This document shows, one piece after another, positions 1 through 64,000 of a stretch of DNA of 64,000 nt. The stretch spans positions 13,433 through 77,432 of the forward strand of contig CATZCM010000003.1 of the NCBI GenBank assembly GCA_958417225.1. The letters run 5' to 3'. The stretch's first letter is position 1. Every line of letters starts with the position of its first letter. The notes below the pieces were generated by a model, which searched no databases, was not told where the DNA came from, and was given only the letters and a program-made list of their open reading frames with translations. The stretch is from an uncultured Eubacteriales bacterium. GTDB taxonomy: Bacteria > Bacillota > Clostridia > Oscillospirales > Acutalibacteraceae. A program made the translations under genes and the position numbers.

Positions 1-1293
1 GCCATCGATACTCTCAACCCACTCATCAAAATTTTCATCCTTACCATCATTTACATGAACTATCTCTATATCTTTTTTATTATAACCCTTAGGTATTTGC
101 AAATACAAAGTCACTTTCTTATCAAATGCTTTTATTTCGTTACCATACTTATCCACCATTGAAATATCAAATAAACGTAATTTCTCCGCCATAGTGCGAA
201 CGTCATTATCTACCTTAGATAAAATTTTATTGTAATCATTTTCGTCCTTATCCACTAATCTACAATATAATTCACTTCCCTCTGGAAATACCCCTGCAGG
301 CGCTTTCACGATAATATTTCCATTTTTGGTTTTAAACACTTGATTCATCTGCATCGACGCACAATCTACATTATCCTCAGTAGAAAATTCCGGTTCATCA
401 TAAACCCTGCATGGGATGTTAAGTTCTTTTAACTGTTCCTGAAGCTTTTGCTCCTCCTCATTATATCCCTTCCGTCGTACAATGACAACACTTTCCACGT
501 CCTGAGTAAAACTCAAATCACCATGAAATTGCAATTCAAAGTATTCTAAGTTAAATCCCAAATTTTTTTGATGGCAAAGCAAATTAGGTCGTGATGCAAC
601 TAAATTTTTATCTTTAATTGCATTAGAAAAATTCTCCATGCAACTGCTAGACCAATCAGGGATACACACAACTCTCGGATTTTTCACCCAAGTTGGTATT
701 ACAGACAATTCCTTTTTTATACTATTGCGCAAATTTAAACTATTACCTATAGAAAGTGTTGTTCTATCAAGCAAATTTTCCTTTTTAAGATTAATAATCA
801 CATTTCCATAATATTTTCTAAACGAACTCAAATCTTTAATATCCTGAGATTCATCTTTACTTGACAAATAACCATATTTCTCATAGTCACTCGCACCAAT
901 TTCACTCTCATCTGCACCGAACATCTCAATTGACAAAAATTTTCTATAAGTGAAACTATTATCTTTTGTCAAATCTTTCATTAGGTTCCAATTTTTTTCC
1001 ACATTCGATTGAATCTTATCATTTTTAATAATTTGATCCATTTTATCAATTTTCACACTCATCGAAAAATTGTTTTCAGCTATCAATTCTTTCAAAAAAT
1101 CTTCTATTACATGCACATCCCTTTCGCTGCTATACTTTTTCTCATTCAACATCTTTGCACATTCATTTTCATGAAATGTTGCAAATTTTTTTAACATCTT
1201 GGGAGTTGTACCATCCGCCATTACCCTGGAAATCGTAAGCGGACTGCAAATAATTGCCAATATAAACATCAACGCTACTATTTTTCTACACAT
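1..1293 (-). CDS. Secreted hypothetical protein, C-terminus cut by window edge (central region tentatively DUF3626-like)
   Basis: Absent from the ORF track because it runs off the window. ATG at 1293-1291, GGAGG at 1305-1301, frame open to position 1 (431 codons). N-terminus MCRKIVALMFILAIICSPLTISRVMA/DG looks like a Sec signal peptide. EMFGADES..EKYGYLSS..LEYFELQFHGDLSFTQDVESVVI resembles DUF3626 motifs as I remember them. The family call is unverified. Confidence 0.6.
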   Translation of the reverse strand, partial: MCRKIVALMFILAIICSPLTISRVMADGTTPKMLKKFATFHENECAKMLNEKKYSSERDVHVIEDFLKELIAENNFSMSVKIDKMDQIIKNDKIQSNVEKNWNLMKDLTKDNSFTYRKFLSIEMFGADESEIGASDYEKYGYLSSKDESQDIKDLSSFRKYYGNVIINLKKENLLDRTTLSIGNSLNLRNSIKKELSVIPTWVKNPRVVCIPDWSSSCMENFSNAIKDKNLVASRPNLLCHQKNLGFNLEYFELQFHGDLSFTQDVESVVIVRRKGYNEEEQKLQEQLKELNIPCRVYDEPEFSTEDNVDCASMQMNQVFKTKNGNIIVKAPAGVFPEGSELYCRLVDKDENDYNKILSKVDNDVRTMAEKLRLFDISMVDKYGNEIKAFDKKVTLYLQIPKGYNKKDIEIVHVNDGKDENFDEWVESIDG

Positions 1294-1398
1294 ACTTTTG
1301 CCTCCTTTAGTTATATAAAACGACTGATAATAACATTTTATATTTTCGTTAGCAATATGTCAATAGTTTTGATAAAATTTCGCACAACGACCAAACAA

Positions 1399-1441
1399 AT
1401 CGAGTGGCTGGGTAAATAAAACTGACACCCTTCCACTCGAT
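1399..1441 (-). terminator. Possible stem-loop terminator after ruvX
   Basis: 9-bp arms ATCGAGTGG / CCACTCGAT with a large loop, 12 nt downstream of the ruvX stop. Followed on the minus strand only by a weak TTGTTTGG tract. Confidence 0.3.
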
Positions 1442-1452
1442 ATTCATCTAAT

Positions 1453-1875
1453 TTAACATTTTTCAGTTTTCACTCTATCCAAGTAATTTTGTAAAATAAT
1501 TGTTGCTGCAACACTGTCAACAACATTCTTGCGTTTTTTCCCCCGCGTATCCGTTACATTTAAATAATTGTGTGCTGTAATTGTTGTTCCTCTCTCATCT
1601 TGAAGCACTGTTTCAATTTTCGACATACGTGACAACTCTTCAGCAAATTTTCTAGCTTTAACGGCACTCTCTCCCTCCGAACCATTCATGTTTTTTGGAA
1701 GACCAACCACTATTTTTTCTACACTGTGTTCCGATGCTAAATCACAAATTTTTATAAGAACTTTTTTCTGATTTTTCTCATTTACCACACAAAGCGGAAA
1801 AGCTAATTTTTGCATCTTATCACACAATGCCACTCCGGTTCGCACCTTTCCCACATCAACAGACATTATAACCAA
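1453..1875 (-). CDS. ruvX: Holliday-junction resolvase-like nuclease RuvX/YqgF
   Basis: (M)VIMSVDVGKVRTGVA...VGLPKNMNGSEGESA matches the YqgF/RuvX N-terminal and central motifs. I moved the start to TTG 1875-1873, which has AAGGAG about 10 nt upstream and lies just after the clpC stop. The track start at 1959 would overlap clpC by 80 nt. ATG 1866 is an alternative start. Confidence 0.8.
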   Translation of the reverse strand: MVIMSVDVGKVRTGVALCDKMQKLAFPLCVVNEKNQKKVLIKICDLASEHSVEKIVVGLPKNMNGSEGESAVKARKFAEELSRMSKIETVLQDERGTTITAHNYLNVTDTRGKKRKNVVDSVAATIILQNYLDRVKTEKC

Positions 1876-1879
1876 GTTT

Positions 1880-4342
1880 TCAGTACTCCTTTTCAAATAC
1901 AAAATTTTCATTTTTATAGTCACAAACAACAATATCTTTAGCCTGAAACCTTTTCGCAAGAATAGCTTCTGAAAGTTTATCTTCTATAGCAGTTTGTATA
2001 ATTCTTCTCAGTGGTCTCGCTCCATACACATCATCAAAACCCGCTTTTGAAATAGCGTTCACTGCATTATCAGTAAATTTCAATGTAATTCCTAAATCTT
2101 CAGACCTTGAAGTCAAATTTTTCAAAAGTCGTCTTGCAATATCTTTTATATCATCGCTAGTCAACTTCTTAAACACAATAATATCATCAACTCTGTTCAA
2201 AAACTCTGGTCTAAACTCCTTTTTCAGTTCAGACATAATTTTATCTCGAATATTCTTAGCATCCGCGTCACCGTCATCCGCGATACTAAATCCTAAAGTT
2301 AACTGTTTTTCTGTAATAAGTCTTGCGCCAATGTTGGATGTCATAATAACAATAGTATTCTTAAAATTGACAGTTCTACCTTGAGCATCTGTCAATCTAC
2401 CATCCTCAAGAATTTGCAAAAGCATATTAAATACATCAGGATGAGCTTTCTCTATTTCGTCAAACAAAATAACAGAATATGGCCTACGACGAACTTTTTC
2501 TGTTAACTGACCACCTTCATCAAACCCAACGTATCCCGGAGGTGAACCAATAAGTTTTGATACCGTATGTTTCTCCATATATTCTGACATATCAAGTCTA
2601 ATCATTGCATTCTCGTCCCCAAACATTGCCTCTGCCAAAGCTTTACAAAGTTCGGTCTTACCAACCCCAGTTGGACCTAAAAATATAAATGAACCTACAG
2701 GACGATTTGGATCTTTTAATCCTACACGACCTCTTCGTATTGCCCTCGACACTGCTGAAACCGCTTCATCTTGGCCAACAATTCGTTCATGAAGGACATC
2801 TTCCATTTTTAAAAGTCTAGTGCTTTCCTCCTCAGTAAGCTGAACAACAGGCACAGATGTCCAACTAGACACAATATAAGCTATATCATCTGGAGTCACT
2901 TCGCCATTAGCACTTTCATGTTTATCTTGCCATGCTTTTTTTTGAATATCAAGCCGATTCTTAAGCTCTCTTTCCTCATCACGAATTTTAGCTGCTCGTT
3001 CGAACTCCTGTGAATTTATCGCACAAGATTTTTCCTTATCAAGCTCTTTTAATCTTTTTTCCAAATCTTTTAGATCATCTGGAGCTGTGTATGCACGAAG
3101 CCTTACCCTTGAACAAGCCTCATCTATTAAATCTATAGCTTTATCCGGTAAAAATCTATCTGCAATATACCTTGAGGACAAATTCACCGCACTTTCTATT
3201 GCCGCATCACTTATTTTAACCGTATGATGAGCCTCATACCTGTCCCTAAGCCCTTTTAGAATCTGAATAGCTTCCTCTTCAGTTGGTTCACCTACCATCA
3301 CCGGTTGAAATCTTCTTTCCAAAGCAGAATCTTTTTCGATGTACTTACGGTATTCATCTATAGTTGTCGCCCCTATTACCTGAAAATCACCACGAGCAAG
3401 TGATGGTTTTAATATATTCGCGGCGTCAACAGCACCCTCTGAACCACCTGCACCTATAATTGTATGCAATTCATCAATAAACAAAATCACATTACCATTC
3501 TTCTTTACTTCTTCCACCACGTTACTTATGCGGTCTTCAAAATCACCACGATATTTCGTCCCAGCCACCATAGCACTGATATCTAGCGAAACCACTCTTT
3601 TATTTTTAAGTAACTCTGGTACATCACCATTTGAAATTTTAAGTGCAAGACCCTCTGCGATTGCGGTTTTTCCAACACCAGGCTCACCAATTAGGCACGG
3701 ATTATTTTTCGTACGCCTTGACAAAATTTGCACTACACGTTCAATTTCGTTTTTTCGTCCAATTACCGGATCAATCTCACCGCTTTTGGCAAGTGCCGTA
3801 AGATCGCGACCAAATTTGTCTAAAGTTTTCGTTGAGGATTTGGACTTTGGATTCTTTCCTTGCGAATTTCCCATATCGTACTCACTTTGTTCATATGCAC
3901 TACCATTTCCCAAAACCTCTTTCAAACTCTCAAGCACATCTCTAACAGACGTCCCCAACTCATTTAGGAATCTAACTGCATAACTATCCGATTCCATCAA
4001 TATTGCAATTAACAAGTGTTCTGTTCCAATATATCCATGACCAAACTTAGAGGCTTGAATAACAGCTACCTGAAGAATTCTCTTTGTTCTTGGAGTAAAA
4101 TGCTCTAATCCCAAATTTGTCTTTGGTCCTATTCCTATCTCATTTTCAATCAATTCACTAACAGATTCTTCTGTCACACCAAGTGAATTTAAAACTTCAT
4201 ATGCTACACAAGTCCCCTCTTTCAAAAGTCCGAGCAATATATGCTCGCTTCCAACATAATTATGTCCAAAATCTTGAGCGCTTTCTATCGCTATATTCAA
4301 TGTCTCATTTGCCTTTTCTGTGAAATCATTAAATCTAAACAT
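1880..4342 (-). CDS. clpC: ATP-dependent Clp protease ATP-binding subunit ClpC
   Basis: 820 aa. Double Clp-N repeat at the N-terminus, two AAA+ modules (GEPGVGKTA and GPTGVGKTE Walker A), and a UVR-like linker. Lies directly downstream of mcsA-mcsB. Confidence 0.95.
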   Translation of the reverse strand: MFRFNDFTEKANETLNIAIESAQDFGHNYVGSEHILLGLLKEGTCVAYEVLNSLGVTEESVSELIENEIGIGPKTNLGLEHFTPRTKRILQVAVIQASKFGHGYIGTEHLLIAILMESDSYAVRFLNELGTSVRDVLESLKEVLGNGSAYEQSEYDMGNSQGKNPKSKSSTKTLDKFGRDLTALAKSGEIDPVIGRKNEIERVVQILSRRTKNNPCLIGEPGVGKTAIAEGLALKISNGDVPELLKNKRVVSLDISAMVAGTKYRGDFEDRISNVVEEVKKNGNVILFIDELHTIIGAGGSEGAVDAANILKPSLARGDFQVIGATTIDEYRKYIEKDSALERRFQPVMVGEPTEEEAIQILKGLRDRYEAHHTVKISDAAIESAVNLSSRYIADRFLPDKAIDLIDEACSRVRLRAYTAPDDLKDLEKRLKELDKEKSCAINSQEFERAAKIRDEERELKNRLDIQKKAWQDKHESANGEVTPDDIAYIVSSWTSVPVVQLTEEESTRLLKMEDVLHERIVGQDEAVSAVSRAIRRGRVGLKDPNRPVGSFIFLGPTGVGKTELCKALAEAMFGDENAMIRLDMSEYMEKHTVSKLIGSPPGYVGFDEGGQLTEKVRRRPYSVILFDEIEKAHPDVFNMLLQILEDGRLTDAQGRTVNFKNTIVIMTSNIGARLITEKQLTLGFSIADDGDADAKNIRDKIMSELKKEFRPEFLNRVDDIIVFKKLTSDDIKDIARRLLKNLTSRSEDLGITLKFTDNAVNAISKAGFDDVYGARPLRRIIQTAIEDKLSEAILAKRFQAKDIVVCDYKNENFVFEKEY

Positions 4343-4356
4343 TTCTATTCATCCTT

Positions 4357-5397
4357 TCATAGATCACATAAATTTTTCTTCATAATACTCGCTCGTCTTT
4401 CATCGCGATCAAGTGGTGTCATTTTCTCACCAACAATCCCCATTAAAGTAGCAGGTGGTATCATATATAAAAGCTTATTTATAAACTCAATTGACAAATT
4501 ATCAATCTCCCCAACTGACACACCAAGTCTTACATTTAATAAAAGTGCCGTACACTCATCAGCAGATAAAAGTTTGGCTGATTTTAGGATTCCAAGTGAC
4601 CTTGCAATCACATCCTTTGTTTTTATGTTTTTCAACAAAGTTTCTCGTGCAACGCGTTCTTGTGCTATCATTTGCTTTGCTACGTCTTGTAAATTCTTTA
4701 TTGCATCATCCTCCGACAATCCAAGTGTTACCTGATTGGATAATTGATACATTGCAGATTTGGCTTTCGTCCCTTCCCCATATGTCCCACGGAGTGTTAA
4801 TCCGAGTTTAGACAAATCCGTCTGCATTCGATCCATAACTCCATTTTCCTGAAGTGCCGGCAAATGCAACATTACTGACGCGCGCATCCCTGTGCCTAAG
4901 TTCGTGGGACACTGGGTTAAATACCCAAGTCTATCATTAAATGCAAATTCAAGTTGCTCATCAAGTAATGCATCAATTTTCCTGGCCACATCGTATACTT
5001 CAGAAAATTTTAATCCATACTGCATCACTTGAAGACGTATATGATCTTCCTCTCCTATCATTATACTAACTATTGGATCAACACTATTTATATCATCGTT
5101 CATCAATAACAAACCTGATGGTTTTTTGTTCGATGCAAATGCTGGACTTATAAGATGTTTTTCCACCAAAGCAGTTTTTTCTATTTGACTTAGTGCATTC
5201 ATATCATAATAAGTAAAATCCTTTGCTATCACAGAATTCCCTCCAATAATAGCATTCTTTACTAACTCATTAACTTTTATTCGATCATTTTGCGAAAGTC
5301 TTTCTGGAAATGGGAATGCTTTTAGATTTCTAGCAAACCTAATTCTAACACTTATAACAATATCTTGATCAAACTTAAATACTTTGCTCATCGTCAT
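4357..5397 (-). CDS. mcsB: Protein arginine kinase McsB (ATP:guanido phosphotransferase)
   Basis: 346 aa with the guanido-kinase signature region ...CPTNLGTGMRASVMLHLPAL..., sitting between mcsA and clpC. Confidence 0.9.
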   Translation of the reverse strand: MTMSKVFKFDQDIVISVRIRFARNLKAFPFPERLSQNDRIKVNELVKNAIIGGNSVIAKDFTYYDMNALSQIEKTALVEKHLISPAFASNKKPSGLLLMNDDINSVDPIVSIMIGEEDHIRLQVMQYGLKFSEVYDVARKIDALLDEQLEFAFNDRLGYLTQCPTNLGTGMRASVMLHLPALQENGVMDRMQTDLSKLGLTLRGTYGEGTKAKSAMYQLSNQVTLGLSEDDAIKNLQDVAKQMIAQERVARETLLKNIKTKDVIARSLGILKSAKLLSADECTALLLNVRLGVSVGEIDNLSIEFINKLLYMIPPATLMGIVGEKMTPLDRDERRASIMKKNLCDL

Positions 5398-5902
5398 TCA
5401 CCTGCCCTTCTAAAATTTTAATCTGATCACGAAGTTCAGCCGCCATTTCGAAATTTTGAGTTTTTATAGCATCCTGCATTTTATCCTTTAAAATCAATAT
5501 TTTTTTATGTATATCTGACGCATGATTTTTATCATCATTGGAATTTCGCCTAGATACATGCATACTTTTTCCGTGAATTCTTTCTATAATCGGAAGTAAT
5601 TCTTTTGAAAATGTTTCATAACATTTCTCACATCCAACTTTTCCCGTAGATGAAATTTCATCATATGACATATTGCACTTAGGGCACCTTTTTGTATTGG
5701 TATTTGGCACGTGTGATGATCCTCCTAGAACACCCGCCAATAAATTCCCCATATTAAAAGGAAATGAAAAATTTTCCACATTCATAACATAACCAAGTTT
5801 TTGTGCACATGCTGAACATAACATATATTCCTTCGTTTCATTTCCAACTGTAGTTTTAATACAAGTGTTTGCAGTGTTTTGATGACATGATTGACACAAC
5901 AT
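5375..5902 (-). CDS. mcsA: McsA, activator of McsB (zinc-finger plus UVR domain protein)
   Basis: CxxC pairs (CQSC, CSAC, CPKC, CEKC) and a C-terminal UVR-like segment FEMAAELRDQIKILE. Overlaps the mcsB start. Strong RBS AAGGAGG upstream. Confidence 0.85.
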   Translation of the reverse strand: MLCQSCHQNTANTCIKTTVGNETKEYMLCSACAQKLGYVMNVENFSFPFNMGNLLAGVLGGSSHVPNTNTKRCPKCNMSYDEISSTGKVGCEKCYETFSKELLPIIERIHGKSMHVSRRNSNDDKNHASDIHKKILILKDKMQDAIKTQNFEMAAELRDQIKILEGQVNDDEQSI

Positions 5903-6020
5903 AAAAAAACCTCCTTTATATTAGTAACGCAACTTAACATCAATCAAAATTAATAAGATCCACGCATATCACCAGATCAAATGTCTTACAGAATGGATAA
6001 CATGCGGTCTTATACTATGT

Positions 6021-6049
6021 ATTATACTCCATAAATTTATATATTGCAA
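6021..6049 (-). promoter_or_regulatory. Sigma-A type promoter candidate for mcsA-mcsB-clpC
   Basis: On the minus strand: TTGCAA (6049-6044), 17-nt spacer, TATAAT (6026-6021), about 110 nt upstream of the mcsA ATG. Confidence 0.55.
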
Positions 6050-6179
6050 CTTAATACTTTATAATAAAAAATAATCAACATACCACAAAAACGTAGTATG
6101 TCTTATAAATAATATAGTAATAAAGTATTTAAAAAATGCTAATAAAACCTAGTCAAGTACTTTTCACTTTAATCTACAT

Positions 6180-7745
6180 TTATACGTCCTCCACCTTAAT
6201 TTTATGGGTTTTCAGCTTACTATCGTACGAAATCCCCACTGCTAACTTTTGTCCTGTATATTCATCCAACGCTCTCGCGTAACGCTTTTCTCGTATCTGC
6301 TTCAGTGCTTCCTCTGGAGTCGAATCTTTCTTTAACTCAATAATAAATGCTGGTTTTGATTTATTATTCGGGAAAAAGATAAAATCAGCAAATCCTATCC
6401 CTGCCGGCATTTCACGTACAACTTTGTACTGTGACCTTGCATTCAGGTACACAAGTGTAATAACACACGCAAGTGAATTTTCATCATTGTACTTAATTAT
6501 CGGAATATTTATATCATGTGCCTCTTGAATTAATCGTTCCATCGTTTTTGTATCTTTTTTTATTGTTGCTTCGAGCATCTCATTTGACTGTAAAACTAGT
6601 TTGGATATTTCTCCCATCTTGTGGCTACGCAACGCATAATCAAACTTTATTCGAAGTTCTTTATTGGGAATCCTGAGTTCCTCATCATAATAGCTCAAAA
6701 ATCCATAAACCGTCATCGCTGATAATATTTCATCTCTTGTATTCAAACTAATCTTTTCTGCACTGTAACCTTCAAGTAGGATATGTACTGGTATTCCAGA
6801 CACCATTCGCACTATATCATCTCGAACTGCTTCAATATTATTTTCAATATAGTAACTTATCTCATCCATTGGGCCTGTATTCGTCCAATAACTTTGGCAA
6901 TCTCCTTCATCAAGCGCATAATAAACAGACCTCGGATTGTATATCTCTAATCCACTGTAACTTTTATATCCATCGTACCATTCCTTGAGTTCATTCATCG
7001 TAATAACTTCTTGCTTCGAACACAATCTTTCTACCTCAGATTCAGTAAAACCAAAAAATGAATCAAATTTCTTATCATTCATCATATTGTATTCCCTAAA
7101 CATATTTAGCGCTGAACCAGACGAATACTTCGCTATTGGCAATACTCCAGTCATATACGCAAGTTCCACATATGGTTTATCTTTTAGCAAATCCTTCAAA
7201 AACTGCAGAAAACTTTCCCTCTCCGCCTCCGAAAAGAACTTATTGTTAAAAATGTAATCCCATTCGTCCAGAATAAAAATGAAACCTTCACGGGTTTCAC
7301 TGTAAACCTGTGTAAAAAGATCTGACAACGACCATAATGGATCAATCTCCAAATTTTCATAAACACTTTTTAAATCGTTAATAAGTAAGCTCACATATCG
7401 ATCAATGAATTCTTCGTACGTACAATTTATTTTCGGCATCTCACTAAAAGTTAAATAGATCACGTTATACTTATTCAAGTGTTCAAGATACGATGGATCA
7501 CTTGATACTTCAAGCTTATCAAATAAATTCTTAAAATTTGCGTTTTTTGAGTAGTAGCACGCAAGCATCATCGCATTGACAGTCTTTCCAAATCTTCTCG
7601 GACGAGTTATACATATATATCTGTCTTTTTTCCCAACAATGTTATTAATTTTACTTATCATTTCACTTTTGTCCACAAAATATCTTTCACGCGTCATTCG
7701 TTCAAATTCGTTGTCATTAAACAATCCATTCAAAATATGCCCCAT
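6180..7745 (-). CDS. Predicted AAA-ATPase with C-terminal PD-(D/E)XK nuclease domain (AAA-ATPase_like / PDDEXK_9 type)
   Basis: 521 aa. N-terminus ...YFVDKSEMISKIN...RYICITRPRRFGKTVNAMMLACYY is typical of that family. C-terminus ...GFADFIFFPN...AFIIELKKDS... fits a PD-(D/E)XK core. Confidence 0.75.
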   Translation of the reverse strand: MGHILNGLFNDNEFERMTRERYFVDKSEMISKINNIVGKKDRYICITRPRRFGKTVNAMMLACYYSKNANFKNLFDKLEVSSDPSYLEHLNKYNVIYLTFSEMPKINCTYEEFIDRYVSLLINDLKSVYENLEIDPLWSLSDLFTQVYSETREGFIFILDEWDYIFNNKFFSEAERESFLQFLKDLLKDKPYVELAYMTGVLPIAKYSSGSALNMFREYNMMNDKKFDSFFGFTESEVERLCSKQEVITMNELKEWYDGYKSYSGLEIYNPRSVYYALDEGDCQSYWTNTGPMDEISYYIENNIEAVRDDIVRMVSGIPVHILLEGYSAEKISLNTRDEILSAMTVYGFLSYYDEELRIPNKELRIKFDYALRSHKMGEISKLVLQSNEMLEATIKKDTKTMERLIQEAHDINIPIIKYNDENSLACVITLVYLNARSQYKVVREMPAGIGFADFIFFPNNKSKPAFIIELKKDSTPEEALKQIREKRYARALDEYTGQKLAVGISYDSKLKTHKIKVEDV

Positions 7746-7776
7746 AGTGCCACTTCCTTTCCTTAATACTACATTT

Positions 7777-7805
7777 ATTATACCACATCATTTGTCCCAC
7801 GGCAA
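7777..7805 (-). promoter_or_regulatory. Promoter candidate for the AAA-ATPase gene
   Basis: Minus strand TTGCCG (7805-7800), 17 nt, TATAAT (7782-7777), with a TGG directly upstream of the -10 (extended -10 like). Confidence 0.5.
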
Positions 7806-8360
7806 CATATAAATAATTTTTTGAATTTTCCCAGTTTTTCATAACCAAATAAAACCAACATAATCAAATAATAACATGTACATTGAATAGGGAAAATTTT
7901 GATCAGATGTCCCTTAAACACACTTTAAAAGCACAGCAAGTAGACCATCAACTTTTATTCATTCCACATATTTGCTTAAAAAGCCTCTTAGCAACTACTT
8001 TTATCACTTTCCATCAATTAGTACCGCTACATCCAATAGTTATTGTTAGTAACGAACTCAACCTTTTAATAAAATTAAGTAACAGTTACCCTATTATTTT
8101 TCAGTACATAAGGTAAACTTTAACACTTACAACTCTAAGATGTTTGTCTATACTTTTGAGATTTTATATCAAAGGCATCAATTCTTTCTAAACCTGCAAA
8201 TCCTTCGGAATCAAATTTTAACATATTTTTAAAGTGCTAAAAAAATTACTATGAAAACACCATTTTATAAACTAAAAATGATTATTTCACAGTAACTATT
8301 TTTTGAGTTCACATTATTTCTCGTCGCTATAACTAAACAAACTTTTTTCAACTTACGAAC

Positions 8361-8843
8361 TTATTCAATTTTCAATCCTTTCACCCAATTCATAAGATCC
8401 TCACTCTTAATATCATACCTAAACACTTTCCCCTTCAACAATTTTGCTCCTTTGCAACTCGGAGAAAGTTTTTCATTTGTTTTTCCCATGCCACTTCCGC
8501 CGGAGGTAGCAAATGGAACAATAACCTTCCCATTAAAATCGCAACTTTCCAAAAACGTATTAACAATGGTAGGCGCAACATACCACCATATTGGGAATCC
8601 AATAAACACTGTATCATACTCACTAGCATTAGAAAGTGTTTGTGCAATTTCTGGACGAAACTGCAAATTTTCCATCTCAATTGAACTGCGGCTTTTTTTA
8701 TTAGTCCAATCAAGATCCGCATCAGTATACAAAATCTTAGGTTTAATCTCAAATAAATCCGCATTTATGGTTTCTGCTAAACGTTTAGCGACGTTCTTCG
8801 TCACTCCAGTTGCTGAAAAATACGCTACAAGTTTCTTATTCAT
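8361..8843 (-). CDS. Flavodoxin-like protein
   Basis: MNKKLVAYFSATGVTKNVAKRLAE... has flavodoxin fold motifs. Start moved to ATG 8843 because GGAGGG lies 6 nt upstream. Confidence 0.8.
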   Translation of the reverse strand: MNKKLVAYFSATGVTKNVAKRLAETINADLFEIKPKILYTDADLDWTNKKSRSSIEMENLQFRPEIAQTLSNASEYDTVFIGFPIWWYVAPTIVNTFLESCDFNGKVIVPFATSGGSGMGKTNEKLSPSCKGAKLLKGKVFRYDIKSEDLMNWVKGLKIE

Positions 8844-8970
8844 ATATTTCCCTCCATCACTCACAAATTAACACATATTAAAAAAATATCTACTGTTATC
8901 CACATGGCACCATGTAAAACCTTGTTACTTTTTCAAATTATGCGCCAATACATGATGACACAATATATTA

Positions 8971-10134
8971 TTAGTAAGCTTCCTGTAAAATAGTCAAAAT
9001 TTCTTGTTTTGTCATTTTTTTGTATCCGCCACCAACTTCAGTCGAATTTGCAATCTTAGGAAGCATTTCTTCTGTAGCACCGATATCACGTAACCTAGTA
9101 GGAAGTTCCATCTTTTTTATAAATTCGTCAAGTTTTTCAATGCCCATAAGAGCTGCTTCATACTTGGGCATTGAATCAGTATCAACATCCCACATTTTTT
9201 TTGCAAAACGGGCAAACTTATCCCACCCAAACTTATATATATGCTTGTAATATGGAACAGACAAAACTGCAAGCCCCACTCCATGTGCGCAATTTGTATA
9301 TGCACTAAGCTGATGCTCAATCATATGAACTTGCCAATCCTGTCTCTTGGAAAGCCCCGTAATTTGATTAAGTGCCATAGTTGAGCACCACATGATATTA
9401 CTTTTAATTTCATAATTTCTAGGATTTCGCAAAGCAATTTCCGTACTGTGCCGTAATGATTGAAAAACACCTTCAATAATATAATCTGTTGTATTGTCAT
9501 CAAATCCAGTAAAATATTGCTCCATCAGATGCGACATCGCATCAAAAATTCCGCTCACCATCTGAAGTTTCGGAACTCCAAAGGTATAATTTGGGTTAAG
9601 AATTGAAAATTTAGGGTTCACTTCAGGAGGGAAAACTCTACCACATTTTATCATTTCATCCTCATTGGTAATTACTGAACCACCGTTCATCTCTGAACCA
9701 GTTCCTGAAAGCGTCGGTATACATCCTACTGGAATAATCTCATTATCCACATCTTCTTTATTCACCCAGTAACGTTGCCACGGATCACCTTTACAATGTG
9801 CAGATACGGAAATAGCTTTTGCACAATCAATCACCGAACCGCCACCCACTGCCAAAATAAGATCTATATTATTTTCTCTTGCAAATTTCGCACATTCCAT
9901 CATTTGTTTGTATGTTGGATTAGGTTTGATTCCAGATAGTTCAATAATATTTTTCCCCGAATTTTTAAGAACTTCCGACACTTGATCATATACAACAATT
10001 TTTTTTATCGAACCTTCACCGTATAAAAAAAGAATATTGTCTCCATAATTCTTAAGTTCCTCCGACAAATGTGATAAAGCAGTTTTACCAAAATAAACTT
10101 TGGTAGGATTGTAATAATAAAAGTCTAAAATCAT
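8971..10134 (-). CDS. Iron-containing alcohol dehydrogenase (butanol dehydrogenase / YqhD-like)
   Basis: 387 aa with ...LAVGGGSVIDCAKAI... and the His-rich metal motifs of Fe-ADH family III. Confidence 0.85.
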   Translation of the reverse strand: MILDFYYYNPTKVYFGKTALSHLSEELKNYGDNILFLYGEGSIKKIVVYDQVSEVLKNSGKNIIELSGIKPNPTYKQMMECAKFARENNIDLILAVGGGSVIDCAKAISVSAHCKGDPWQRYWVNKEDVDNEIIPVGCIPTLSGTGSEMNGGSVITNEDEMIKCGRVFPPEVNPKFSILNPNYTFGVPKLQMVSGIFDAMSHLMEQYFTGFDDNTTDYIIEGVFQSLRHSTEIALRNPRNYEIKSNIMWCSTMALNQITGLSKRQDWQVHMIEHQLSAYTNCAHGVGLAVLSVPYYKHIYKFGWDKFARFAKKMWDVDTDSMPKYEAALMGIEKLDEFIKKMELPTRLRDIGATEEMLPKIANSTEVGGGYKKMTKQEILTILQEAY

Positions 10135-10334
10135 TCCAGTACACTCCCCTTTTGTTTAATATTTGAAGATAATCAATGTTATCAATCAAACCATACAATA
10201 AATTCATTTTTCAAAATAAATACTATATCTTAATTCATTTAGAAAATCCACCATATGCTAAAAAATATTTATTTAACACAAGTTACAAACACCATGTAGT
10301 TTTTCTCATCAAATCAAATAAATACAAATTACAT

Positions 10335-10368
10335 AAAAAAGCCCAGCAAACACGTATAGTTTGCTAGG
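10335..10368 (-). terminator. Rho-independent terminator after tRNA-Ser
   Basis: Minus strand CCTAGCAAAC-TATACGT-GTTTGCTGGG followed by CTTTTTT. Confidence 0.65.
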
Positions 10369-10375
10369 TTTCAAT

Positions 10376-10464
10376 TGGCGGAGAGGATGGGATTCGAACC
10401 CATGTGCGATTACTCGCAAACTGATTTCGAGTCAGCCCCGTTATGACCTCTTCGATACCTCTCC
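10376..10464 (-). tRNA. tRNA-Ser (anticodon CGA)
   Basis: Folded by hand. Acceptor GGAGAGG/CCTCTCC; anticodon stem GCTGA/TCAGT with loop CTCGAAA; long variable arm TGCGA-GTAA-TCGCA; T arm ATGGG-TTCGAAT-CCCAT; discriminator G; encoded CCA. Confidence 0.9.
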
Positions 10465-10667
10465 ATATACATTTCAGCCAGCAAATTTCATTACTTTTCC
10501 AAAACTCCAAAAGAGTCAAAAGCTATTAAACTTACTTTTTGAAAATCCGCATTCGTATAAACACAAATTTATCAGTTCACACGATAAATTGATTATAGCA
10601 CACAAAATTCATTCTGTCAACATTTTTTTATAAAGGCGACACCAAAACGGCATCGCCTTAAAAAATC

Positions 10668-11705
<1,038 letters not shown>

Positions 11706-11960
11706 TCATTTATATTGTTATTTTACCAAAGTAGATACTTTTTTTCAATGGTATAAATCACGTTGTTTTTAGTAAATTACAATTTTTTTTCATTAACTAT
11801 TAACTAATTTGTAAAGTCTACTCATTTAATTCAATTCATCAAAAATATCAATCACATTCATAAAATCTTACAAAGTAAAAAAAATCACAATTGTCATAAA
11901 TCATAGACAAGCCCAATATTATTTAGTATAGCAATAAAAAGTTTGAGAGGCGAAAATAAA

Positions 11961-12974
11961 ATGAAAAAAATAATATGTACAGCAATAGGTTTATTCATGT
12001 TCACTGGTCTCATGCCACTACTAATATGCGGAAAACGTCCTACTATATCAATTCCAGTTAACACAGCATCCGTATCGTTACCACCCGCTGTAAACACACC
12101 ACAACAAAGCAAATCATCTGAAGCACCATCATTTAAGATTCTTGACACATCCACATCTCAGATTATATCCATTCCTGATCGAGAATTCATGTACGGAGCA
12201 CTTCCTTACGAAGTTCCACCCACTTTTGAACCAGAAGCTTTAAAAGCACAGGCCATTGCTATATATACATACTTTAGCAGAGCCCGTAAAAAAGAACGTT
12301 GCAATTCCACTCAAGATCCTAACACTCCAGATTTTAAAGCTAATCTTTCAGCTGGAGAATTTTATCTTTCTAACGACCAACTTAAAAACAAGTTTGGCAG
12401 TTCATTTGATGAACATTTTGCTAAAATAAAGTCCATAGTAGACAGTGTGTTTGGTGAAGAGATTGTTTTTGAAGATGAACCCATCCTCGCAATGTATCAC
12501 GCAATATCAGGTGGATCAACTGAATGTTGTAAAGACGTTTTTGTAGAAGACATTCCATACTTAAAATCTGTACCAAGCCCTGGTGACATGGTAGCCCCTG
12601 GATACAAAAGTACAAAAGAATTCACTGATGACGAGTTCAAAGCTATCGCATCAAGCGTAACTGAAACACCTCTACCTGACGACAAAGGACAATGGATATC
12701 AAATATTAAATCAACCCCTTCAGGACATATAATTTCATTAAACCTCGGCACAAATGAAATTAGTGGCAACCAAATAAGATCGTTATTTTCTCTTAGATCA
12801 GGTAAATTCGATATATCATTTCAAGATGGAAAAGTCATATTCACGGTGTATGGGTACGGACATTGCGTCGGAATGAGCCAATATGGTGCCCAATATATGG
12901 CATTGCAGGGCTCTACTTATAAAGAAATAATTTCATGGTACTACCCTGGCACTGAAATAAAACATCAAATTTAA
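11961..12974 (+). CDS. spoIID: Stage II sporulation protein D (SpoIID/LytB domain)
   Basis: Signal/anchor MKKIICTAIGLFMF, then ...EALKAQAIAIYTY..., HAISGGSTE, GHCVGMSQYGA. Start set to ATG 11961; the track start is a TTG 18 nt upstream. Confidence 0.85.
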   Translation: MKKIICTAIGLFMFTGLMPLLICGKRPTISIPVNTASVSLPPAVNTPQQSKSSEAPSFKILDTSTSQIISIPDREFMYGALPYEVPPTFEPEALKAQAIAIYTYFSRARKKERCNSTQDPNTPDFKANLSAGEFYLSNDQLKNKFGSSFDEHFAKIKSIVDSVFGEEIVFEDEPILAMYHAISGGSTECCKDVFVEDIPYLKSVPSPGDMVAPGYKSTKEFTDDEFKAIASSVTETPLPDDKGQWISNIKSTPSGHIISLNLGTNEISGNQIRSLFSLRSGKFDISFQDGKVIFTVYGYGHCVGMSQYGAQYMALQGSTYKEIISWYYPGTEIKHQI

Positions 12975-13007
12975 TAATCCATATATGATTCACACTTATC
13001 ACAAATC

Positions 13008-13967
13008 TTACAATTTCACTCCTTGTAGTGCCGCACCTATAATTCCTGCGTCATTGCCAAGTTGCGCTTTAACTATGCTAGTTTTTTTTGATGAATGGGA
13101 ATTGTAGGACTCACGATAAACTATTTCACGGAGAGGATCAAGCAAGAAATCCCCCTCATTACTTAGTCCTCCACCAATACATAAAACTTCCGGTTGAATC
13201 ATATTCACAAGATTTGTTACACCACATGCAAGATCTGCAATATACGCATCAACTACTTGTTTTGCTACAAGGTCTTGCTGTTTCATCGCAGTAAATGCCG
13301 TTCTTCCACTCACTTTCTCAATGTCACCATCTACCATATCCCACATTATTGTACTATCTCTATCAAACTTCGATAAAATTTCCTTTGTTGTTCTTACAAG
13401 CCCACGTGCAGATGCATACGTCTCAAAACATCCTCGTCTTCCACAGGCACAACGTCTTCCATTTTTGTGTATCACCATATGTCCCGTCTCTCCTGCCATG
13501 TAGTTAAACCCAGTATAAATTTTCCCTCCTATTATGACACCAGTACCTATACCAGTCCCAATCGTTAAAGTGATTGACGTACTACTGTGTTGAGCCGCTC
13601 CTTGCATATATTCTCCTAGTGCCGCTAAATTAGCATCATTCCCAATAAATATCTTTTTTGAAAAAAATTTTGCCATTTCATTGCGCAGTTCAAAATTTTC
13701 TAAAAAAAGGTTAGGCGAATATTCGATAACCCCTGAATTTGTATTTACCGCACCTGGACATCCAAGCCCAATCGAATGCACATCCTTTAAATCAACATTT
13801 ACACTTTTCAGAGAATTTTCTATAAGTCGTCTGATATCATCACAAATATCCCTCCCTGACCTTGGTACATTCGTTTTACATTTTGATTTAAAAATAATGT
13901 TTTTGTTATCATCCAATACTCCAACTACTAAATTGGTCCCGCCTATATCCACACCAATATAATACAT
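13008..13967 (-). CDS. glcK: ROK-family glucokinase
   Basis: MYYIGVDIGGTN..., the ROK zinc motif CACGRRGCFETYAS, and a GG-rich C-terminus. Confidence 0.85.
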   Translation of the reverse strand: MYYIGVDIGGTNLVVGVLDDNKNIIFKSKCKTNVPRSGRDICDDIRRLIENSLKSVNVDLKDVHSIGLGCPGAVNTNSGVIEYSPNLFLENFELRNEMAKFFSKKIFIGNDANLAALGEYMQGAAQHSSTSITLTIGTGIGTGVIIGGKIYTGFNYMAGETGHMVIHKNGRRCACGRRGCFETYASARGLVRTTKEILSKFDRDSTIMWDMVDGDIEKVSGRTAFTAMKQQDLVAKQVVDAYIADLACGVTNLVNMIQPEVLCIGGGLSNEGDFLLDPLREIVYRESYNSHSSKKTSIVKAQLGNDAGIIGAALQGVKL

Positions 13968-14214
13968 ACGACAACCTCATTTCATATCAGGAAAACTTTC
14001 TTAGAAATCATCCATTTAAAATATATTTAACAAAATTAAACTAATTTTTATTTTAAATGTATTTAATTAAATTGTCAATAAAAAAGTCATTAGTTTTAAT
14101 TTAATTAAGCGATTCAATAAAAATACATACAACCCCATAAATATAGCTAAACAAAAAAACGTACATTTTCTGGTTTGACGAGTGCTTTTTCTGCAAAACT
14201 ACCAAGTATACAAA

Positions 14215-14259
14215 ACATAAATTAATAATGCTCCTCCCAACATATATAGTGGGAAGAGC
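14215..14259 (-). terminator. Terminator candidate downstream of the collagen-like gene
   Basis: Minus strand GCTCTTCCCAC-TATATAT-GTTGGGAGGAGC (about 10 bp including one G.U pair), followed by the U-rich ATTATTAATTTATGTTTT. Confidence 0.45.
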
Positions 14260-14293
14260 CCTAAAACAATTGCTATAAAACTAAAAAATATTT

Positions 14294-15669
<1,376 letters not shown>

Positions 15670-16413
15670 CTCTCAATCTCCTTACAAAAGTACTATAACC
15701 TTATTTTATGCACTAAACAAAAAAGTTGGGACACCTACTACATAGACAGCACTAAGGACGAATAGACCTATAACCTAAGATTATTATACTTGGCATCTCA
15801 GTGAGCACAGATCTAACTTAGGTAGTAAATTGTCAAAGTTTTTCGCCACCTTTGTTATAACTCTGTACTACAGTTTCAACTTTAATTATTACCTCTGTTA
15901 CTCAACAATAACTTCTACTTATTTAGTAATACTTTCTACTTCTTTCAAATTTAGAACCAGTGCAGTTCGTTCCTAATTGAAAAGGTTAGACACTAAAAAA
16001 ACGAATGTTTAATTATGTAAGATAACTTGAATGAAATAATGGAGTAATGACCTAAAACGTCCACCCCATTATTCCAACTGGTGTCTATCAACGAAAGTTA
16101 AAGCGTCAAAAAACTAGTGAGTTCGGCTGAGAATAATCATCCCTGAACAATACAAAAGTTGCAAAAATTCGGATAGTATCTCCTGTATACCGGAAATCTA
16201 CAAAAACACTCAAAGTAAGAATGTAAATAATACTCTCTAACGAAATTGTAAATATACAAAACTAAACTTACGCTCTTATAGAAACCTAGTGTGGCAATAA
16301 AACATCGTAATTTTTTACTGACAGATACAAAAAAGACAAAAAACTTCAATCTTACATCTACCGATAACCTAATTAAATAATTTTAATACCTGCATTTTTG
16401 ACGATTAGTATGT

Positions 16414-18387
16414 TTAAAAGGATTGATTTTCCGCATGGCAAGCAAGATAACCAATTGTTTTTCCCTTATATTTTTCTTTTGATTTTGGAGGTCTACCGTA
16501 CTTTTCCATGAACTCTTTTAATAGCTCTAACTTCTCATTTTTCACTGTTTCGGCTTTATTCCACACAAAACCAATTTCATTAAGTTTACTTATTTTTTCT
16601 GCATTCAACGTACCTTTGCGATATTTTTCTCTTTGCAGGTTCATCCACTTATATACATTAGATTTTATCAAATTTTTCCTAACATCAGTAACAACCGGAA
16701 ATCTGCCATTTTCATCTCGAAATGTTTTGAGCGTATTATAATTGTTTTCCCAAACCTCAGCCATCGGCACAATCCTCAGCTCAAAACCCAAATCATTGAA
16801 CTTTTTCACATGCAAATCTGGCATATCGTTATTTTTGAATTTTTGTTTCTGATTCAGCATCCAGTTGTAAAGTACACTAACGGTTTCATCGTGCGCTGCG
16901 TCAGAGCGTTTTGGAAAACGACCATGCTTTTCCTTGAATAAGCTAAGTAATTTATAATTTTGTTCCCACTTCTCCTCGTCCTGAGACCACACAAAATCTA
17001 TCGAATCCAGTTTCTGAACCCGCTCCACACCAAGAACGCCTTTTTTTCGCAGTACTCGTTGATTTGCACACCAATTTCCAATATGAAATCCATCATATTT
17101 TTCATCGTAATACGGAAATCTTTCATACTTTCCTTTAAACTCGCACACAGCATCAAAAACCACATCCCAAGCCCCTTCAAACGATAAATGTAATTCCGTT
17201 AAAATTTCCCGCACATCTTTCACATAATCATACAACTCAAATTCAATATTATCATCGTCTCTGGACTCAAAACGATTATTTTTCATACCCATTATCTGAG
17301 AATATTGATTTGCTGTATCACCCGTTTCATAGTTGTTTACGATGTCAAAAATAACCGGACTCGATACAGAACACGATAGTGCTCGTCCCAACTGTTGATA
17401 AAACACATTCGCAGATTGCGTACTACGCAACATTATCACTCCATCTATATTTTTCACATGAATCCCCTCATTAAGCATATCTACACAAAATAACAGTTTC
17501 AGCACATCCGGATCATTGTCATCACGGAATCGCTCAAACTGCTCGTTTGACTCAGAATTACCTGTATGAACGCTGTATGTATGAATTTTTCCGTTTACCT
17601 TACAAAACCAATCTTTACTCTCACTTACTGATTTTTTCAGCTTTTCTATACTTGGACAAAATATTATGTATTTTCCACTCCTGTTCTTCATGTGCCTTAC
17701 GAAAATTGTCTCTAACCCACAATCCAACTGAGTCACCATACTTTTGGCTTTTTTGATTTTCCCAAGCAATACCATCTTCAAACGGATATTTTTACTCTGT
17801 TCGGCCTTTCGCTCTAATCTCGCAATTTCTCCAGAAAATTTGTAATACGATGTCACATACACCGGCAATGGTAAAATTTTTTCACGTATCGCATCCGCTA
17901 AACTCATGTTAACCGCAAAGTTATTATTAAAAAGCTCATCCGCCATATTTCTAAGCGAATCCAGGTACCTTATCGGAGTCGCAGACGTCCCCAACACCTT
18001 TGCGTCTTCATGCATTGAAAGAAGTTTTTGTACCCCTATGCCCCATTCCTTCGCCCCTGCGCGATGAAATTCATCCAACACTATGTAATCAGTCTTCAAC
18101 TTTTTTATGCCCTTTTCATCCTGCTGACTTAATTTCGAGTACGTGACAAACTCACATTTACTTACATCAATGTCACTCTCGTTTGCGTGATTCTTCAGCT
18201 GTGACAGGATATACGCTGACGGCGACACGATAACAAAAAAACTCTCCGGGTTGTCTTCTATCAGCTTCAACACGATATAACTCTTTCCTGTACCTGTTGG
18301 CTGTACACATGCAACTTTTTGCTTTTTGTGAAAAAAATTCACTATCCGCTCATATGTTTCCTCATTGTGTTCATATAGCTCCAGCAT
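16414..18387 (-). CDS. DEAD/DEAH-box (SF2) helicase with C-terminal helicase-associated (HA) domain repeats
   Basis: Walker A QPTGTGKS, DEFH box, motif III TSATP, QQLGRALS. The last ~260 aa contain 3.5 copies of a ~65-aa unit (W..N...L..F....GRFP......W...Q...........KL..IGF.W) typical of HA domains. Confidence 0.8.
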   Translation of the reverse strand: MLELYEHNEETYERIVNFFHKKQKVACVQPTGTGKSYIVLKLIEDNPESFFVIVSPSAYILSQLKNHANESDIDVSKCEFVTYSKLSQQDEKGIKKLKTDYIVLDEFHRAGAKEWGIGVQKLLSMHEDAKVLGTSATPIRYLDSLRNMADELFNNNFAVNMSLADAIREKILPLPVYVTSYYKFSGEIARLERKAEQSKNIRLKMVLLGKIKKAKSMVTQLDCGLETIFVRHMKNRSGKYIIFCPSIEKLKKSVSESKDWFCKVNGKIHTYSVHTGNSESNEQFERFRDDNDPDVLKLLFCVDMLNEGIHVKNIDGVIMLRSTQSANVFYQQLGRALSCSVSSPVIFDIVNNYETGDTANQYSQIMGMKNNRFESRDDDNIEFELYDYVKDVREILTELHLSFEGAWDVVFDAVCEFKGKYERFPYYDEKYDGFHIGNWCANQRVLRKKGVLGVERVQKLDSIDFVWSQDEEKWEQNYKLLSLFKEKHGRFPKRSDAAHDETVSVLYNWMLNQKQKFKNNDMPDLHVKKFNDLGFELRIVPMAEVWENNYNTLKTFRDENGRFPVVTDVRKNLIKSNVYKWMNLQREKYRKGTLNAEKISKLNEIGFVWNKAETVKNEKLELLKEFMEKYGRPPKSKEKYKGKTIGYLACHAENQSF

Positions 18388-18484
18388 ATCCTATCACCTC
18401 CATTACTTTTTTTATCTATTGAATTTCAGATGACCCATGTAACAGTCACGGCTAGCCACACAGACCACTGTGCAATTGATAGGC

Positions 18485-18844
18485 TCATGATAGCAATTTG
18501 ATTACTTTCGGCTCATGGGTAAAAGAACTAATAGTTGCCACACCATTCTTGAAGTAGAAAACCTCGGTGTTACCATCACCAACAGCGTACATCTTCTTCA
18601 GTCCAGAATAGGCATCCAGCATGGACTGCCGTGCCTCAACCCGGTCATCCTCTACCAGCTCACCGGCAACACAAATCCACTCGCCGTACTTGAATGCACA
18701 CAGTTCTGCTTTCGGATTGGCGTACAGCTGCTTGGAAACATTATTCTTTTTGCCTGTCTTGATGTACAGCTTGCCTCCAAAAATATTTGCTGTGTCAAAT
18801 GGACGTACTCTCGGCATTTTTGACGTCTTCAGTAACCTTAGCAT
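18485..18844 (-). CDS. Pyridoxamine 5'-phosphate oxidase-family (split-barrel flavoprotein) protein, possibly N-terminally shortened
   Basis: ...MPRVRPFDTANIFGGKLYIKTGKKNNVSKQLYANPKAELCAF...VEDDRVEARQSMLDAY...GDGNTEVFYFKNGVATISSF matches this small-protein family. The usual ~20-30 residues before PRVRPF appear missing or replaced. A sampled 60-nt line (18661-18720) is 52% GC, far above neighbouring genes. Confidence 0.6.
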   Translation of the reverse strand: MLRLLKTSKMPRVRPFDTANIFGGKLYIKTGKKNNVSKQLYANPKAELCAFKYGEWICVAGELVEDDRVEARQSMLDAYSGLKKMYAVGDGNTEVFYFKNGVATISSFTHEPKVIKLLS

Positions 18845-19355
18845 CTGCCTTCGTTTTTTTATTTCAAGGGTGTTAGTTCTTTCTCCACTTTCTTCAGACC
18901 AACCTTCTTCTCTTTCAGAGTAAATCTATATCGATCATAGTACTGGCAGCCTTAGACTCAGAAACTTTATTTCAACCTTTTTCTATACTATTCGGGGTGC
19001 GTAATCGGTCGTGATTTTGGCTTTATTCTTGATGCCTTTAGTTTTTGGCATAAGACACATACCTCTTTCCTCTTATATAATCGTCTTGGACGGACTAATA
19101 AACCAAATCAGTTTTTCTGGCTTTTTTTTGATAAGCCTAGCTACTGTAAGCTACCGACAATATTTCCACACAAAGATCACTCTATATCTTCATGCTCACG
19201 ATTTCACTCCCATATAGATTTATCATCTTATTCTGAAATGGAACCATATCTATCACAAGCCTGCAAATAAATCAGCCTTGTACACGCCTTTTTCTAGCAT
19301 TTTCTTGAAGCTGTCCTTTACGGCTGCAACATCTTCATGATGGATTAGCTAAATG

Positions 19356-20358
19356 TCACAACCCATATAAAATTCGCGTTAATTTAAATCGCTTTAACAC
19401 AGCGGTGATAACGCTAACTACTCCCACCGCACACAAAAAGCTAATCATAACCTGTACTATCGGCAGCACTTTGCCATTCAACGGAATAATTGTCAGATAT
19501 ATAATCTGCTGATGGAACAAATAAATTCCAAAACTCTTTTCTTTCAATCCGTTCCATAATTTTGACTTTTTTGCATTGATTAGTTTTTCCGTAATCATTT
19601 TTACAGTGTAGTATACAAAAATCACTCCCATATACGAACACATATAACCTAAAATCAAATCAACCAATCGAACTACTATCGATGCCGTTGTATTAACCTC
19701 AATTGTGTTGTTAATCACAAAACAAACGATTGATCCAAAGCCACTTATTGGAATGCCCCACCAATTCTCTGTCTTTTTCCTGTAAAGTTACGCTCCAAGA
19801 TAGTAATATCCTGCGTATTTGACAGCTGTCGAAACTTGAAAAACATTAACACCTATCTTATCGAGCAGGTCCCCCCCCGATAGATATCAGAGCAACTGCA
19901 AGCATTCCTTTTGTTGATACATGCTTTTCATCCAAGATTCCGTAAAAAATGGCAAACAGCAAAAAGAGCATTGGAAGAAACCACAATTGTGATGGAGCAC
20001 ATCCAAGAACATATTTATATACTATTTTGGATAAGTCGAAGCCACTATAGTGTACATAAAACGGAATAACCCATGTTAACATCACGCAAAAGTATGGCAA
20101 CATAAGTCTTTTTCCTCTTTCCAGAATATCTTTTTCAAAATTAGTATATTTTCCTTTTTCTGTTCTTAAGCAATAAAATAAAAAGCCAGAGGCCATCGCA
20201 AAAGTTTGAACATGAAATGTATTCAACCACCGAGCAAAAATTGAAAGGTAACTTGCTTCATACACGGGTTTTACTCCATCGAACCAACTACCAGTAAAAA
20301 ACATGCACGAATGATAAAGTACAACCGCTAACATCATTAACACTTTTACATTATCCAT
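19356..20358 (-). pseudogene. Acyltransferase-3 family (O-acyltransferase) gene, disrupted
   Basis: N-terminal part (19858..20358) and C-terminal part (19356..19718) are both multi-TM Acyltransferase_3-like (..LMMLAVVLYHSCMFF.., ..GIYLFHQQIIYL..). The first part stops just after a G8 run. Removing one G gives ..ISIGGDLLDKIGVNVFQVSTAVKYAGYYYLGA, which enters the C-terminal frame but hits an in-frame TAA at 19790-19788. Confidence 0.8.
19871..19878 (-). repeat. Homopolymeric G8 tract (C8 on plus) at the acyltransferase frameshift site
   Basis: ccccccccc-type run read directly at 19871-19878. It is the longest G/C run I saw in the window. Confidence 0.9.
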
Positions 20359-20382
20359 TGTTTCTAATCTACGTTACATTAC

Positions 20383-21885
20383 TTATCTCCTTTTCACCTT
20401 TTCACATATCTTATGAAACATACTTTGCAACTTGTCCCGATAAAACACCATATTAAGTACGCAAACAATAACACTCCAAATAATAGCCGTTTTAGCCACA
20501 AGAATAACCCACTCAACATATGTAGCTCCTGGCATTGTAATCATTCTCGTTGCAAAAAAACCAATCAATACCGTCAACCCATCAACGAAAATTTGCTTTG
20601 TAAATTTTCTTAAAGGCCACTTAATCAAATTTTTTGAATCATATACTGCCACCCACACCGTCTGATACCCCATTGCAACTAAGGTCCCAATCGCAACTCC
20701 AATCAGTCCCCATACCTTTACTGTTACAACAGATACTACAATATTGAGAATTGCAGCAATAATATAATTATTTTGTGTCTGCTTATAATGACCCGCTGCA
20801 AGAATAACAATATTATATGGTAACCTTAAGCAATGACCTGCATTTGCAGCTACAATCAATGCCGCAAAAAGAGGCTGGATATAATTTGCGTCATGGATAC
20901 CAAGTGTATAAACTCTAACAAATGGAACAATTAAAATTGCTGTTAATCCAAATACAAAGGTCGTGCCAGTATGAATCACCCATTCTGTCCAGGAAAAAGT
21001 TTTGTTTAGTTTTTTAATTTCTTGTTTCGCCCATAGTTCACCAATTAAAGATGTAATTCCATTTGTCATAGATATAAATAACTGTTTTACACCTTTAACA
21101 ACCAAAAAATACACGGAATAAATAGATACATCTGATAATGTTGCAAATAATGTTAACACAATCGTATCCGTACCATCAAGAATAACAGCAGCAACATGCT
21201 GTGCAATGCCATTCCATTTTTGAGCAATCGGCTCTTTCGTGTATTTAATCTTCCTATCTATGCTATAATGATGCCGAACATATAGGTAAATTAAGAATGG
21301 CTGTAGCAAATATATAAGAGATGTAGTTAATTTGACAATCTGAATACTGCATCCCATACGAATTAAAATAAAGCAAGCTGCAGTATTACAAACAACCGCT
21401 AATGTCTGTGCATTATACTGAATATAACCACGCTGATCTGCCGTTAAGAGTAAGCGGTTAACAATCCCAAAAAAATATTGTGCAAAAGAACTAAGAGAAA
21501 TTGCCACAATCAATGTTGCTGTATAGATAAAGCCAAAGTCCTTTCCAGCAAACTGAGGATATACAATTACCAGCGCAATTACATATATTAGTAATATTTG
21601 ACCAAGTTTTGTAAAAAATTTATTGGCTGAAGCTATTATTTTACTAACATCTTTCTGATTCTTCTCCGCTAAAGGTTTATATAGTGCAGATTGAACAACT
21701 GCACCTACACCCAGTTCAAGGAAAGAAATTACTCCTAGGAACTGCGCAATTGAATTGACCAGTCCATTAACTTCTGAACCAAATGCATTTAAGATTAATC
21801 TGGGTAAAATAAACCCGCAAACTATGGTTGTCAGCTGAAATAACAACGATGACACCGTATTATATAACAATCTTTTTTGTCTCAT
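20383..21885 (-). CDS. wzx: Oligosaccharide flippase (Wzx, MOP superfamily)
   Basis: 500 aa with about 12-14 predicted TM segments. The N-terminus ...NTVSSLLFQLTTIVCGFILPRLILNAFGSEVNGL is typical of polysaccharide biosynthesis (PST) flippases. Confidence 0.75.
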   Translation of the reverse strand: MRQKRLLYNTVSSLLFQLTTIVCGFILPRLILNAFGSEVNGLVNSIAQFLGVISFLELGVGAVVQSALYKPLAEKNQKDVSKIIASANKFFTKLGQILLIYVIALVIVYPQFAGKDFGFIYTATLIVAISLSSFAQYFFGIVNRLLLTADQRGYIQYNAQTLAVVCNTAACFILIRMGCSIQIVKLTTSLIYLLQPFLIYLYVRHHYSIDRKIKYTKEPIAQKWNGIAQHVAAVILDGTDTIVLTLFATLSDVSIYSVYFLVVKGVKQLFISMTNGITSLIGELWAKQEIKKLNKTFSWTEWVIHTGTTFVFGLTAILIVPFVRVYTLGIHDANYIQPLFAALIVAANAGHCLRLPYNIVILAAGHYKQTQNNYIIAAILNIVVSVVTVKVWGLIGVAIGTLVAMGYQTVWVAVYDSKNLIKWPLRKFTKQIFVDGLTVLIGFFATRMITMPGATYVEWVILVAKTAIIWSVIVCVLNMVFYRDKLQSMFHKICEKVKRR

Positions 21886-21919
21886 TCTTGCTCCTTTTTA
21901 TACACTTTAGCAGCAATAT

Positions 21920-22562
21920 TAATCCCTCAAGCTTCAACGATCAATCCCAATCCAATTTACGAGATAACCTCTTTCTAGTCTTTTCTCAAAGGTCTATCGC
22001 ACGCTTAATTCAAGTTGATTTCCCAGTTATCATTTCCTTCAATAAACACTGGGCCATTATCACTAATTGCCAAATCCCAACCAATTGCACAAATTCCATA
22101 AAGTGTCCTGTGTACACAGCAATCCAGTTTACAACCCCATGGTATTCAGGTATCTGAAATTTGCCAAATTTAATTTTGGTATTGGGGTTCATATCAATAT
22201 TTGTTCCATAAAAAGCTAAAAGCCATATTCTTTCAAATGCCCATTTTCGTTAATTTCAATAGACAAGCCACCTGTTGACCAACTATCTACAATTCCTGTT
22301 TCCTCAGTTCCTATACAAAGCAATCAGTAAATATGTCTTGCTATCTTTATTGCTAGTCACAATTTGATATACATTTATTGTGCTCGGAATATATAAAATT
22401 TATTGGATTCTCCATATTTTCTAGCCCACTCAACATTTTCCACAATTCTGTCGATTTCTGATTTCAGTTTTGCTTCAACCACTGCATTTTTCACCTAAAT
22501 ATTCCAATTACGCTTAGCCCAAATCTTTTTTAACGCAATTTTCAACTTTTCCTTGAATCCAA
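21920..22562 (-). pseudogene. Degraded sugar-transfer-associated ATP-grasp (ATPgrasp_ST-like) gene
   Basis: Recognisable pieces sit in different frames and are separated by stops: ..GIVDSWSTGGLSIEINENGHLKEYGF*.. and ..LYGICAIGWDLAISDNGPVFIEGNDNWEINLN*. Only ~200 codons remain. Boundaries are approximate. Confidence 0.55.
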
Positions 22563-22566
22563 TTAA

Positions 22567-23520
22567 TTAACGCCCCTGATATTTATTGATTTCACTATCA
22601 ACAATTCTTCCATCTTCAATAATGAGTGCATCTTTCAAAACTTCACCGTAAATTCCATTATTAAGTTCATTAATATATTTCCAAATCACTTCAGAATTGT
22701 TCCACGTGAATGTTTTATAAAATAGTGCCGGCGTATGATCCACAACATAATGCAAAACACCATCGATCATATATGTAGGTTTTTCTATCGTAGTTGGAAC
22801 ACTGGTTTCAATTCCGCCATTCCTATCACAACTCACGTCAATAAGCATCGAATTTTTCTTCATACGTTTCAAATCATCACGATAAATAATATGATCTTTT
22901 CTCATTATATCCCACAGAACGCAATTCACAATAACATCATACTGTCCCAGTTCATCCCGCAACAGTTCTTCCGTTCTTCGATCATACTGGCGAACATCAG
23001 CACCCAACATATTGAGAACTTTGATAGCACCTCGTGCGGTATTTCCACGACCAATAACTGCTACCTTTGTTTCATAAGGCATCTTTGCATAGCACTGAAA
23101 AGCGTGCATGACTGCTGCTTCACCTGCAAGTTCATTGTTTCGCCAAAAGATATGTCGTCCCTTTTGAAACATCTTCTCCCATGCAAATACAGTCAAATTG
23201 CCTGCAAGCAATTTATCAGTGATATCTCGATTCTGAGTTGCATGGACCCATCCAAAAATTGTTTGATAGTCAAGTTCTTGAAGATAATCAGCATCACCAA
23301 TTTTAGGATCACAGATAATATCTTTTAGTAAAACTTCGTCATGGGAAGCAATATAGCTACCACAGGCTTCATATTCTGAATCCTCAATGCCAAGTACATC
23401 ACCATAACCTTTTTCAAAATAAAGCAATTCAGGATGTTCAATATTTTTCAAATGTGCCGGAACAATAGCACGTCTATACTCGTTTTCCTTATGACTTATC
23501 GGAAATCCAACTGTTTTCAT
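22567..23520 (-). CDS. AlaDH/PNT-family dehydrogenase resembling N5-(1-carboxyethyl)-L-ornithine synthase (CEOS)
   Basis: 317 aa. MKTVGFPISHKENEYRRAIVP..., NAD(P) fold VAVIGRGNTARGAIKVLNMLGA. Size and layout fit the short CEOS-like branch rather than the ~370-aa alanine dehydrogenases. Confidence 0.6.
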   Translation of the reverse strand: MKTVGFPISHKENEYRRAIVPAHLKNIEHPELLYFEKGYGDVLGIEDSEYEACGSYIASHDEVLLKDIICDPKIGDADYLQELDYQTIFGWVHATQNRDITDKLLAGNLTVFAWEKMFQKGRHIFWRNNELAGEAAVMHAFQCYAKMPYETKVAVIGRGNTARGAIKVLNMLGADVRQYDRRTEELLRDELGQYDVIVNCVLWDIMRKDHIIYRDDLKRMKKNSMLIDVSCDRNGGIETSVPTTIEKPTYMIDGVLHYVVDHTPALFYKTFTWNNSEVIWKYINELNNGIYGEVLKDALIIEDGRIVDSEINKYQGR

Positions 23521-23588
23521 ACATTTTTCCTCCTTATAATAGGCAGAATAAAGTTCAAAAATACTCTTAGTTTAACTTTTTCACTCTT

Positions 23589-24212
23589 TTAATTTCTGTC
23601 AGTTCCGTGCTCATAAGCGGAACTGCACCATCCCTTAATAAATTTTCCTCCTTCAGTGCACGTGCTTCTACCTTTTTCACTGGCCCATAATTGTGAACAT
23701 TTCCAACTGTAAAACCACAGAGATATACTAACCATCGTCACTGAAAGAAAAACAACCATTGAAACTGATGTTGAATCACAAATATAGGTAAATTTTTCTC
23801 TTAAGACTTTTACTTTATCACTAAAGCGACGCATAACACCACCACCAAACAATGGGCTGAACGAATCAGAAAAGAAAATAAAGCACCCCAAAAACTAAAT
23901 CACAACATGAATTGCTTTTCTGCTTAAATTGCACTTATCAACAATACTTGTAAAGTTTTCAACCACACCACTTTTTTCATAATAAGCAACCATGATACCA
24001 ACCATAATGTTGACTGTTATCACCCAAATGAAATCCTCATTTCCAAGCAATGCTTTCAACAATTCTGTAAAACCAAATATACCCTGTCCTACAAGAAAGC
24101 AAACTAAAATACGTACTGTCGCTAATGACGCAATCGTATTTCTGGTAGCGAAATCCAGTATAACAGCAAGTGCAACTAGTACAATAGGTATCCATTCCAT
24201 CGTTCCCAACAT
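23589..24212 (-). pseudogene. Fragment of an NhaC-type Na+/H+ antiporter gene
   Basis: Two adjacent ORFs (23895..24212, 23589..23891). The second contains ..IFFSDSFSPLFGGGVMRRFSDKVKVLREKFTYICDSTSVS.., which resembles the NhaC motif (IFFDDYAN...MRP..D....SREKL.YIVDSTAAP). Only the first ~200 of roughly 450+ residues remain, ending in unrelated sequence. Confidence 0.55.
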
Positions 24213-24216
24213 AACC

Positions 24217-25584
24217 TTACCATCTCTTTTCTGGAAGAATTAACATTTCTCCCCAGTGTGCATCTGATTCCTTTAACAGATTTGCATCAAATCCACTGTC
24301 CGGATAAAAAGTCATTTCTCCGAAATACACCAAGCCATCAATACAGTACAAATCAACTCGCACATACGAAACTCCTTTACTCAGTTTTTCCGCAATAACG
24401 AACATCTCATCTATGCAATCAGGTTTGGGTAATGTAAAGCCCTCTGGAGCTTCTTTTCCACGGATATTATATTTTTTCAAATTCCATTCTTTATCAAAGA
24501 AATAGAATTTAGGGTGCCCCGTATCACGCTCGGTACATACCATGACGGATTCAGCGACACCATCAAAGCAGAAGAATTTATAATCTACTAATGCTTTTGT
24601 ATCTTTATTGTTGTAGTAAGAATTGGAAATAATTATTGAGCAACCGTCAGAATTTAGTCTGTACCCCCCGGTAGATAATTTGATCCATTCACCCAGCTTC
24701 AAATCCCACTCTTCAGGCTTAAATTCTTCAAATCCACTAGCTGGATAAAATGTAATCTCACCAAAATACACTTTTTCATTGATTTCATAAAAATCAATTC
24801 TTGCAAAAGGCATTTTTTCAGAAAGCTTTGCAGCTAATTTTTTCATCAATTCATACTGTTTTGGACGCTGAATCGGTAAGATAGCGTTGCCATGAGCAGG
24901 TCTTTGTACATTCAGATGGTTCCATGCTTCGTCGTAAAAATCTTCTTTTAAGCCATCTTTTGTAAAACGCTCACTACACACCAGTGTCATACGAGGCACA
25001 CCATCAAAGCAGAACAATTTATAATCACGTAAATCGTCTGCCATATATTGTTCGGCAATAATTCTGTGTGGGACATTTTTATAAGGCCATTCGCGTCCAT
25101 TATAAAAATAATCATGCTTAAGCGACATATTTATTTTCTTTTTCGCCATAGCTATATCCAATTTAGACTTATCTCTACATATAACAAGTCCACCACTGTC
25201 ATGAGTACATTTCAACACAAACTGATTTGGAAGAGCATCAAAATCAATACCATCAAAATTATCCCACACTCCCAGTGTTGGTATGATATACTCTTTTCCG
25301 ATTTTATCAGCAACATACTCCTTTACTGCATACTTATCAACCATTGTTGTGTATTCTGGCTTTCTGTCATAGAGTCTAAGCCACTGAAGTTTCTGATTAA
25401 ATGTTTTTGGATTTTTCAAATCGAGCTCTTCATTCATCATTACCGGATAGTACATCTTTAGGAATACTTTATCTGGTAGTAATGGTAAGATTCCAGCGAC
25501 TCTGAAGCATTTTATAATAATTTTATAGAATATAAATTTGGGTCTGATACCCATATGTCTATTTCTCGATTTTATTCCGCCCAT
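24217..25584 (-). CDS. ATP-grasp fold amidoligase (TupA-like), one full domain plus a second C-terminal half-domain
   Basis: Residues ~35-310 form a complete TupA-like unit (..KNPKTFNQKLQWLRLYD.., ..VLKCTHDSGG.., ..DYKLFCFDG.., ..RIDFYEINEKVYFGEITFYPASGF..). Residues ~335-455 repeat the second half (..DYKFFCFDG.., ..RVDLYCIDGLVYFGEMTFYPDSGF..). The start could be ATG 25554 instead of 25584. Confidence 0.75.
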   Translation of the reverse strand: MGGIKSRNRHMGIRPKFIFYKIIIKCFRVAGILPLLPDKVFLKMYYPVMMNEELDLKNPKTFNQKLQWLRLYDRKPEYTTMVDKYAVKEYVADKIGKEYIIPTLGVWDNFDGIDFDALPNQFVLKCTHDSGGLVICRDKSKLDIAMAKKKINMSLKHDYFYNGREWPYKNVPHRIIAEQYMADDLRDYKLFCFDGVPRMTLVCSERFTKDGLKEDFYDEAWNHLNVQRPAHGNAILPIQRPKQYELMKKLAAKLSEKMPFARIDFYEINEKVYFGEITFYPASGFEEFKPEEWDLKLGEWIKLSTGGYRLNSDGCSIIISNSYYNNKDTKALVDYKFFCFDGVAESVMVCTERDTGHPKFYFFDKEWNLKKYNIRGKEAPEGFTLPKPDCIDEMFVIAEKLSKGVSYVRVDLYCIDGLVYFGEMTFYPDSGFDANLLKESDAHWGEMLILPEKRW

Positions 25585-26162
25585 GTGACACCCTTCTTAA
25601 TAATTTTTGCAGGCACACCTACTACCATTGAACATGGTTCATCAATCTTTCCGGAAACAATTGAGCCGGCACCTACTATCGTATTATCAGCTATAGAACT
25701 ACCTTTTAAAATCTTTACGCCTAACCCAATCCAAACATGCTTACCAATTGAGACACTAGCATCTGGATTAATACGTTTTCCCATAGCGTCAAAAATATAA
25801 TGATAATCCGTGGAATGAATTTCTATATTGTTGGATAACAAAGAATTCTCTCCTATACTAATTTTAGTCCCATTGCAAGCATTAATTACTGTTGGTTGTA
25901 ATGGTGAAGCGTTTATATGTACTCCTCTTCCCAAGATGATCTCGTTATTATTTCCTTGAAGTAACATACGAACTCCGTTTAACGAACACCCATTGCTTAT
26001 GACCAATTTATTGTTACTACCAATAATTCGAATGCGGCAGTTCTGAATTTTAGAGGAAAAATCACGTTCTACTACATTCCCTCCCCCCCGAATTATTATT
26101 TTATTTTTCCCAAAATAAAATAATAGAATATTTCTAATTCTTTTCAATTTATTCTTATCCAT
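25572..26162 (-). CDS. Hexapeptide-repeat (LbH) O-acetyltransferase
   Basis: Left-handed beta-helix repeats and the C-terminal ..IGKHVWIGLGVKILKGSSIADNTIVGAGSIV..VVGVPAKIIK. Contains a G7 run (C7 at 26083-26089) that is currently in frame. Confidence 0.8.
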   Translation of the reverse strand: MDKNKLKRIRNILLFYFGKNKIIIRGGGNVVERDFSSKIQNCRIRIIGSNNKLVISNGCSLNGVRMLLQGNNNEIILGRGVHINASPLQPTVINACNGTKISIGENSLLSNNIEIHSTDYHYIFDAMGKRINPDASVSIGKHVWIGLGVKILKGSSIADNTIVGAGSIVSGKIDEPCSMVVGVPAKIIKKGVTWAE

Positions 26163-26193
26163 CTTACTTCTCCTGATAACAATTCATGCGTAT

Positions 26194-27099
26194 TTAAGAA
26201 TGACCAATAACCAAAAACTTAGGATTACCCATAAGGTCATTTCCTAAATCTCCTACATCATTAATTGTAAATCCATTTTTCCAAAGAATATAAGGAAACG
26301 GTATCTGATCTCTTTTAGTATTACTTCTTAAATATTCTTTCCACCACTGCTCAGTAATCTTTCTGGCATTTGGATTTTTTAAATCATATACAATAACTGT
26401 TGCTTCACACAAACCAAAATTCTCTGGAAAACCTTCATCTCGAAATCTTTGAAGTTGCTCCTGAATCTTCTCGAAATTTCCTCTTTTATAATATTTACAC
26501 GCCAATGCCTCTTGGTAAGCGCACTCGCGCTCATGATGACGATGCATTGCGATCCCAGTTTTTGATTTTTCTGCAATACTGCAAATGGTTGACACATCAG
26601 ACAATACCTTCACATTGCCATCCGTATATATTGCAAAATCATACCCGTGAAAAACATCAAATGGATGAAATTTATAATATCTGTTGGCGTCACTGATATA
26701 TTCGCCACAATCAATTAAATGTTCTTTCCATATACCCGTATTACCATTCAAACTATCTGTAAAAATATGATAAGTTGTATCATCACCGACATAGATAGGT
26801 TGCTTAACAACGTCATAGCCTCCAGTTATGCATCCATACACCGCAATTTTGGCATTCTCAATCAGTTCACCAAAATTATAATAGGGCTTATAATTTTTTA
26901 TGGATTTAACAAATTTTCTAATTTTTTTATCACCGGTTTTAGAAAGTAGTTTTTTTCTAAGTAATCTATGTCGGTCCTTGGAACTTGCTTCCTTCAGGCG
27001 CTTAATATTACGAACTAATCTTACAACTGACGAATGATATAAGGTAATATAATCTTTAAATAATTCTTCATTTTTTATTATCTGATCTATATCCTTCAT
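26194..27099 (-). CDS. DUF616-type putative glycosyltransferase
   Basis: ..IAVYGCITGGYDVVKQP..YHIFTD..YYKFHPFDVF..YDFAIYTDGNVKV..QIPFPYILW.. matches the DUF616 pattern as I recall it. Confidence 0.65.
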   Translation of the reverse strand: MKDIDQIIKNEELFKDYITLYHSSVVRLVRNIKRLKEASSKDRHRLLRKKLLSKTGDKKIRKFVKSIKNYKPYYNFGELIENAKIAVYGCITGGYDVVKQPIYVGDDTTYHIFTDSLNGNTGIWKEHLIDCGEYISDANRYYKFHPFDVFHGYDFAIYTDGNVKVLSDVSTICSIAEKSKTGIAMHRHHERECAYQEALACKYYKRGNFEKIQEQLQRFRDEGFPENFGLCEATVIVYDLKNPNARKITEQWWKEYLRSNTKRDQIPFPYILWKNGFTINDVGDLGNDLMGNPKFLVIGHS

Positions 27100-27101
27100 T
27101 T

Positions 27102-28196
27102 TTATCTCCTCACATTAACAAATCCATCAAACATAAATACCGGTTTTAATACTGTTTCATATGGGCAATAGATATAAGATATCATCACAAGCAATACCAT
27201 TAACACTAAAATAAAAATTATTTTATCCCGTGAATATCTTGGAGGTGTTATGTACATTCCAGTAATGACAAACAGTATTGAATATCCCATTTCCAGAAAT
27301 CTATGGTAATTTCTGTCAAGTAACAAGAACGGCAATGTCAACAGTAATATTTCTATTGCCATGCCATTATAATTTGCCACATAGAAAGAACTATCATCAG
27401 ATGAAATTGTTGTGCCCTCAAAAGCTCTATTCGATAACAAATATGAAGAAAGAATATAAGCCATTAACCAAACAATAAATATCAGCACAATCCATGTTAA
27501 GGATGAGGGAGTGATACTATCAGTCAGATATCTTGCTGATAACCTCGGATTTAAATACCGGCTGACTATACTCACAATAGGATTAAGGAATATTACCATG
27601 AATAAAGTCAATCCAGCAGTAATCAAAACAAATAGTTTTCTGTCATAATGTTTCATTTTAACCAGCAGAAGCAGTAAAAACATCACACATGAAATATGAA
27701 TGAGAAAAGCTACTGCAATAAATCCTAGATATTTCACCCTTGAAAGTTTTTCACTGGTAACTAATATGCTGTATCCAACAAAAACAACGCAAAAAGCAGT
27801 GAAAAATTTAAACTGCACCAACTGAATTATTGATGGAAATATCAAAAATAAGCCAAAGTACAAATTTTCATTTCCACCAAGGCGTCGTACAGCATTATGC
27901 ATCAAATAATAATCTAAAAACAGCATGACAACTACCATGCCTCTATAGTTGAACCCGATAAAATAAAACAATTTATTTAGACACGCCCAAATAACTCCTG
28001 TTGTTTGAGCCGCAACCGGTAATTCAACATAATTAACATATTCAAACAAAGGAACATAGTTGCTTAAATCTGCATAGGACGTAGAAGTAACTGGAAGGAA
28101 TGCCATTAAAGATGCGGCAAGTACCCATGTGGATTTTTCTGTTCTCTTAATAAACAGAATATAGAAGATAAATATGGCATATGGAATTATCAGCAT
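27102..28196 (-). CDS. wzy: EpsG-family membrane protein / putative Wzy polymerase
   Basis: 364 aa, about 10 TM segments, low-complexity hydrophobic, located between glycosyltransferases in a Wzx-containing locus. Confidence 0.6.
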   Translation of the reverse strand: MLIIPYAIFIFYILFIKRTEKSTWVLAASLMAFLPVTSTSYADLSNYVPLFEYVNYVELPVAAQTTGVIWACLNKLFYFIGFNYRGMVVVMLFLDYYLMHNAVRRLGGNENLYFGLFLIFPSIIQLVQFKFFTAFCVVFVGYSILVTSEKLSRVKYLGFIAVAFLIHISCVMFLLLLLVKMKHYDRKLFVLITAGLTLFMVIFLNPIVSIVSRYLNPRLSARYLTDSITPSSLTWIVLIFIVWLMAYILSSYLLSNRAFEGTTISSDDSSFYVANYNGMAIEILLLTLPFLLLDRNYHRFLEMGYSILFVITGMYITPPRYSRDKIIFILVLMVLLVMISYIYCPYETVLKPVFMFDGFVNVRR

Positions 28197-29314
28197 TATC
28201 TTCTCTCCTCGAACTCATCTAACGAATCTTTTATCGCCTTCAGGTATTCATATCTATACTTCTCATCTGGTTCCAGATATCCCCCTTCTGCCCACTCATT
28301 CCAGGCAAAGATAAATACCATATCCTGCTTAAACTCCTTCTCTGCTTTATCAAGTAGTTGTGTAAAGAACTTTTTAAAATCCACAGGATTTGCATTTTCT
28401 ACTACCATTCCTCTTTTGCCTTTTCTTGGAGTATTATCCCAATCAACGAAAGCACACGGAACACTAATTGATGTGTTAGTCTTTGAATTAAGAATATAAT
28501 TCCAAATTTCTGCATAATCGCATCTTTGTAGTCCTTTGAGAACCTGAAGTTTTTCTCTCATGTTGAATTTTAATCTCTTTTCAACAAAAACCAAAAAATC
28601 TTTTTTGATGCGTTGTAACAGTGACAGATTTTTCAATGCAAAAACCCAGTTCGGCTGATATTCTATTGCATAACTAAACAGTTCATCATGCCGATTACTG
28701 CTTAAATAATAGCTAACATTCTGATATGCGTATTCAATACCGTCAAATCCATTTTGTTTTGCCAACTGGTTCCAGTAAGTCAACATTTCATCTAAGCAAT
28801 CTATAAGTTCAGGTCTATAGATAACAAGGAGTGGTTTATTATTATTTACTATATATCTATCATCTTTGAAATAATCTAACAAGTAATCAAAATGTTCTTT
28901 CCACTCATTTTTTCCACCATAGGACTGCTGCATAATTACATCAGCAGAGCCATTAGCCCACGTGTTTGTCCAACTTTCATTTGCCCAACAAAGGCAGAAA
29001 TGTGTATCCAACTCTTTTCTTTGCAAAAATGCTTCTACCGGTTTTTCTAATAGTTTTTTTCCCGAAAACCAGTAATGATAGAAGCAGAATCCATAGATGC
29101 CATATTCGTTTGCCAATTCTACTTGCCACTTCATCGTCTCAGGGTCTAACAAATTATAATAATTTTTATTCAAGGGGACTCTTGGCTGATAGTGATTTGG
29201 AAATAATGGTGTTGCTTTTTTTACATTTACCCATTCAGTAAACCCCTTTCCCCACCATTTATCATTTTCAGGAATACTATGGAATTGTGGCAGATAAAAC
29301 GCAATTACCTTCAT
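28196..29314 (-). CDS. WbsX-like glycosyltransferase (GH99-like domain)
   Basis: MKVIAFYLPQFHSIPENDKWWGKGFTEWVNV... is the hallmark WbsX N-terminus. Start set at ATG 29314, giving an ATGA overlap with the upstream stop. Confidence 0.75.
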   Translation of the reverse strand: MKVIAFYLPQFHSIPENDKWWGKGFTEWVNVKKATPLFPNHYQPRVPLNKNYYNLLDPETMKWQVELANEYGIYGFCFYHYWFSGKKLLEKPVEAFLQRKELDTHFCLCWANESWTNTWANGSADVIMQQSYGGKNEWKEHFDYLLDYFKDDRYIVNNNKPLLVIYRPELIDCLDEMLTYWNQLAKQNGFDGIEYAYQNVSYYLSSNRHDELFSYAIEYQPNWVFALKNLSLLQRIKKDFLVFVEKRLKFNMREKLQVLKGLQRCDYAEIWNYILNSKTNTSISVPCAFVDWDNTPRKGKRGMVVENANPVDFKKFFTQLLDKAEKEFKQDMVFIFAWNEWAEGGYLEPDEKYRYEYLKAIKDSLDEFEERR

Positions 29315-30663
29315 GAAACACTCTCCTTTTTCATTTTGCATACTTCTTCATACATTAATAGAATTTTATGACAATGCTCATCAAACGACTCGAAATTACC
29401 CTTAAGAATATTACAGTTCATTATTTTCAAACAATCTCGATTAGATATAATCTTTAAAAGGACACCTTCAAAATTCTTCTCGTTAATAATAAAACCATTT
29501 TTTTTATCTTGTACTAAGTCTCGGGCGCCTACACTGTCCGAGACAACAACCGGGACTCCATAGCTCAATGCCTCTAATACTGTAAATCCAAAAGTCTCAT
29601 AACACACACTCGGTGCAACAAGAATATCGGATTCATCCATTATTTTCTCCAGTTGAGAATAATCATATCTATCACCATGCTTTTTGATATAACTCCTTTC
29701 CATTGGTGTATAAGTATATATATTTAGCAGAAAATTATTATTGCTTAAGCTCACACTATCTAGAGTTTTGATAAGCCAATCAAATCCTTTTATAGAAGTT
29801 GCCGGACCTAAATAGGTTATTCTTAGCTTTGCCGAATCAAATGCCTTCTCCTTTCGATGGTCTTTAACATCCAAGTGCGAAATATTGACTATATCACCTT
29901 TTAAAGAAGGAAGTTCTCTATGGAATACCCATTCAGTTACAGAACTATTGAAATGAAACCAGTCAATCTTCTCAAATGTTTTAGCGTATTTATGCTTCAA
30001 ATTCTTATAAAATGACAAATCATTTACTGTAATACCCTCAGATACATTATCTGTCTGTTCAATTTTCTTTTTTGCAGTGCCTTTAATTTCAAGAAACAGT
30101 TTATTTTTCCGCAGCTTACAAAATAGCTTAGAATGGATAATATATGTTTTCGCTCGTGAAAAAGCATATTTATTACATTTCGGGCAGTCTACACAGCTAT
30201 TCCAATTTTCACATTTTTTATTATGGTAAACATATATTTGTTTTGGGCATAATCCAAAATAATCATGTGTTGTATATATTGTTGGAATATTCAACTCATT
30301 TGCAGCATCAATAAACTCCTCATACAGTCCAATCATTGTATGAATATGTATCACTTCAATTTTATTCTTTTCAAAAAAATTCTTCCACATGGAAGTAAGA
30401 GTATGCTTTGTTAAGTATTCCTTATCTTTCAATCCAAACAGCATTGGTAGACTTAATGGATTAACAATTGAATATACAGGCACTCCTTTTTTATTTTTTT
30501 CTCTTTTTATCGATACCTTACTGCTTAACAACCTGTATTCACCTGGATATAGAATCATAACGCTGTTGTCCTTAGATTGACACGCAACTAAATCATCTAC
30601 ATATTTTGTTAATCCACCACCCCGGTTTTCTCCAAGGCCAACGGTATAGTGTAATATCTTCAT
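29311..30663 (-). CDS. Family 4 (GT-B) glycosyltransferase
   Basis: 450 aa. N-terminus MKILHYTVGLGENRGGGLTKYV and C-terminal E..G....EA...G.PVV motif (..ETFGFTVLEALSYGVPVVVSD..). Confidence 0.75.
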   Translation of the reverse strand: MKILHYTVGLGENRGGGLTKYVDDLVACQSKDNSVMILYPGEYRLLSSKVSIKREKNKKGVPVYSIVNPLSLPMLFGLKDKEYLTKHTLTSMWKNFFEKNKIEVIHIHTMIGLYEEFIDAANELNIPTIYTTHDYFGLCPKQIYVYHNKKCENWNSCVDCPKCNKYAFSRAKTYIIHSKLFCKLRKNKLFLEIKGTAKKKIEQTDNVSEGITVNDLSFYKNLKHKYAKTFEKIDWFHFNSSVTEWVFHRELPSLKGDIVNISHLDVKDHRKEKAFDSAKLRITYLGPATSIKGFDWLIKTLDSVSLSNNNFLLNIYTYTPMERSYIKKHGDRYDYSQLEKIMDESDILVAPSVCYETFGFTVLEALSYGVPVVVSDSVGARDLVQDKKNGFIINEKNFEGVLLKIISNRDCLKIMNCNILKGNFESFDEHCHKILLMYEEVCKMKKESVS

Positions 30664-30721
30664 CTGGTTTTCCTCAAATTCATTTTATAAAACTAAACAT
30701 TAAGTATTTAGAGAAGAAAAA

Positions 30722-31552
30722 TTAAAAACTACCTTCATATTTTTTATTGAACAGCTTTGCTTTTAAAAAAGCGGATCCTTTCTTCCTCCAATTGATTTTC
30801 TCCATATGCATATATGGTAATTCTTTAATTTCTTCTTTTTTTAAACGTCCTGATTTTATCTGATAATCCACCCATACATTAAAGATAATCTCTGATACTC
30901 TGCCATAAAATCTCCCTTTAAAGGCACTGAGCGAAGTGGAGTCAATCCGTTTTTCTAATTCAAATAAAATGTCAAATAACCATGTGCAATATTCATTCAA
31001 CAGACTTTTCTCGGCAATCATCATATTAAACATATATCCGTAACGATGCTTGAGTACATGATCGCAACTGTCTAAATACTGAGGATATTTTTCCTTTATA
31101 ATTTCTCTCGTTTCATCTATCTGATTGGAATAATGGGTGTGTTTATAATGACTATATAATGTTTCTATATAATATCTTCGTTTGCTTGGAACAAACAATT
31201 TCACTCTTCCAAAATAAGGCTTAATTTCGTTATACGTGAGAATCCCTTTCCACGGATCATTACCTTTTTTCTTTCCAAAATGCCGTCTATAATGTGCAAG
31301 TCCAATGTAATCATCTTCAATGTTTTTCCATGCCCAATATAAACCTGTAAGCTCACAGAAACTTGCATTAAGTTCAGATATATTATCACCAGTGTTGTCT
31401 TTTGCATAACCAAGATTCAGTTCATTATCAGCACTATCTATTTTTCCCTCAGCACCTATATGTAGAGGAAGGTACATTTCATCATCTGGCATTCTATATT
31501 TTTTATGTGTTGCTACAACTATCTTGACCGTTTTTCCTTTTTCCATATTCAT
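30722..31552 (-). CDS. DUF4422-family putative glycosyltransferase
   Basis: ..VKIVVATHKKYRMPDDEMYLPLHIGAEGK...FCELTGLYWAWKN..DYIGLAHYRRHF.. is typical of DUF4422. Confidence 0.7.
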   Translation of the reverse strand: MNMEKGKTVKIVVATHKKYRMPDDEMYLPLHIGAEGKIDSADNELNLGYAKDNTGDNISELNASFCELTGLYWAWKNIEDDYIGLAHYRRHFGKKKGNDPWKGILTYNEIKPYFGRVKLFVPSKRRYYIETLYSHYKHTHYSNQIDETREIIKEKYPQYLDSCDHVLKHRYGYMFNMMIAEKSLLNEYCTWLFDILFELEKRIDSTSLSAFKGRFYGRVSEIIFNVWVDYQIKSGRLKKEEIKELPYMHMEKINWRKKGSAFLKAKLFNKKYEGSF

Positions 31553-31562
31553 CCCCTCATAA

Positions 31563-32533
31563 TCATAAAATCACCTGATCCATGTCATAATACTTATACT
31601 CACCAAGATGACAACCAAAAATCACTTTATTCTCTGCATCTACCAGCTTTTTATACTCTGAATCAAGCAAACCATATAATACGGCCCATCGCCCGGTTTC
31701 CATTCACTGCTATATTCACGACTAATGATAGTCTTCGGCAAGTCATTTCCGCTCTCGTCCCTACCAAACTCAAACCACTTGTGCTCAATAATGCGAGTCC
31801 ACGGCGTTTCGCGGTCGGTACAGTTCACTGCGGCATTGCCCTGGAAGTTTGGCTTGTCCAAAATTTCCGTTTCAAAACGGACGGAACGATACTCCAGCGT
31901 ACCCAGCTTATAGTCAAAATAAGCATCTATCGGTCCTGTGTATACCCCTTATTAGCCAATGCATCCAACTCTACCTTATTCTCCAGATAGTCTGTGTTAA
32001 AACGAACTTCAATCCCATCCAGTAGATTAGCAATCATCTTGGTATAACCACCAACAGTAATACCCTGATAAAGAGCATTAAAGTAGTTGTTATCAAAAGT
32101 CAGACGAACTGGAAGTCTTTTGATGATAAAGGACGGCAGCTCTTTACAGTCGCATCCCCACTGCTTCTCAGTGTAGCCTTTGATGAGTTTCTCATAGATA
32201 TCACGACCCACAAGAGAAATAGCCTGTTCTTCAAGATTCTGCGGCTCGTGGGTGGATTTCTTTACGCTGCTTCTCAATCTTGGCCACAGGTGAGTTGGTA
32301 AACCGATTTAACTCAACAAACTGTGTAATATAATTCCAAACCTTTTTATTTGGTGTGGAAGATATGGGCACCGTATTTGTGGGTATTGATGCTCTCGACA
32401 TTTTCGGTGTAGATATTGCCAACAATGTTTGGGCGTTTGTCGACAACCAAAACAGATTTACAATGAGCCTTGGCTTCATGTGCAAAAATAGCTCCATAAA
32501 GTCCTGAGCCTACTACTAAATAATCATATATAT
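31563..32533 (-). pseudogene. glf: UDP-galactopyranose mutase gene, multiply disrupted
   Basis: Glf-like pieces in shifting frames: IYDYLVVGSGLYGAIFAHEA..HKYGAHIFHTK* / NKKVWNYITQFVELNRFTNSPVA-KIEKQRKEI / NLEEQAISLVGRDIYEKLIKGYTEKQWG.. / YTGPIDAYFDYKLGTLEYRSVRFETE..PWTRIIEHKWFEF..SREYSSEWKPGDGPYY / ..VIFGCHLGEYKYYDMDQVIL*. At least four frame changes (near 32346, 32255, 31945, 31680). About 35 codons appear deleted after NSPVA. ATA sits where the ATG is expected. Confidence 0.85.
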
Positions 32534-32557
32534 TCCGTCTTTCCCCTCATCTCTTCC

Positions 32558-33808
32558 TTAATCTCTCTGGAAAATATCCCTCGTATAAACCTTGTCCTTC
32601 ACATCATCCAGACACTTGTCATAACGGTTTGCGATTATGGCCTGACTCTGCTTTTTGAATTCATCCAAGTCATTAACAACCTTGCTGCCAAAGAAAGTAT
32701 CGCCATCTTTCAAGGTCAGCTCGTAGATAATGACCATTGCGCCTTTTGCCTTGATGCGCTTCATAACGCCTTGAATAGAGCTCTGGCGGAAGTTATCGCT
32801 GTTGCTCTTCATGGTAAGGCGATAAACGCCAACAACAACTTCCTTTTCCTTGCTCTCATCCCAGCTGTCATTCGCTTCATAAGCACCTGCGATTTCCAGT
32901 ACACGATCAGCGATGAAATCTTTACGAGTTCTGTTGCTCTCAACAATCGCTTCAATCAAGTTCTCCGGCACATCTGCGTAGTTGGCCAGCAACTGTTTAG
33001 TGTCTTTCGGCAGACAGTATCCGCCATAGCCAAAGGACGGATTGTTATAGTGAGTACCAATACGAGGATCAAAACAAACACCGTTGATGATCTGCTGAGT
33101 ATTCAGCCCCTTTATCTCAGCATAGGTATCGAGTTCGTTAAAATAGCTGACACGCAGAGCCAGATAGGTGTTGGCGAACAGCTTAACTGCCTCTGCCTCG
33201 GTGAAGCCCATGAATAGAGTGTCGATATGCTCCTTAATTGCACCCTCCTGCAGAAGTTCTGCAAAAGTGTGTGCGGCATTCACCAGACGAGCATTATTCA
33301 CATCAGTGCCAACGATAATACGGGAAGGATAAAGATTATCGTACAGCGCTTTGCTCTCACGAAGGAATTCCGGGCTGAAGATGATGTTGTCACAGTGGAA
33401 TTTCTCACGAACACTTACAGTGTAGCCAACCGGAATCGTAGACTTGATAACTATGATCGCTTCCGGATTGTACTCAATAACCAGCTTGATCACAGATTCC
33501 ACCGCACTGGTGTCGAAAAAGTTCTTCTTGCTATCGTAGTTGGTAGGTGCAGCAATTACGACAAAATCAGCATCACTGTACGCTTCCTTCGCATCAAGGG
33601 TAGCCGTTAAGTCCAGTTCTTTTTCTGCCAGATACTTTTCGATACATTCGTCCTGAATCGGAGACTTTTTATTATTGATAAGTTCAACTTTCTCAGGAAT
33701 GATATCTACAGCCGTCACCTTATGGTGCCGAGACAACAACGTAGCAATGGAAAGGCCAACATAACCCGTACCAGCTACCGCAATTTTCAAATCTTTAAAA
33801 TCTTTCAT
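32558..33808 (-). CDS. ugd: UDP-glucose 6-dehydrogenase
   Basis: 416 aa. [20 protein letters not shown].., catalytic region ..[14 protein letters not shown]... Confidence 0.9.
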
Positions 33809-33829
33809 TTTTCTAACCCTCTATTTTCC

Positions 33830-34879
33830 TTATTTGTAAAACTCAGCGTACCACTCAGCGAACTTTCTTAATCCAGTTCTCAGGCTTGTGCTCGGTTTGT
33901 AACCGAAGTCACGTTCCAGTGCACTGGTGTCTGCATAGGTCACAGGCACATCACTCGGCTGCATCGGAACCAATTCCTTGTGAGCCTCGAAGTCATAATC
34001 TTCCGGCAGAACCTTAGCACGGACCAGTTCTTCAGAAAGAATCTGTACGAAGTCCAACAGGTTCCCCGGATTCTGGTTACCAATGTTGTAAACGGAATAC
34101 GGCGGAATCGGCAGACCATCCTCGCCGTTCTTCTTGTCTGGGGCTTTTTTCATCACACGGACAACACCCTCAACAATATCGTCCACATAAGTAAAGTCAC
34201 GCTTGCAGTTGCCGTAGTTGAAGATCTTGATGGTCTCCCCTTTCACCAGCTTGTTGGTGAAGCCAAAGTAAGCCATGTCAGGACGGCCTGCCGGACCATA
34301 CACGGTAAAGAAACGCAGACCGGTAGAAGGAATGTTGTACAGTTTTGAGTAGGCGTGAGCCATCAGCTCATTAGATTTCTTGGTGGCTGCATAAAGAGAA
34401 ACCGGATTATCCACCTTGTCTTCAGTGCTATACGGGACTTTCTTGTTGGAACCATAAACAGAAGAAGAAGAGGCATAAACCAGATGTTCCAGATTCTCAC
34501 TACGGCGACAGGCTTCTAGAATATTGAAAAAGCCGACCAAGTTGGATTCCACATAAGCATCCGGGTTGGTGATGGAGTAGCGCACACCAGGCTGTGCCGC
34601 AAGGTTGACGACCACAGACGGCTTGTACTTCTCGAACAGCTCGGTGACCAGTGCCTTGTCAGCAATGTTGCCTTTGATAAAGGTAAACATGGGATACTTG
34701 GCCAGTTCGTTCAGACGGAACTCTTTCAGCACCACGTCGTAGTATGCATTCATGTTGTCGATACCGATAACTGTAGCAGAAGGTGCTTCCTGATAAATTC
34801 GTTTCACAAGGTTAGAGCCAATAAATCCGGCTGCGCCTGTGACTAAAATTGTTTTGTTTTCCAAAGATACAGTGCTCAT
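33830..34879 (-). CDS. NAD-dependent epimerase, UDP-glucuronate 4-epimerase type
   Basis: ..ILVTGAAGFIGSNL.., YASSSSVYG, YAATKK. Strongly resembles Cap1J/LpsL/Gla-type UDP-GlcA 4-epimerases and is adjacent to ugd. Start set to ATG 34879 (GAGG 9 nt upstream). Confidence 0.8.
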   Translation of the reverse strand: MSTVSLENKTILVTGAAGFIGSNLVKRIYQEAPSATVIGIDNMNAYYDVVLKEFRLNELAKYPMFTFIKGNIADKALVTELFEKYKPSVVVNLAAQPGVRYSITNPDAYVESNLVGFFNILEACRRSENLEHLVYASSSSVYGSNKKVPYSTEDKVDNPVSLYAATKKSNELMAHAYSKLYNIPSTGLRFFTVYGPAGRPDMAYFGFTNKLVKGETIKIFNYGNCKRDFTYVDDIVEGVVRVMKKAPDKKNGEDGLPIPPYSVYNIGNQNPGNLLDFVQILSEELVRAKVLPEDYDFEAHKELVPMQPSDVPVTYADTSALERDFGYKPSTSLRTGLRKFAEWYAEFYK

Positions 34880-34905
34880 TTTTATTTTCCTCACTCATAT
34901 ATCTA

Positions 34906-35561
34906 TTTATTGTTCTTTAAACACGTCTTCATACTGTCCGCAAATTTTATCCCATGTGTATTCTTCTGCCACACGCTTCTCTGCTCTCCAACCCATCTCT
35001 GCAATTTCATCTGCGCTCATTTGAACAGATAGCAAGGCCGCAATATTTGACCATCATCTGCCCAGAAATCTTCCAGTATTTCCGAATTGGTGCGGACCAC
35101 TTCGCTCTCATCCACTCATGTCCATCCGGATTCAAGTACACAGTACCGCCCAGTTTATGGATTTCTTTGTAGAAATGAGAGGCAAAGGGTCCGATGTGAC
35201 ATGTCATTATGTAGACAATCGGATGAGGAATATGATTTTTCTTAATATGCTCGCAGCACACTTTCAGTGCAGTAACATCATAATAAATTGCCTGTGCAGG
35301 CCCAATTTGAGGAACATCTATTTTGAAACAGTGGGCATTGTGGAGTTCAATTTCGTGGTCGTTGATCTTTGTCACGCCTCTAAACTCGTTCTCATCCATA
35401 CAGCCATCTCCATTGGCTTTACAGGCAACATGATATTTGATGTTCTCTTTATTCTGGTGATACTCCGTGAGCTTATAAACGAACGTTTCATAACCGCCAT
35501 ATGCTCCGAGGCTTTTTGCGCCCACAAGATATATATGCTGCACTTCTTTTTTTGAATTCAT
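34906..35561 (-). pseudogene. DUF1972/GT4 rhamnosyltransferase-like glycosyltransferase with a large internal deletion
   Basis: N-terminus MNSKKEVQHIYLVGAKSLGAYGGYETFVYKL...GTVYLNPDGHEWMRAKW...MMVKY is the DUF1972 half. The ORF stops at 35007. In another frame it is followed by only the last ~35 residues of a GT4 domain (..SADEIAEMGWRAEKRVAEEYTWDKICGQYEDVFKEQ*). From memory, homologs are roughly twice this length. Confidence 0.7.
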
Positions 35562-35885
35562 TCCTCTATTCCATCCTCACTACTCATGTTTTCTATTATC
35601 TCAATGCCATAAATCAGACCTCATTCCAGTTTCCAGCAACTTTTTATCCTCAGATTTTAATGCCTATTATCACTGCAGCACCGACAAGATACACATGCTG
35701 CACTTCTTTTTTTGAATCCATTCCTCTATTCAATCCTCATTCTTCGTGTTTTGTTTTATCTCATTACCGTAAACCAGACCTCAATCATAGTTCCAGCAGA
35801 TTTTATCCCCTAAATTTTCGTGTCTATTATCACTGCGGCTCCCACCAAAAATACGTGTTGCACTTCGTTTTACTGCCACATTTTT
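35517..35885 (-). repeat. Tandem ~157-160-bp repeat (2 full copies plus 1 partial), each carrying the RBS/5' end of the DUF1972 glycosyltransferase gene
   Basis: Copies start at 35517, 35674 and 35834 (tgcgcccacaagatatatatgctgcacttc / tgcagcaccgacaagatacacatgctgcacttc / tgcggctcccaccaaaaatacgtgttgcacttc). On the minus strand they encode MNSKKEVQHIYLVGA.., MDSKKEVQHVYLVGAAVIIGIKI*, and a degraded ..NEVQHVFLVGAAVIIDTKI*. Confidence 0.85.
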
Positions 35886-36491
35886 CTACCTCTGTATTCT
35901 TGCATCCTTTAGTCCCAGCCATTTCTGATCCTTATCGCTCAAACTTAATGGCGTCCCATCTTCCAAAAAGTAACCTTCAACACTTGCGTTACCCTTATAT
36001 TCACCTTTAAGTTCCGGCCACTCTACACCAATAATAGGATCATTCCAAGCTAGACCACTTTCATCACCGGGGTGATAAAAGTCTGTACACTTATAACAAA
36101 ACTCTGCAACATCGGACAAAACCAAGAACCCATGAGCAAAACCCTCTGGGATATAAAACTGTTTGTGATTTTCTTCAGACAGTTCAACCCCAAACCACTC
36201 ACCATAAGTTTTACTACTTTGCCTAAGATCAACGGCCACATCAAAAACACAACCTTTAATCACTCGAACCAATTTACCCTGTGGAAATTGTTTTTGAAAA
36301 TGCAATCCACGAAGCACACCTTTTGAGCTCATACTCTGATTATCCTGCACAAACACCATATCAAGACCAGCTTCGTGCATATCATTTTGGTTATACGTCT
36401 CAATAAAGTACCCACGATTATCATGATGGACAGTTGGTTCGATCACACAAAGCCCATCAATAGGGCATCTAGTTACTTTAATCTGTCCCAT
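35886..36491 (-). CDS. rfbC: dTDP-4-dehydrorhamnose 3,5-epimerase
   Basis: ..DNRGYFIETYN...GVLRGLHFQ....QGKLVRV..G.VFDVAVDLR..S.TYG.W... Confidence 0.9.
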   Translation of the reverse strand: MGQIKVTRCPIDGLCVIEPTVHHDNRGYFIETYNQNDMHEAGLDMVFVQDNQSMSSKGVLRGLHFQKQFPQGKLVRVIKGCVFDVAVDLRQSSKTYGEWFGVELSEENHKQFYIPEGFAHGFLVLSDVAEFCYKCTDFYHPGDESGLAWNDPIIGVEWPELKGEYKGNASVEGYFLEDGTPLSLSDKDQKWLGLKDARIQR

Positions 36492-37386
36492 AACGCACCT
36501 GCAATTCTTTCAAATATCGTCCCAGTGCATCCTGCCAAATCGGAAGCGGTGTAAAACCTGCCTCCACTAGTTTGCTCTTGTCCAGACGACTATTAAACGG
36601 ACGAACAGCCTTACTCTGACCATACTCTGTTGTAGTCACTGGCAACACTCTAGTGGTGTATCCCGCCTGATTGAATATTTCACGGGCAAAGTCGTACCAA
36701 CTAATGTATCCGCCCTCATTTGTAGCATGGAAATAACCATATTTATTTGATTCAGCCATGTCAACCAATAATCTTGCAAGGTCAAAAGTATACGTAGGCG
36801 TTCCAATCTGATCATTTACTACTTGGAGTGTCACATGATTTTTACCTGCATCAAGCATGGTTTTGATAAAATTATTTCCATTTTTGCCAAACACCCACGC
36901 AACACGCACAATGAAGTATTTTTCTAAATTTCTAGCAACTGCAAACTCCCCATCAAGTTTACTTTTACCATAAACATTTAGTGGATTGTAATCCTTGCAA
37001 TCTGGATCCCATGGTTTTGTACCATGTCCGTCAAAAACATAATCAGTTGAAATGTAAATCATTTTGCAGTCTAAACTCTTACATGCACTAGAAATATTCT
37101 CTGTACCATCAACATTGATTGCACGAACTTTCTCTAAATTTTCGATGTCCTCAGCAGCATCAACCGCAGTCCACGCCGCACAGTGAATAACCACATCTGG
37201 ACAAATTTTTTTAAGAGTCCACAAAACTGCAGCCCTGTTAGTAATATCCAACCTCTCATACTGATTTTGAAATGCATCACATTTTTCCGTTATATCAGAC
37301 CCGATTGCTTCATGCCCTCGTTTCAGAAGTTCATTCATCACATCATATCCCAGCTGTCCACCGGCTCCAGTTACAAAGATTTTCAT
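36478..37386 (-). CDS. rfbD: dTDP-4-dehydrorhamnose reductase
   Basis: MKIFVTGAGGQLG.., ..STDYVFDG.., YGKSKL. Lies between rfbB and rfbC. Confidence 0.9.
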   Translation of the reverse strand: MKIFVTGAGGQLGYDVMNELLKRGHEAIGSDITEKCDAFQNQYERLDITNRAAVLWTLKKICPDVVIHCAAWTAVDAAEDIENLEKVRAINVDGTENISSACKSLDCKMIYISTDYVFDGHGTKPWDPDCKDYNPLNVYGKSKLDGEFAVARNLEKYFIVRVAWVFGKNGNNFIKTMLDAGKNHVTLQVVNDQIGTPTYTFDLARLLVDMAESNKYGYFHATNEGGYISWYDFAREIFNQAGYTTRVLPVTTTEYGQSKAVRPFNSRLDKSKLVEAGFTPLPIWQDALGRYLKELQVRYGTD

Positions 37387-37397
37387 CTTATCCTCCT

Positions 37398-38417
37398 TTA
37401 GCGGTTGCTGTACATTTTATCGTAGTAGTTCTGATACTCGCCACTAATGATGGTTTCCCACCACTTACGATTGTCGAGATACCACTGAATGGTCTTCTTG
37501 ATACCGTCCTCGAACTTGATTTCTGGAAACCAGCCCATTTCATTGTGAATCTTGGTCGGGTCGATGGCATAACGCATATCATGCCCTTTACGATCCCTCA
37601 CATGTGTAATCAGCGATTCCGGTTTATCAAGCTCCTTACAGATGATTTTCACGATTTCAATATTCTGCTTTTCATTGTGGCCACCGACATTATAAACTTC
37701 ACCAACACGTCCCTTATGTATAATCAAGTCAATAGCCTTACAATGGTCTTCAACATACAGCCAATCACGAACATTCAATCCTTCACCATAAACCGGTAAT
37801 GGCTTATTCGCCAGGGCATTTACAATCATCAGTGGAATCAACTTTTCCGGAAAATGATATGGTCCATAATTATTTGAGCAACGACTGATCGTTACCGGCA
37901 ATCCGTATGTCCTGTGATATGCAAGCACTAACAAATCTGCACCGGCCTTTGAACTGCTATACGGTGAACTCGTATGAATTGGAGTACTTTCTGTAAAAAA
38001 TAAGTCTTTTCGATCAAGCGGCAAATCACCGTAAACTTCATCCGTAGAGACCTGATGATAGCGTTTTATGCCATACTTTCGACAAGCATCCATTAACGTT
38101 ACCGTTCCGATTATATTGGTCTGAAGAAAAATCCCTGGATCTTCAATTGATCTATCAACATGACTTTCCGCAGCAAAATTCACTACAACATCGGGATGTT
38201 CCTCCTCAAACAACTTATTTACTGTATCACGATCACATATATCAGCTTTTACAAAACGAAAGTTTGGATTACTCATCACTGGTTCTAAAGTAGATAAATT
38301 TCCTGCATATGTAAGCTTGTCCAAACATACTACACGGTCATTCGGGTAATTTTTCAGCATGTAAAACACAAAATTCGATCCGATGAATCCTGCTCCTCCT
38401 GTTACAATAAATGTCAC
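37398..38417 (-). CDS. rfbB: dTDP-glucose 4,6-dehydratase
   Basis: ..IVTGGAGFIGSNFV.., ..STDEVYG.., YSSSKA. Confidence 0.92.
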   Translation of the reverse strand: MTFIVTGGAGFIGSNFVFYMLKNYPNDRVVCLDKLTYAGNLSTLEPVMSNPNFRFVKADICDRDTVNKLFEEEHPDVVVNFAAESHVDRSIEDPGIFLQTNIIGTVTLMDACRKYGIKRYHQVSTDEVYGDLPLDRKDLFFTESTPIHTSSPYSSSKAGADLLVLAYHRTYGLPVTISRCSNNYGPYHFPEKLIPLMIVNALANKPLPVYGEGLNVRDWLYVEDHCKAIDLIIHKGRVGEVYNVGGHNEKQNIEIVKIICKELDKPESLITHVRDRKGHDMRYAIDPTKIHNEMGWFPEIKFEDGIKKTIQWYLDNRKWWETIISGEYQNYYDKMYSNR

Positions 38418-38421
38418 TTTC

Positions 38422-39342
38422 TCACCCCCCTCTCCAGATTCCTAATTCATTAGTTTTATCTATATACTTACCGTCCAAAACATCCTTAATATACTGACCA
38501 TACTGATTTTTTTTCATAGTTTCATACACTTTGTACAATTCAGATTTACTAATCCAGCCATTCGAGTACGCAATCTCCTCCAAACACGCTATCTTACGGT
38601 GTTGATGAGTTTCGATTGTCTTGACAAAATTGGTCGCTTCTACTAAACTTTCATGAGTCCCCGTATCAAGCCATGTAAAACCTTGTCCTAGAAGTTCAAC
38701 ATTTAATTCACAATTCTCAAGGTAAATACGATTCAAATCTGTTATCTCAAATTCACCACGAGCTGACGGTTTTAATTTTTTTGCATACTCCACTACACGA
38801 TTATCGTAAAAATACAAACCAGTCACACAATAATTACTTTTTGGAAAGTTCGGTTTCTCTTCGATTGATATCGCTTTCCCAGCACTGTCGAACTCCACAA
38901 TACCAAATCGTTCTGGATCATCCACATAGTATCCAAACACAGTTGCTCCCTTACCCGATTCAGAATTACAAACAGCTGCATTTAAGCGTTTATTCAAACC
39001 ATTTCCCGCAAATATGTTGTCACCAAGAATCATTGCTACCGTGTCTCTCCCAATGAAATCTGCACCTATCACGAAAGCTTGTGCCAATCCATCCGGTGAC
39101 GGTTGAACTGCGTATTGAAGATTCACTCCAAATTGACTTCCATTTCCCAACAACTCCTTAAACCTTGGTGTATCTTGCGGTGTAGAAATTATAAGTATAT
39201 CTCGTATTCCCGCATTCATAAGAACAGACATTGGATAATATATCATTGGCTTATCATATATCGGTAAAAGTTGCTTACTAGTTACTCTAGTTAATGGATA
39301 CAACCTTGTCCCTGATCCTCCTGCTAATATGATACCCTTCAT
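38422..39342 (-). CDS. rfbA: Glucose-1-phosphate thymidylyltransferase
   Basis: [37 protein letters not shown]... Start set to ATG 39342. Confidence 0.92.
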
Positions 39343-39375
39343 TAATCTTGTCACCTCACACGAAATCCTCACCAA

Positions 39376-39405
39376 TTTATAAAATCATCTTTATAACACA
39401 ATCAA
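39376..39405 (-). promoter_or_regulatory. Weak/moderate promoter candidate directly upstream of rfbA
   Basis: Minus strand TTGATT (39405-39400), 18 nt, TATAAA (39381-39376). The -35 overlaps the left inverted repeat. Confidence 0.35.
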
Positions 39406-39430
39406 GTCGCAAATCATAATCTTTTGCGAC
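39404..39430. repeat. Left copy of a perfect 27-nt inverted repeat (itself a hairpin, 8-10 bp arms)
   Basis: aagtcgcaaatcataatcttttgcgac is the exact reverse complement of 39800-39826. The arms GTCGCAAA/TTTGCGAC are palindromic, but the 9-nt centre (tcataatct vs agattatga) shows the two copies are inverted, not direct. Confidence 0.9.
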
Positions 39431-39477
39431 TTATGGTTTTAACTTCGCATACAGTGTGGGGTTGGATAATTTTCTTG

Positions 39478-39517
39478 CGAAAAATCTGACGGCAAATGCT
39501 ATAAAATTGCCGTCAGA
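39478..39517 (-). terminator. Rho-independent terminator (minus strand) inside the IR-flanked segment
   Basis: 11-bp perfect stem TCTGACGGCAA / TTGCCGTCAGA (39485-39495 / 39507-39517), followed on the minus strand by TTTTTCGC. Confidence 0.65.
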
Positions 39518-39759
39518 AAATTCTGGAAATTAAAATTGAGTTATGAACGTTCAAACATAAAAAGAATGCGTCCTTGAGCCAAAAACACAGATTTTTTACA
39601 TAAAACACATTAATTTGAAAAGTGATCAAAAAAATTAACATAAATCTTTTCAAAAAGAGTCGATAAAACTCCTTGTAAATTTCATTTTGATTGTGATACG
39701 ATGCTGTGATATGTGATTTTAACTATTGTGCCGAAAAAAAACTTTTTTTTGTATTTTAC

Positions 39760-39788
39760 TTGACTTATCCTTTTTATGAATATATAAT
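39760..39788 (+). promoter_or_regulatory. Near-consensus sigma-A promoter pointing rightwards (away from rfbA)
   Basis: TTGACT (39760-39765), 17-nt spacer, TATAAT (39783-39788). The predicted start, about 39795, is only a few nt before the right inverted repeat. Confidence 0.7.
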
Positions 39789-39799
39789 ATTAATTGTGT

Positions 39800-39826
39800 G
39801 TCGCAAAAGATTATGATTTGCGACTT
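39800..39826. repeat. Right copy of the 27-nt inverted repeat
   Basis: gtcgcaaaagattatgatttgcgactt is the reverse complement of 39404-39430. Confidence 0.9.
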
Positions 39827-39831
39827 TTTTT
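39800..39831 (+). terminator. Plus-strand intrinsic terminator formed by the right repeat hairpin plus T7
   Basis: Hairpin GTCGCAAA-agattatga-TTTGCGAC is followed immediately by TTTTTTT (39825-39831). The left copy lacks such a T run in the corresponding orientation. Confidence 0.6.
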
Positions 39832-39839
39832 ATTTCACC

Positions 39840-39883
39840 TTAAAGCCCCGTTATATGCGGTTTTGCATATAACGGGGCTTTAA
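39840..39883. other. Perfect 19-bp stem / 6-nt loop hairpin
   Basis: ttaaagccccgttatatgc-ggtttt-gcatataacggggctttaa. No clean U-tract on either side. Function unclear; it may be a bidirectional transcription barrier. Confidence 0.6.
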
Positions 39884-39910
39884 AATTAAATTACGTATAC
39901 TTTCAATTTC

Positions 39911-39948
39911 AAAAAAAAATAGCTGCAAGACATAAATCTATACAGCTA
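39911..39948 (-). terminator. Rho-independent terminator after the small peptide gene
   Basis: Minus strand TAGCTGTA...TTGCAGCTA (6-8 bp stem) followed by T9, about 30 nt after the stop at 39977. Confidence 0.6.
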
Positions 39949-39976
39949 AAACAATTAATACAAACTCACTGAAAAT

Positions 39977-40228
39977 TTAAGATAATCGATTACTCAAACC
40001 ACAATAAATAAGTGGAATATTTTCTTCTCCACGAATATTTTTCATATGTTTACAAAACTGGCAATCATTTTTCATCGCCTTTAGTTCTTCTGAAGAATAG
40101 TCATTTCCCAGTGAATCTTTCAAAAATTTCGCATCAAAGCTATCGCAATAGCAAGAACCTAGTGGATCAATTAACTTATAAACGCCACCATTTACACTCA
40201 CTTCGTCATTATTTTCAACTTTCAACAT
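39977..40228 (-). CDS. 83-aa Cys-rich peptide with a double-glycine-type leader (candidate exported peptide/bacteriocin precursor)
   Basis: ATG 40228 is preceded by GGAGAGGG (5-6 nt spacing), 18 nt after the ABC gene stop. Sequence is MLKVENNDEVSVNGG/VYKLIDPLGSCYCDSFDAKFLKDSLGNDYSSEELKAMKNDCQFCKHMKNIRGEENIPLIYCGLSNRLS. It is co-oriented with a C39-peptidase ABC exporter. I recognise no family. Confidence 0.6.
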   Translation of the reverse strand: MLKVENNDEVSVNGGVYKLIDPLGSCYCDSFDAKFLKDSLGNDYSSEELKAMKNDCQFCKHMKNIRGEENIPLIYCGLSNRLS

Positions 40229-40246
40229 CCATTCCCTCTCCTTCAA

Positions 40247-42442
40247 TCACGAATAGTTATCAGTACGTTGACGTTCCACAAGCTCTGCAAAATATCCCTT
40301 TTTATCTATTAGCTCTTGATACGTACCATCCTCAATAATCTTTCCTTTATCCAAAACCACAATTCTATCACAATGTTTAATAGTAGACAGTCTATGAGCA
40401 ATAACAATCCTCGTACTTTTCAAGCTATCAAGGGAATCAGACACTTGTTTTTGAGTAATATTATCAAGTGCAGATGTTGCTTCATCAAACATAATTACCC
40501 TAGGTTTAGGAGCTATAGCCCGAGCAATCATCATTCTTTGCTTTTGACCTCCAGAAATTCCTCCACCACCCTCACTTATGACAGTATGCATTCCCATCGG
40601 CATATTTCGTATATCGTCATCAAAGCCTGCCATACGAGCAGCCTCCCAAGCATCGTTAAGGGTAAGCCATGGTGCACAAATCACAATATTAGCAAAAATG
40701 TCCCCCGAAAACAATTTTCCATCTTGCATAACTGTTCCGATCTTTTGCCTCAAAGATCTTAAATCTAGAGATTTTATATCTTTTCCATCATAATAAACCG
40801 CACCACTATTTGGAGTCTCAAATCCCAATAAAATTCTCATCAAGGTTGATTTACCACAACCTGTCTTTCCAACTATAGCAATGTATTCTCCTGGTTTTAT
40901 CTTCAAACTTAAGTCATCAAGTATCAAAGGTCCATTCTCACTATACTTAAATGAGATATTATTTAGTTCAATATTCCCAGAAAGTTTTGTAAGTATTTTT
41001 TTATTCACATTAACTTCAGGTTGGGCATCTAAAATAGGGGACACCAATTCAAGTGTTGGTTTAATTTTAGCCATAGTTGTAGCTATACTTGCCAAAGACA
41101 TAATTGCACTACTAATTTGTCCGTACGCAGTGTTAAATGCAACATAGTCCGCTACATCAATTTTCGATTGAATTGCAAAATAATACAATACTATCGTACC
41201 AATTGAACTCACAATAGTACTAAAAATCGGCCAGATTTTAACTATAAAAGCTGGATTATACTGTAACTGTGCTGAATCCTTGTAAACATTGGACCACTTT
41301 GCAAAAGCACGTTTTTCAGCTCCGGCCAACTTTATTTTTTGAATTCCGCTAAACAAAGAGAATACCAACCCTTGGAGTTTATTTTCCACCTCATTATTTT
41401 TTCGTTGCAAATTCATCGAAATATACACATAAATCGTTGACATCACCAACTGAACCAAAACAATAATTATAGCTGGAATCACCAACATTCGCCCATACGC
41501 TAACATTGATCCCAAATAAACAAATGAGCATAAAGCTGCCAATCCATGTTCTAGCACAGCACTTGTAAGCATCGAACAGAGCGAATTCAAACTAAAAGTT
41601 CTATTAGCAAGTTCTCCCGCATTGTAATCTTTGAAAAAAGTAGCTGGCAGTGACATCAATCTACTCATAGCCGCACACGAAACTGCCAAACCCATTTTAG
41701 TTTGGAGCCTAGTCCGTACCAACGCACTCGTAATTGAAATCAAATACTGAGAAATTTCAACACCAATAAAAAATGTCAGCACTGGTGCTAAAAAGTTAAG
41801 ACCACTTTCACCAAGAGGAACTACCTTTTGATAAATCGTCTTATTCACCATTGGCACCAAAAGACCTATTAAATTACCAAAAATCATTGTAGCAACAATC
41901 ATTAACAAATCGGCTTTTGACAAAGCACTAAGTGAGTACCACAATAGATCCTTGATTTTCAGAGGTTTAAGTGGAAGCGGTTTATAAAAGCAAATAGCCT
42001 CCGGTTTAATTAAATTCATATTTTTAGAACTGAGCGAAACATGCTTGCCTGTTTTATAATCATAATATCTATAATGACCAATGCCATACGGTAAAAGAGC
42101 TATAACTTCTCCAGAAGCAGTCCTCCCAATCATGGGTCCAATTGCGTCTTTCCACCACTTACCATTTAGCTTAACATTTCTATACATGATTCCTGTGGGT
42201 TTAAGCATATATTCTAGCTGATCACTAAACCCTTCTACATCATTTGGTAGCTCAATTATTTTCGATTTATAGTATTTTAATATTTCCTCAATCGCATTTT
42301 GAGTTTGAACTCTTTCATTATTAACTGTAGCTGATGAATGTTGTTTTCCAAGTATTACCGAAGATAAGTCTATAACGGCATCCTCAAACTCCTGACTATC
42401 TTTTTCGATTCTGGTTTTTATTTGCTCATCGAACCAACCCAT
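40247..42442 (-). CDS. ABC transporter permease/ATPase without peptidase domain (NHLP-type bacteriocin exporter, second subunit-like)
   Basis: 731 aa. A ~160-aa non-peptidase N-terminal domain, six-TM ABC exporter core, Walker A GKTGCGKST, signature ISGGQKQR, Walker B IMFDEATSALD. Paired with the C39-ABC gene, as in the TIGR03796/TIGR03797 pairs I recall. Confidence 0.75.
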   Translation of the reverse strand: MGWFDEQIKTRIEKDSQEFEDAVIDLSSVILGKQHSSATVNNERVQTQNAIEEILKYYKSKIIELPNDVEGFSDQLEYMLKPTGIMYRNVKLNGKWWKDAIGPMIGRTASGEVIALLPYGIGHYRYYDYKTGKHVSLSSKNMNLIKPEAICFYKPLPLKPLKIKDLLWYSLSALSKADLLMIVATMIFGNLIGLLVPMVNKTIYQKVVPLGESGLNFLAPVLTFFIGVEISQYLISITSALVRTRLQTKMGLAVSCAAMSRLMSLPATFFKDYNAGELANRTFSLNSLCSMLTSAVLEHGLAALCSFVYLGSMLAYGRMLVIPAIIIVLVQLVMSTIYVYISMNLQRKNNEVENKLQGLVFSLFSGIQKIKLAGAEKRAFAKWSNVYKDSAQLQYNPAFIVKIWPIFSTIVSSIGTIVLYYFAIQSKIDVADYVAFNTAYGQISSAIMSLASIATTMAKIKPTLELVSPILDAQPEVNVNKKILTKLSGNIELNNISFKYSENGPLILDDLSLKIKPGEYIAIVGKTGCGKSTLMRILLGFETPNSGAVYYDGKDIKSLDLRSLRQKIGTVMQDGKLFSGDIFANIVICAPWLTLNDAWEAARMAGFDDDIRNMPMGMHTVISEGGGGISGGQKQRMMIARAIAPKPRVIMFDEATSALDNITQKQVSDSLDSLKSTRIVIAHRLSTIKHCDRIVVLDKGKIIEDGTYQELIDKKGYFAELVERQRTDNYS

Positions 42443-42459
42443 TTATAACACCTCACTCT

Positions 42460-44616
42460 CTATTCATTTGAAACTAGTTTAGTGTATAAACCGCCATTTT
42501 TGTAGAGTTGTTCATGAGTACCTCGTTCCACAATTTTGCCATGGTCCATCACTATAATCTCATCGCAATCTCTAATCGTAGACAATCTATGTGCAACTAT
42601 TACACATGAAATGCCTCTATTTTTTATGGCCTTCATCACTTCAAACTCAGTTTTTGCGTCAAGCGCCGATGTTGCTTCATCCATAATAATTATAGACGGA
42701 TCCTGTGCTAGCACTCTTGCAATTTCAAAACGCTGTATCTGTCCTCCAGAGAAATTCTTGCCATTTTCCAACACCTTTTCACTATATCCATCAGAACGTT
42801 TAACTATATCATCATGAATTTGGGCATCTCGAGCTGCAAGTATAACTTCAAAATCTTCAATTGATTCATCCCACATTTTTATATTATCGGACACCGAATC
42901 TTCAAACATGATTTTATCCTGATCAACAACCGCCAAAGACCCTGCAAATACTTCTCTTCGTATATCCTCTCTTTTTTTTCCATCAAACGTAATACTCCCT
43001 GACCATGGTTGATAAAGGCCTGAGATTAACTTTGCAAGAGTCGATTTGCCACACCCTGATGCACCTACAAAAGCCACCCTTGATCCTGGTTTCAATTTAA
43101 GATTAAAATTCTCAATAAGCGGTCCGGAAAGCCTATTATATCCAAACGTAACATCTTTCATTTCAAGCTCACCGCTTAATTTAGAGCATTCCTCATTTTC
43201 AATGTTACTATCTTCGTCAAATTCAACATCTGTTTCATAGCTCATCACATCTTCTATTCTTTCCATAGATGTTCTCATTTCGATGAAGCTTGTCCCCAAT
43301 GAAATAAACTTATTAATTGGTGAATTAAACAGGGACAAATAAGAAGTAAACTGCATTAAAAGACCTACTGTAAAGTTTCCCTTCATTATAAAGTAAACTC
43401 CGGCACCTGTTACAGCTATGCTTGTTAATGTTGTAATAATAGTTTGAACCGAACCAATATACTGGGCTATTTTCGCAGCTCTTACCTGCGCAGAATTAAA
43501 AGACGCGAAAAAACCTGACCAACGCTCAAAAAATCCATTTTCAGCACCAGATGATTTCACAGTTTCTATCATGTCTATACCCGACATAGTACTCGAGGCC
43601 AATTTCCCACTATCCCTCATCATACCTCTTGCAACATTTTGCTGCAAAAGCGCACTATATCTTGCTATTAAAATATTTATAAGAAGTGTAGAAAGCCCAA
43701 TAATCGTAAGAATCCACTGATTACTGATCATCATCCATAAATACAAAATCAACAGGAACACGTCTATTACTACCGGTGACAATTGATCAATAAGCGTATT
43801 CGCTATATTAGCGTTAGTACTCTGTCTACTAGCTATATCACCAGCCAATCTTTGTGAAAAGAACTCCATCGGAAGTCTAAGTACATGCCACATAAATGTA
43901 GTACTTCCGATAATTGCAACTTTACCTTGTATTTTCAACCTGTAAACCGTTTCTATTGCCATTTGTACTATCTGTATTAATACAAATAAACTAATCGCAA
44001 CCAAAAATGGAACTATCCATTCGGGGTTTTTTGCATTTACTCCCAACAGTCGGTCATAGAAAACTCTACCAAAAGCTGGCTGAATTATTTCTATAGCGCC
44101 TGCAATAACACTTGTTAGCATAACAAAAATTATTGGAATTAACGTGCCTTTCAATCTCTTGCGAACGAACTTTAATACACTCTTTGGTTTGCCTCCCTTT
44201 TGGAATGACTCCCCCGGTGAAAAACACAATGCAACCCCTGTAAACGACTCATCAAATTCCCTCATACTAACGGCAACCTTGCCACGAGCAGGGTCATTTA
44301 TATATACTCTATCTTTCGAAAATCCAGTTAAAACAACAAAATGATTAAAATTCCAGTGAATAATCGCTGGCAGACTCAATTCCTTAGCTTCTTCAACTCC
44401 ACATTTATAAGCATTCGCATTTAACCCATATGCCCTAGCCGCCAACATCATATTTTTACAGTTGCTACCGTCACGGGATACGCCACAATCGGTTCTAACT
44501 TGCTCAAGTGGAAGCCATTTTTCATAATAGGCAAGTATCATTGCAATACAGGCTGCTCCGCACTCGAGGGCTTCCATTTGAATAACAACTGGAACCTTTG
44601 TTTTTTTATTTTTCAT
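42460..44616 (-). CDS. C39-peptidase-domain ABC exporter (bacteriocin-processing/export type)
   Basis: 718 aa. N-terminus QMEALECGAACIAMILAYY...HWNFNHFVVLTGF...NDPA carries the C39 Cys/His motifs. Then TMD, GASGCGKST, FSGGQIQR, IIMDEATSALD. Confidence 0.85.
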   Translation of the reverse strand: MKNKKTKVPVVIQMEALECGAACIAMILAYYEKWLPLEQVRTDCGVSRDGSNCKNMMLAARAYGLNANAYKCGVEEAKELSLPAIIHWNFNHFVVLTGFSKDRVYINDPARGKVAVSMREFDESFTGVALCFSPGESFQKGGKPKSVLKFVRKRLKGTLIPIIFVMLTSVIAGAIEIIQPAFGRVFYDRLLGVNAKNPEWIVPFLVAISLFVLIQIVQMAIETVYRLKIQGKVAIIGSTTFMWHVLRLPMEFFSQRLAGDIASRQSTNANIANTLIDQLSPVVIDVFLLILYLWMMISNQWILTIIGLSTLLINILIARYSALLQQNVARGMMRDSGKLASSTMSGIDMIETVKSSGAENGFFERWSGFFASFNSAQVRAAKIAQYIGSVQTIITTLTSIAVTGAGVYFIMKGNFTVGLLMQFTSYLSLFNSPINKFISLGTSFIEMRTSMERIEDVMSYETDVEFDEDSNIENEECSKLSGELEMKDVTFGYNRLSGPLIENFNLKLKPGSRVAFVGASGCGKSTLAKLISGLYQPWSGSITFDGKKREDIRREVFAGSLAVVDQDKIMFEDSVSDNIKMWDESIEDFEVILAARDAQIHDDIVKRSDGYSEKVLENGKNFSGGQIQRFEIARVLAQDPSIIIMDEATSALDAKTEFEVMKAIKNRGISCVIVAHRLSTIRDCDEIIVMDHGKIVERGTHEQLYKNGGLYTKLVSNE

Positions 44617-44632
44617 AATTCAACAGCCTCCC

Positions 44633-45253
44633 TCACGAATTAGAACCTGTTAAAAATTCAATGGGTCTTTCCAGCTGTGTTATAATGTCAATTTCACATA
44701 TAGTATTACCATATAAAGTCGCCGTATTGTTCTTATCTGATGACCAATTGAGCTTATCGGTTTTAGACAAACTGCGATCCAATGATATAATAAGTTCCAT
44801 TGCATATCCGCCATTTGGTAAAATTCTCGCCGCTGCAAATTCACCAAGTTCATCTTGTAATTCTTCGAAGGAAACATACGTATTGCTTACACTCTTAACT
44901 TCTCCAGTTATGTATCCCCCTTCTGATTCGCTAGGTGTAACTTTAATTTCTCTGATAGTACTATTATTATACGCTTGTCCTATCACATTTGCATTGCTTG
45001 AAGGTACATAACATTTCACAGTTGTTACAAGTTCCGAATTAGCTATCGGAGGAACCGTTATGCCATTACAAGTAACCTTGCTTGGAATACTCCCAGCAAA
45101 TCCCCAATAAAAAGTCGCACCTAATAAAATTATCAACGCAGCAATTACAATCCAAACGCTTGGATTAGAAACTTTAATGTAATCATTTAATTGCTCCGGT
45201 GAAGATATACGCTCTAAACTTTTTTTACGAAAAACACTTTGGTTCTCCATCAT
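44633..45253 (-). CDS. Short HlyD-family/NHLP-system secretion accessory protein
   Basis: 206 aa. FRKKSLERISSPEQLNDYIKVSNPSVWIVIAALIILL is the N-terminal motif plus single TM typical of bacteriocin-secretion adaptor proteins. No long coiled coil is present. Confidence 0.65.
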   Translation of the reverse strand: MMENQSVFRKKSLERISSPEQLNDYIKVSNPSVWIVIAALIILLGATFYWGFAGSIPSKVTCNGITVPPIANSELVTTVKCYVPSSNANVIGQAYNNSTIREIKVTPSESEGGYITGEVKSVSNTYVSFEELQDELGEFAAARILPNGGYAMELIISLDRSLSKTDKLNWSSDKNNTATLYGNTICEIDIITQLERPIEFLTGSNS

Positions 45254-45273
45254 ATTCAGCCCCCTTATAAATT

Positions 45274-45573
45274 TTATTCTATATTTAATACATCCACAAA
45301 ACCTGTAATTTCAAACACTTCCATAATCTCTTCATTTGCATTTTTAACCTTTAAGCATCCATCTATCGACTTCATCCTTTTATGCATTGACAATAAAACC
45401 CTAAGTCCTGCGCTACTCATGTACACTAGTTCCTTCAAATCAAATATAAGCTCTTTTACTCCATCTAATCCATCATGCAACTCTTTTTCCAATTGTGGAG
45501 CTGTATTTGTATCCAACCTTCCCTCGATGCTCACAGTTAACGTTTCACCATTTAATTTTTTATTTAGTGTCAT
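45274..45573 (-). CDS. STAS-domain protein (SpoIIAA-like anti-sigma-factor antagonist fold)
   Basis: MTLNKKLNGETLTVSIEGRLDTNTAPQLEKEL......LIFDLKELVYMSSAGLRVLL....K......L.VKNANEEIMEVFEITGF is a classic STAS pattern, including the DLK.L.YMSSAGL phosphorylatable-Ser region. Start set to ATG 45573 (GGGAGGG 6 nt upstream). It is the first gene of the exporter operon. Confidence 0.8.
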   Translation of the reverse strand: MTLNKKLNGETLTVSIEGRLDTNTAPQLEKELHDGLDGVKELIFDLKELVYMSSAGLRVLLSMHKRMKSIDGCLKVKNANEEIMEVFEITGFVDVLNIE

Positions 45574-45700
45574 CCTAATCCCTCCCATTTAATTTTGAGC
45601 TGAAAGCTTGACCATAAGAAGTGCCTTATCAAATTGTAAAATTAATATAATAACAAGGATAACAAGTGCACTTTTTTTATAAACTCTATTCGTGATTTAT

Positions 45701-45729
45701 ATTATACAACATTTTTTTATTTTATGCAA
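45701..45729 (-). promoter_or_regulatory. Promoter candidate for the STAS-exporter-peptide operon
   Basis: Minus strand TTGCAT (45729-45724), 17 nt, TATAAT (45706-45701), about 120 nt upstream of the STAS start. Confidence 0.6.
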
Positions 45730-45792
45730 GAGTTTTTTGAAAATTTTCTTTAATACTATTTACAGAAAATCTAACTAAAAGGAGCAATTCAC

Positions 45793-46143
45793 ATGAAAAA
45801 CAAAAAACATAGCATTTATGGACTTATATGTGGAATAATAAATGGCCTCCTTGGAGCAGGTGGAGGTATGGTTCTCGTACCTATGCTTTACCAAGAAGGC
45901 CTTGATGCCAAAGCAGCTCATGCGACATCCATAAGCGTAATTTTACCTTTATGTATACTAAGTTCTATTATGTACGTAATAAATGGCGAAACTAATATTT
46001 TCGACGCATTATTTTATATTATTCCGGGCATAATAGGTTCATTAATAGGAATATTACTTTTAGAAAAATTAAACAAAAATATTATAAAAAAATGTTTAGC
46101 TATCATAATGCTTTGGTCTGCCATTCGAATATTTTTAAAATAA
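45793..46143 (+). CDS. TSUP (TauE/SafE) family half-size membrane protein, part 1
   Basis: 116 aa, 4 TM, with ..GLLGAGGGMVLVPML.. and the ..AHATS.. motif of TSUP repeat units. Confidence 0.7.
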   Translation: MKNKKHSIYGLICGIINGLLGAGGGMVLVPMLYQEGLDAKAAHATSISVILPLCILSSIMYVINGETNIFDALFYIIPGIIGSLIGILLLEKLNKNIIKKCLAIIMLWSAIRIFLK

Positions 46144-46155
46144 AGGAATGTTTAT

Positions 46156-46509
46156 ATGTCTTACGTATTTAAAATTTTAGCAGGAATTTTATCTGGAATA
46201 TTTGTATCCATGGGTATGGGTGGAGGAAGCATTTTTATAATCTACCTTACATTTTTTGAAGGTTTTTCTCAAATCTCAGCTCAAGGCACAAACATCATTT
46301 TTTTTATTCCAACCGCCATTTGCGCCATACTCATCTACAGCAAGAGAAAACTTATAAAATGGAAAATTGCTACTCCACTTATAACATGGGGGATCTTCGG
46401 TACACTCATCGGTTCTTTCGCTGTAACCGTACTTGACAAAAATTGGCTACAAAAAATTTTTGCAGTCTTTTTAGTAGTCATGAGCATAAAAATATTCATT
46501 AGCAAATAA
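46156..46509 (+). CDS. TSUP (TauE/SafE) family half-size membrane protein, part 2
   Basis: 117 aa, 4 TM, with ..GMGGGSIFIIYL.. and ..AQGTN... 12 nt downstream of part 1. Confidence 0.7.
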   Translation: MSYVFKILAGILSGIFVSMGMGGGSIFIIYLTFFEGFSQISAQGTNIIFFIPTAICAILIYSKRKLIKWKIATPLITWGIFGTLIGSFAVTVLDKNWLQKIFAVFLVVMSIKIFISK

Positions 46510-46520
46510 CTAACCTTAAA

Positions 46521-48530
<2,010 letters not shown>

Positions 48531-48557
48531 TCATATATATTAAAATTCATAAATAGA

Positions 48558-49610
48558 TTATGTAATCACTCCACCACCTAAAACTACATCACCATCATAA
48601 AAAACAACAGATTGCCCTTTGGTAGCAGCACGCTGCGGACAGTCAAAAATTACCTTCGCAGTATTTTTATCTGAATTATAATAAAGTATTGCATCAGCGG
48701 CTTTAGCAGCATAACGTATTTTAGCTTTGCACTTAATAGATTTTATTGGCACATCTCCCAAAGTAAAGTTCACATCTTTTATATGCACTTCCTTTGAAAA
48801 AAGGTCTTCATTACTACCGATTGTAACAGTATTTGAAACTGGATCTATTTTCGTAACAAACGCAGGTTTTCCAAGAGATAATCCAAGTCCTTTTCTTTGC
48901 CCAACAGTGTAATTTCTGATACCCTTGTGTCTACCTAAAACATTTCCAAGTTCATCTACAAAATCTCCTGGTTCATCACACGTTCCGGTATATTTTCTAA
49001 TAAACCCCGCATAATCATTCCCCGGAACAAAACAAATATCTTGACTATCAGGTTTATTTGCTACCGGTAGATTAAATTTTTCAGCAATTTTACGAACTTC
49101 AGGTTTTTCCATCCCAAAAAGCGGAAACAACGTATGTGCAAGTTCGTACTGAGTCATATTATAAAGCACATAACTCTGATCTTTTGTCGAATTAGCTTGT
49201 CTTAAAATATATTTTCCACTTTCATCATCATACTCAATCATCGCATAATGCCCCGTCGCAATGTACTTAGCCCCCATTTCCTCAGCTTTTTTCAGTAGAG
49301 CTTTAAATTTTATGTATTTATTACAAGTCACACAAGGATTTGGAGTGTGAGCTTTCGCATACTCATCCACAAAATTTTTTATAACTGTCCTCCGAAATAA
49401 ATCCGTAAAATCCAAAACAACATGTTCAATCCCTATTACATCACACACTCTTTTTGCATCATCTATCATTTTAGTTACTGTACTGCTACACGACTCATCC
49501 GACTGTAATTTCATCGTTGCCCCAATCACATCATAACCCTGCTGCTTAAGCAACAGGGCAGCCACAGAGCTGTCAACTCCCCCGCTCATTCCTATAACAA
49601 CCTTATCCAT
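48558..49610 (-). CDS. mnmA: tRNA 2-thiouridine(34) synthase
   Basis: MDKVVIGMSGGVDSSVAA.. PP-loop, ..NPCVTCNK.., ..DQSY.L... Start set to ATG 49610 (AGGAGG 7 nt upstream). Confidence 0.92.
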   Translation of the reverse strand: MDKVVIGMSGGVDSSVAALLLKQQGYDVIGATMKLQSDESCSSTVTKMIDDAKRVCDVIGIEHVVLDFTDLFRRTVIKNFVDEYAKAHTPNPCVTCNKYIKFKALLKKAEEMGAKYIATGHYAMIEYDDESGKYILRQANSTKDQSYVLYNMTQYELAHTLFPLFGMEKPEVRKIAEKFNLPVANKPDSQDICFVPGNDYAGFIRKYTGTCDEPGDFVDELGNVLGRHKGIRNYTVGQRKGLGLSLGKPAFVTKIDPVSNTVTIGSNEDLFSKEVHIKDVNFTLGDVPIKSIKCKAKIRYAAKAADAILYYNSDKNTAKVIFDCPQRAATKGQSVVFYDGDVVLGGGVIT

Positions 49611-49708
49611 TAAAATTCCTCCTAAAACATAAAGTAAACACAAAATGTGCTTACTTTAAAAGATTTTAGCTTAATGCTAAACAATATTAAAGATTAAATA
49701 CGTAAAGA

Positions 49709-49852
49709 TCACAAATCATCCGCATCCTGAACAGGTTTCTCATTATCTATAGTAAGTCCTGTATAACTTCCATCCACATCTGATTTTATAGACTGTTTTC
49801 CCTGTTTTTTCAAAGTTTTTGCCAAATCATGATTATCATAACCCTCACTCAT
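49709..49852 (-). CDS. Hypothetical 47-aa hydrophilic protein (below the ORF-track size cutoff)
   Basis: ATG 49852 to TGA 49711-49709 encodes MSEGYDNHDLAKTLKKQGKQSIKSDVDGSYTGLTIDNEKPVQDADDL. Upstream AAAGGGG lies about 10 nt away. It fills the cysS-mnmA gap in the same orientation. No family recognised. Confidence 0.35.
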   Translation of the reverse strand: MSEGYDNHDLAKTLKKQGKQSIKSDVDGSYTGLTIDNEKPVQDADDL

Positions 49853-49912
49853 TTATAAAACCCCTTTACTATAAAGTCATTTGCAAGAACCTGCAAATAC
49901 ATAATATAGCAT

Positions 49913-51316
49913 TTACGCTTTATGCCACTTTATACCTTGAGGTGTATCTTCAAGTATAATGTTCATTTTTTTCAATTCATCACGTATTTTATCAGCAGTT
50001 ACCCAATCCTTATTCGCACGAGCTTTTGCACGCTCACATATAAGTTTTTCTACTTTACTATCAAGTACTTCTTCATCATTCTTTGACACAATTCCAAGTA
50101 CATCCGTAAGTTCATCAAACAACTTCAAAATACCCTCACACAATACTCTTGAAGCACCATCTTGTGACACAACTCTAGTATTTATTTCACGAACAAAATC
50201 AAACAAAACACCTATCGCATCAGCCGTATTCAAATCATCGCTCATTTTCTCTACAAATCTATCCCGGTAACCATTAAATTCATCTAATATAGATTCATCC
50301 TCTGCACTAGATTCCACGGTGGCATTAGAAATTGCAAACAATAAATTGCGTCTACACGTATACAATCTATCAAGAGCTGCAGAACACTGTTTTATTATAT
50401 CCTCGCTATAATTTATGGGACTCCTATAATGGGACGAAATCATCAAATACCTAATTGGCTCATATCCATACACTTTTGCCACATCTCTAACAGTAAAGAA
50501 GTTATTCAAAGATTTGGACATTTTTTTGTTGTCTACGTTAATATATCCATTATGCAACCAAAATCGAGAAAATTCACATTCATTTGCACATTCGCTCTGA
50601 GCAATTTCATTTTCGTGATGCGGAAAAATCAAATCCTGACCTCCACAATGTATATCTATAGTTTTACCAAGGTATTTTCTAGCCATAGCAGAACATTCTA
50701 TATGCCAACCAGGTCTTCCATTTCCCCAAGGAGACTCCCACATCGGTTCCCCAGGCTTCGCAGCTTTCCATAGGGCAAAGTCCATTGGATCTTCTTTAAT
50801 TTCTCCTACTCCAATTCTAGCACCGGCTTCAAGATCTTCAAGTGGTTGATGTGAAAGCTTACCATACTCCTTAAAATTTCTAGTACGGAAATAAACATCA
50901 CCATTTTTTACAGCGTATGCATATCCTTTTTCAATAAGAGATTTTATAATGTCAATAATTTCATCTATATTCTCTGTAGCAAGCGGATGAACAGTAGCCT
51001 CACGTACATTTAGGCCTTTTGCATCTATTTTATACTCCTTAATGTACTTTTTAGAAATCGCTAAATAATCCGAGCCCTCTTGATTCGCACGGTTTATTAT
51101 CTTGTCATCTATATCAGTAAAATTTTGAACAAATTCAACCTTAAGTCCAATGTACTCCATAAACCTTCTCATAACATCAAAAACACAAATTGGACGTGCA
51201 TTTCCAATATGTATGTAATTGTACACTGTAGGCCCACACGCATAAATACGCACTACTCCCTCCTGCATCGGAGAAAATTCTTCTTTTTTTCTTTTTAACG
51301 TATTATAAAGTTTCAT
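49913..51316 (-). CDS. cysS: Cysteine--tRNA ligase
   Basis: MKLYNTLKRKKEEF..., HIGNARP (HIGH) and KMSKS motifs. Start set to ATG 51316 (GAGGAG 8 nt upstream). Confidence 0.95.
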   Translation of the reverse strand: MKLYNTLKRKKEEFSPMQEGVVRIYACGPTVYNYIHIGNARPICVFDVMRRFMEYIGLKVEFVQNFTDIDDKIINRANQEGSDYLAISKKYIKEYKIDAKGLNVREATVHPLATENIDEIIDIIKSLIEKGYAYAVKNGDVYFRTRNFKEYGKLSHQPLEDLEAGARIGVGEIKEDPMDFALWKAAKPGEPMWESPWGNGRPGWHIECSAMARKYLGKTIDIHCGGQDLIFPHHENEIAQSECANECEFSRFWLHNGYINVDNKKMSKSLNNFFTVRDVAKVYGYEPIRYLMISSHYRSPINYSEDIIKQCSAALDRLYTCRRNLLFAISNATVESSAEDESILDEFNGYRDRFVEKMSDDLNTADAIGVLFDFVREINTRVVSQDGASRVLCEGILKLFDELTDVLGIVSKNDEEVLDSKVEKLICERAKARANKDWVTADKIRDELKKMNIILEDTPQGIKWHKA

Positions 51317-51376
51317 TCCACTCACTCCTCAATTTATAAATTTCATAAAATAGCAATCGCACTATCAAAAATCCAC

Positions 51377-52057
51377 TTAACGATCACTTTCAATGCTATT
51401 TTCTAATTTATCTATCTTGCTAATAATATGCCTAAGTTTAATGTTCACCTTACAAAACTGTTGTGCTACAGGGTCAGAAACATGTATCTGATCAAGTGCC
51501 AAATTTTTAAGTCCATTTATGCGCACCACTCTTGCTGGGACCCCCACAGCTGTTGCCCCTTCAGGAACTTCCCTCAGAACCACTGCTCCCGCTGCAATTC
51601 TTGCATTATCGCCCACTTTAAATGGTCCAAGCACTTTGGCACCAGAACCTATCAATACATTCTTGCCAATTGTCGGATGACGTTTTCCTTCATGTTTCCC
51701 TGTTCCGCCAAGTGTTACACCCTGATATATAATGCAACCATCACCTACGGCAGCCGTTTCCCCTATAACTACACCCATACCATGATCAATAAAAACACCT
51801 TTTCCTATATTTGCACCGGGATGTATCTCAATTCCTGTACGTTTTCTTGATCTTTCCGATATAAACCGTGCTATTATTTTCATGTTGTGTACATAAAACC
51901 AATGTGCTTTTCTATATGAGCGAAGAGCCTTCACTCCGGGATATAATAAGTATATTTCAAGTAAACTTTTGGCCGAAGGGTCACGATACTTTATTTGCAT
52001 TAACTCTTCTTTTAATCTCCGAAACAATTGCTCCACCTCTTTAACACTATTTTTCAT
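51377..52057 (-). CDS. cysE: Serine O-acetyltransferase
   Basis: ..IHPGANIGKGVFIDHGMGVVIGETAAVGDGCIIYQGVTLGGTG.....RHPTIG..V.IG.GAKVLG.. hexapeptide core of CysE. Confidence 0.9.
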   Translation of the reverse strand: MKNSVKEVEQLFRRLKEELMQIKYRDPSAKSLLEIYLLYPGVKALRSYRKAHWFYVHNMKIIARFISERSRKRTGIEIHPGANIGKGVFIDHGMGVVIGETAAVGDGCIIYQGVTLGGTGKHEGKRHPTIGKNVLIGSGAKVLGPFKVGDNARIAAGAVVLREVPEGATAVGVPARVVRINGLKNLALDQIHVSDPVAQQFCKVNIKLRHIISKIDKLENSIESDR

Positions 52058-52379
52058 TACATAGATATGATTTCAACCTAAATAGTGTTAAAGCATAACA
52101 TAAAAAATTATATTAAGAATTATACTTTCTTCCAAAACCACACTTTATAGGAATAACAGACTAAAAATTCAAAATTACGTTCGATTTTATTTTCACAAAC
52201 ATATCTTGTAAAAATCAGATTTTTAAGTTTCTAGCAAGTTCAATATAAAAATTCCCTGACTACAAAAATAAAATCTACCCACTGTTGAAAACATTGTTGA
52301 AAGAGTTTAAAATAAATTATGTTGTATAATTACTATTGTAACATTAAGCATTCCTCACTGATACCGGCAGTTTACAGAC

Positions 52380-52922
52380 TTAAAGCATTCCTTTCGCAAA
52401 TAAAAATTCCTTGTTTTCTTTCACATATATTATGCCAGAAATGACAGTAAATAAAACACTAGTCCAAACAAATATGTCCCTTACTGTTGAAAAACCTGTT
52501 GAAATAGTTGATAAAATCACCACGACAATCGCTAAAATTTGACTAACTGTTTTAAGTTTCCCAAAAATATTCGCCGGAATAACCTTATCAGATTTGGCCG
52601 CAATCAGCCTAACTGAAGTAACCATAAATTCTCTAAACACGATAATAATAACTGGAACAGAACTCACTAAATGCAAATCGACAAAACAAATAAATGCAGA
52701 AATAACCAAAATTTTATCTGCAAGTGGATCCGCAAATTTCCCAAAATTCGTAATCAAATTTTGTTTACGTGCAATTTGGCCATCAAAGAAATCCGTTATA
52801 GATGCAACGCCAAAAACAATTCCTGCAAACCAAAAGTGATATTGAAAATCACACAATAAAAAAGCAACCATAAGTGGAACAAGTATAATTCTTAAAACTG
52901 TTAATTTATTTGGCAAATTCAT
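52380..52922 (-). CDS. pgsA: CDP-diacylglycerol--glycerol-3-phosphate 3-phosphatidyltransferase
   Basis: MNLPNKLTVLRIILVP.., CDP-alcohol motif DFFDGQIARK....T.FGKFADPLADK. Confidence 0.9.
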   Translation of the reverse strand: MNLPNKLTVLRIILVPLMVAFLLCDFQYHFWFAGIVFGVASITDFFDGQIARKQNLITNFGKFADPLADKILVISAFICFVDLHLVSSVPVIIIVFREFMVTSVRLIAAKSDKVIPANIFGKLKTVSQILAIVVVILSTISTGFSTVRDIFVWTSVLFTVISGIIYVKENKEFLFAKGML

Positions 52923-54243
52923 CTATCTCACCCACCAAATCAAAATCGTTATATGATGTAATTTTCACATCAACAAACTCTCCTGCATTTAAATTTTCCT
53001 TTGACACAAATAAAACCTCACAGTCAACTTCAGGAGCATCGGCTTCAGTTCTGCCAATGTAAACATTCTCATCCTCATCAAATCTATCCACTATACAACG
53101 CATTGTTTTCCCCACAAGAGCTGAATTTTTTCTAAACATTATATCTTTCTGCAAATTTGACATAATATCTTGCCTAGAAAATTTCACTTTGTCCGGTACT
53201 TGCCCCTCAAAGCCTGCAGCTGGAGTATCTTCCTCACGAGAATATGCAAAGCAACCCATTCTATCAAATTTTACACTTTTGCAAAAATTAACAAGTTCAT
53301 CAAAATCCTCATCGGTTTCACCTGGAAACCCAACTATAAATGTTGTTCTAACAGTAACTCCTGGAATTTTCTCACGTATTTTTCGAATAAGCGACTCCAA
53401 AGAAACCTTATCCCCGCATCTATTCATACGGGTTAAAACATTCCCTCGACAGTGTTGTATTGGCAAATCAATATATTTTACAATCTTAGGTTCAGACGCT
53501 ATCACACTTAAAAGCTCATCAGAAATCTTGTCGGGATAGCAATACAATACTCTAATCCACTTTAATCCGTCAATCTTACATAATTCACACAAAAGCTTTG
53601 CAAGCATTTTTTCCCCATATAAATCCTCACCATACCTAGTCGTATCCTGGGCTATAACCAAAACTTCTTTTACCCCACTTTGTGCAAGTTCTTTAGCTTC
53701 CCCAACCACGTCTTCGATAGGTCTACTGCGAAAATTTCCTCTTATGTATGGTATAGAACAATACGAACATTTATTGTCACAACCCTCAGCTATTTTTAAG
53801 TATGCATAATGTGACGGTGTTGTTCTTATTCTGGGCCCAGACATCGGCAAATTATTTTTCTCTCCAAATTTTGAGATTTTTTGACCATTTGCTACTTTGT
53901 TTACAATTTGCACAATATCCTTGTTTGATCCAATCCCCACCACTGCATCAACTTCAGGAATTTCCTTCACAATTTCATCCCTATACCGCTCTGCAAGACA
54001 ACCTGTTACAATAACAGACTTCACATTAACATCTGATTTCATTCTTATCGCATTAAAAATTTCCTCTATACTTTCCTTTTTAGCGTCTTCTATAAAAGCA
54101 CACGTATTAACTATAACAATATCTGCTAAAGACGCATCATTTATTATTTCGTACCCTGCAGCATTCAAAAGTCCAAGTAAAATTTCTGCATCAACTCTGT
54201 TTTTAGCACATCCAAGCGCTATTAAACCAATTTTTAAAGACAC
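52906..54243 (-). CDS. rimO: Ribosomal protein S12 methylthiotransferase RimO (radical SAM MTTase)
   Basis: N-terminal LGCAKNRVDAE, radical SAM motif CDNKCSYCSIP, C-terminal TRAM domain. Confidence 0.85.
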   Translation of the reverse strand: MSLKIGLIALGCAKNRVDAEILLGLLNAAGYEIINDASLADIVIVNTCAFIEDAKKESIEEIFNAIRMKSDVNVKSVIVTGCLAERYRDEIVKEIPEVDAVVGIGSNKDIVQIVNKVANGQKISKFGEKNNLPMSGPRIRTTPSHYAYLKIAEGCDNKCSYCSIPYIRGNFRSRPIEDVVGEAKELAQSGVKEVLVIAQDTTRYGEDLYGEKMLAKLLCELCKIDGLKWIRVLYCYPDKISDELLSVIASEPKIVKYIDLPIQHCRGNVLTRMNRCGDKVSLESLIRKIREKIPGVTVRTTFIVGFPGETDEDFDELVNFCKSVKFDRMGCFAYSREEDTPAAGFEGQVPDKVKFSRQDIMSNLQKDIMFRKNSALVGKTMRCIVDRFDEDENVYIGRTEADAPEVDCEVLFVSKENLNAGEFVDVKITSYNDFDLVGEIDEFAK

Positions 54244-54728
54244 TCATTATCAACTCCCTCAGCTAAAATATTAATTGCAGCTTTAATATCATCCCATTTA
54301 TACCCAAGTCTTCTACATGCATTCACAGCACGATTTTTTTGCTTTTCATCCAAAACCGCTCTAGGATACTTCCGATTAATAATTTCAATTATTGTTTTAA
54401 CATAATCTACATCTATCTCAGATGTTGCTTCCTCTATCACAAAATCATCAAGGCCTTTTTTTTTCAACTCATACTCAAGACGTTTTCCAGAAAGTCGCTT
54501 TAAGTAAACTAAATCGTGAGCATACTTTTTTGCAAAGTTTTCGTCATTTACAAGCCCTAACTCCTCCAGGTACTCAACTGCTTGAATAGCAGACTCTTCA
54601 CTATTTGTACGCTTAACCTTATCTATAAGCTCTTTTTTAGAATGATCTCTATATTCAAGCAAATACAGCGCCCTTTCCTTTGCCTTATTAAAAGCCTTTT
54701 TTTCATCAAACGGCTTAACTTTCATCAA
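54234..54728 (-). CDS. recX: Recombination regulator RecX
   Basis: 164 aa with three-helix repeats (..[19 protein letters not shown]..). Its start overlaps the recA stop. Confidence 0.8.
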
Positions 54729-55837
54729 TCATCCACCATTATATCAATACTTGCCTTTGATTTGGATTTAGTTGGTTCTTTCGGCACCTCAACCTTTTCT
54801 TCCACTGGTTTTGCCAAAGACTTATTTACTCTTGCCGGTGTTCTTGCATACAATTTATCAACATTTTCCCAAACTTGTTTTTCAATCTCTTCTTGCAGTT
54901 TGGGGTTATTGCGAAACAGTTCTTTCACATTATCTCTACCTTGTCCAAGTTTACTATCTTTGTACGAAAACCATGCTCCACTCTTTTGCACTATATCGAG
55001 TTTACTTGCTATATCAAGCAATTCCCCTTCACGTGAAATTCCACGACCATACATAATATCAAACTCTGCCTCCCTAAATGGAGGTGCGATTTTATTTTTT
55101 ACAACTTTCGCACGAGTACGCGAACCTATTATATCTCCACCAGCTTTAAGGGTTTCGATTTTACGTATATCAAGACGTACCGATGAGTAAAACTTCAAAG
55201 CTCTACCTCCCGGTGTAACCTCTGGATTTCCATACACTATCCCAACTTTTTCCCTCAACTGATTAATAAATATCGCAACACAATTTGATTTAGAAATTGC
55301 CCCCGCAAGCTTTCTAAGTGCCTGCGACATAAGTCTCGCTTGAAGGCCCACATGTGAATCCCCCATTTCGCCTTCAATTTCGGCCCTTGGTACAAGCGCT
55401 GCTACCGAGTCAACAACTATAACATCAATTGCTCCTGATCTGACCAAAGCTTCAGTTATTTCCAAAGCTTGCTCCCCCGTATCAGGTTGAGACACAATCA
55501 AGGAATCTACATCAACTCCAAGTGCTGCTGCATATACCGGATCAAGTGCATGTTCCACATCAATAAACGCCGCATTGCCATTATTTTTTTGACCTTGAGC
55601 AATGCAGTGAAGTGCCAAAGTAGTTTTACCTGAAGATTCTGGTCCATATATTTCAATAATTCTTCCTCTCGGTAATCCTCCAATTCCAAGTGCCAAATCC
55701 AGAGACAACGATCCTGTCGAAATCGCATCTACATTCATTGCATCATTTTTTCCAAGACGCATTACCGCACCTTTTCCAAATTGTTTTTCTATCTGCATTA
55801 ATGCTGTCTCAAGTGCTTTTCCTTTATCCAACGCCAT
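54725..55837 (-). CDS. recA: Recombinase RecA
   Basis: ..[16 protein letters not shown].., ..[10 protein letters not shown].., ..[37 protein letters not shown]... Has a ~30-aa K/E/P-rich C-terminal tail. Confidence 0.97.
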
Positions 55838-55984
55838 TTTTAATAACCTCCAACTTTTTTAATACTATTATATCGTTTAACTAACATAAAAGCAAGTATA
55901 CATTATTTCCATCACAAAAAATTTGTAAAATAGAAACACAAATTCACGACCTATACTCTTTTTTACATATTTCATATAAAATTA

Positions 55985-56485
55985 CTATGCATTCAAACTT
56001 TTAAGATTTTCTTTTTTAGATTTGTGTTTCAGGTAAAGAGCCACAACACCCAAAGCTACAAGCGCTCCAACAAGCGCTCCACTTGAATCAATAATCACAT
56101 CAGAAATCTGCCCACCTCTTCCATCAACAAATCTTTGATGGATTTCATCCGTTGATGCATACACTGCCGCAATACAAACAGATAATAGTACGCACATTTT
56201 TCGTTTAATCCTGTCATTATACTGAAAGAATGCCACAAAACACAAAATCCCTAAAATCGCATACTCTGTAAAATGTGCTGTTTTTCTAGTAAGATGTTGC
56301 CATTTGTCAATAACTTCTTTTTTTTGGGTCTCACTCATTTGATCGAAACTCGGATCCATTATAGAGGCAACTGTCATAATAATACCAGCACTAAGTTCTC
56401 CTGATTCTTCTCCCGTTTGAGAAGACATATAAAATATAAGTCCCATCCATAACACAACTAATGTCCACAATAAAAACTTTTTCAC
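55985..56485 (-). CDS. VanZ-family membrane protein
   Basis: 166 aa, 4 TM, with ..KTAHFTEYAILG.. and ..DEIHQRFV.GR......DVIIDS.GA.., the typical VanZ-like motifs. Confidence 0.8.
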   Translation of the reverse strand: MKKFLLWTLVVLWMGLIFYMSSQTGEESGELSAGIIMTVASIMDPSFDQMSETQKKEVIDKWQHLTRKTAHFTEYAILGILCFVAFFQYNDRIKRKMCVLLSVCIAAVYASTDEIHQRFVDGRGGQISDVIIDSSGALVGALVALGVVALYLKHKSKKENLKSLNA

Positions 56486-58194
56486 TTTATAAACGCCTCC
56501 ATTTCTTTTAAAATTTCATTTAAAAGCATATTTGCAGATTTCTCATCATCACCAACCGCAGTCACATACAATTTAATTTTTGGTTCAGTGCCAGACGGAC
56601 GCACTATAACCGTACTACCATTTTCAAGTACATATGAAATCACATTTGATTTCGGTAAAGTAATTTCCACAAATTCATCATTTACTACATCATGCGCGGT
56701 TGATTTTAAATAATCCCTTATTTCAACAACTTTGACTTTTGCAATAAATTCAAGCAAATTTTCTCTAAAAGAATCCATTATACATTGCATTTTTTTCATT
56801 CCAGCAGAACCCTCAAACGTAAAACTAACTGATTTTGCCTCATAGTAACCGTATTTGGAGTACAAATACCGCAAAACATCAAATAAAGACTTATTTTGTT
56901 TTTTATAGTAAGCCACCATCTCACATATGAGCATTGATGCCACAACAGCATCCTTATCTCTGACATATGTCCCCGCAAGATATCCATAACTCTCCTCAAA
57001 TCCAAAAACAAATCTATTTTCTTCTTTTTTACGTTCCAGTAAAAGGATTTGTTCTCCTATATACTTAAATCCTGTAAGAACTGTATGCACCTCACACCCA
57101 AAGTCTTTTGCAATTGCGTCAATCATAGGGGTCGTAACAATTGTCTTAACAACAACGGGATTTTCACACAAAGTTCCCTGATTTTTTCTGCATGACAAAA
57201 CATAGTGGGTAAGAAGCACCCCCACTTCATTTCCAGTAAACAACCTATATTTGTCACCCACTAAAATTGCAATTCCAACCCTATCACTATCCGGATCAGT
57301 TGCCAAAACTATATCCGGCGACACCTTTTCAGCAAGCTCTATTGAAAGACGTAAAGCCTCTTTTATTTCTGGATTTGGATATGGGCACGTTGAAAATGAA
57401 CCGTCTGGATTTTCCTGTTCTTTAACAACACTTACACTTTTCACTCCAACCTCATCAAGAACTCTCCGGACAAGCTTATTTCCAGCACCATTAAGCGGAG
57501 TATAAACTACACTTAACCTCGCTCCTTCAAAAGCGTCCTTATTAATTCTTTGACATTCTACATTTCGGACATATTCATCATAAAATTTATCCTCTATATA
57601 TTTTATCCTACCATTTTCAATTCCAGATCCAAAATCACATACTTTCACATCACAAAACACGTCAAGCTTTTCAATTTCATTAAATACCTCATCTGCATTT
57701 TTGTTTGTCATTTGACAACCATCTTCACCATAGCACTTATATCCATTATACTCAGCAGGATTGTGGCTAGCTGTAATCATAATCCCAGCTTTACAACCAT
57801 GCTCACGCACTGCAAACGACAGCACTGGAGTCGGTTCAAGTTCTTTTGTAATATACACTTGAATTTCATTCGCAGCAAGCACACACGCTGCTTCTTTTGC
57901 AAAGACATCAGATTTAATCCTAGAGTCATACGATATAGCAACTGATGGATTATCATACTTTTTATTCAAATAAATTGCAAGACCTTGGGTAGCTTTTCTC
58001 ACAGTATACACATTCATGCGGTTGCTTCCCGCACCAATAATACCTCTAAGTCCAGCTGTCCCAAATTCCAAATCCTTGTAAAATCTTTCATAAATTTGTG
58101 ATTCATCATCACTTATATCATTAAGTTCGTTCACTACATCAGCATCGTCTTTTGCAAATTCTAACCACTCATTGTAAGATTTCTGAATATCCAT
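56482..58194 (-). CDS. Phosphoglucomutase/phosphomannomutase family phospho-sugar mutase
   Basis: 570 aa. Active-site TASHNPAEYNGYK, metal loop ATDPDSDR, sugar loop GFEESYGY. Confidence 0.9.
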   Translation of the reverse strand: MDIQKSYNEWLEFAKDDADVVNELNDISDDESQIYERFYKDLEFGTAGLRGIIGAGSNRMNVYTVRKATQGLAIYLNKKYDNPSVAISYDSRIKSDVFAKEAACVLAANEIQVYITKELEPTPVLSFAVREHGCKAGIMITASHNPAEYNGYKCYGEDGCQMTNKNADEVFNEIEKLDVFCDVKVCDFGSGIENGRIKYIEDKFYDEYVRNVECQRINKDAFEGARLSVVYTPLNGAGNKLVRRVLDEVGVKSVSVVKEQENPDGSFSTCPYPNPEIKEALRLSIELAEKVSPDIVLATDPDSDRVGIAILVGDKYRLFTGNEVGVLLTHYVLSCRKNQGTLCENPVVVKTIVTTPMIDAIAKDFGCEVHTVLTGFKYIGEQILLLERKKEENRFVFGFEESYGYLAGTYVRDKDAVVASMLICEMVAYYKKQNKSLFDVLRYLYSKYGYYEAKSVSFTFEGSAGMKKMQCIMDSFRENLLEFIAKVKVVEIRDYLKSTAHDVVNDEFVEITLPKSNVISYVLENGSTVIVRPSGTEPKIKLYVTAVGDDEKSANMLLNEILKEMEAFIK

Positions 58195-58342
58195 AAACCA
58201 ATACCCCTCTCTTCAAATAGCCTTTGAAAACAACAATTAAATTTCTTTATAAATTAAACGATATGCTTTGATAAATCACATGAACAGCAAAGTTTTAACT
58301 AAATTGCAACTCTTGCAAACCCAGCACATCAAACTTATCCCA

Positions 58343-58385
58343 CCTATAAAAATAAAGTAGGAGCAAAAATTACATCTGCTCCTAC
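58343..58385 (-). terminator. Rho-independent terminator after htrA
   Basis: 9-bp stem GTAGGAGCA / TGCTCCTAC (58357-58365 / 58377-58385), followed on the minus strand by TTTATTTTTAT. Confidence 0.6.
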
Positions 58386-58424
58386 AATTATACTCCATTA
58401 ACAAATTAATAGTCAAATATTTTT

Positions 58425-59960
58425 TTAACCTTTATCCTCTATCAACTGAACCTCAACCGTAAATGTTTCAGAGTTGTTATTAAACATTCTATATGAGTTT
58501 CCGCGTCGATAAACTGAAAGCTTCACTTTATCCCCTGGTGCAGCATTAGCCATCGCCTTCGAAATAGTTTCCGGATCATAAACCTCTTGATCATTTATAC
58601 TAGTTATAATGTCACCAACCTTAACTCCCGCAGCAGTTAAATTGCTTTCCTTACTAATTTCACTAACTACAATTCCTCTCGGAACACCATACATTTGTGC
58701 AGCATAGGCCGTAAATACCTTATAAGACATACCAAGGGCTCCTCGTCCAGATACATAACCATTAGCAATTAATTCATCAACAACTTGCTTTACTGTGTTA
58801 CTTGGTATCGCAAAACCCATTCCCTCAAAAGTTCCTCCAGATATCTTATTCGACGTTATTCCTATAACTCTCCCATACATATCAAGAAGTGCTCCCCCGG
58901 AATTTCCTTGATTTATAGCTGCATCCGTCTGTATAAACTTCACAGTACCCGTTGCAGTAATCCTTCTATTAACAGCCGATACAATTCCTCTAGTAAGTGA
59001 ATTTGCAAAGTCAAGTCCACCTGGGTTACCAAGAACTAAAACTGGAGCTCCCACTGCCGCTTGATCGGAATTACCAAATTCTGCTGGAGTAAGTCCAGTA
59101 GCGTCTATTTTCAGGACTGCGATGTCTGTCGGCGTATCAAATCCAACGATTGTCGCCTCATATTCTTTACTATCATCAGCGTTCATCACAACTGTAACCT
59201 TACATGACTTTGTATTCCCAATAACATGCGCATTTGTAACAATGTACCCATCTTCGCTCATTATTATACCTGAACCTTGACCTGTTGCTTCAGACAGCTC
59301 TGACCCTGAACTGTTCGTCACAACGCCAACTATTGATTTTTCCACTTTTTTATATACTTCACTTGCCGACAACGTATCCTCGTCTTCCTTGGCTTCTTTA
59401 AGATTTAATGCAATTGAATTACTACTGTTAGAATTTGGTGATGATTTGCCAAAAAATCCCTTCTTATCAAGCACAATCGCTGTAGTAACTCCTATTACGG
59501 CCACTGCTAATACACTTACTATAATCGAAATAAAAGCCTTCATCCCTTTATCTTTCTTTTTCGGAACCTCTTTCACAGAATTATTCTGTTGATTGACAAA
59601 CGGATTGTATGGATTATAAAATGAAGCTTCTTGTTTACTTTCATTTTGCTTATCATTGTACTGTGGTTTTGAATAGTGATAAGTTGTGTCATTGTGCGTT
59701 TGATTTTGAACATGCTGTGCATAATTCGAACTCGAACCACTGTCATGCATTTTTTGTTCCGCATATGGTGACTGCCATTTTCCATCATATTGTTGTTCCC
59801 GCGTAAAATGATACGTTGTATCATTCGGATTGGAATCTTGATTCATTGACTGTGTGCTATAATTTTGTCCATTATTTTCGCTTTGCGAATTCGCATACGG
59901 CGACTGCCACCCTCCACCTGAATAATTTTCATTTTTTTCATTGTTAAATTCTTTACTCAT
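58425..59960 (-). CDS. htrA: HtrA/DegP-family serine protease (S1C) with PDZ domain and a long N/Q/S-rich N-terminal extension
   Basis: TM AFISIIVSVLAVAVIGVTTAIVL. Catalytic motifs ..IVTNAHVI.., ..DIAVLKI.., ..GNSGGAL... C-terminal PDZ. The first ~135 aa are low complexity, with two WQSPYA...NDTTYH repeats. Confidence 0.9.
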   Translation of the reverse strand: MSKEFNNEKNENYSGGGWQSPYANSQSENNGQNYSTQSMNQDSNPNDTTYHFTREQQYDGKWQSPYAEQKMHDSGSSSNYAQHVQNQTHNDTTYHYSKPQYNDKQNESKQEASFYNPYNPFVNQQNNSVKEVPKKKDKGMKAFISIIVSVLAVAVIGVTTAIVLDKKGFFGKSSPNSNSSNSIALNLKEAKEDEDTLSASEVYKKVEKSIVGVVTNSSGSELSEATGQGSGIIMSEDGYIVTNAHVIGNTKSCKVTVVMNADDSKEYEATIVGFDTPTDIAVLKIDATGLTPAEFGNSDQAAVGAPVLVLGNPGGLDFANSLTRGIVSAVNRRITATGTVKFIQTDAAINQGNSGGALLDMYGRVIGITSNKISGGTFEGMGFAIPSNTVKQVVDELIANGYVSGRGALGMSYKVFTAYAAQMYGVPRGIVVSEISKESNLTAAGVKVGDIITSINDQEVYDPETISKAMANAAPGDKVKLSVYRRGNSYRMFNNNSETFTVEVQLIEDKG

Positions 59961-60110
59961 AAGTTCTCCTCCTAAAAATCGTAATTATTTTTTATTACCT
60001 AACTCCAAACTGTCATTTCACAAATCAGAATTAATGGTTTATGATTCTATTATAAGATATAGTTATGAATATAATTTATTCCTTTTATGAACAAATTGTA
60101 AAATTCTAAA

Positions 60111-61559
60111 TTATTTCGGCAGCGAAAAAGAAAACTCACAATATTCACCCTGAACGCTTTTCACAGAAATTTCTCCACCATGAAGCTTCACTATAGTTTT
60201 CACAATAAAAAGACCTAATCCCATACCATTTTTATCTTTGCTACGCGATTTATCAATTTTATAAAAACGATCAAAAACCTTCTGAATTTCCTCAGATGAA
60301 ATACCATCACCACTATTTTTTATAGTCACTGTAATTTGCGTATTGGATTCACTTAAGTTTATATTAATATACCCGTTCTGATTAGTGAACTTAACTGCAT
60401 TTTCCATAAGATTATACACTACCTGATAAATCATGTCAATATCTCCATTTATGAAAACCTTACTCGAAACCCCATCACAGTTAACTTCTATTAATTTATT
60501 TTCAATATTCTGTTCAAATGACAACAACACATCAACCAACACTTGTGAAATATCAAACCGTTTTTTACACAAATTAAGATTACCACTATCTATGCGGGAA
60601 ATGTTTAGCATTGAAGTAACCAATCTCGAAAGTCTTTTTGTCTCAGAAGACACGATTTTCAAATAATGGTCCTGGTTTTCTCTATTTATAGTCCCATCTA
60701 AAATTCCATCTACAAAACCCGAAATAGTCGTCATCGGAGTTTTTAATTCATGCGACACATTTGCAATAAAATTTCGTCTAACAGCCTCAGAAGATGCCAA
60801 ATGATCAGCCATATTGTTAAAAGCTATTTCTAACATACCTATCTCGTCATTTGAGTCAACATTCACGCGATTTGAAAAATCGCCCTCACTAAAAGCTTTT
60901 GTAGCATTGACCATTTGTTCAATAGGCCTAACCATTTTGTACGTAAGGTACCATACCATAGCAAATGAAAATACAAAAGCTCCCATGAACACATAAAGAA
61001 AAACTTTCAGTATCTCCCACCTAAATTCATATAACGTAGAAAGTTCGCATGACACAAAAACCGCACCTATTACACGACTCGAATTTGTATTGCTATTTTC
61101 ATAATTAATAGGAATCCCTATAGTATATCTATTTTCTTCATAAAATCCATCAAGTTTTTGCTTATTGACATATTTCCCTTTTACCGTCTTATTCATAACA
61201 TCTGAAGGAACAGTCTTTTCAGCATAATCGATATCGCTATTACTTGAGTATATAAGAACTTTCCCATTTTCTCCAACTAAAAATATATCCGCACAAAACA
61301 CCTGAGAAAACTCATCAATTGAATTTTTCAACATAAAAGTCTCTTGTGAACCAAGTACTCCTCCATCAATCTGAACACATCTTTCCACAAAGCTCGCTGT
61401 ATTTTCCGCATTTTTGGAAAAAAGCATACTTTTTTCATTTTCCCAGTTTCGCGATATAAACATCCACAAAGTCACAAAAAGTGATATAAAGCTTATCAAT
61501 ATCAACGATATAACTACCCCAAAATATTTTCTCTTAAGCGTATTTCTCATAGAACTCAC
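60111..61559 (-). CDS. Sensor histidine kinase (HAMP-HisKA-HATPase)
   Basis: Two TM segments flank a ~150-aa extracytoplasmic domain. HAMP, H-box VSHELKTPMT, N and G boxes (..NAVKFT.., ..GMGLGL..). The GTG start overlaps the regulator stop by 1 nt. ATG 61550 is an alternative start. Confidence 0.88.
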   Translation of the reverse strand: MSSMRNTLKRKYFGVVISLILISFISLFVTLWMFISRNWENEKSMLFSKNAENTASFVERCVQIDGGVLGSQETFMLKNSIDEFSQVFCADIFLVGENGKVLIYSSNSDIDYAEKTVPSDVMNKTVKGKYVNKQKLDGFYEENRYTIGIPINYENSNTNSSRVIGAVFVSCELSTLYEFRWEILKVFLYVFMGAFVFSFAMVWYLTYKMVRPIEQMVNATKAFSEGDFSNRVNVDSNDEIGMLEIAFNNMADHLASSEAVRRNFIANVSHELKTPMTTISGFVDGILDGTINRENQDHYLKIVSSETKRLSRLVTSMLNISRIDSGNLNLCKKRFDISQVLVDVLLSFEQNIENKLIEVNCDGVSSKVFINGDIDMIYQVVYNLMENAVKFTNQNGYININLSESNTQITVTIKNSGDGISSEEIQKVFDRFYKIDKSRSKDKNGMGLGLFIVKTIVKLHGGEISVKSVQGEYCEFSFSLPK

Positions 61560-62260
61560 TACCTTCCAGTGACCTCGCTACATTCAAATTTATATCCCAC
61601 ACCCCAAACAGTTTTAAGTGCCCATTTTGAAGAAACCCCCTCTAGTTTTTCACGAAGCCTTTTTATATGCACATCCACCGTTCTCGTATCCCCATAAAAA
61701 TCAAACCCCCACACTTCATCAAGTAAATGGTCTCTTGTGAAAACTCGATTCGGATGTGATGCTAAATAAAATATAAGTTCCATTTCTTTAGGTGGAGTGT
61801 CTGTTACCTTTCCATCTACTATCATCTCAAACGTATCCATATTGATAGAAAGTTTATCAAATTCAACTTTTCTATCAGTCAACTTATGCGTATCCTGTGT
61901 TCGTCTCAAAACAGCCTTTATACGTGCTACAACTTCTTTAGCCTCAAAAGGTTTCACTACATAGTCATCGGCACCAAGTTCCAAACCTAACACCTTATCA
62001 AAAATTTCCCCTTTAGCTGTCAGCATAATAATAGGACACTCCGATTTCGCTCGAATGCGCCTACACACTTGCCACCCATCCAACTCCGGAAGCATTATAT
62101 CCAAGACAACTATAGAAAAATTACAATTAAAAAAAAGTTTTAATGCTTCTTCACCATCATATGCCACTGACGTTGAAAAACCCTCTTTTTCAATATACAG
62201 TCTCAAAAGCTCGCAAATATTCTTGTCATCATCAACTATCAAAACACTACCCTTAGCCAT
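61559..62260 (-). CDS. OmpR-family response regulator
   Basis: ..VLIVDDDK...VVLDIMLPELDG...MLTAKG.. receiver domain plus a winged-helix C-terminus ..LTPKEMELI..L......V..R..L...VWG......TR.VDVHI.RLR.KL. Start set to ATG 62260. Confidence 0.9.
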   Translation of the reverse strand: MAKGSVLIVDDDKNICELLRLYIEKEGFSTSVAYDGEEALKLFFNCNFSIVVLDIMLPELDGWQVCRRIRAKSECPIIMLTAKGEIFDKVLGLELGADDYVVKPFEAKEVVARIKAVLRRTQDTHKLTDRKVEFDKLSINMDTFEMIVDGKVTDTPPKEMELIFYLASHPNRVFTRDHLLDEVWGFDFYGDTRTVDVHIKRLREKLEGVSSKWALKTVWGVGYKFECSEVTGR

Positions 62261-62528
62261 TTTCACATCCCCTTTCATCTCCTACAATTATATCTCAAAT
62301 TAAATTAAATTTCAAGATTCTTTGCCATCTTTTATAAATCATAAACTCAACTTATTTTATTTTTATAAATAAATCCCCATTAATTTAATTAATTATCACA
62401 CCAACCTTTTTAAACTACAGCACTACTTTTTTACAATCTAATAAATAACACAAAATAAAAACCAATACATTTTTATGAATTATTACACAAAAGGCAGAAA
62501 TTATTTTATATTTAATTTACAATTCGAA

Positions 62529-62557
62529 TTGACATAGTTAACGTTTTATGGTACAAT
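62529..62557 (+). promoter_or_regulatory. Strong sigma-A promoter candidate for the 62589 gene
   Basis: TTGACA (62529-62534), 17 nt, TACAAT (62552-62557) with TGG just upstream (extended -10 like). GAGGAGG RBS at 62574-62580. Confidence 0.65.
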
Positions 62558-62588
62558 AGCCATATCATATTTTGAGGAGGAAATATTT

Positions 62589-63083
62589 ATGAAAACAATA
62601 AAATTTACAAAAAGAATATCAAGTTTACTACTAACAGTTGCCATGGTCTTTTTATGTTGTACTCACACGTCATTCGCCGGGGAAAGCACCACTACATCAT
62701 CATCCGGTGATAGTGTGGAAATAACTATAGTAGACGGCGGCGAAAGTAACACCAAAATTGCAAGTGAAACTGTCCCTGTAGAAGAGCTTAACAAAAACTG
62801 CATGTCTCAAATTTCAAGTGGTGCTTTAAAATCAATTGAAATAAGTGGAATCGTGCTAAAAGCATTTGGAACTATAACAGTTTACGGTGGTGCCGCCAAA
62901 TTATTCAGCGATGTATTTTATCCGGAAGGTCGCACATATTTTATAATAGGTGGTATGCTTTTAGGAATTTTGAGTCCTGTAGCTCGCAACATATACAAAC
63001 AGCTCAACAAAACTCAAAAAGAAGCTTTGAGAAAAGTAGTAGAAAGCATCATAACATCACAAGTTGCACCTAAACTCTTATAA
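62589..63083 (+). CDS. Hypothetical exported/membrane protein
   Basis: Signal peptide MKTIKFTKRISSLLLTVAMVFLCCTHTSFA/GE, a Ser/Thr-rich linker, and two hydrophobic segments near the C-terminus. Good RBS and promoter. No family recognised. Confidence 0.6.
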   Translation: MKTIKFTKRISSLLLTVAMVFLCCTHTSFAGESTTTSSSGDSVEITIVDGGESNTKIASETVPVEELNKNCMSQISSGALKSIEISGIVLKAFGTITVYGGAAKLFSDVFYPEGRTYFIIGGMLLGILSPVARNIYKQLNKTQKEALRKVVESIITSQVAPKLL

Positions 63084-63151
63084 GAAACTCTAATTCACCA
63101 TACACTTAAAAAGTACAGACCAAATGATCCCCATTAAATAAACTTTTGTTT

Positions 63152-63192
63152 ACTTGCGAATTTGAGTAAATCTCACTTTCGCAAGTTTCTCA
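63152..63192 (+). terminator. Terminator candidate after the 62589 gene
   Basis: 9-bp stem ACTTGCGAA / TTCGCAAGT with a 17-nt loop, followed by TTTCTC. Confidence 0.4.
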
Positions 63193-63295
63193 TATACAAA
63201 CACCTCCACCCTATTTAACAAACAAATATACAAATGTCTACATCTATTTTCTTACACAATAAAAATCGTAACAATTAATTTTTACAATCAAGTTT

Positions 63296-63345
63296 CATAA
63301 AATAAAAAACACTATCGCGCACAAATCCAAATACGCAATAGTGTT
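63296..63345 (-). terminator. Terminator candidate after the HPr-like gene
   Basis: Stem AACACTAT / ATAGTGTT (63308-63315 / 63338-63345, extendable). Followed on the minus strand by TTTTTTATTTTAT. The loop is long (22 nt). Confidence 0.4.
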
Positions 63346-63371
63346 CTTAAGTAAGTAAATATATATTTATT

Positions 63372-63602
63372 TCATCTACATAAAAAAGGTTCAATTTTTC
63401 TTTTGAAATCATCACTGCATCCTTCGGGACATTCAACCACAATTTCCTTTGAAAGGTCCAAACTAAAAATCCCCATGATTGATCTACCGTTCACAACACA
63501 GTGTCCTGAATAAAGTATGATAGGGAACTCATATTGATTAGCTAAAAAAACAAATTTTTTTATTGTAGCCACATCGGAAAGCCTAATATGAGTAGAATAC
63601 AT
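63372..63602 (-). CDS. HPr-like small protein lacking the canonical His-15 region
   Basis: ..VVNGRSIMGIFSLDLSKEIVVECPEG.. matches the HPr V.AKSIMG.MSL core. There is no GLHARPA-type motif near the N-terminus. Start set to ATG 63602 (AAGGGG 8-9 nt upstream). Confidence 0.5.
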   Translation of the reverse strand: MYSTHIRLSDVATIKKFVFLANQYEFPIILYSGHCVVNGRSIMGIFSLDLSKEIVVECPEGCSDDFKRKIEPFLCR

Positions 63603-63962
63603 AATCATCACCCCTTAAACATGAATCGACAAAATTGCATTGATTTTATTTTAGCATATAACTAAAACCTTGTCAAGATATTTTTTTCAAAAAACAAAAT
63701 TTGTAATAAGTTCGTAAGACATTAACATTAAATTATTGGCTCTTATAATGCGTCTATATTTATAAGTATGAGTATAACATAAATATAGTGATTTGCAAAA
63801 ATATCAAAAAGCAAAATAGAGTTTTATGACATTTGCTCGAATGAACATAACTTCAAAAAATGAACTTGATATATGATAAAAAAGAGTTTATAATAAGAAG
63901 GTATCTGTAAAAACAAGATTTTTTTGTATTGATACATATTCAATCATGAAGGGAGTTTTACG

Positions 63963-64000
63963 ATGAAATATTCACAAGAAGTTGAGCGTATGTGTCCTGT
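63963..64000 (+). CDS. Start of an unidentified gene (only 12 codons in the window)
   Basis: ATG 63963 preceded by AAGGGAG, encoding MKYSQEVERMCP... Too short to identify. Confidence 0.3.
   Translation, partial: MKYSQEVERMCP

Follow-up and report, generated by a model that had tools for sequence, protein, structure and literature searches.

The window analysed here, a stretch of 64,000 nucleotides from an uncultured Eubacteriales bacterium, contains a polysaccharide locus in which genes for a TupA-like ligase, a candidate amine-building enzyme and UDP-uronic acid formation are co-located with Wzx/Wzy and glycosyltransferase genes. All of these genes lie on one strand, and no terminator-like site above chance was found between them. 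The principal features, with the evidence for each, are:

20383..21885, minus strand: multi-pass membrane protein of 500 aa, probably a Wzx-type flippase (hydrophobic segments, conserved position)
21960..22323, minus strand: ATPgrasp_ST pseudogene remnant (PF14397, three reading frames)
22567..23520, minus strand: CEOS-like short AlaDH/PNT-fold NAD(P)-dependent oxidoreductase gene, 317 aa, intact (PF01262 and PF05222)
23535..24212, minus strand: NhaC-family transporter pseudogene (tblastn and blastn against intact cassettes)
24217..25584, minus strand: TupA-like ATP-grasp amidoligase gene, 455 aa, intact (PF14305)
25572..26162, minus strand: hexapeptide-repeat acyltransferase gene, 196 aa (PF00132)
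26194-27099, minus strand: TOD1/MUCI70-like gene (Pfam)
27102-28196, minus strand: EpsG-family polymerase-like gene (Pfam)
28196-29341, minus strand: WbsX glycosyltransferase gene (Pfam)
29311-30663, minus strand: GT4 gene (Pfam)
30722-31552, minus strand: DUF4422 gene (Pfam)
32558..33808, minus strand: ugd, UDP-glucose 6-dehydrogenase gene (NF011631, TIGR03026, Pfam)
33830..34894, minus strand: SDR epimerase gene, probably UDP-GlcA 4-epimerase (PF01370, PDB sequence matches)

An earlier note had singled out four elements as a gene set suggesting an amino-acid- or opine-type amide decoration of a uronic-acid polysaccharide, and the presence of each is borne out: ugd with a UDP-GlcA 4-epimerase-like gene, the latter running to 34894 (NF011631, TIGR03026 and PDB matches); an intact TupA-like ATP-grasp amidoligase gene; a second, sugar-transfer-associated ATP-grasp gene reduced to a remnant (PF14397 in three frames); and a short AlaDH/PNT enzyme resembling N5-(carboxyethyl)ornithine synthase (CEOS; 29% identity, deletions in common, TIGR00518 failed).

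Uronic-acid supply, repeat-unit assembly and gene decay

The ugd product scores 571 bits against NF011631 and 306 bits against TIGR03026 (cut-off 189.8) and contains three UDPG_MGDP_dh Pfam domains. Among solved structures, the best relatives of the SDR epimerase are 5u4q (E 1.3e-109) and Bacillus cereus 6zl6 (E 5e-42); the latter, labelled 'epimerase domain-containing protein', is a UDP-GlcA 4-epimerase. The two genes adjoin each other, and the same pair is present in three other loci (L008, L023 and L006). Ugd supplies UDP-GlcA, and the epimerase probably UDP-GalA.

By their domain content, the genes from 26194 to 31552 form the repeat-unit assembly set. The adjoining acyltransferase scores under the cut-offs of the WbbJ-like and maltose/galactoside O-acetyltransferase models that it matches. 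The 500-aa membrane protein has no Pfam match; it contains about 11-12 hydrophobic segments, homologues 50-80% identical to it lie beside the reductase gene in L001, L002, L008, L014 and L023, and 499-aa genes occupy its position in L033 and L037 (68% and 74% DNA identity, respectively). We regard it as the probable Wzx-type flippase; it is a conserved neighbour downstream of the cassette described below.

The 696 bp separating the TupA and reductase genes are not a spacer, consisting instead of an NhaC remnant that holds the first ~264 codons of a 467-aa gene with one in-frame stop (frame-1 translation). In tblastn the remnant is 50% identical to residues 1-264 of the intact 467-aa L002 protein (E 5e-69), and blastn against the intact cassettes of L033 and L037 places the loss of the 3' ~200 codons in a ~610-bp deletion. 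The remnant itself has no Pfam match; its intact homologues match PF03553 (E 4e-51) and, weakly, ArcD/NhaC models. An intact ~467-aa transporter of this Na+/H+ antiporter family is accordingly ruled out, residues 1-264 alone being present, with a stop. The ATPgrasp_ST remnant is frameshifted, its pieces being spread over three reading frames; joined end to end, they align with PF14397 positions 163-260 of 278 (E 3.4e-14), which corresponds to the C-terminal ~40% of a 353-369-aa protein, and tblastn with intact ATPgrasp_ST proteins (L009, L016 and L020) aligns just query residues ~230-369. The three-frame partial match rules out an intact ORF and identifies a pseudogene remnant; in L033 an intact ATPgrasp_ST gene occupies the same position.

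Altogether, five pseudogenes or truncations lie within 20 kb (NhaC, ATPgrasp_ST, glf, a DUF1972 glycosyltransferase and Acyl_transf_3), and no initiating phosphoglycosyl transferase was found in the window, so that this strain may make a changed glycan or none; with several locus genes being pseudogenes, the decoration is uncertain in the strain itself. The layout is not an assembly artefact, since it recurs identically, pseudogenes included, in contigs from six separate samples, all with an identical reductase protein.

The TupA-like ligase and the CEOS-like reductase

The 24217-25584 protein matches PF14305 with an E-value of 1.4e-96 and 323.1 bits (cut-off 25) in two stretches, residues 65-302 spanning profile positions 2-241 of 241. 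Behind its N-terminal half the protein carries the C-terminal half twice (residues ~185-310 and ~330-455), an internal duplication common to L001, L008 and L037 (the first two shown in alignment A2). Residues K125, K139, E178, R409, D411 and E423 are invariant in alignment A2 (11 homologues), the duplicated half retains the DYK...R.D...GE motifs, and dN/dS values of 0.09-0.11 against orthologues indicate purifying selection. At its start the gene shares 13 nt with the upstream acetyltransferase gene. No solved structure matching the window TupA protein was found.

The 22567-23520 protein matches PF01262 (E 6.4e-22) and PF05222 (E 7.9e-11). As a candidate for the alanine dehydrogenase equivalog TIGR00518 it fails, reaching 86.8 bits against a cut-off of 391.85; NCBIfam holds no CEOS-specific model against which to score it. 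Its best-scoring named relative among Firmicutes is the RefSeq-annotated CEOS of Lactococcus (29% identity over 298 residues, E 1e-38, a level at which substrate specificity is not transferable), compared with 25% identity and E 3e-26 for alanine dehydrogenase. Like L. lactis CEOS (EC 1.5.1.24), the protein is a short AlaDH/PNT fold of ~310 aa with the same two deletions (alignment A1) and the Arg/Lys/His/Asp set kept. With L-alanine dehydrogenase it shares the fold and catalytic residues, but at ~25% identity and without ~50 residues in two segments. E14, R16, K73, H93 and D228 are invariant in alignment A1, and the last four align with the pyruvate-binding and catalytic Arg, Lys, His and Asp of alanine dehydrogenase. 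The gene is constrained (dN/dS 0.05-0.14), and its product has no hydrophobic segment and is cytoplasmic and soluble; the AlphaFold model (pLDDT 63.7) is too poor for inspection of the active-site pocket. In sequence, the reductase is nearer to Lactococcus CEOS than to alanine dehydrogenase, and it is predicted to be an opine-type synthase.

Recurrence of the ligase-reductase pair

The linkage was surveyed in 23 close loci, defined by a reductase at least 65% identical and at least 1.5 kb of upstream sequence present. The co-occurrence of CEOS-like and TupA-like genes in glycan loci, which the earlier note had proposed to survey, is evident: a TupA gene lies within 3 kb of the reductase in 21 of the 23, and a ligase gene within 300 bp in 19. 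Stop and start codons of ligase and reductase overlap or abut in L011, L012, L017 and L023. A nucleotide-sugar dehydrogenase gene lies within 8 kb in 9 of the 23, many of which are short contigs, and the association of ligase, reductase and uronic-acid supply with Wzx/Wzy and glycosyltransferase genes seen in the window recurs in L008, L011, L012, L023, L033, L035 and L006. The TupA/CEOS-like pair is thus recurrent in many gut-bacterial glycan loci, conserved and often translationally coupled.

L033 and L034, both gut metagenome contigs, have the gene order of the window in an intact TupA-NhaC-reductase-ATPgrasp_ST-flippase cassette, and L037, used as a blastn reference alongside L033, is a further intact cassette; L001, L012, L017 and L023 have intact pairs of just the TupA and reductase genes. 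Compared with these sequences, the window holds a decayed copy of a four-gene cassette, of which the TupA/reductase core alone survives. Co-location and conserved pairing uphold the decoration gene set of the earlier note, whose element list left out the NhaC remnant at 23535-24212, the descent from a four-gene cassette and the other pseudogenes of the locus; the comparative data strengthen the decoration reading, which overall is partly supported.

More distant reductases adjoin ATPgrasp_ST, RimK-like or unclassified ATP-grasp genes, the pairs with ATPgrasp_ST and RimK-like genes sitting in flippase-containing loci, and one protein (P0183) is a fusion of an ATP-grasp and a CEOS-like enzyme; in all, the reductase is paired with four different ATP-grasp families. 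In L018, HAD and aminotransferase genes sit between the TupA and reductase genes, recalling the serinol-amide pathway, and the reductase may have a role in amino-donor supply there. Reductase relatives at or below 55% identity are mostly found outside glycan loci, with neighbours such as LDH and GNAT (L021), GGDEF (L019) and oxidoreductase genes (L022), and on a 4-kb Vescimonas plasmid the only genes are those for a racemase, an AlaDH-like protein and NhaC.

A candidate route to opine amides of uronic acids

The TupA and CEOS-like genes are best read as the core left over from a portable decoration module of Wzx/Wzy-type loci in gut Clostridia, through which an opine would be amide-linked to a uronic acid, a reading to which we give about an even chance. 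Counting against it are the low identity to CEOS, the dead accessory genes and other decayed genes of the window, the interrupted pair in L018, and the small share of close loci (9 of 23) with a sugar dehydrogenase gene within 8 kb. Ugd and the 4-epimerase would supply UDP-GlcA and UDP-GalA, from which a glycosyltransferase would place a uronic acid in the repeat unit. The CEOS-like enzyme would join a 2-oxo acid to the side-chain amine of a basic amino acid by NAD(P)H-dependent reductive condensation; with CEOS as a guide, the two are most likely pyruvate and either lysine or ornithine, and the product would be an opine, an N-(1-carboxyethyl) amino acid. The TupA-like ligase would then activate the glycan-bound uronic acid at its C6 carboxylate with ATP and form an amide with the opine's alpha-amino group. 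In full cassettes, import of the amine substrate would fall to the NhaC-family transporter, and ATPgrasp_ST would act as a second ligase, making a further amide bond. Gene identities, conservation, adjacency, translational coupling, purifying selection and retained catalytic residues are observed; the chemistry of each step, the substrates and whether condensation precedes ligation are what we infer. In the literature searched, no paper assigns a gene to the carboxyethylation step, and should the reading be true, the locus would probably represent genes, undescribed in that literature, for attaching carboxyalkyl-amino acids to sugar acids.

The order of the two steps could also be reversed, with TupA first linking lysine, ornithine or another diamine and the CEOS-like enzyme then carboxyalkylating that residue, glycan-bound or lipid-linked by this stage, on its free side-chain amine. 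Such an order is equally compatible with the tight coupling of the two genes; however, Lactococcus CEOS acts on free amino acids, and we know of no precedent in the AlaDH/PNT fold for a soluble reductase acting on a lipid-linked glycan. The occurrence of simple lysine amides of GalA in Proteus and of the carboxyethyl-lysine form in Providencia fits a stepwise route (PMC10609480), whereas in C. jejuni the amine is finished before ligation (PMC11800379), and we regard the reversed order as improbable, if the best placed of the rivals. Next in rank, and improbable too, is a divergent amino-acid dehydrogenase that combines a 2-oxo acid with ammonia to give an ordinary amino acid, for example L-alanine, which would serve either as the amine for TupA or as the amino donor of an aminotransferase of the cluster. 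Its basis is the AlaDH/PNT fold with every AlaDH catalytic residue present, the aminotransferase and HAD genes that separate TupA from the reductase in L018, and the known alanine amides of uronic acids (PMC10609480); the equivalog score far below cut-off, the CEOS-like absence of two AlaDH segments and the lack of an aminotransferase in most loci, the window included, point away from it. Cells, moreover, already possess alanine, so that a dedicated, strongly conserved glycan-locus gene for it is hard to justify.

Gene decay raises a different prospect, namely that the window locus is a strain-level relic and has stopped making the decoration, irrespective of the role of the module in other genomes. 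The pseudogenes, the missing initiating transferase and the odd internal duplication in TupA would all suit such a relic, yet intact genes remain for TupA, the reductase, the flippase, the polymerase, four glycosyltransferases, Ugd and the epimerase, the layout persists in six separate samples, intact TupA-reductase pairs occur elsewhere without accessory genes, and the duplicated TupA form is conserved under purifying selection in L001, L008 and L037; we consider this unlikely and place it third among the rivals. Least probable, with a small chance, is that reductase and NhaC form a self-contained opine, compatible-solute or redox-balancing module, a passenger without glycan role in a recombination-prone locus. 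The extra-glycan settings of the more distant relatives (L019, L021, L022), the Vescimonas plasmid and the location of the Lactococcus CEOS gene outside a glycan locus are what such a passenger would predict. Against it stand the directly adjacent ligase gene in 19 of 23 close loci with various glycosyltransferase backgrounds and often overlapping codons, the pairing with four ATP-grasp families together with the fusion protein, and, in the window, a decayed transporter beside an intact reductase.

The opine-amide reading has partial counterparts in several known systems. The Lactococcus CEOS gene lies on a plasmid among stress-protein genes and its products are free intracellular opines, unlike the window reductase, which is encoded in a glycan locus. 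The teichuronopeptide of Bacillus halodurans, source of the PF14305 namesake TupA, is likewise a Gram-positive cell-wall polymer with uronic acid and amino-acid components; it involves polyglutamate, and we know of no reductase partner for its TupA. In C. jejuni, TupA-like domains are experimentally proven uronic-acid amidoligases: that of Cj1438 amidates glycan-bound GlcA with an amine from dedicated enzymes of the same cluster, the HS:2 capsule glucuronamide pathway comprising the Cj1438 amidoligase (C-terminal domain), amine-building Cj1437/Cj1436 and the phosphatase Cj1435, and ATP-dependent amidation of a uronic-acid carboxylate by PF14305 proteins has been demonstrated only for Cj1438C (PMC11800379). 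As far as sequence allows, the window resembles HS:2 in having a polysaccharide-locus TupA-like ligase predicted to act on uronic acid C6, with a candidate amine-building partner, and L018 resembles it in the HAD and aminotransferase genes beside TupA. HS:2 differs in that its amine is serinol phosphate or ethanolamine phosphate made by PLP enzymes, the partner here being an AlaDH/PNT-fold reductase; in Cj1438 a glycosyltransferase is fused to the amidoligase, while the window TupA stands alone, and the window host is a Firmicute with Wzx/Wzy-type genes. The predicted product, a uronic acid amide with a carboxyethylated basic amino acid, is the structure found in Proteus/Providencia O-antigens, such as the N-epsilon-(1-carboxyethyl)-L-lysine amides of GalA in Providencia rustigianii O14 (PMC10609480); those polymers, unlike the window locus, are Gram-negative.

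A related arrangement occurs on E. coli plasmid p2017-01-4CC_1 (NZ_AP027746.1), where an ATP-grasp gene in a capsule-type locus overlaps a RefSeq-named CEOS gene whose product is 34% identical to the window reductase, followed by flippase, glycosyltransferase, EpsG, epimerase (51% identical) and ugd (61% identical) genes. Unlike in the window, its ATP-grasp is not TupA-like (hhalign probability 0.2%), and the locus has wza-wzb-wzc export genes. Loci of this type are rare, occurring in 2 of 5426 E. coli genomes.

Organization and decay of the polysaccharide locus

Almost every gene of the window lies on the minus strand, and the polysaccharide locus extends over about 19.3-39.4 kb, flanked by housekeeping genes such as recA, cysS, ligA and gap, with mcsA-mcsB-clpC and SpoIID also present in the window, a gene content that assigns it to the Bacillota. 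Promoter and terminator scans returned counts at chance level with no obvious terminator between genes, and the entire 64 kb yielded no gene for an initiating phosphoglycosyl transferase.

Genes of the locus, by descending coordinate
39375 down to 35886, minus: rmlA, rmlB, rmlD and rmlC, in order of transcription
35007-35561, minus: DUF1972 glycosyltransferase, truncated to 184 aa
33830-34894, minus: SDR epimerase
32558-33808, minus: ugd
31927-32497, minus: glf (UDP-galactopyranose mutase), in two fragments
31552 down to 26194, minus: DUF4422, GT4 and WbsX glycosyltransferases, EpsG-family polymerase-like protein and TOD1/MUCI70-like protein, in that order
25572-26162, minus: hexapeptide acyltransferase
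24217-25584, minus: TupA-like ATP-grasp, intact (PF14305, E 1.4e-96)
23535-24212, minus: NhaC-family transporter pseudogene, ~264 codons from the 5' end of a 467-aa gene, interrupted by a single in-frame stop
22567-23520, minus: AlaDH/PNT-fold protein of 317 aa, intact (the reductase)
21960-22323, minus: remnant of a sugar-transfer-associated ATP-grasp (ATPgrasp_ST), C-terminal ~40%
20383-21885, minus: multi-pass membrane protein of 500 aa, a probable flippase, 3' of the reductase region
19356-20358, minus: truncated Acyl_transf_3 pieces, namely a 166-aa truncated acyltransferase and a separate 120-aa ORF downstream (19356-19718, minus, without Pfam match)

The GC content of ugd (44.5%) and of the epimerase gene (47.2%) contrasts with the 32-37% of the genes encoding the glycosyltransferases, TupA, the reductase and the flippase. 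Among curated models, Ugd is matched best by the enterobacterial PRK15057, and ugd and the epimerase gene share 61% and 51% identity, respectively, with a pair on an E. coli plasmid. Together, these features suggest horizontal acquisition of the genes for uronic-acid supply. Directly upstream of rmlA lie two tandem ABC exporter genes (40247-44616, minus), one with an N-terminal C39 peptidase domain, as is usual in exporters of bacteriocins or peptides, followed by a 206-aa ORF without family match at 44633-45253.

The TupA-like ATP-grasp claimed by the earlier note is an intact gene, and the C-terminal half of its product is present twice in tandem (residues ~185-310 and ~330-455), with the motif residues kept in both copies. 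This duplicated form (441-457 aa) recurs in three related loci (L001, L008 and L037), most TupA partners measure 296-320 aa, and in a further locus (L038) the TupA gene is broken, leaving two ORFs (296 and 108 aa). The same note had correctly identified the remnant of a second ATP-grasp: its pieces are spread over three reading frames, their concatenate matches PF14397 (E 3.4e-14), and blastn comparison with intact cassettes places about 650 bp of its 5' part as gone from the window, together with a ~610-bp deletion that removed the 3' part of the NhaC gene. The NhaC remnant, a stretch on which the note offered no interpretation, is 50% identical to an intact protein of another locus (L002). 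Since this decayed layout is identical in contigs of six separate samples carrying an identical reductase protein, it is real and not an assembly error. The intact form of the transporter is weakly similar to ArcD-type arginine/ornithine antiporters (60-63 bits, far under the cut-off); speculatively, the import of basic amino acids would fit.

Family placement of the reductase

The reductase scores 86.8 bits against TIGR00518, the curated alanine dehydrogenase (AlaDH) equivalog model, below its cut-off of 391.85. In pairwise BLASTP it is 29% identical to the N5-(carboxyethyl)ornithine synthase (CEOS) of Lactococcus cremoris (E 1e-38), and 25% identical to a Ligilactobacillus AlaDH (E 3e-26, with 50 gap positions). 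Two AlaDH segments are missing alike from the window clade and the Lactococcus CEOS in the reductase alignment, in which E14, R16, K73, H93 and D228 are invariant; these conserved residues align with the Arg, Lys, His and Asp through which AlaDH binds pyruvate and carries out catalysis. Values of dN/dS against orthologues range from 0.05 to 0.14. On the basis of the model score, the CEOS identity, the common deletions, the invariant residues and the dN/dS values, the gene product is best assigned to the AlaDH/PNT superfamily as a functional protein of CEOS type, a class assignment from sequence that at this distance does not carry over the substrate specificity of CEOS. We reject a plain alanine dehydrogenase on the alaDH model score and the deletions common to CEOS.

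Among annotated plasmid genes, the relative from E. coli is 34% identical and those from Lactococcus and Vagococcus are 28-29% identical, with bona fide ald genes near 25%; RefSeq names most of the highest-identity plasmid relatives N(5)-(carboxyethyl)ornithine synthase. A Vescimonas plasmid relative (30.5%) is named alanine dehydrogenase and retains one of the two segments absent from CEOS-type proteins. At the end of beta-2, the residue that bears on NADH versus NADPH preference varies within the clade (D, S, T or Y), and AlphaFold2 modelling with 21 close homologues gave a pLDDT of just 63.7 and a pTM of 0.53.

Linkage of the reductase to ATP-grasp ligases

The family comprises about 3,800 metagenomic homologues at E<=1e-5, the best 120 clusters of which are all 80-92% identical; at 50% clustering, only 77 clusters have E<=1e-30. 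Relatives of 60-85% identity in the genome collection come almost all from uncultured Clostridia (Lachnospiraceae, Oscillospiraceae, Acutalibacteraceae, Christensenellaceae), the closest being uncultured Lachnospiraceae and Oscillospiraceae MAGs, and contigs with a stated source derive from human-gut, animal-gut or fermentation metagenomes. Gene neighbourhoods were surveyed with purpose-built HMMs in 96 genome and metagenome loci, counts being limited to loci with at least 1.5 kb of upstream sequence. Co-occurrence of CEOS-like and TupA-like genes, raised in the earlier note, was borne out at identities of at least 65% to the window protein, where a TupA gene lies within 3 kb in 21/23 loci and a ligase within 300 bp in 19/23. 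TupA or ATPgrasp_ST lies within 3 kb in 17 of the 28 loci at 56-64% identity and in 5 of the 18 at 55% or less, the latter relatives occurring chiefly in non-glycan contexts. In two loci scored as ligase-less (L058 and L076), the reductase gene is preceded by a flippase gene and immediately followed by one for a RimK-like ATP-grasp.

Two loci (L033 and L034) hold an intact cassette in the exact order of the window, namely EpsG, TupA (308 aa), NhaC (467 aa), reductase (317 aa), ATPgrasp_ST (356 aa) and flippase (499 aa), followed by an epimerase gene and ugd. Elsewhere the order is TupA (441 aa, duplicated type), NhaC, reductase and flippase (L037), or TupA, reductase and ATPgrasp_ST (L035), or TupA then reductase only, the stop codon of one gene overlapping or touching the start codon of the next (L001, L012, L017 and L023). 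Within the module, transporter and second ligase are thus optional parts. The cassette resides in IS-rich, recombination-prone territory: an IS110-family transposase gene separates a second TupA gene from the NhaC gene in L002-L005 (7145-8320), with ugd fragmented downstream, and IS66 elements directly follow the reductase gene in L001.

The pairing of reductase and NhaC also exists outside glycan loci, since the 4032-bp Vescimonas coprocola plasmid pMM50_01 (L032) carries both (the AlaDH/CEOS-like gene at 30.5% identity) beside an Asp/Glu-racemase-family gene as its three genes. In a fermentation metagenome contig (L085:6789-8960), a PGA_cap gene (CapA-like, poly-gamma-glutamate capsule) is immediately followed by a CEOS-like gene of 55% identity.

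Pairings with ATP-grasp proteins extend beyond Clostridia. In a capsule-type locus of an E. coli plasmid, an ATP-grasp gene overlaps the CEOS-named gene, followed by flippase, glycosyltransferase, EpsG, epimerase and ugd genes. A TupA identity for two hypothetical proteins of this locus was rejected (hhalign probabilities 0.2% and 0.1%); the upstream one was judged, from motifs and the RefSeq annotation of a second record, to be an ATP-grasp of non-TupA type, and a PDB sequence search returned marginal ATP-grasp matches only (PurD- and PurK-type, E about 0.5). The homologue P0183 (784 aa) is a fusion of an N-terminal ATP-grasp_4 domain with a CEOS-like domain at its end. Another fusion, P0194 (990 aa), also ends in a CEOS-like domain and is low-complexity, AT-rich and eukaryotic- or giant-virus-like in appearance; its 650-aa N-terminal region gave no Pfam match, and motifs there resemble, by eye, those of carboxylate-amine ligases.

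Proposed opine-amide pathway and its alternatives

To our knowledge, the sole short AlaDH-fold enzyme of CEOS type studied biochemically acts on pyruvate and the side-chain amine of ornithine or lysine. For the ligase, the TupA-like C-terminal domain of Campylobacter jejuni Cj1438 performs ATP-driven amidation of GlcA residues within the glycan, joining serinol phosphate or ethanolamine phosphate to their C6 carboxylate; both amines are built by dedicated enzymes of the same cluster (PMC11800379). By analogy, the CEOS-like enzyme may be the dedicated amine-building enzyme of the present locus. Given these two precedents, the simplest pathway, inferred at every chemical step, would have the reductase convert pyruvate and Lys or Orn into N-(1-carboxyethyl)-Lys or -Orn and TupA join the alpha-amine of this product to GalA or GlcA, the uronic acids provided by Ugd and the epimerase. 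The O-antigen of Providencia rustigianii O14 bears N-epsilon-(1-carboxyethyl)-N-alpha-(galacturonoyl)-lysine (PMC10609480), a derivative that the proposed product would match.

It is thus our tentative reading, held at somewhat under an even chance, that a mobile module of 2-4 genes (CEOS-like, TupA-like, optional NhaC importer and second ATP-grasp) is common to gut Clostridia, among them Lachnospiraceae, Oscillospiraceae and Christensenellaceae, and puts amides of opines (N-carboxyalkyl amino acids) on capsular or cell-wall uronic acids, that this would constitute the first genetic basis for a decoration described to date by chemistry alone, in Proteus/Providencia O-antigens, and that a general CEOS-like plus ATP-grasp logic spans Firmicutes, Proteobacteria and fusion proteins. 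Precedents exist separately for the ligase chemistry and the glycan chemistry. The full-text literature searched, including a Proteus O-antigen gene-cluster paper and its supplements, yielded no CEOS-like or AlaDH-like gene tied to glycan decoration, and no biosynthetic gene assigned to carboxyethyl-lysine-type substituents, most subscription carbohydrate journals lying outside that search. A CEOS-like reductase as amine-building partner of uronic-acid amidoligases, in a portable cassette widespread in gut Clostridia, is accordingly proposed as without precedent in the literature covered, an earlier mention elsewhere being possible. Uronic-acid amide decoration alters the charge and antigenicity of bacterial surface glycans, and in Proteus and Providencia amide substituents belong to the serotype-defining O-antigen structure. 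If true, the proposal would explain an orphan glycan modification, predict for common commensals a capsule chemistry that is zwitterionic or extra-acidic, with possible bearing on immune recognition and phage adsorption, and offer a directly testable enzyme pair for glyco-engineering.

Alternative readings concern the order of the steps, the product of the reductase and its relation to the glycan. Ligation by TupA might come first and carboxyalkylation by the reductase after, an order we regard as unlikely. Quite unlikely, and ranked below it, is that the reductase yields an ordinary amino acid or amino donor, as hinted by a horse-faeces Clostridia MAG (L018:7198-10954) in which successive TupA, HAD hydrolase, class I/II aminotransferase and CEOS-like genes bring together a reductase and the components of the C. 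jejuni serinol-amide pathway; against its plain alanine dehydrogenase form, however, speak the alaDH model score and the common deletions. Least probable of all is an independent small-molecule module that merely hitch-hikes within the locus with no glycan role, which the adjacency statistics, the recurrence of the pairing with four ATP-grasp families, the fusion protein and purifying selection all oppose.

Separately from the function of the module, the window's own locus may be non-functional in this strain, as its five pseudogenes and missing initiating transferase would fit; this we hold improbable, placing it between the amino-acid supply and hitch-hiking alternatives. In two other loci, both from the genome collection (L008:10001-10975 and L020:7543-8568), a frameshift or stop divides the CEOS-like gene itself, leaving two ORFs, so decay of the module can also begin with the reductase.

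Follow-up and report, generated by a model that had tools for sequence, protein, structure and literature searches.

The stretch of DNA analysed here (the window) is 64,000 nucleotides long and comes from a 61-contig draft genome of an uncultured Eubacteriales bacterium of the Acutalibacteraceae; related loci are referred to by L numbers. The locus lies on the minus strand and begins with a conserved rfbA-B-D-C block (rfbA 39375-38422, rfbB 38417-37398, rfbD 37386-36478, rfbC 36491-35886), the last gene of which, rfbC (35886..36491), matches dTDP-4-dehydrorhamnose 3,5-epimerase (Pfam PF00908, E 8.7e-72). Downstream there is an ORF for a DUF1972 glycosyltransferase (GT; 35561-35007), followed by genes for an epimerase and a UDP-glucose dehydrogenase. 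The region between rfbC and the GT gene is occupied by a tandem repeat, also on the minus strand. TRF reported one array (35521-35871, period 160, 2.2 copies, 80% matches, score 446), a pairwise repeat search found 35518-35677 and 35678-35837 to be 79% identical, and a profile of the unit matched both window copies with E about 1e-46 to 1e-48. Overall the repeat has a period of 160 bp and is present in 2.2-2.3 copies with about 80% identity, and the three methods agree with an earlier sequence-only reading in which a unit of ~157-160 bp was said to be present 2.3 times. A 169-codon open frame runs antisense across the whole array and the end of rfbC (35501-36010, plus strand) and has been called as a protein by gene callers (L015, L016; cluster P0001). 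This frame is very likely spurious because it has no Pfam domain and its relatives are solely array-derived.

Direct reading of the sequence confirmed that the unit holds a ribosome-binding site (RBS) and the first ~15 codons of the DUF1972 glycosyltransferase, as had been proposed. Each unit is made up of a 'head', the first 15 codons (45 nt) of the GT gene, and a 115-nt spacer, and the array contains three heads and two spacers, all read here along the minus strand. The rfbC stop codon (35888-35886, by direct reading) is followed after 4 nt by the start of head0 (35837..35881), and the Shine-Dalgarno-like stretch before head0 comes from the final codons of rfbC, ATA CAG AGG TAG. Head0 reads ATG TGG CAG TAA AAC GAA GTG CAA CAC GTA TTT TTG GTG GGA GCC, which translates as MWQ, a stop at codon 4 and then NEVQHVFLVGA, and is a decayed 15-codon GT start of the class A described below. 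Spacer1 (35722..35836) consists of part 1 (~72 nt) and part 2 (~43 nt), the latter ending in the RBS region GAGGATTGAATAGAGGA. Head1 (35677..35721), read directly, is an intact 15-codon class-B head, MDSKKEVQHVYLVGA, whose RBS is that of the live gene, and if it is read on into spacer2 a stub micro-ORF of 23 codons plus a stop results (MDSKKEVQHVYLVGAAVIIGIKI, 35650..35721). Spacer2 (35562..35676) provides the 5' untranslated region and RBS of the live GT, and head2 (35517-35561; MNSKKEVQHIYLVGA, by direct reading) is the real GT start. Both spacers are 115 nt long, start with GCAGTGATAATAG and end with the ribosome-binding stretch GAATAGAGGA, and the two head-to-spacer joints in the window fall at the identical nucleotide. 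Head1 and head2 differ at 6 of 45 nt, four of these being third codon positions. In both head0 and head1 the first 15 codons of a GT allele pass into non-GT sequence, from which no GT can be encoded.

An identical rfbC protein was found on 21 metagenome contigs, 10 of the 21 being listed for comparison. Comparison of the junction with related strains, which the sequence-only reading had put forward as a check, showed the whole array without any difference in nine contigs that were obtained from different samples with different assemblers (SPAdes, MEGAHIT, Logan, scaffolds), over a region running from rfbC as far as nt 200 of the GT. The array of L015 carries one substitution, and that of L016 shows no difference up to the point within unit 2 at which the contig stops. 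Within this species the array is fixed. An alternative would be that the assembler expanded a single unit in error. This is hardly credible, since the units differ at about 20% of positions, so that short reads resolve them, and since the same 2.3-copy array was assembled independently from different samples by different assemblers. The repeat is real and is no assembly artefact.

The GT of the window is a truncated protein of 184 aa (35007..35561, minus strand; Pfam DUF1972, E 7.6e-65) that covers the DUF1972 N-terminal domain only, the catalytic C-terminal half being absent. Collinearity with the intact allele extends as far as 35025; the gene keeps residues 1-178 followed by an out-of-frame tail, and when set against the intact 412-aa allele of L008 it is missing 584 nt, with a shift of frame. 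The earlier statement that only the copy at 35561 continues into a gene, and that this gene is itself internally deleted, is therefore borne out. The out-of-frame 3' tail of the GT (MSADEIAEMGW...YTWDKICGQYEDVFKEQ and a stop; 34902..35023, minus strand) is 86.9% identical to the L008 tail (query 7469-7590 against L008 8050-8170) and it is here that the 584-nt gap ends and the window-type cassette begins. The intact L008 allele passes the NCBIfam model NF046071, 'beta 1-4 rhamnosyltransferase Cps2T', with 559.5 bits over residues 8-408 (the equivalog cut-off being 500 bits), and carries the GGTNPSLIE motif that has been described for WchF-like enzymes (PMC6802508). These matches indicate that the gene from which the heads derive is probably a Cps2T/WchF-type beta-1,4-rhamnosyltransferase; a sequence search found no solved structures for it. 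WchF/Cps2T transfers rhamnose from dTDP-rhamnose onto a lipid-linked first sugar (Glc-PP-undecaprenol), the committed step of Wzx/Wzy capsule synthesis (PMC6802508), and this accounts for the GT travelling with rfbC. The N-terminal half, DUF1972, has been assigned to acceptor binding (PMC6802508). As this is the only half kept in the window, the window copy is to all appearances dead.

Two types of cassette follow the array within the species. In the window type (window, L007, L012, L014) the truncated GT is followed by epimerase, dehydrogenase and DUF4422 genes, while in the L008 type (L008-L011, L013, L015) a 412-aa GT leads into another cassette, one with a Wzy-like gene. Between rfbA and window position 35025, a point 537 nt inside the GT, the two types are collinear at 99.7%. 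Beyond this point homology stops, although the final ~120 nt of the GT match again at 87%, so that the 584-nt 'internal deletion' sits at the conserved/variable boundary within the GT. Since the homology between the two types ends at 35025 and both share the array, the present cassette boundary lies inside the GT, 537 nt in, and not at the array as the sequence-only reading had it. The array adjoins the conserved rfb block and, for the same reasons, would mark an older boundary and not the present one. Three states of the GT can be seen within the species, namely intact (L008-L011, L013), interrupted by a nonsense CAG>TAG change at codon 8 (L015, ~1545-1570) and carrying the 584-nt gap (window, L007, L012, L014). 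The GT has been lost repeatedly within one species.

Homologues of the GT that are 83-95% identical at the amino acid level occur in Faecalibacterium, Blautia, Gemmiger, Oliverpabstia, Faecalicoccus and many Lachnospiraceae and Oscillospiraceae MAGs (one genome per species). Such identity across distant gut families marks the GT as horizontally mobile. Against L034, an Oscillospiraceae MAG, the GT is 95% identical in amino acid sequence and rfbC only 72%, so that the GT and the scar (as the array is interpreted below) have moved independently of rfbC. Elsewhere a single contig (G162:C4:232487-236130; L025, L027) carries a homologous GT split in two, with residues 7-219 and 225-408 separated by about 2.5 kb, which suggests an insertion into the gene.

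GT starts at this junction fall into classes. Class-A alleles begin immediately after rfbC and their heads end NEVQHVFLVGA (L017, L038, L039, L042, L049, L052, L058, L060); many genomes have no more than a few tens of nt between the two genes, and such close succession is the usual arrangement among gut Firmicutes. Class-B alleles are preceded by a non-coding leader of their own, which ends in GTGAGGATGGAATAGAGGA, and have the head MNSKKEVQHVYLVGA; to this class belong head1, head2 and the final ~25-45 nt of the spacers. The head MQ[FL]NDKVQH.YLVGA defines a third class, seen in L034 and L069. All three classes occur before the joint: A in head0, B in head1 and L068 and the third in L034 and L069. 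The end of rfbC together with head0 aligns at 77-84% with live rfbC-GT junctions (L036, L038, L039, L040, L043, L048, L055, L060), and the head0 core is identical to the live L036 head at 30 of 33 nt. This alignment and this core match identify head0 as the start of an older, rfbC-abutting class-A GT allele. The undisturbed ancestral layout, in which rfbC abuts a GT start and the two are homologous to rfbC end plus head0, can be seen in relatives. It had been noted that divergence increases toward rfbC; this is correct, and its cause is that head0 belongs to another allele class and is not simply older.

Relics of other kinds were also observed at this junction. In L036 (2390-2500) an rfbC minigene lies directly before the GT, its first 6 codons joined in frame to its last ~22 (MGQIKV, then DGTALNLSDKDQKWLGLKDTFKF and a stop), and L040, L043 and L055 have rfbC tail relics only. 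In L033 a 102-aa stump of a second glycosyltransferase (MNERSKIAMFGHKRWSREGGVEIVV...; 1953-2261) lies between a priming transferase gene and the class-B leader and is preceded by a spacer homologue. Relics are thus common at the rfbC-GT junction (L036, L040, L043, L055 and, as a truncated GT stub, L033).

The joint between head and spacer lies after head codon 15, the spacer side reading GCAGT[G/A]ATAATAG, and it falls at the same nucleotide in both window copies, in L034, in L068 and in L069/L070. L034 has the order head, spacer, head, GT. L068 and the near-identical pair L069/L070 have the class-B leader, a head and the first ~70 nt of the spacer, followed by unrelated DNA; these contigs, which give the joint other right-hand neighbours, are short (0.6-1.2 kb) and of low coverage. 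They were found by protein searches using antisense ORFs. L102-L106, which came from an antisense-ORF search as candidate carriers of the joint, were rejected as they share only the class-B leader and no head-spacer block. Among 401 genomes of the family the joint pattern was present in one, the window's own, and the block of head plus spacer part 1 was likewise present only in the window's own genome among 401 genomes of the order sample. A metagenome pattern scan for the joint gave no contig beyond one already known, and 26 pattern matches in viral contigs, none of them homologous by profile, were chance matches. The joint is rare.

Part 1 of spacer2 matches L068 at 62/72 positions (86%) and spacer1 at 53/72, with bootstrap support of 0.98, part 2 of spacer2 is 88% identical to L034, and its last ~22 nt (GTGAGGATGGAATAGAGGA) are common to many class-B alleles. 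The closest copy to spacer1 is the L034 spacer (part 1 79%, part 2 84%), as against 74% and 81% for spacer2. Each spacer of the window thus has its closest relative in another genome and not in the other spacer, and the two full units have had separate histories. DNA homologous to the entire spacer occurs in Oliverpabstia, where it is non-coding and lies downstream of a priming-transferase gene (L033 1859-1988, E 8.6e-7); the spacer is therefore leader-type DNA and no gene fragment. The idea that the spacer is a fused 3' tail of the GT was set aside because of this homology; the resemblance in spacer1 (GGGATAAAATCTGCTGGAACTATGA against GGGATAAAATTTGCGGACAGTATGA) was equalled by 11 of 1000 shuffles and that in spacer2 by 804-949 of 1000.

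The class-B GT alleles are themselves preceded by a conserved non-coding leader of about 230-310 nt (L033 2210-2440; L068-L070; L102-L106) that contains a terminator-like hairpin (GCCTACGGTGGATTGCC...CCGCCGTAGG) and a T run. This leader is 97% identical between the Oliverpabstia locus L033 and L102-L105, where it lies beside the gene for a BrnT toxin. A gene for a large serine recombinase is also present in L102, and in L103 the other side of the leader is occupied by the pgk gene. No Rfam match was found for the leader in L033, L068, L069 or L070. It may be the leader of a mobile element or a regulatory RNA.

A role for the array in expression would require that the stubs act as upstream ORFs, as standby ribosome sites or as extra promoters that tune the GT and the cassette behind it. 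The sequence-only reading had included a promoter-proximal region in the unit and had suggested that the duplicated regions form a promoter array. However, a consensus scan found no sigma-70-like site on either strand within 35517-35885, and so no -35/-10 pair in each unit, and the operon promoter is an invertible segment upstream of rfbA. This 423-bp segment (39404-39826) was observed to be inverted in L008, L012 and L016 and to have the window's orientation in L007 and L014. No terminator-like site was found in the array, there was no Rfam match at E <= 1 in the window and six related loci, and the spacers and the whole array were predicted to fold no more stably than shuffles (z +2.0, -0.63, -0.66, 0.01); neither a known family nor a stable fold of the kind expected of a structured cis-regulatory RNA was found. 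On the other side of the argument, head1 has the RBS of the live gene, the mRNA strand is purine-rich with several GGAG/GAGG motifs, an equivalent stub reading frame of 23-25 codons is uninterrupted in L034, L068 and L069/L070, and thus in four of the five copies including the window and in different lineages, and GCAGTGATAATAG is unchanged in four of the five distinct copies. Spacer2 and the L034 spacer are about 83% identical, as compared with 74% at GT third positions and 61% at 4-fold sites. The spacer is therefore conserved at least as much as silent sites, and this could reflect constraint, although more recent exchange of the spacer explains the figures as well as constraint would. As an RBS accompanies the stubs, translation starting at head1 may yield a peptide of 23 aa, for which no dedicated role would be expected. 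Head0, however, is interrupted by a stop at codon 4, the 88 nt that separate the end of the stub ORF from the GT start leave no translational coupling, the scar is present in one of 401 family genomes while most GT alleles work without it, and the GT downstream is dead in this strain. A functional leader is accordingly a doubtful proposition. Much the same standing is given to the more speculative idea that the 15-codon head and the first ~70 nt of the spacer form a conserved portable module and no debris, either as a short homology handle, possibly an integration core, by which polysaccharide cassettes pass between distant families of gut Firmicutes, perhaps on conjugative elements, or as the code for a 23-25-residue peptide (M..VQHVYLVGAAVIIGTKIWG) that has its own role.

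The explanation that we favour, with a probability of roughly 0.68, is that recombination left these 369 bp behind as a scar without function, which was stacked through the 45-bp head. The same array stands before two different cassettes, head0 is of class A and tied to rfbC, and the joint is also seen in L034, L068 and L069/L070; what counts against a scar is that the spacer does not decay faster than silent sites and that GCAGTGATAATAG and the stub ORF are kept in four of five copies. Because all joints fall at the same nucleotide, we infer a single founding joint that was later copied or stacked by homologous recombination. The joint would have arisen once through an illegitimate event, in which either leader and head, 160 bp together, were duplicated or DNA was deleted, and would then have spread with the horizontally mobile GT. 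Imported locus DNA may have paired with the resident locus through the 45-bp head in the wrong register, thereby adding a unit. The head would have been the last patch of homology whenever foreign locus DNA recombined, and if donor sequence was taken up as far as the end of homology each head would have kept its own allele class up to the joint. With five distinct joint copies there are too few to recover the order of these events. The proposal that successive recombination events each left the previous 5' end behind is in this respect half right, in that there are relics at the rfb/GT junction, but the joints at one nucleotide are not independent breaks. A simpler history would be tandem duplication in situ, in which a 160-bp segment was duplicated twice by slippage or unequal crossing-over with the oldest copy left next to rfbC. 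The head-to-tail units, the 160-bp period and the joints at the same nucleotide would all follow from this, one unequal crossover between heads being enough, but head0 is of a different allele class, with its 30/33 match to L036, and is continuous with the rfbC end. In a tandem repeat made in situ, moreover, the copies would be each other's closest relatives, whereas here spacer2 is closer to L068 than to spacer1 (bootstrap 0.98), and the joint is present in other lineages and contexts; in-situ duplication is thus unlikely, if somewhat less so than a functional leader. A footprint of an integrating element, with the 45-bp head as the integration core or the site of a Campbell-type single crossover and the spacer as the remnant of an insert, would fit the head-X-head layout and the presence of head plus part 1 with a constant left neighbour and three different right neighbours. 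The 97% identity of the class-B leader to DNA adjoining the BrnT gene in L102-L105, and the large serine recombinase gene of L102, point in the same direction. Yet no recombinase gene adjoins the array in the window, L102-L106 share the leader without the head-spacer block, the viral matches were all chance, and the contigs with other right neighbours are about 1 kb long and of low coverage. This leaves integration a very improbable origin.

Read as a recombination scar, the array is ordinary in kind and neat as evolutionary evidence, and it calls for no new mechanism. It is a record of the rebuilding of a surface-sugar locus in an uncultured human-gut bacterium, in which an rfbC-abutting allele appears to have been displaced by a horizontally spreading allele with its own leader, and in which 45 bp of a gene start seem to have served repeatedly as a recombination patch. 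A rhamnosyltransferase that is nearly identical across distant gut families, and that is repeatedly inactivated within one species, provides background for the variation of surface glycans in the gut.

In capsule and O-antigen loci, such as pneumococcal cps and the enterobacterial O-antigen clusters, cassettes are exchanged by homologous recombination in conserved flanking genes, the genes of the cassette are often inactivated, and gene remnants and pseudogene fragments are found at the junctions. The window appears to resemble them in these respects, its fragments of glycosyltransferase and sugar-pathway genes lying next to a conserved flank at what would be an older junction with the variable cassette. 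It differs in that its relics form a regular tandem stack with one joint common to distant lineages of gut Firmicutes, and in that its current cassette boundary is 537 nt into the GT and not at the relics. A likeness to upstream ORFs and leader peptides can also be drawn, as the GT's 5' leader contains a short ORF that has an RBS of its own, but no attenuator hairpin or terminator follows the stub ORF, it is not at a coupling distance from the GT start, and the ORF is derived from the GT's own start. With regard to Streptococcus pneumoniae Cps2T (WchF) and its relative GacB (PMC6802508), the window copy differs in being a 184-aa stump and the gut alleles in being known from sequence alone. The intact allele is like Cps2T in passing the Cps2T model, in its DUF1972 domain and GGTNPSLIE motif, and in adjoining dTDP-rhamnose genes and, in the L008-type cassette, a Wzy-like gene.

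Follow-up and report, generated by a model that had tools for sequence, protein, structure and literature searches.

A 369-bp intergenic segment at the head of a dTDP-L-rhamnose gene cluster occurs in both orientations in an uncultured gut Clostridia bacterium and is a likely phase-variation switch

Background

The capsule promoters of Bacteroides fragilis and B. thetaiotaomicron (Mpi and related) are located on intergenic segments of a few hundred bp that lie between inverted repeats. When ON, these promoters read outward into a long surface-polysaccharide operon, and the recombinase that acts on them in trans comes from elsewhere. Here we describe a segment of comparable size and arrangement from an uncultured Eubacteriales bacterium of the class Clostridia, in a stretch of 64 kb (contig CATZCM010000003.1) that was analyzed as a whole and is referred to as the window. 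This segment is likewise intergenic and bounded by inverted repeats; its promoter is predicted to read outward into a long surface-polysaccharide operon when ON, and a trans-acting recombinase from elsewhere is proposed as well. The human-gut setting is common to both systems, and in our case strain-variable glycan genes are found downstream. However, the host is a low-GC spore-former of another phylum, the Bacillota, and the layout of its sites is more suggestive of a tyrosine recombinase than of a serine recombinase. Furthermore, the first genes behind the switch are those for the dTDP-rhamnose precursor, whereas in Bacteroides they encode the regulators UpxY/UpxZ. A single switch of this kind was present in the 64 kb. 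Its repeat, which we take to be unrelated to the Mpi sites, is presumably without the ACGT-containing motif of the Mpi type.

A host of the class Clostridia is also found for the RecV-dependent switches cwpV, flgB and cmrRST of Clostridioides difficile (PMC2784873, PMC5386303, PMC5903667, PMC8844915). Their segments of 150-400 bp and repeats of ~20-30 bp are similar to those of the switch described here, and the gene for their tyrosine recombinase is located far from the switch, an arrangement that we also propose. Orientation-dependent intrinsic termination as known from cwpV (PMC2784873, PMC5903667) is, by prediction, in part common to our switch. In cwpV, however, the promoter is external to the switch, and a repeat together with internal sequence makes up the terminator. 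Here the promoter lies inside, and unlike in cwpV a repeat arm is the terminator stem by itself, completed by a run of seven T residues (T7) in the fixed flank. The likeness to the C. difficile switches is one of layout, and no orthologue of RecV was identified.

A similar design is found in fimS of E. coli, where the tyrosine recombinases FimB and FimE invert a promoter-only element of ~300 bp and thereby turn a surface structure ON or OFF. The recombinase genes adjoin fimS, which has 9-bp repeats with flanking half-sites, whereas the present switch has no adjacent recombinase and carries 29-bp dyads resembling lox or dif. The sites loxP, FRT and dif are built from inverted arms around an asymmetric spacer that gives them direction, as found here, and two such sites in inverted orientation lead to inversion. 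Their spacer has 6-8 nt; the one described below has 9 nt with 10-nt arms. In the Hin and Gin systems the recombinase is encoded in or beside the segment, whereas our segment contains no ORF longer than 46 aa and no Resolvase-domain protein was found among the ORFs of the window that were scanned.

In a defined community the Clostridia-like Firmicutes_A had a median of ~3 invertons per genome (PMC11892184), and many invertons of the class Clostridia are of unassigned function (PMC5903667, PMC11892184). We found no report in the literature of an inverton at an rfb or rhamnose locus, and the repeat of this switch was not found there, the supplement of PMC11892184 included. The inverton is apparently undescribed. 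Our main result is that a 369-bp intergenic segment between inverted 27-bp sites occurs in both states across natural populations.

Genetic context of the segment

The switch sits in an intergenic region of 634 nt. The first genes downstream are rfbA-rfbB-rfbD-rfbC (35886-39342, minus strand), which were assigned to dTDP-L-rhamnose synthesis by their Pfam domains. Of these, rfbA (38422-39342, minus strand) is closest to the switch and encodes an NTP_transferase domain (Pfam E=2e-76). Behind rfbC, genes for glycosyltransferases and sugar modification continue on the same strand for approximately 16 kb, and between rfbC and these downstream glycan genes neither a terminator nor a promoter was detected above chance. 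Upstream of the switch, again on the minus strand, we found genes for a STAS protein, a 206-aa protein, an ABC exporter with a C39 peptidase domain, a second ABC exporter and a Cys-rich peptide of 83 aa. The GC content was ~35%, and a SpoIID gene was present.

In related strains the genes past rfbC were wholly different. Examples are a DUF1972 glycosyltransferase together with an epimerase, a heptose-type set with GHMP kinase and SIS domains, Alg13/14-like genes, and DUF6625 plus GT4 genes. Such a turnover of genes past rfbC is typically seen where diversifying selection acts on a surface-glycan locus.

Among the matches listed, from MAGs of Lachnospira, Agathobacter and Mediterraneibacter, RfbA and RfbB shared 85-90%, RfbC 75-81% and RfbD 64-69% identity with the proteins of the window, and the closest RfbA among these matches was that of a Lachnospira MAG (88%). 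Judged only by these rfb similarities, the GC content and the SpoIID gene, the host resembles Lachnospiraceae; the GTDB lineage of the assembly is Acutalibacteraceae. Among 80 rfbA loci of other species (776 kb), none had a repeat homologous to that of the switch or shared the gene order upstream. The same 776 kb contained only one comparable inverted repeat. An unrelated 27-nt repeat of the hairpin type with the same layout is located upstream of a ugd-rfb cluster in a Mediterraneibacter MAG (L032). This look-alike was present in a single orientation in 3/3 readable contigs, a sample of three only.

The inverted repeats and the putative recombination sites

Two arms of 27 nt, neither of them assigned to a strand, bound the segment as putative recombination sites: an rfbA-proximal arm (39404-39430), which was kept in 30/30 related assemblies, and a distal arm (39800-39826), whose plus-strand RNA is predicted to fold into a hairpin of 8 bp with a 9-nt loop. 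The sequence-only reading of the window had described them as perfect inverted repeats around 369 bp, and this was borne out, as the arms are complementary over 100% of their length and stand 369 nt apart. Within the 64-kb window they were the only copies of the 27-mer when up to 3 mismatches were allowed, with 0 copies expected (0/100 shuffles). When perfect inverted repeats with arms of 15 nt or more and a spacing of 30-3000 nt were sought across the window, the arm pair and a single 15-mer were returned.

Each arm is dyad-symmetric by itself (AAGTCGCAAA-TCATAATCT-TTTGCGACTT), a property that had gone unnoticed in the sequence-only reading. The full site, spanning 39404-39432 at the proximal end, consists of 10-bp inverted arms around an asymmetric spacer of 9 nt and is 29 bp in size. 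Accordingly the two copies are 81% identical if they are aligned as direct repeats. Since the arms are dyad-symmetric, only the 9-nt centre determines the direction of a site, and with it whether the two sites stand inverted or direct to each other.

The spacer was the same in both arms in 30/30 assemblies. This includes a lineage (L005, L006, L007 and L027) in which both spacers carried a T to C exchange and whose flanks of ~9 kb were 3 bases off those of L001. The shared exchange represents a single event and would be expected if the two crossover regions have to match. A further exchange in this lineage, G to A in the inner half of the site, was present in the distal arm only; all 4/4 carrier assemblies had the same orientation, hence it is uninformative for mapping the crossover.

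The exact 25-mer of the repeat had no match in 185,579 species-representative genomes, and a degenerate scan of a metagenome collection returned two contigs only, both of the same locus. The count of copies outside the window, which the sequence-only reading had suggested, thus showed that the 27-mer is not scattered, and the idea of a dispersed REP-like or terminator family was rejected. Rfam gave nothing but sub-threshold noise for known RNA families in the region.

Promoter, terminators and leader

Between the arms lies the invertible segment itself (39431-39799, 369 bp, no strand), which took either orientation in the 30 assemblies while the flanks stayed constant. It contains a predicted sigma-70-type promoter (TTGACT-17-TATAAT, 39760-39788, plus strand) that faces outward, has its predicted start at ~39795 and, in the orientation of the window, points away from rfbA. 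The sequence-only reading had named this promoter and its direction, and both were confirmed with a consensus match of 11/12. No better match was found in more than 20 kb, and the adjacent 20-kb glycan cluster had no site above 10/12. Just before the promoter an A8/T8 tract is located (39734-39750). All six haplotypes agreed in this tract and in the -35 and -10 hexamers; they differed in the middle of the segment by an 11-nt indel and several SNPs. A distance of ~100 nt to rfbA had been anticipated for the inverted promoter, and in the 12 inverted assemblies it was indeed located ~93 nt from the rfbA ATG.

In the window orientation the promoter runs into the distal arm. The hairpin of this arm and the T7 run behind it (39825-39831) form the predicted OFF-state terminator (39800-39831, plus strand; 8-bp stem, 9-nt loop, -9.4 kcal/mol), and the arrangement 5 nt past the predicted start was found as the sequence-only reading had drawn it. 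The T run had six or seven residues in all strains. We regard the structure as a modest terminator by prediction; our terminator scan had a loop limit of 8 nt and therefore left this 9-nt-loop hairpin unflagged. The hairpin of the rfbA-side arm is followed by TTGATTGTG and has no T run, so that the earlier description of GATTGTG in this place was verified.

Two further hairpins within the segment are orientated toward rfbA in the window orientation only. One is a strong predicted intrinsic terminator in the rfbA sense (39480-39517, minus strand) whose hairpin at 39485-39517 has an 11-bp stem followed by U5 (-20.4 kcal/mol, z = -6.6), which agrees with the internal minus-strand terminator that had been placed at 39478-39517. 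The other is a weaker terminator-like hairpin of the same sense (about 39557-39589, minus strand; -11.4 kcal/mol, z = -3.3). Outside the switch, at the end of the upstream exporter and peptide operon, a long hairpin is located (39832-39891, no strand; -35.3 kcal/mol, z = -8.6), which is predicted to insulate this operon from the switch in both orientations. On the other side a constant leader of 61 nt (39343-39403, minus strand) with the ribosome-binding site AGGTGA (39352-39357) extends from the proximal arm to the rfbA start codon. Apart from one SNP it was identical across all assemblies.

A pair of terminators that face rfbA in one orientation only, one of them strong, could mean that the element is mainly an invertible terminator similar to cwpV, with transcription starting outside and the internal promoter match being incidental. 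We consider this very unlikely. In a cwpV-type element the promoter lies outside the invertible region, but the only strong promoter found here, which is also the sole near-consensus promoter of the region, belongs to the segment and is located at the end of it, directed outward and invariant in all haplotypes. Moreover, the upstream operon closes with the -35 kcal/mol hairpin outside the switch whichever way the segment is turned, and between this hairpin and the switch no promoter above 9/12 was detected. A promoter that is carried by the flipping segment is the reading that we prefer.

Both orientations occur in natural populations

Related contigs were gathered through exact matches to the proteins RfbA and the 83-aa peptide as well as to close variants, and they originated from many independent human-gut metagenomes and MAGs. 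For each contig the two arms were located and the interior was oriented; only samples in which both junctions were readable were counted. The sequence-only reading had proposed that the segment inverts. In 30 independent assemblies with constant flanks, 18/30 had the orientation of the window and 12/30 (L004 and 11 others) the exact inversion with the promoter toward rfbA. Samples assembled in the inverted (ON) orientation include ERR7528823, ERR13302691, ERR13990071 and ERR11478424, and samples assembled in the OFF orientation include SRR29134015, ERR7366362 and ERR11504117.

Four interior haplotypes, of 369 nt (the type of the window), 370 nt, 358 nt and 357 nt, were each found in both orientations, and the flip must therefore have recurred. 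Three pairs of strains with opposite orientations were compared along their flanks. Identities in the left and right flank were 848/848 and 1855/1855 for the pair L018/L020, 5525/5527 and 3500/3500 for L122/L116, and 5512/5515 and 3142/3142 for L124/L117. With flanks more than 99.9% identical, the flip was the sole difference. From near-identical flanks combined with opposite orientations it follows that the inversion is much faster than point mutation.

This rate also bears on the origin of the inversions. Each arm is a plausible RNA hairpin by itself and no recombinase gene is located in or beside the segment, as might be expected if rare, unprogrammed inversions had arisen in evolution by RecA-type homologous recombination between 27-bp hairpin or terminator sequences. 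However, such an origin would require at least 4 independent events for the four haplotypes, and strains with ~9 kb of flanks only 0-3 bases apart differ by the flip, even though homologous recombination is inefficient on repeats as short as 27 bp. The layout of the sites and the spacer variant common to both arms are those of a recombinase core site. We therefore regard RecA-type inversion as highly improbable, and site-specific inversion remains the preferred explanation.

In four further contigs (L019, L028, L029 and L110) the end was located 0-18 nt from an arm. This is suggestive of a branching assembly graph with both orientations in the same sample; low coverage is the alternative. Logan assemblies use k=31, and the 27-nt repeat is shorter than this and than typical reads, so that the junctions are read directly. 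Assemblers can be misled by inverted repeats, and the arms are where several contigs stop, but the chance that the two orientations are assembly artefacts of the repeat is close to negligible, given that the k-mers in the contig names (k141, k119) exceed the 27 nt of the repeat, that both orientations were obtained from SPAdes-style, MEGAHIT-style and Logan contigs (at least three assemblers) of different studies, and that the junction sequences were exact and reproducible between assemblies.

The putative recombinase

As the sequence-only reading had noted, the window is devoid of a recombinase gene: Pfam analysis of ~38 ORFs in it detected neither a tyrosine nor a serine recombinase, Resolvase domains included. 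In the 10 kb beyond either end of the window a single Xer-like gene was detected, on the left side; the right side had none. It encodes a tyrosine recombinase of 307 aa (L112:19218-20141) and is located ~7 kb past the left window end, ~46 kb from the switch. The scores were under the NCBIfam cut-offs, with 202 vs 335 bits for XerC and 186 vs 330 bits for XerD. The earlier suggestion to look for a recombinase elsewhere thus led to one gene, but no link between this gene and the switch was found. It is no more than a candidate for the flipping enzyme, and it could be a housekeeping Xer enzyme.

Tyrosine recombinases such as those acting on loxP, FRT and dif use core sites with two inverted arms around a short asymmetric spacer. 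The sites of serine invertases are dyads of even length with a central 2-bp crossover. The dyad found here has an odd length of 29 bp and its symmetry axis falls on a base, which, from general knowledge, fits a serine invertase poorly. Judged by this core-site layout, with 10-bp arms and a 9-bp asymmetric spacer, the responsible enzyme is probably a tyrosine recombinase.

Proposed switch

Based on these data we consider it likely that the element is a phase-variation switch, i.e. an inverton with its promoter inside the flipping segment. The segment would be flipped by a site-specific recombinase that is encoded elsewhere. The labels ON and OFF used here, as well as the promoter and terminator functions, are predictions inferred from the DNA sequence.

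In the ON state the inverted promoter would face rfbA and read through the proximal arm and the 61-nt leader. The resulting mRNA would start with a leader of ~93 nt, headed by the repeat hairpin, and would cover rfbABDC. It would probably extend into the strain-variable glycan genes, as no terminators are predicted past rfbC. In the OFF state, which would be that of the window, the promoter would be directed away from rfbA and transcription would start 5 nt before the distal arm, to end after ~35 nt at the hairpin and T7. Read-through into rfbA would be blocked by the two internal terminators of the rfbA sense and by the long hairpin at 39832-39891. As an outcome, the cells of a population would differ in making a rhamnose-containing surface glycan.

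A complete OFF state would be surprising if dTDP-rhamnose were essential to the organism. The organism may also have a second rml locus or some weak constitutive promoter.

The arms may also double as RNA structures, namely as the OFF terminator together with the fixed T7 flank and as a stabilising hairpin at the 5' end of the rfb mRNA in the ON state, and the design with hairpin arms and insulating terminators may be found again at glycan loci in Lachnospiraceae of the gut, where it would be served by an Xer-like recombinase. We put forward this wider proposal only tentatively and consider it possible rather than likely.

Conclusions

The switch represents a clean, population-validated example of an inverton in an uncultured human-gut bacterium of the class Clostridia. 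It does not change the knowledge of how such switches work and adds no new mechanism. The points of interest are the predicted use of an arm as terminator stem, the extra terminators within the flipping segment and the position in front of precursor genes in a gut Firmicute. For practical use, existing metagenomes can be scored for their ON/OFF ratio with the exact pair of junctions and compared by host, diet and phage variables, and the compact recombination site is useful in the search for the enzyme that acts on it.

In gut Bacteroides, phase-variable surface polysaccharides have a central part in the evasion of phages and of the immune system, whereas far less is known about them in gut Firmicutes. 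Placed in front of the dTDP-rhamnose genes and of a strain-hypervariable glycan locus, the switch would gate the supply of the precursor and probably the glycan as well.

Arm variants within one lineage

The two arms flanking the 369-bp invertible promoter segment (39431-39799) carried three changes in their 54 nt in one lineage of related strains (contigs L005, L006, L007 and L027; positions equivalent to 39404-39430 and 39800-39826 of the window), the ~9 kb flanks of which differed from those of L001 in only three bases. The spacer showed a T to C change in both arms, and the distal arm a further change, G to A, in its inner half. The latter leads to a G·U pair in the OFF transcript of the promoter, so that the arm hairpin is kept. 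All assemblies carrying the G to A change (4/4) were in the OFF orientation, which may reflect chance or an impaired switch.

Inverted repeats at the rfb loci of other species

An element of the same design, with a repeat unrelated in sequence to that of the window switch, was found in a Mediterraneibacter sp. MAG (L032). Its perfect 27-nt inverted repeat (1475-1501 and 1899-1925), the arms of which are likewise hairpins (TTCGTAGAGTA-CAT-TACTCTACGAA), encloses 397 bp, and 24 nt separate it from the downstream 184-aa gene, after which come ugd and rfbABDC. On the minus strand, an outward promoter (TTGACA-17-TAAACT) leads into the left arm together with a T-rich tail. The segment had a single orientation in the three contigs compared (L032, L126 and L127).

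Lachnospira intestinalis (L034) carried a perfect 20-nt inverted repeat (8731-8750 and 8888-8907) just after rfbC, its arms 137 nt apart. This could be a further small invertible element or merely a long hairpin.

Genes upstream of the switch and a recombinase candidate

Just upstream of the switch an 83-aa Cys-rich peptide is encoded (39977-40228, minus strand), directly after two ABC exporter genes (40247-44616, minus strand), one with a C39 peptidase domain. The peptide had no match in a Pfam search; its start, MLKVENNDEVSVNGG, resembles a double-glycine leader. These genes resemble an operon for the export of a bacteriocin-like peptide, in which the peptide gene comes last.

Up to a distance of about 50 kb from the switch, a single recombinase was found, a Xer-like tyrosine recombinase of 307 aa located about 7 kb past the left end of the window on contig L112 (19218-20141, minus strand) and present on 42 contigs. 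It scored under the XerC/XerD equivalog cut-offs and is flanked by a DUF6483 gene on one side and a gene of unknown function on the other.

Gene content downstream of rfbABDC

Within the window, in the region covering 35521-35871 and 35007-35561 (minus strand), a repeated 160-nt unit (2.2 copies, 80% identity) represents a duplication of the 5' end of a DUF1972 glycosyltransferase gene together with its leader. This glycosyltransferase was 184 aa long in the window, L116 and L122 versus 411 aa in L001, L004 and L005, and the gene of the window is probably truncated. UDP-galactopyranose-mutase-like fragments at 31927-32497 look broken.

Downstream of rfbC (about 9460-12900 in L001-L010 and L116-L125) the gene content was wholly different between strains. 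The variants following rfbABDC comprised the DUF1972 glycosyltransferase, a GHMP-kinase/HAD/SIS set, Alg13/14-like genes, DUF6625 and GT4 genes, and a DegT aminotransferase. The rfb genes of strains with different genes at this site were >99% identical. Judged by these comparisons, the region after rfbABDC is a hypervariable glycan locus, ahead of which the switch is conserved.

Follow-up and report, generated by a model that had tools for sequence, protein, structure and literature searches.

The locus described here raises the question of whether a small Cys-rich gene at the end of an ABC exporter operon encodes a protein that is cut after a double glycine and exported, and whether it is the only protein that this exporter carries. 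The window, by which we mean the whole 64,000-nucleotide stretch of DNA that was analyzed, contains a five-gene operon with the following features, given in the order in which they are read.

45274-45588, minus strand: STAS-domain protein (PF01740, E=3e-17), first gene of the operon here and also in the homologous locus L009
44633-45253, minus strand: short HlyD-like secretion protein of 206 aa, matching the N-terminal 53 positions of TIGR03794 alone
42460-44616, minus strand: ABC1, a C39-peptidase/permease/ATPase (906 bits for TIGR03796, where the cut-off is 853; E=6e-36 for Peptidase_C39)
40247-42442, minus strand: ABC2, an export permease/ATPase of the NHLP type that lacks a peptidase domain (752.6 bits for TIGR03797, where the cut-off is 709.4)
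40234-40243, minus strand: Shine-Dalgarno sequence AAGGAGAGGG in the spacer between ABC2 and the peptide gene, read from the sequence
39977-40228, minus strand: P0001, the Cys-rich peptide precursor gene of 83 codons, identified as an ORF with its translation
40184-40228, minus strand: putative double-glycine leader MLKVENNDEVSVNGG, codons 1-15, with G14 and G15 invariant
39980-40183, minus strand: predicted 68-aa mature core VYKLIDPLGSCYC...CQFCKH...YCG, codons 16-83, with residues that are invariant in two subfamilies
39911-39947, minus strand: Rho-independent terminator closing the operon, a hairpin of the 9-bp class followed by T9, found with RNAfold in the downstream 77 nt

The strand of P0001, which the initial annotation had left unstated, is the minus strand, with the ATG at 40228-40226 and the stop codon at 39979-39977; what the annotation did state about the sequence was confirmed throughout. 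Its full translation reads MLKVENNDEVSVNGG followed by VYKLIDPLGSCYCDSFDAKFLKDSLGNDYSSEELKAMKNDCQFCKHMKNIRGEENIPLIYCGLSNRLS, the predicted cleavage site lying between the two, after GG. Both the strong ribosome-binding site and the 18-nt gap after the second ABC gene that had been described were confirmed in the sequence. The stop codon of ABC2 (40249-40247) is separated from the ATG by positions 40229-40246 (TTGAAGGAGAGGGAATGG), in which a GGAG-type Shine-Dalgarno sequence, AAGGAGAGG, lies 6-9 nt ahead of the start, and the element AAGGAGAG is kept in L009. Since the L009 homologue has an in-frame TAG two codons upstream of its ATG, the start codon of P0001 can be regarded as fixed; the TAG and the position of the ribosome-binding site together make a TTG at 40246 an unlikely start. 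The peptide gene of L009 is likewise followed by a hairpin and a T-run. Past the operon terminator of the window lies an invertible-promoter segment.

Contig L009 carries the five genes of the window operon in unchanged order and encodes P0007, an 80-aa homologue with 65% identity to P0001. The other products of the two loci are more similar to each other (exporter proteins, 86-88%, with ABC2 at 86%; STAS proteins, 85%; HlyD-like proteins, 73%), and secreted cargo usually diverges faster than its exporter. Comparison of P0001 with P0007 over 80 codons gave a dN/dS of 0.21 overall, 0.17 in the core, and 0.48 in the leader (dS ~0.9, ~0.92), showing that P0001 is a real gene under purifying selection.

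Few relatives of this gene were recovered. A word-indexed search of 5.8 billion clusters returned its own cluster alone, with six near-identical variants including P0001 on a total of 72 contigs, and a HMMER scan of 1.84 billion representative proteins returned one homologue, P0007. No homologue of P0001 was found in 60 relatives by single-sequence search, and no P0001 family was found in Pfam or NCBIfam, where matches were at noise level at most; 14 family members gave no match in NCBIfam at E<=10, and a profile search of the PDB gave no chain similar to the family at E<=10. A second branch was recognized in genome G166, where a 125-aa ORF lies 3' of ABC2 (locus L013) and its C-terminal half resembles the window peptide, with the common motif K-[LI]-[IV]-D-x2-G-x-C ... 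C-[QE]-F-C-x-H-x-K-N ... Y-C. The 125-aa family was reached only with a profile that included this positionally equivalent ORF: the three-sequence profile (P0001, P0007, and the L013 ORF) retrieved eight further 125-aa proteins from metagenomes. In 11 sequences spanning both subfamilies, G14, G15, K18, D21, G24, C26, F35, C56, C59, H61, and C76 were invariant, and C28, hence the CxC, was limited to the 83-aa subfamily.

The initial annotation had proposed to check whether the Gly-Gly site is conserved and whether homologues occur away from exporters, for example as intracellular zinc-ribbon proteins. Neither check spoke against the proposal. G14 and G15 do not vary among the 16 distinct protein sequences that were recovered, and no exporter-less homologue was found either among the 1.84 billion representative proteins or in the ~1,200 genomes of the same family, order, and class. 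The latter comprised 401, 401, and 399 genomes, respectively, and represent a floor, as two genomes of the class-level draw were unscored. Six-frame profile searches placed the peptide family in G000, the genome of the window, and in G166 only, that is, in 2 of the 401 genomes of its bacterial family; the order- and class-level searches gave chance-level matches only, many of them with internal stops. The peptide gene lay directly 3' of ABC2 in all eight recovered loci (the window, L009, and L035-L040). Loci L035-L040 carry, in this order, a short HlyD gene (205-207 aa), ABC1 (718 aa), ABC2 (729 aa), and the 125-aa peptide gene; they are without STAS and occupy a different chromosomal neighborhood, between enolase and prmC. 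The family was not found in the closest sister cassettes (L014, L017, L023, L032, and L034). This small protein family, new to Pfam and NCBIfam and amounting to 16 distinct sequences among ~15 billion proteins, is very narrowly distributed and always tied to a C39-ABC export cassette.

The predicted mature part comprises 68 aa (7.77 kDa; pI 5.7; GRAVY, -0.44; maximum KD19, 0.62) and contains no hydrophobic stretch, in agreement with its earlier description as hydrophilic. The five Cys reported as CxC...CxxC...C were all found (C26-x-C28, C56-x-x-C59-x-H61, and C76). The invariance of four Cys and one His suggests two disulfides or a metal site, a composition that is also typical of an intracellular zinc site. 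On the earlier proposal of a disulfide- or metal-stabilized fold, structural modeling favored neither option, as the models were of too low confidence to be used: AlphaFold2 gave a pLDDT of 52 for the 83-aa protein, with NGG placed at a beta-hairpin turn in this low-confidence model, and a pLDDT of 45 for a 125-aa member modeled with the family alignment, in which the MKEALAIA stretch was helical. A GG leader is expected to be helical.

The similarity between the two subfamilies begins at the Gly-Gly. The 12 residues before GG are 5% identical between subfamilies, compared with 32% for the core, and the leader is 15 aa long in the 83-aa subfamily versus 56 aa in the 125-aa subfamily. Among the 125-aa proteins themselves, identity reaches 95% over the last 18 residues of the leader (VF.GPNFITMKEALAIAGG), 68% over the core, and 57% over the N-terminal 38 residues. 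The step in identity at GG is the pattern that would be expected of a leader/core boundary, and a single folded domain spanning the N-terminus is hard to reconcile with it, because the similarity starts at GG and the leader lengths differ. The only leader positions at which the subfamilies agree are -12 (V/F/I), -8 (D/E), -4 (V/I), -2 (G), and -1 (G). The acidic -8 is a position of the classical bacteriocin-leader consensus. The other conserved positions are among those read by the peptidase domains of PCATs, the substrates of which carry hydrophobic residues at -4, -7, -12, and -15 (PMC7018657). The leader has V at -4, V/F at -12, M at -15, and an acidic residue at -8, whereas position -7 is E in the window, K in its homologue P0007, and A in the 125-aa proteins. 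A position-specific scoring matrix built from 42 local GG leaders gave the window leader 5.7, whereas none of the 42 scored below 14.2, their own values being somewhat inflated because they had trained the matrix; ranked with 1,558 GG sites from the long ORFs of this genome, the window leader is in the top 2%. No similarity of the window leader to Nif11 (TIGR03798) or NHLP (TIGR03793) leaders was found, the NHLP type being defined by homology to the nitrile hydratase alpha subunit. The leader has the length and ending of GG leaders, which run to roughly 15-30 residues and close with Gly-Gly (or Gly-Ala or Gly-Ser), but it may be called weakly canonical, with an atypical E/K at -7. Of the earlier claim that its spacing and terminal GG suit C39 cleavage, the invariant GG and positions -4, -8, -12, and -15 held, while the charged -7 and the low matrix score did not fit.

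The catalytic residues of the C39 domain are intact. ABC1 was said to keep its catalytic Cys and His, and C19 and H92 are indeed present, along with Q13 and D108; the spacing of 16 residues between His and Asp is that of PCAT1. A tree of ABC2 sequences separated clade A, found beside Nif11 peptide arrays, from clade B, to which the window, L009, the 125-aa loci, and the STAS/RsbW-like-linked loci (L043, L044, and L047) belong. All clade-B cassettes examined have the short form of HlyD (165-207 aa) beside them, apart from L046, in which no HlyD-like gene was seen. In L043, L044, and L047 (genomes G141, G149, and G082), a gene for an RsbW-like kinase (134-138 aa) precedes STAS upstream of short HlyD, ABC1, and ABC2; in the window and L009, STAS has no kinase gene next to it, and both genes are missing from the 125-aa loci.

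To place the peptide gene among comparable loci, the slot 3' of ABC2 was surveyed in 25 TIGR03797 loci; these belong to 21 genomes out of 151 from the bacterial family. Nine of the loci have clear GG-leader genes 3' of ABC2, most of them with Nif11-type leaders (L010, L015, L018, L024, L031, and L033) and two with short leaders (L022 and L028). Beside the clade-B cassette of L046 (3905-4723; G079:C24), two hydrophilic ORFs of 93-100 aa carry 17-aa GG leaders (MNNNLLAENDLEKAAGG) and would be a further example of short leaders on protein-like cargo. In L045 (10899-16556; G087:C3), a single contig carries about 15 tandem Nif11-leader peptide genes, flanked on one side by a clade-A cassette and on the other by a clade-B cassette in convergent orientation. 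In L043 (6993-7598; G141:C28), ABC2 ends in an acidic, low-complexity C-terminal tail of ~180 aa that closes with ...NLKNVSGGSKKSKKENQDKK and may be the fused remnant of a downstream GG-leader gene.

We consider it reasonably probable that P0001 is the precursor of a secreted, unmodified GG small protein that is exported after Gly-Gly cleavage. This is the best reading because the slot after ABC2 that it occupies holds clear GG-leader cargo in sister cassettes, a position that supports its assignment as cargo. P0001 would be translated as the last cistron of the STAS/short-HlyD/C39-ABC/ABC2 operon, and its 15-residue leader would dock on the C39 domain of ABC1 through the hydrophobic residues at -4, -12, and -15, the acidic residue at -8, and Gly-Gly at -2 and -1. 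The peptidase residues Q13, C19, H92, and D108 of ABC1 would then cut the bond after G15, and the 68-aa hydrophilic core (7.8 kDa), starting with VYKLIDPL, would pass through the ABC1/ABC2 heterodimer. Outside the cell, C26, C56, C59, and C76 together with H61 may hold a compact fold through two disulfides or a bound metal. The cleavage, export, fold, and extracellular role of the core are what we infer, and they lead to the prediction of a 7.77-kDa product starting with VYKLIDPL. Regarding its role, we lean toward a signaling or protein-binding factor rather than a membrane-active bacteriocin, since no immunity gene was found and the net charge is not conserved (mature pI of 5.7, 7.5, and 9.3 in three homologues). 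The protein is thus a candidate signaling or competition factor of an uncultured gut lineage, and its practical value, a modest one, would lie in better annotation of secreted peptides of the gut microbiome. An elaboration that we regard as a long shot is that the core is a secreted Cys4/His metal-binding mini-protein of strictly anaerobic gut Clostridia, acting as a metal scavenger or as a metal- or redox-dependent signal; it would be released through a general Nif11-leader exporter gated by a STAS partner-switch, and the cargo domain would have swapped leader types (15 versus 56 aa) to match the exporter.

Whether the peptide is the sole cargo depends on what else the genome encodes. The genome has no TIGR03797 cassette other than that of the window, and it contains two C39 exporters, the window ABC1 and one on contig C7. 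The latter belongs to a classical class II bacteriocin locus (G000:C7:34580-39872), which encodes a pair of hydrophobic peptides with GG leaders (64 and ~66 aa), a C39-ABC protein of 729 aa, and a full-length HlyD-like accessory protein of 363 aa, together with membrane ORFs and immunity-like genes. Nif11-type GG-leader proteins are the canonical clients of TIGR03797-type cassettes, and at least 12 ORFs with such leaders were found on other contigs of the window genome, as follows (contig:position).

G000, large Nif11-leader ORFs: C2:56676, C14:36777, C48:3667, C1:78872, C1:81015, C2:85285, C10:25285
G000, small Nif11-leader ORFs: C4:68989, C4:69692, C20:10970, C11:24440, C9:31192

Several of these frames encode 550-1,467 aa with a hydrophobic stretch straight after GG, and Nif11-leader frames of relatives reach 4,023 aa (G082:C19:21485). 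Such large frames suggest that, in this family of Clostridia, large proteins are secreted or anchored with the help of PCATs. Of the 151 genomes of the family, 21 have the cassette, and these include all eight in which Nif11 leaders were found (Fisher p = 3.7e-8). The Nif11-leader genomes G000, G067, G152, and G154 each have a single TIGR03797 match, of clade B where it could be placed; the G067 copy, L029, runs off its contig and was omitted from the ABC2 tree. The window exporter therefore very probably also serves the many Nif11-leader proteins of its genome, as judged from these leaders and their co-occurrence with the cassette. Because the genome has this one cassette and at least 12 Nif11 leaders elsewhere, and because other Nif11-leader genomes have a lone clade-B cassette, the Cys-rich peptide is probably a lineage-specific client encoded in cis and one of many, not the sole cargo. 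The initial annotation, which presented the peptide as the likely cargo, was supported by the linkage in 8/8 loci and the invariant GG but was too narrow in view of the Nif11-leader ORFs. More broadly, NHLP-type cassettes in gut Clostridia would handle non-Nif11, protein-like cargo with short leaders, and this exporter probably serves many scattered clients, very large proteins included.

A different reading of the same residues is that the product stays in the cytoplasm, uncleaved, as a Cys4/His metal-binding mini-protein that works on or with the exporter, for instance as a regulator, an adaptor, or a chaperone for Nif11-leader clients, with the Gly-Gly serving as a structural turn. The atypical -7 and low leader score, the hydrophilic and acidic character of the protein, the resemblance of CxxCxH plus two more invariant Cys to a zinc site, the NGG at a hairpin turn in the low-confidence AlphaFold2 model, and the many other candidate clients of the exporter would all be consistent with this. 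However, the similarity between subfamilies starts exactly at GG (5% versus 32% identity) after leaders of 15 and 56 aa, the gene occupies the cargo slot of sister cassettes, and no zinc-finger or zinc-ribbon family was matched in Pfam or NCBIfam. A zinc ribbon would be recognized by two CxxC-type knuckles or a domain match, whereas the peptide has one CxxC, and CxC occurs in one subfamily only. The family is also missing from most same-clade cassettes and is therefore not a general exporter subunit. We regard a cytoplasmic role as unlikely, and cleavage and export of the core as the preferred account.

A classical class II bacteriocin, unmodified and killing by membrane permeabilization, is also an improbable identity for the product. 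Such a bacteriocin would be expected to be cationic and/or hydrophobic and membrane-active, with a dedicated immunity gene close by. The GG leader, the link to a C39-ABC exporter, and a peptide that evolves faster than its exporter are what such a bacteriocin would present. Nevertheless, the mature part is hydrophilic and slightly acidic, without an amphipathic or hydrophobic segment, its pI varies from 5.7 to 9.3 across homologues, and no immunity-type membrane ORF was found in any locus; a membrane-active bacteriocin is unlikely for these three reasons. Moreover, the genuine class II locus of this genome, with its immunity-like genes, lies elsewhere, on C7. Two points of the initial annotation were upheld here, namely that the mature part is unlike hydrophobic class II bacteriocins (pI 5.7; GRAVY, -0.44; no hydrophobic segment) and that no immunity-like small transmembrane gene is nearby, as no co-oriented small membrane ORF was found 3' of P0001. 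The only small hydrophobic frame near the peptide, a 46-aa ORF at 39513-39653 on the minus strand, is probably no gene; it was rejected as an immunity gene, being beyond the terminator and inside the invertible-promoter segment, with a TTG start and a poorly spaced ribosome-binding site.

The NHLP-type cassette was first described with RiPP precursors (PMC2887384), and a Cys-rich core after a GG leader beside such a cassette might be one whose Cys become cross-linked (by thioether, sactionine, or similar linkages) before it is cut at GG and exported, through the action of a maturase whose gene lies elsewhere. Three SPASM-domain radical-SAM genes are present in the genome, on other contigs. Against this, no maturase (LanM/LanC, SPASM radical-SAM, or cyclodehydratase) was found in or near any of the eight loci (operon and flanks), and a core of 65-69 aa with the invariant non-Cys residues K18, D21, G24, F35, and H61 looks more like a folded protein than like the hypervariable core of a RiPP. 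A search for LanC-like proteins gave no match, but control genomes were equally silent, so that this search is uninformative. A RiPP precursor thus seems very improbable. That P0001 is a chance ORF or a decaying, functionless remnant, as its very narrow distribution and lack of a database family might imply, is hardly credible and has effectively been refuted already by the dN/dS of 0.21 over 80 codons at dS ~0.9 and the eleven residues invariant across two subfamilies, in addition to the conserved ribosome-binding site, start codon, and terminator.

Returning to the secreted small protein as the preferred reading, the P0001 family most likely belongs to the GG-leader PCAT substrates, a well-known kind, with the cargo family itself being new. 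In common with the GG peptides ComC, BlpC, and Rtg (PMC7018657), P0001 has a short N-terminal leader that ends in Gly-Gly, is hydrophobic at -4, -12, and -15, and is acidic at -8; its gene adjoins a C39-ABC exporter with intact catalytic residues that the cargo outpaces in evolution. In contrast to these peptides, P0001 is charged at -7 (E/K), its core is a 68-aa hydrophilic Cys4/His protein where theirs is a short pheromone or a hydrophobic bacteriocin, its gene has neither an immunity nor a receptor gene beside it, and the window exporter is a two-ABC system (TIGR03796 plus TIGR03797) instead of a homodimer. The NHLP/Nif11 systems with the TIGR03794/03796/03797 cassette (Haft et al. 2010, PMC2887384) are similar in that the exporter genes of the window score above the curated cut-offs, the precursor gene adjoins the cassette, and the leader ends in Gly-Gly. 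They differ in that the P0001 leader, of 15 aa (56 aa in the sister subfamily), is dissimilar to Nif11 and NHLP leaders, the core is conserved and protein-like rather than hypervariable, the HlyD-like partner is truncated to ~200 aa, and the operon is headed by STAS.

By analogy, the nearest functional parallel of P0001 would be CtA, the protein-sized cargo of PCAT1 in Clostridium thermocellum, which is encoded next to PCAT1 and is not known to have a function. PCAT1 is a homodimer and has neither a second ABC gene nor an HlyD-like partner, the leader of P0001 is shorter than that of CtA, and no PDB chain was similar to the P0001 family at E<=10. On the other hand, both are Clostridia PCAT systems with small, protein-sized cargo, and the catalytic C21/H99/D115 of PCAT1 corresponds to C19/H92/D108 of the window ABC1 (PMC8794836). 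The CtA leader ends in G23/G24 and is wrapped around the peptidase domain, and the transmembrane cavity accommodates the entire cargo (PMC8794836).

What the first reader, a model, noticed from the sequence alone, without database searches (positions are those of the whole stretch)
40247..45729. Bacteriocin-type dual ABC exporter operon headed by an orphan STAS-domain protein
One operon with short or overlapping gaps and a good promoter at 45701-45729 encodes, in order:
- a STAS protein (45274-45573)
- a short HlyD-like adaptor
- a C39-peptidase ABC exporter
- a second ABC exporter with a non-peptidase N-terminal domain
- a small peptide

The adaptor plus two ABC genes resemble the three-gene NHLP/Nif11-type export cassette (TIGR03794/03796/03797, from memory). 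No NHLP or Nif11 leader peptide and no RiPP maturase is present. STAS proteins normally partner with anti-sigma kinases, and no kinase, phosphatase or sigma gene is nearby. The one ABC-linked precedent I know is MlaB-MlaF in Gram-negatives. A STAS subunit gating a peptide exporter would be an undescribed arrangement as far as I know.
Basis: partly seen in the sequence, partly recalled or inferred. Interest (0 to 1): 0.7.

Follow-up and report, generated by a model that had tools for sequence, protein, structure and literature searches.

The report
Peptide exporter operon with phospho-switch protein
A gut-type Clostridia bacterium has a five-gene operon that cleaves and exports a small cysteine-rich peptide, and its first gene is a STAS "switch" protein that, in about half of related genomes, sits next to this exporter with a matching kinase and phosphatase, a link between signalling and peptide secretion that I could not find described.

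Summary
On the minus strand, five genes 16-20 nt apart encode a STAS protein, a short adaptor, a C39-peptidase ABC exporter (TIGR03796, above cutoff), a second ABC exporter (TIGR03797, above cutoff) and an 83-aa peptide.

- **Cargo:** It has a 15-residue double-glycine leader (…VSVNGG|) but no Nif11 or NHLP domain.
- **STAS linkage:** in 80 related cassettes from species-representative genomes, 41 carry STAS, RsbW-like kinase and/or PP2C phosphatase genes. 81 of those 86 genes lie on the cassette strand, and most lie within 100 nt of it.
- **What the STAS is:** it is the antagonist of a partner-switching module, not a MlaB-like orphan. This 64-kb window contains no such kinase, phosphatase or sigma gene. 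STAS-only operons recur in at least three other lineages, and all keep the phospho-serine motif.
- **How it acts:** how the module acts on export is inferred, not shown. MatE transporters fused to RsbW-like domains, and sigma genes that are no commoner beside cassettes with the module than without, favour direct control of transport.
- **Literature:** seven full-text searches found no description of this link.

Verdict: partly supported, a new variant of known kinds, interest about 0.6.

The parts
45701..45729 (-). Candidate sigma-70-type promoter: TTGCAT (45729-45724), 17-nt spacer, TATAAT (45706-45701)
   Evidence: Read from the sequence. The consensus scan did not list it because the -35 box matches only 3 of 6 positions. 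No Rfam family matches the roughly 120-nt leader.
45274..45573 (-). STAS-domain protein (99 aa), an anti-sigma-antagonist-type partner-switching component. Predicted phospho-acceptor is Ser54, in the motif YMSSAGLRV
   Evidence: PF01740 E=3.3e-17. TIGR00377 69.6 bits against 53.45. It fails the SpoIIAA model (56.9 against 114.75) and the MlaB model (20.3 against 90). It has 1445 homologues at 55-66% identity, the named ones from Clostridia MAGs. The motif is conserved in all context classes.
44633..45253 (-). Short membrane-fusion (HlyD-like) adaptor of 206 aa: a conserved cytoplasmic N-terminus (FRKKSLERISSPEQLNDYIKVSNPSVW), one transmembrane helix, and a small beta-rich outer domain without the coiled-coil hairpin
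   Evidence: TIGR03794 84.5 bits, below the 156.2 cutoff; the best stretch is the N-terminal 53 model positions. Family alignment A1. AlphaFold2 model pLDDT 78. The top Foldseek hits in the PDB are membrane-fusion proteins (4l8j, MacA, EmrA, Spr0693), but weakly: E 0.016-0.3, TM about 0.30.
42460..44616 (-). C39-peptidase / permease / ATPase ABC exporter (718 aa), predicted to cleave the double-glycine leader and export the peptide
   Evidence: TIGR03796 906.1 bits against 853.3. Peptidase_C39 E=6.4e-36, plus ABC_membrane and ABC_tran. A Cys, a His and an Asp are invariant across the 31 aligned C39 domains; I read them as the catalytic residues.
40247..42442 (-). Second ABC exporter subunit (731 aa) with a conserved N-terminal domain of about 170 aa and unknown fold
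   Evidence: TIGR03797 752.6 bits against 709.4. No Pfam hit for residues 1-170 even at E<=0.1. The domain is conserved across 31 cassettes, with no invariant Cys or His. hhalign against the C39 profile gives probability 1.3%. No PDB sequence match.
39977..40228 (-). Probable cargo: an 83-aa precursor MLKVENNDEVSVNGG|VYKLIDPLGSCYCDSF…, with a 15-aa double-glycine leader and a 68-aa core containing 5 Cys
   Evidence: A GGAGAGGG ribosome-binding site lies 5 nt before the ATG at 40228. An identical 83-aa protein was called on 20 contigs. The Gly-Gly pair and all five Cys are invariant in six variants from this species. The only relative is the L094-type peptide, with INVNGG| and the same Cys pattern. 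No Nif11 or NHLP model hit.
39832..39891 (-). Strong hairpin (27-nt arms, 89% complementary) downstream of the peptide gene; probable end of the operon
   Evidence: the repeat finder pair I2 and the sequence. A weaker stem followed by a run of nine T lies at about 39912-39945, read by eye.

Best explanation
The operon is a short-adaptor version of the NHLP/Nif11-type three-gene peptide export cassette, and it carries its own cargo gene.

**Export (inferred from family knowledge).** The 83-aa precursor is recognised through its double-glycine leader by the C39 domain of ABC1. It is cut after Gly15. The 68-residue Cys-rich core is then exported by ABC1 and ABC2 with the single-pass adaptor.

**The STAS gene (shown by comparative genomics).** The first gene encodes the antagonist component of a partner-switching phospho-relay: STAS, an RsbW-like Ser kinase and a PP2C phosphatase. 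This module is a recurrent, operon-level companion of this exporter family. In this species only the STAS part lies in the operon. The kinase and phosphatase are absent from the 64-kb window and are presumed to be encoded elsewhere.

**Mechanism (inferred).** Phosphorylation of Ser54 toggles whether STAS is free to bind its partner. This couples an upstream signal to peptide secretion. The control most likely acts at the protein level on the transporter or on a kinase-like partner docked to it, rather than through a linked sigma factor.
For: **Cassette identity**
- TIGR03796 and TIGR03797 are both above their cutoffs, and the C39 domain is present.
- The adaptor N-terminus matches TIGR03794, and the modelled fold weakly resembles membrane-fusion proteins.

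**Cargo**
- The GG motif and the Cys residues are conserved within the species and in the one homologue, L094.
- The peptide gene lies directly after ABC2, where L008, L010 and L031 carry their candidate cargo ORFs.
- 34 of 80 related loci carry 103 Nif11-like ORFs ending in …ELDNVAGG|.
- L031 has a short-leader cargo directly after ABC2.

**STAS linkage**
- 41 of 80 species-level cassettes carry at least one partner-switching gene: STAS in 33, kinase in 31, PP2C in 28.
- 11 of the 32 loci with full flanks carry all three.
- 81 of 86 of these genes are on the cassette strand. The nearest one is within 100 nt of the cassette in 28 of 41 loci.
- The L001 orthologue (ABC proteins 55% and 48% identical, STAS 63%) reads cassette-STAS-kinase, then a CHASE2-SpoIIE gene on the opposite strand.

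**STAS-only operons are maintained**
- They occur in this species, in L092/L093 (adaptor 45% identical, different chromosomal context) and in L060. L094 has the same gene order, but its contig starts 154 nt upstream of the STAS gene.
- All keep the YxSSAGLRV motif.

**Module parts are often dispersed**
- Eight loci have kinase and STAS but no PP2C within 10 kb.
- A published case shows a STAS phospho-switch acting on a non-sigma target with a distally encoded kinase: Anabaena All4160/HenR/Alr3423 (PMC13555669).

**Evidence favouring transporter-level output**
- MatE transporters fused to a C-terminal HATPase_c_2 (RsbW-like) domain occur inside these modules in L041, L048 and L057.
- The gene after the kinase or STAS is the adaptor, the position that I recall sigma holding in the rsbV-rsbW-sigB and spoIIAA-AB-sigF operons.
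- Sigma-like genes are no more frequent in module-positive loci (16 of 41) than in module-negative loci (16 of 39).
Against: - There is no physical or genetic evidence that STAS touches the exporter.
- The same STAS family is also found in modules without any ABC cassette, in 5 of 7 sampled contexts. It may serve a broader pathway in which the exporter is only one co-regulated neighbour.
- About half of the cassettes work without any local partner-switching gene.
- The kinase and phosphatase of this genome were not found, and only 64 kb could be examined.
- ECF-like sigma genes lie near about 20 cassettes, so a transcriptional output is not excluded.
- Cleavage after Gly15 and export of the peptide are inferred from family membership. 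The leader has Glu instead of a hydrophobic residue at -7. The consensus I compared it with is from memory.
Confidence: 0.6

Rival explanations
1. Transcriptional control. The STAS is a classical anti-anti-sigma factor. When unphosphorylated, it sequesters a distally encoded RsbW-like anti-sigma kinase and so frees an unlinked alternative sigma factor that drives this and other operons. Placing the STAS gene at the head of the operon provides feedback, not contact with the exporter.
For: - The STAS passes the anti-sigma-antagonist superfamily model TIGR00377 and keeps the phospho-serine motif.
- Relatives carry RsbW-like kinases and PP2C phosphatases, as the sigma-B and sigma-F systems do.
- ECF-like sigma genes of 165-190 aa lie within 10 kb of about 20 cassettes, some directly adjacent: L014, L026, L043, L072.
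Against: - Sigma genes are equally common next to cassettes with and without the module: 16 of 41 against 16 of 39.
- Seven of the eleven module-bearing loci fetched through STAS relatives (L001, L003-L007, L095) have no sigma gene in the stretch shown.
- No sigma gene follows the kinase, unlike the canonical operons as I recall them; the adaptor does.
- MatE-RsbW-like fusions point to membrane-transporter partners.
- No sigma gene lies in this 64-kb window.
Confidence: 0.22
2. MlaB-like accessory subunit. The STAS binds an ABC nucleotide-binding domain constitutively. It stabilises or gates the exporter without any phosphorylation cycle.
For: - STAS-only operons without a local kinase or phosphatase persist in at least four lineages.
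- The STAS gene lies 20 nt upstream of the adaptor gene in one operon.
- The MlaB-MlaF precedent, from my own knowledge.
Against: - The MlaB model scores only 20.3 bits against a cutoff of 90.
- The STAS sequences of kinase-less operons are indistinguishable from kinase-associated ones, including the phospho-acceptor Ser.
- Most cassette-linked STAS genes come with a kinase and/or a phosphatase.
- Half of the cassettes have no local STAS gene at all.
Confidence: 0.1
3. No functional link. The STAS gene is a leftover of a decayed partner-switching module, or a neighbour by chance, and the exporter works independently of it.
For: - About half of related cassettes lack any module gene.
- The kinase and phosphatase are missing from this window.
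- The STAS family also occurs elsewhere in genomes.
Against: - 81 of 86 module genes share the cassette strand, and the nearest lies within 100 nt in 28 of 41 loci.
- The STAS-adaptor junction is conserved between operons whose adaptors are only 45% identical and which sit in different chromosomal contexts.
- The STAS is intact, 99% conserved within the species, and shows no loss of motifs.
Confidence: 0.08

Closest known systems
NHLP/Nif11 three-gene export cassette (TIGR03794/03796/03797; Haft et al. 2010, PMC2887384)
   Same: - The gene order is adaptor, then C39-ABC, then second ABC.
- Both ABC proteins exceed the equivalog cutoffs.
- Relatives of this cassette sit next to Nif11-leader peptides and radical SAM/SPASM maturases.
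   Different: - The adaptor is a short form of 206 aa, against a model of 421 positions, and it fails the cutoff.
- The cargo has only a 15-residue GG leader, with no Nif11 or NHLP domain, and there is no maturase.
- A STAS gene heads the operon. The 2010 paper does not mention STAS or anti-sigma components.
Peptidase-containing ABC transporters for double-glycine peptides (e.g. PCAT1 of Clostridium thermocellum; class II bacteriocin exporters, TIGR01193)
   Same: - An N-terminal C39 domain in which a Cys, a His and an Asp are invariant.
- A GG-leader substrate encoded next to the transporter.
   Different: - There are two different ABC half-transporters. The second carries a conserved N-domain that is not a peptidase and is not detectably C39-like.
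- ABC1 scores 355.8 bits against the 523.85 cutoff for TIGR01193.
- The comparison with PCAT1 itself rests on my own knowledge.
Partner-switching modules RsbV-RsbW-RsbU/P and SpoIIAA-SpoIIAB-SpoIIE
   Same: - A single-domain STAS with the conserved phospho-Ser.
- Relatives are flanked by HATPase_c_2 kinases and SpoIIE-type PP2C phosphatases with sensor domains (CHASE2, HAMP, 5TM-5TMR_LYT).
   Different: - No sigma factor gene follows the kinase; an exporter does.
- The kinase and phosphatase are absent from this window.
- The SpoIIAA equivalog model is not met (56.9 bits against 114.75).
Partner-switching with non-sigma outputs: Bordetella BtrU/V/W (type III secretion), Vibrio SypA/SypE, Anabaena All4160/HenR/Alr3423 (PMC8256260, PMC13555669)
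   Same: A STAS phospho-switch controls a secretion or envelope process rather than a linked sigma factor. In Anabaena the kinase gene lies away from the STAS gene.
   Different: The companion here is a Gram-positive double-glycine peptide ABC exporter (and MatE transporters). The seven full-text searches returned no paper that links STAS or partner switching to this exporter family.
MlaB-MlaF (a STAS accessory subunit of an ABC transporter)
   Same: A STAS-only protein encoded with ABC transporter genes.
   Different: - The sequence does not meet the MlaB model (20.3 bits against 90).
- The family here is kinase- and phosphatase-associated and keeps the phospho-Ser.
- This is an exporter with fused transmembrane and nucleotide-binding domains, not the Mla lipid system.

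Membership tests
NHLP/Nif11-type export cassette | C39 peptidase/permease/ATPase subunit matching TIGR03796 above its cutoff | tested here: met
   906.1 bits against 853.3, over the full length 7-715. PF03412 E=6.4e-36.
NHLP/Nif11-type export cassette | Second permease/ATPase subunit matching TIGR03797 above its cutoff | tested here: met
   752.6 bits against 709.4, residues 69-725.
NHLP/Nif11-type export cassette | HlyD-like secretion protein matching TIGR03794 above its cutoff | tested here: not met
   84.5 bits against 156.2; the best stretch is model positions 1-53 of 421. The protein belongs to a short-adaptor family of 160-210 aa.
NHLP/Nif11-type export cassette | Cargo with an NHLP (TIGR03793) or Nif11-like (TIGR03798) leader | tested here: not met
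   - No hit for the window peptide, even at E<=1.
- No Nif11-like ORF anywhere in the window.
- The feature is met in relatives: L041 43.7, L067 37.2 and 37.9 bits, against 32.3.
Double-glycine leader peptide / C39 substrate | A short N-terminal leader ending in Gly-Gly, with hydrophobic residues at -4 and -12 and an acidic residue around -8, encoded next to a C39 ABC transporter | tested here: inconclusive
   - The leader MLKVENNDEVSVNGG has V at -4, D at -8 and V at -12, but E at -7. The consensus is recalled from memory.
- The GG pair is invariant in species variants and in L094.
- Cleavage itself cannot be tested here.
- The bacteriocin_sig model TIGR01847 did not hit.
Anti-sigma-factor antagonist (STAS-only protein, TIGR00377 / PF01740) | HMM match above the cutoff | tested here: met
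   TIGR00377 69.6 bits against 53.45. PF01740 62.6 bits against 22.6.
Anti-sigma-factor antagonist (STAS-only protein, TIGR00377 / PF01740) | Conserved phosphorylatable Ser, equivalent to SpoIIAA Ser58 | tested here: met
   The motif YMSSAGLRV is present. I assigned Ser54 by eye, aligning to SpoIIAA and RsbV sequences recalled from memory. The motif is conserved in all 43 aligned family members.
Partner-switching module | A cognate RsbW/SpoIIAB-like kinase (HATPase_c_2) and a PP2C/SpoIIE phosphatase encoded with the STAS | tested here: not met
   None is present in the 64-kb window. The feature is met in relatives: 31 of 80 and 28 of 80 cassette loci. The rest of this genome could not be examined.
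Partner-switching module | A sigma factor as the kinase's alternative partner | not testable with these tools
   No sigma gene is in the window. Sigma-like genes near cassettes do not correlate with presence of the module.
SpoIIAA (TIGR02886 equivalog) | HMM match above the cutoff | tested here: not met
   56.9 bits against 114.75.
MlaB (NF033618 equivalog) | HMM match above the cutoff | tested here: not met
   20.3 bits against 90.

The most novel reading that the evidence does not exclude
This STAS family and its RsbW-like/PP2C partners form a phospho-switch whose output is the membrane transporter itself. On this reading, unphosphorylated STAS (or the kinase it releases) docks onto the dual ABC peptide exporter and onto MatE transporters that carry a fused RsbW-like domain, and so gates secretion of RiPPs and bacteriocins in response to an extracellular or envelope signal. 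That would be a new output class for partner switching and a new regulatory layer for peptide export in gut Clostridia.
Probability: 0.35. Interest if true: 0.8.

Novelty: new variant of a known kind. Interest (0 to 1): 0.6.

Why it matters
Double-glycine peptide exporters are the exit route for many bacteriocins and RiPPs of gut Firmicutes. Their control is usually ascribed to two-component or quorum-sensing systems.

This analysis found a conserved, operon-level coupling of these exporters to a Ser-phosphorylation partner-switching module, in about half of 80 species-level loci. The named loci are mostly Clostridia, with Spirochaetia and Eggerthellaceae examples. The coupling points to a different control logic, and it offers a tractable case for asking what partner-switching modules do when no sigma factor is attached.

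The MatE-RsbW-like fusions supply a concrete hypothesis: transporters are the binding partners.

Practically, such switches may explain why many RiPP clusters stay silent in heterologous hosts.

Tried and rejected
1. **Is the ABC2 N-domain a degenerate C39-like domain?** Profile-profile comparison gave probability 1.3%. There was no Pfam hit and no PDB sequence hit. The fold remains unknown.
2. **Is the window peptide a diverged member of the 'GCHKKDGRLVV…CxxCK…GLWLCNHP' Nif11-cargo core family seen in relatives?** By eye there is a shared CxxCKHM motif. An HMM of that core family gives no hit to the window peptide even at E<=10. Rejected as unsupported.
3. **Is there a local kinase?** The weak kinase-HMM hit at 60111-61559 is a classical HAMP-HisKA-HATPase_c sensor kinase, not RsbW-like.
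4. **Is there a riboswitch or known RNA in the leader or elsewhere in the operon?** No Rfam match at E<=1.
5. **Is the STAS a dedicated exporter subunit?** Rejected, because 5 of 7 sampled family members lie in modules without a cassette.
6. **Literature.** Seven full-text searches returned no paper that links the two. They combined STAS, partner-switching and anti-sigma antagonist with C39, bacteriocin, Nif11, TIGR03797, RiPP and transporter. The library holds open-access papers only, so absence is not proof.
7. **Organism name.** It could not be established. The species' own contigs are unnamed metagenome or MAG records.

Full report
**1. What is in the window**

The minus strand between 45.73 and 39.83 kb carries five tightly spaced genes.

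| Gene | Coordinates | Size | Key evidence |
|---|---|---|---|
| STAS | 45573..45274 | 99 aa | PF01740 E=3e-17; TIGR00377 69.6 bits against 53.45 |
| Adaptor | 45253..44633 | 206 aa | TIGR03794 84.5 bits against 156.2; best stretch is model positions 1-53 |
| ABC1 | 44616..42460 | 718 aa | TIGR03796 906.1 bits against 853.3; Peptidase_C39 E=6e-36 |
| ABC2 | 42442..40247 | 731 aa | TIGR03797 752.6 bits against 709.4 |
| Peptide | 40228..39977 | 83 aa | no family hit |

- The gaps between genes are 16-20 nt.
- The STAS does not reach the SpoIIAA or MlaB equivalog cutoffs.
Its -10 box is perfect, but its -35 box matches 3 of 6 positions, so the consensus scan did not report it.
- A strong hairpin at 39832-39891 follows the last gene. 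No Rfam family matches anywhere in the region.
- The flanks are housekeeping genes: two half-size TauE genes and ligA upstream, rml and polysaccharide genes downstream.
- The identical operon, in the same context, occurs on many metagenome contigs of one unnamed low-GC species.

**2. The small ORF is the probable cargo**

- A GGAGAGGG ribosome-binding site sits 5 nt before the ATG at 40228. Gene callers elsewhere used the same start.
- The product begins MLKVENNDEVSVNGG|VYKLIDP…. That is a 15-residue double-glycine leader followed by a 68-residue core with five cysteines.
- The Gly-Gly pair and all five Cys are invariant in six variants from this species.
- They are also kept in the only detectable homologue. 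That peptide follows ABC2 in L094 and reads MQKFGENEKINVNGG|TYKLIDPFGSCNC…, 65% identical.
- The window peptide hits no Nif11, NHLP or bacteriocin model.
- In related loci the cargo is the expected type. 34 of 80 loci carry 103 ORFs with Nif11-like leaders ending in …ELSDEELDNVAGG|. Three of the seven tested exceed the TIGR03798 cutoff, and radical SAM/SPASM maturases often lie nearby.
- In L008, L010 and L031 a candidate cargo ORF lies directly after ABC2.
- The window leader looks like the last 15 residues of such a leader. A short-leader cargo also exists directly after ABC2 in L031.
- An apparent resemblance of the window core to the widespread 'GCHKKDGRLVV…CxxCK…LCNHP' core family is not supported by an HMM.

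**3. The adaptor and the second ABC protein**

- The adaptor belongs to a family of 160-210-aa proteins. Each has an almost invariant cytoplasmic N-terminus (FRKKSLERISSPEQLNDYIKVSNPSVW), one transmembrane helix and a small beta-rich outer domain.
- Its AlphaFold2 model has pLDDT 78. The nearest PDB structures are membrane-fusion proteins (MacA, EmrA, Spr0693, 4l8j), but only weakly: E 0.016-0.3, TM about 0.30 over about 120 columns.
- 'Short HlyD-like adaptor' is therefore reasonable, but the protein is not a TIGR03794 member by score.
- The first roughly 170 residues of ABC2 form a domain conserved in 31 cassettes, with no invariant Cys or His.
- That domain has no detectable similarity to the C39 domain (hhalign probability 1.3%), to Pfam or to PDB sequences. 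Its fold could not be modelled.

**4. The STAS gene in context: the main result**

- The STAS has 1445 homologues; the best 120 are 55-66% identical to it, apart from two closer matches (99% and 85%), and those that carry a name are from Lachnospiraceae, Eubacterium, Ruminococcus and Clostridiales MAGs.
- The first context looked at, L001, is an orthologous cassette: ABC proteins 55% and 48% identical, STAS 63%. It is followed by STAS and an HATPase_c_2 (RsbW/SpoIIAB-like) kinase, then, on the opposite strand, a CHASE2-SpoIIE phosphatase and a radical SAM/PqqD cluster.
- I then fetched 80 loci encoding short-adaptor relatives, out of 553 found in one-genome-per-species data. I annotated them with HMMs built here.

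Survey results:

| Measure | Result |
|---|---|
| Loci with the adaptor, C39-ABC, ABC2 order | nearly all; the exceptions are short or cut contigs |
| Loci with at least one partner-switching gene | 41 of 80 |
| Loci with STAS / kinase / PP2C | 33 / 31 / 28 |
| Among 32 loci with full flanks: any gene / all three | 18 / 11 |
| Module genes on the cassette strand | 81 of 86 |
| Nearest module gene within 100 nt of the cassette | 28 of 41 loci (median gap 51 nt) |

- Recurrent gene orders are:
  - kinase-STAS-adaptor
  - PP2C~kinase fusion-STAS-adaptor
  - STAS-…-PP2C-kinase-adaptor
  - cassette-STAS-kinase
- Named taxa among the 80 loci are mostly Clostridia. They also include Spirochaetia (Bullifex porci) and an Eggerthellaceae genome.
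- The link between STAS and this exporter family is therefore real and widespread. However, the STAS is one part of a partner-switching module, not a lone accessory protein.

**5. The kinase-less arrangement**

- The whole 64-kb window lacks any RsbW-like kinase, PP2C or sigma-70-family gene. The one weak hit is an ordinary sensor histidine kinase.
- STAS-adaptor-ABC1-ABC2 operons with no kinase or PP2C within 10 kb also occur in L092/L093 and in L060.
  - In L092/L093 the adaptor is only 45% identical and the operon sits between adhE and ylxM-ffh.
  - L060 carries a Nif11 cargo and an rSAM/SPASM maturase.
- L094 has the same gene order, but only 154 nt of upstream sequence is available.
- In all of these the STAS is intact and keeps the Y[ILM]SSAGLRV motif. 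It is indistinguishable from kinase-associated family members.
- Eight further loci have kinase and STAS but no PP2C nearby. Dispersal of module parts is therefore common.
- The published Anabaena All4160/HenR/Alr3423 system shows that a STAS phospho-switch can use kinases encoded elsewhere and act on a non-sigma target (PMC13555669).

**6. What the module controls (inference)**

Four observations argue against a linked sigma factor as the output:
- No sigma gene follows the kinase. The adaptor follows the kinase or the STAS, which is the position that, as I recall, sigma holds in the rsbV-rsbW-sigB and spoIIAA-AB-sigF operons.
- Sigma-like genes, mostly ECF-like of 165-190 aa, are equally frequent near cassettes with and without the module: 16 of 41 against 16 of 39.
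- Seven of the eleven module-bearing loci fetched through STAS relatives (L001, L003-L007, L095) show no sigma gene in the 16-20 kb retrieved.
- Inside several modules a MatE transporter carries a C-terminal HATPase_c_2 domain: L041, L048 and L057 above the Pfam cutoff, L075 borderline. This fusion ties an RsbW-like domain physically to a membrane exporter.

Other members of the same STAS family accompany large MFS proteins.

Against a dedicated role, 5 of 7 sampled STAS relatives lie in modules without an ABC cassette, and half of the cassettes have no local module.

My best reading, at confidence 0.6 for the overall statement, has two parts:
- The STAS couples a phosphorylation signal to this exporter.
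- The coupling is more likely at the protein level than through a sigma factor.

No tool here could test a physical contact.

**7. Comparison with what is known, and novelty**

- The parts are all known kinds: an NHLP/Nif11-type dual ABC cassette (Haft 2010, which does not mention STAS), a double-glycine cargo, and a STAS antagonist.
- Partner switching with non-sigma outputs is known for type III secretion, biofilm polysaccharide and a cyanobacterial glycosyltransferase (PMC8256260, PMC13555669).
- Seven full-text searches returned no paper that links partner-switching genes to double-glycine peptide exporters or to MatE fusions. The library is open-access only.
- I rate the finding a new variant of a known kind.
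- For this window alone it is a modest curiosity: an exporter operon with its own unusual cargo and a detached STAS gene. The family-wide association is what gives it weight.

**8. Verdict**

- Observation: confirmed.
- Interpretation: partly supported. The linkage is right. The 'orphan MlaB-like gate' is not supported, and the cargo was overlooked.
- Interest: 0.6.

Noticed in passing
window 39404-39430 and 39800-39826: A perfect 27-nt inverted repeat pair (AAGTCGCAAATCATAATCTTTTGCGAC and its complement) brackets 369 nt of non-coding DNA, between the operon terminator and the rmlA-like gene. By eye, each arm looks able to form a hairpin on its own. It could be a MITE-like element or paired terminators; its function is unknown.
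   Followed up: partly
window 45793-46143 and 46156-46509 (+): Two adjacent half-size TauE/SafE genes of 116 and 117 aa. The first matches the C-terminal half of the Pfam profile (positions 132-236) and the second matches the N-terminal half (positions 2-110), so the halves are in swapped order. The pair is conserved in the species.
   Followed up: partly
L041:5178-6962, L048:5949-7739, L057:5172-6956 (L075:4807-6528 borderline): MatE-family transporters with a C-terminal HATPase_c_2 (RsbW-like) domain. They lie inside STAS/PP2C/kinase modules directly upstream of the export cassette. Neighbouring genes encode LPG_synthase_C in L041 and L070, a GNAT in L041 and L080, and a methyltransferase in L080.
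   Followed up: partly
L074:238-1431, L096:4615-5784 and 16134-17357, L098:8609-9736: STAS domains fused to APH-type (aminoglycoside-phosphotransferase-like) kinase domains occur near members of the same partner-switching family.
   Followed up: no
L058:8966-9544: In a Spirochaetia genome, a 192-aa tandem-STAS protein starts 4 nt before the ABC2 stop codon. A single STAS gene also lies directly upstream of the adaptor.
   Followed up: no
L014, L026, L043, L072 and about 17 other survey loci: Small ECF-like sigma-70 genes of 165-190 aa lie within 10 kb of the export cassettes, some directly adjacent. Their presence does not depend on whether partner-switching genes are present. One, in L067, was confirmed by Pfam.
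   Followed up: partly
L070:15000-18350, L086:7600-10950, L060:14900-15760: Arrays of paralogous Nif11-leader precursors, up to about eight per locus. Each has a Cys-rich core of 50-80 aa of the type GCHKKDGRLVVT…CxxCK…GLWLCNHP. In L060 a radical SAM/SPASM enzyme lies next to them.
   Followed up: partly
L095:8766-20300: Here the STAS family member is embedded in the order GGDEF, STAS, NRPS module, SpoIIE, kinase, two small ORFs, C39-ABC, ABC. The same switch and exporter are thus linked to a non-ribosomal peptide gene.
   Followed up: no
L060:3-7200: What looks, by my reading of the translated ORFs, like a type II CRISPR-Cas locus lies about 1 kb upstream of the STAS-headed cassette. It shows Cas9 C-terminus-like, Cas1-, Cas2- and Csn2-like ORFs, plus repeat translations 'LITVQDNTMLKL'. 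None of this was checked with an HMM.
   Followed up: no
window 39513-39653 (-): A 46-aa hydrophobic ORF (TTG start) lies in the 600-nt gap after the operon terminator. It could be an immunity-type peptide, but it has no convincing ribosome-binding site, and the gene callers whose calls are listed for the same region of L088-L091 did not call it.
   Followed up: no
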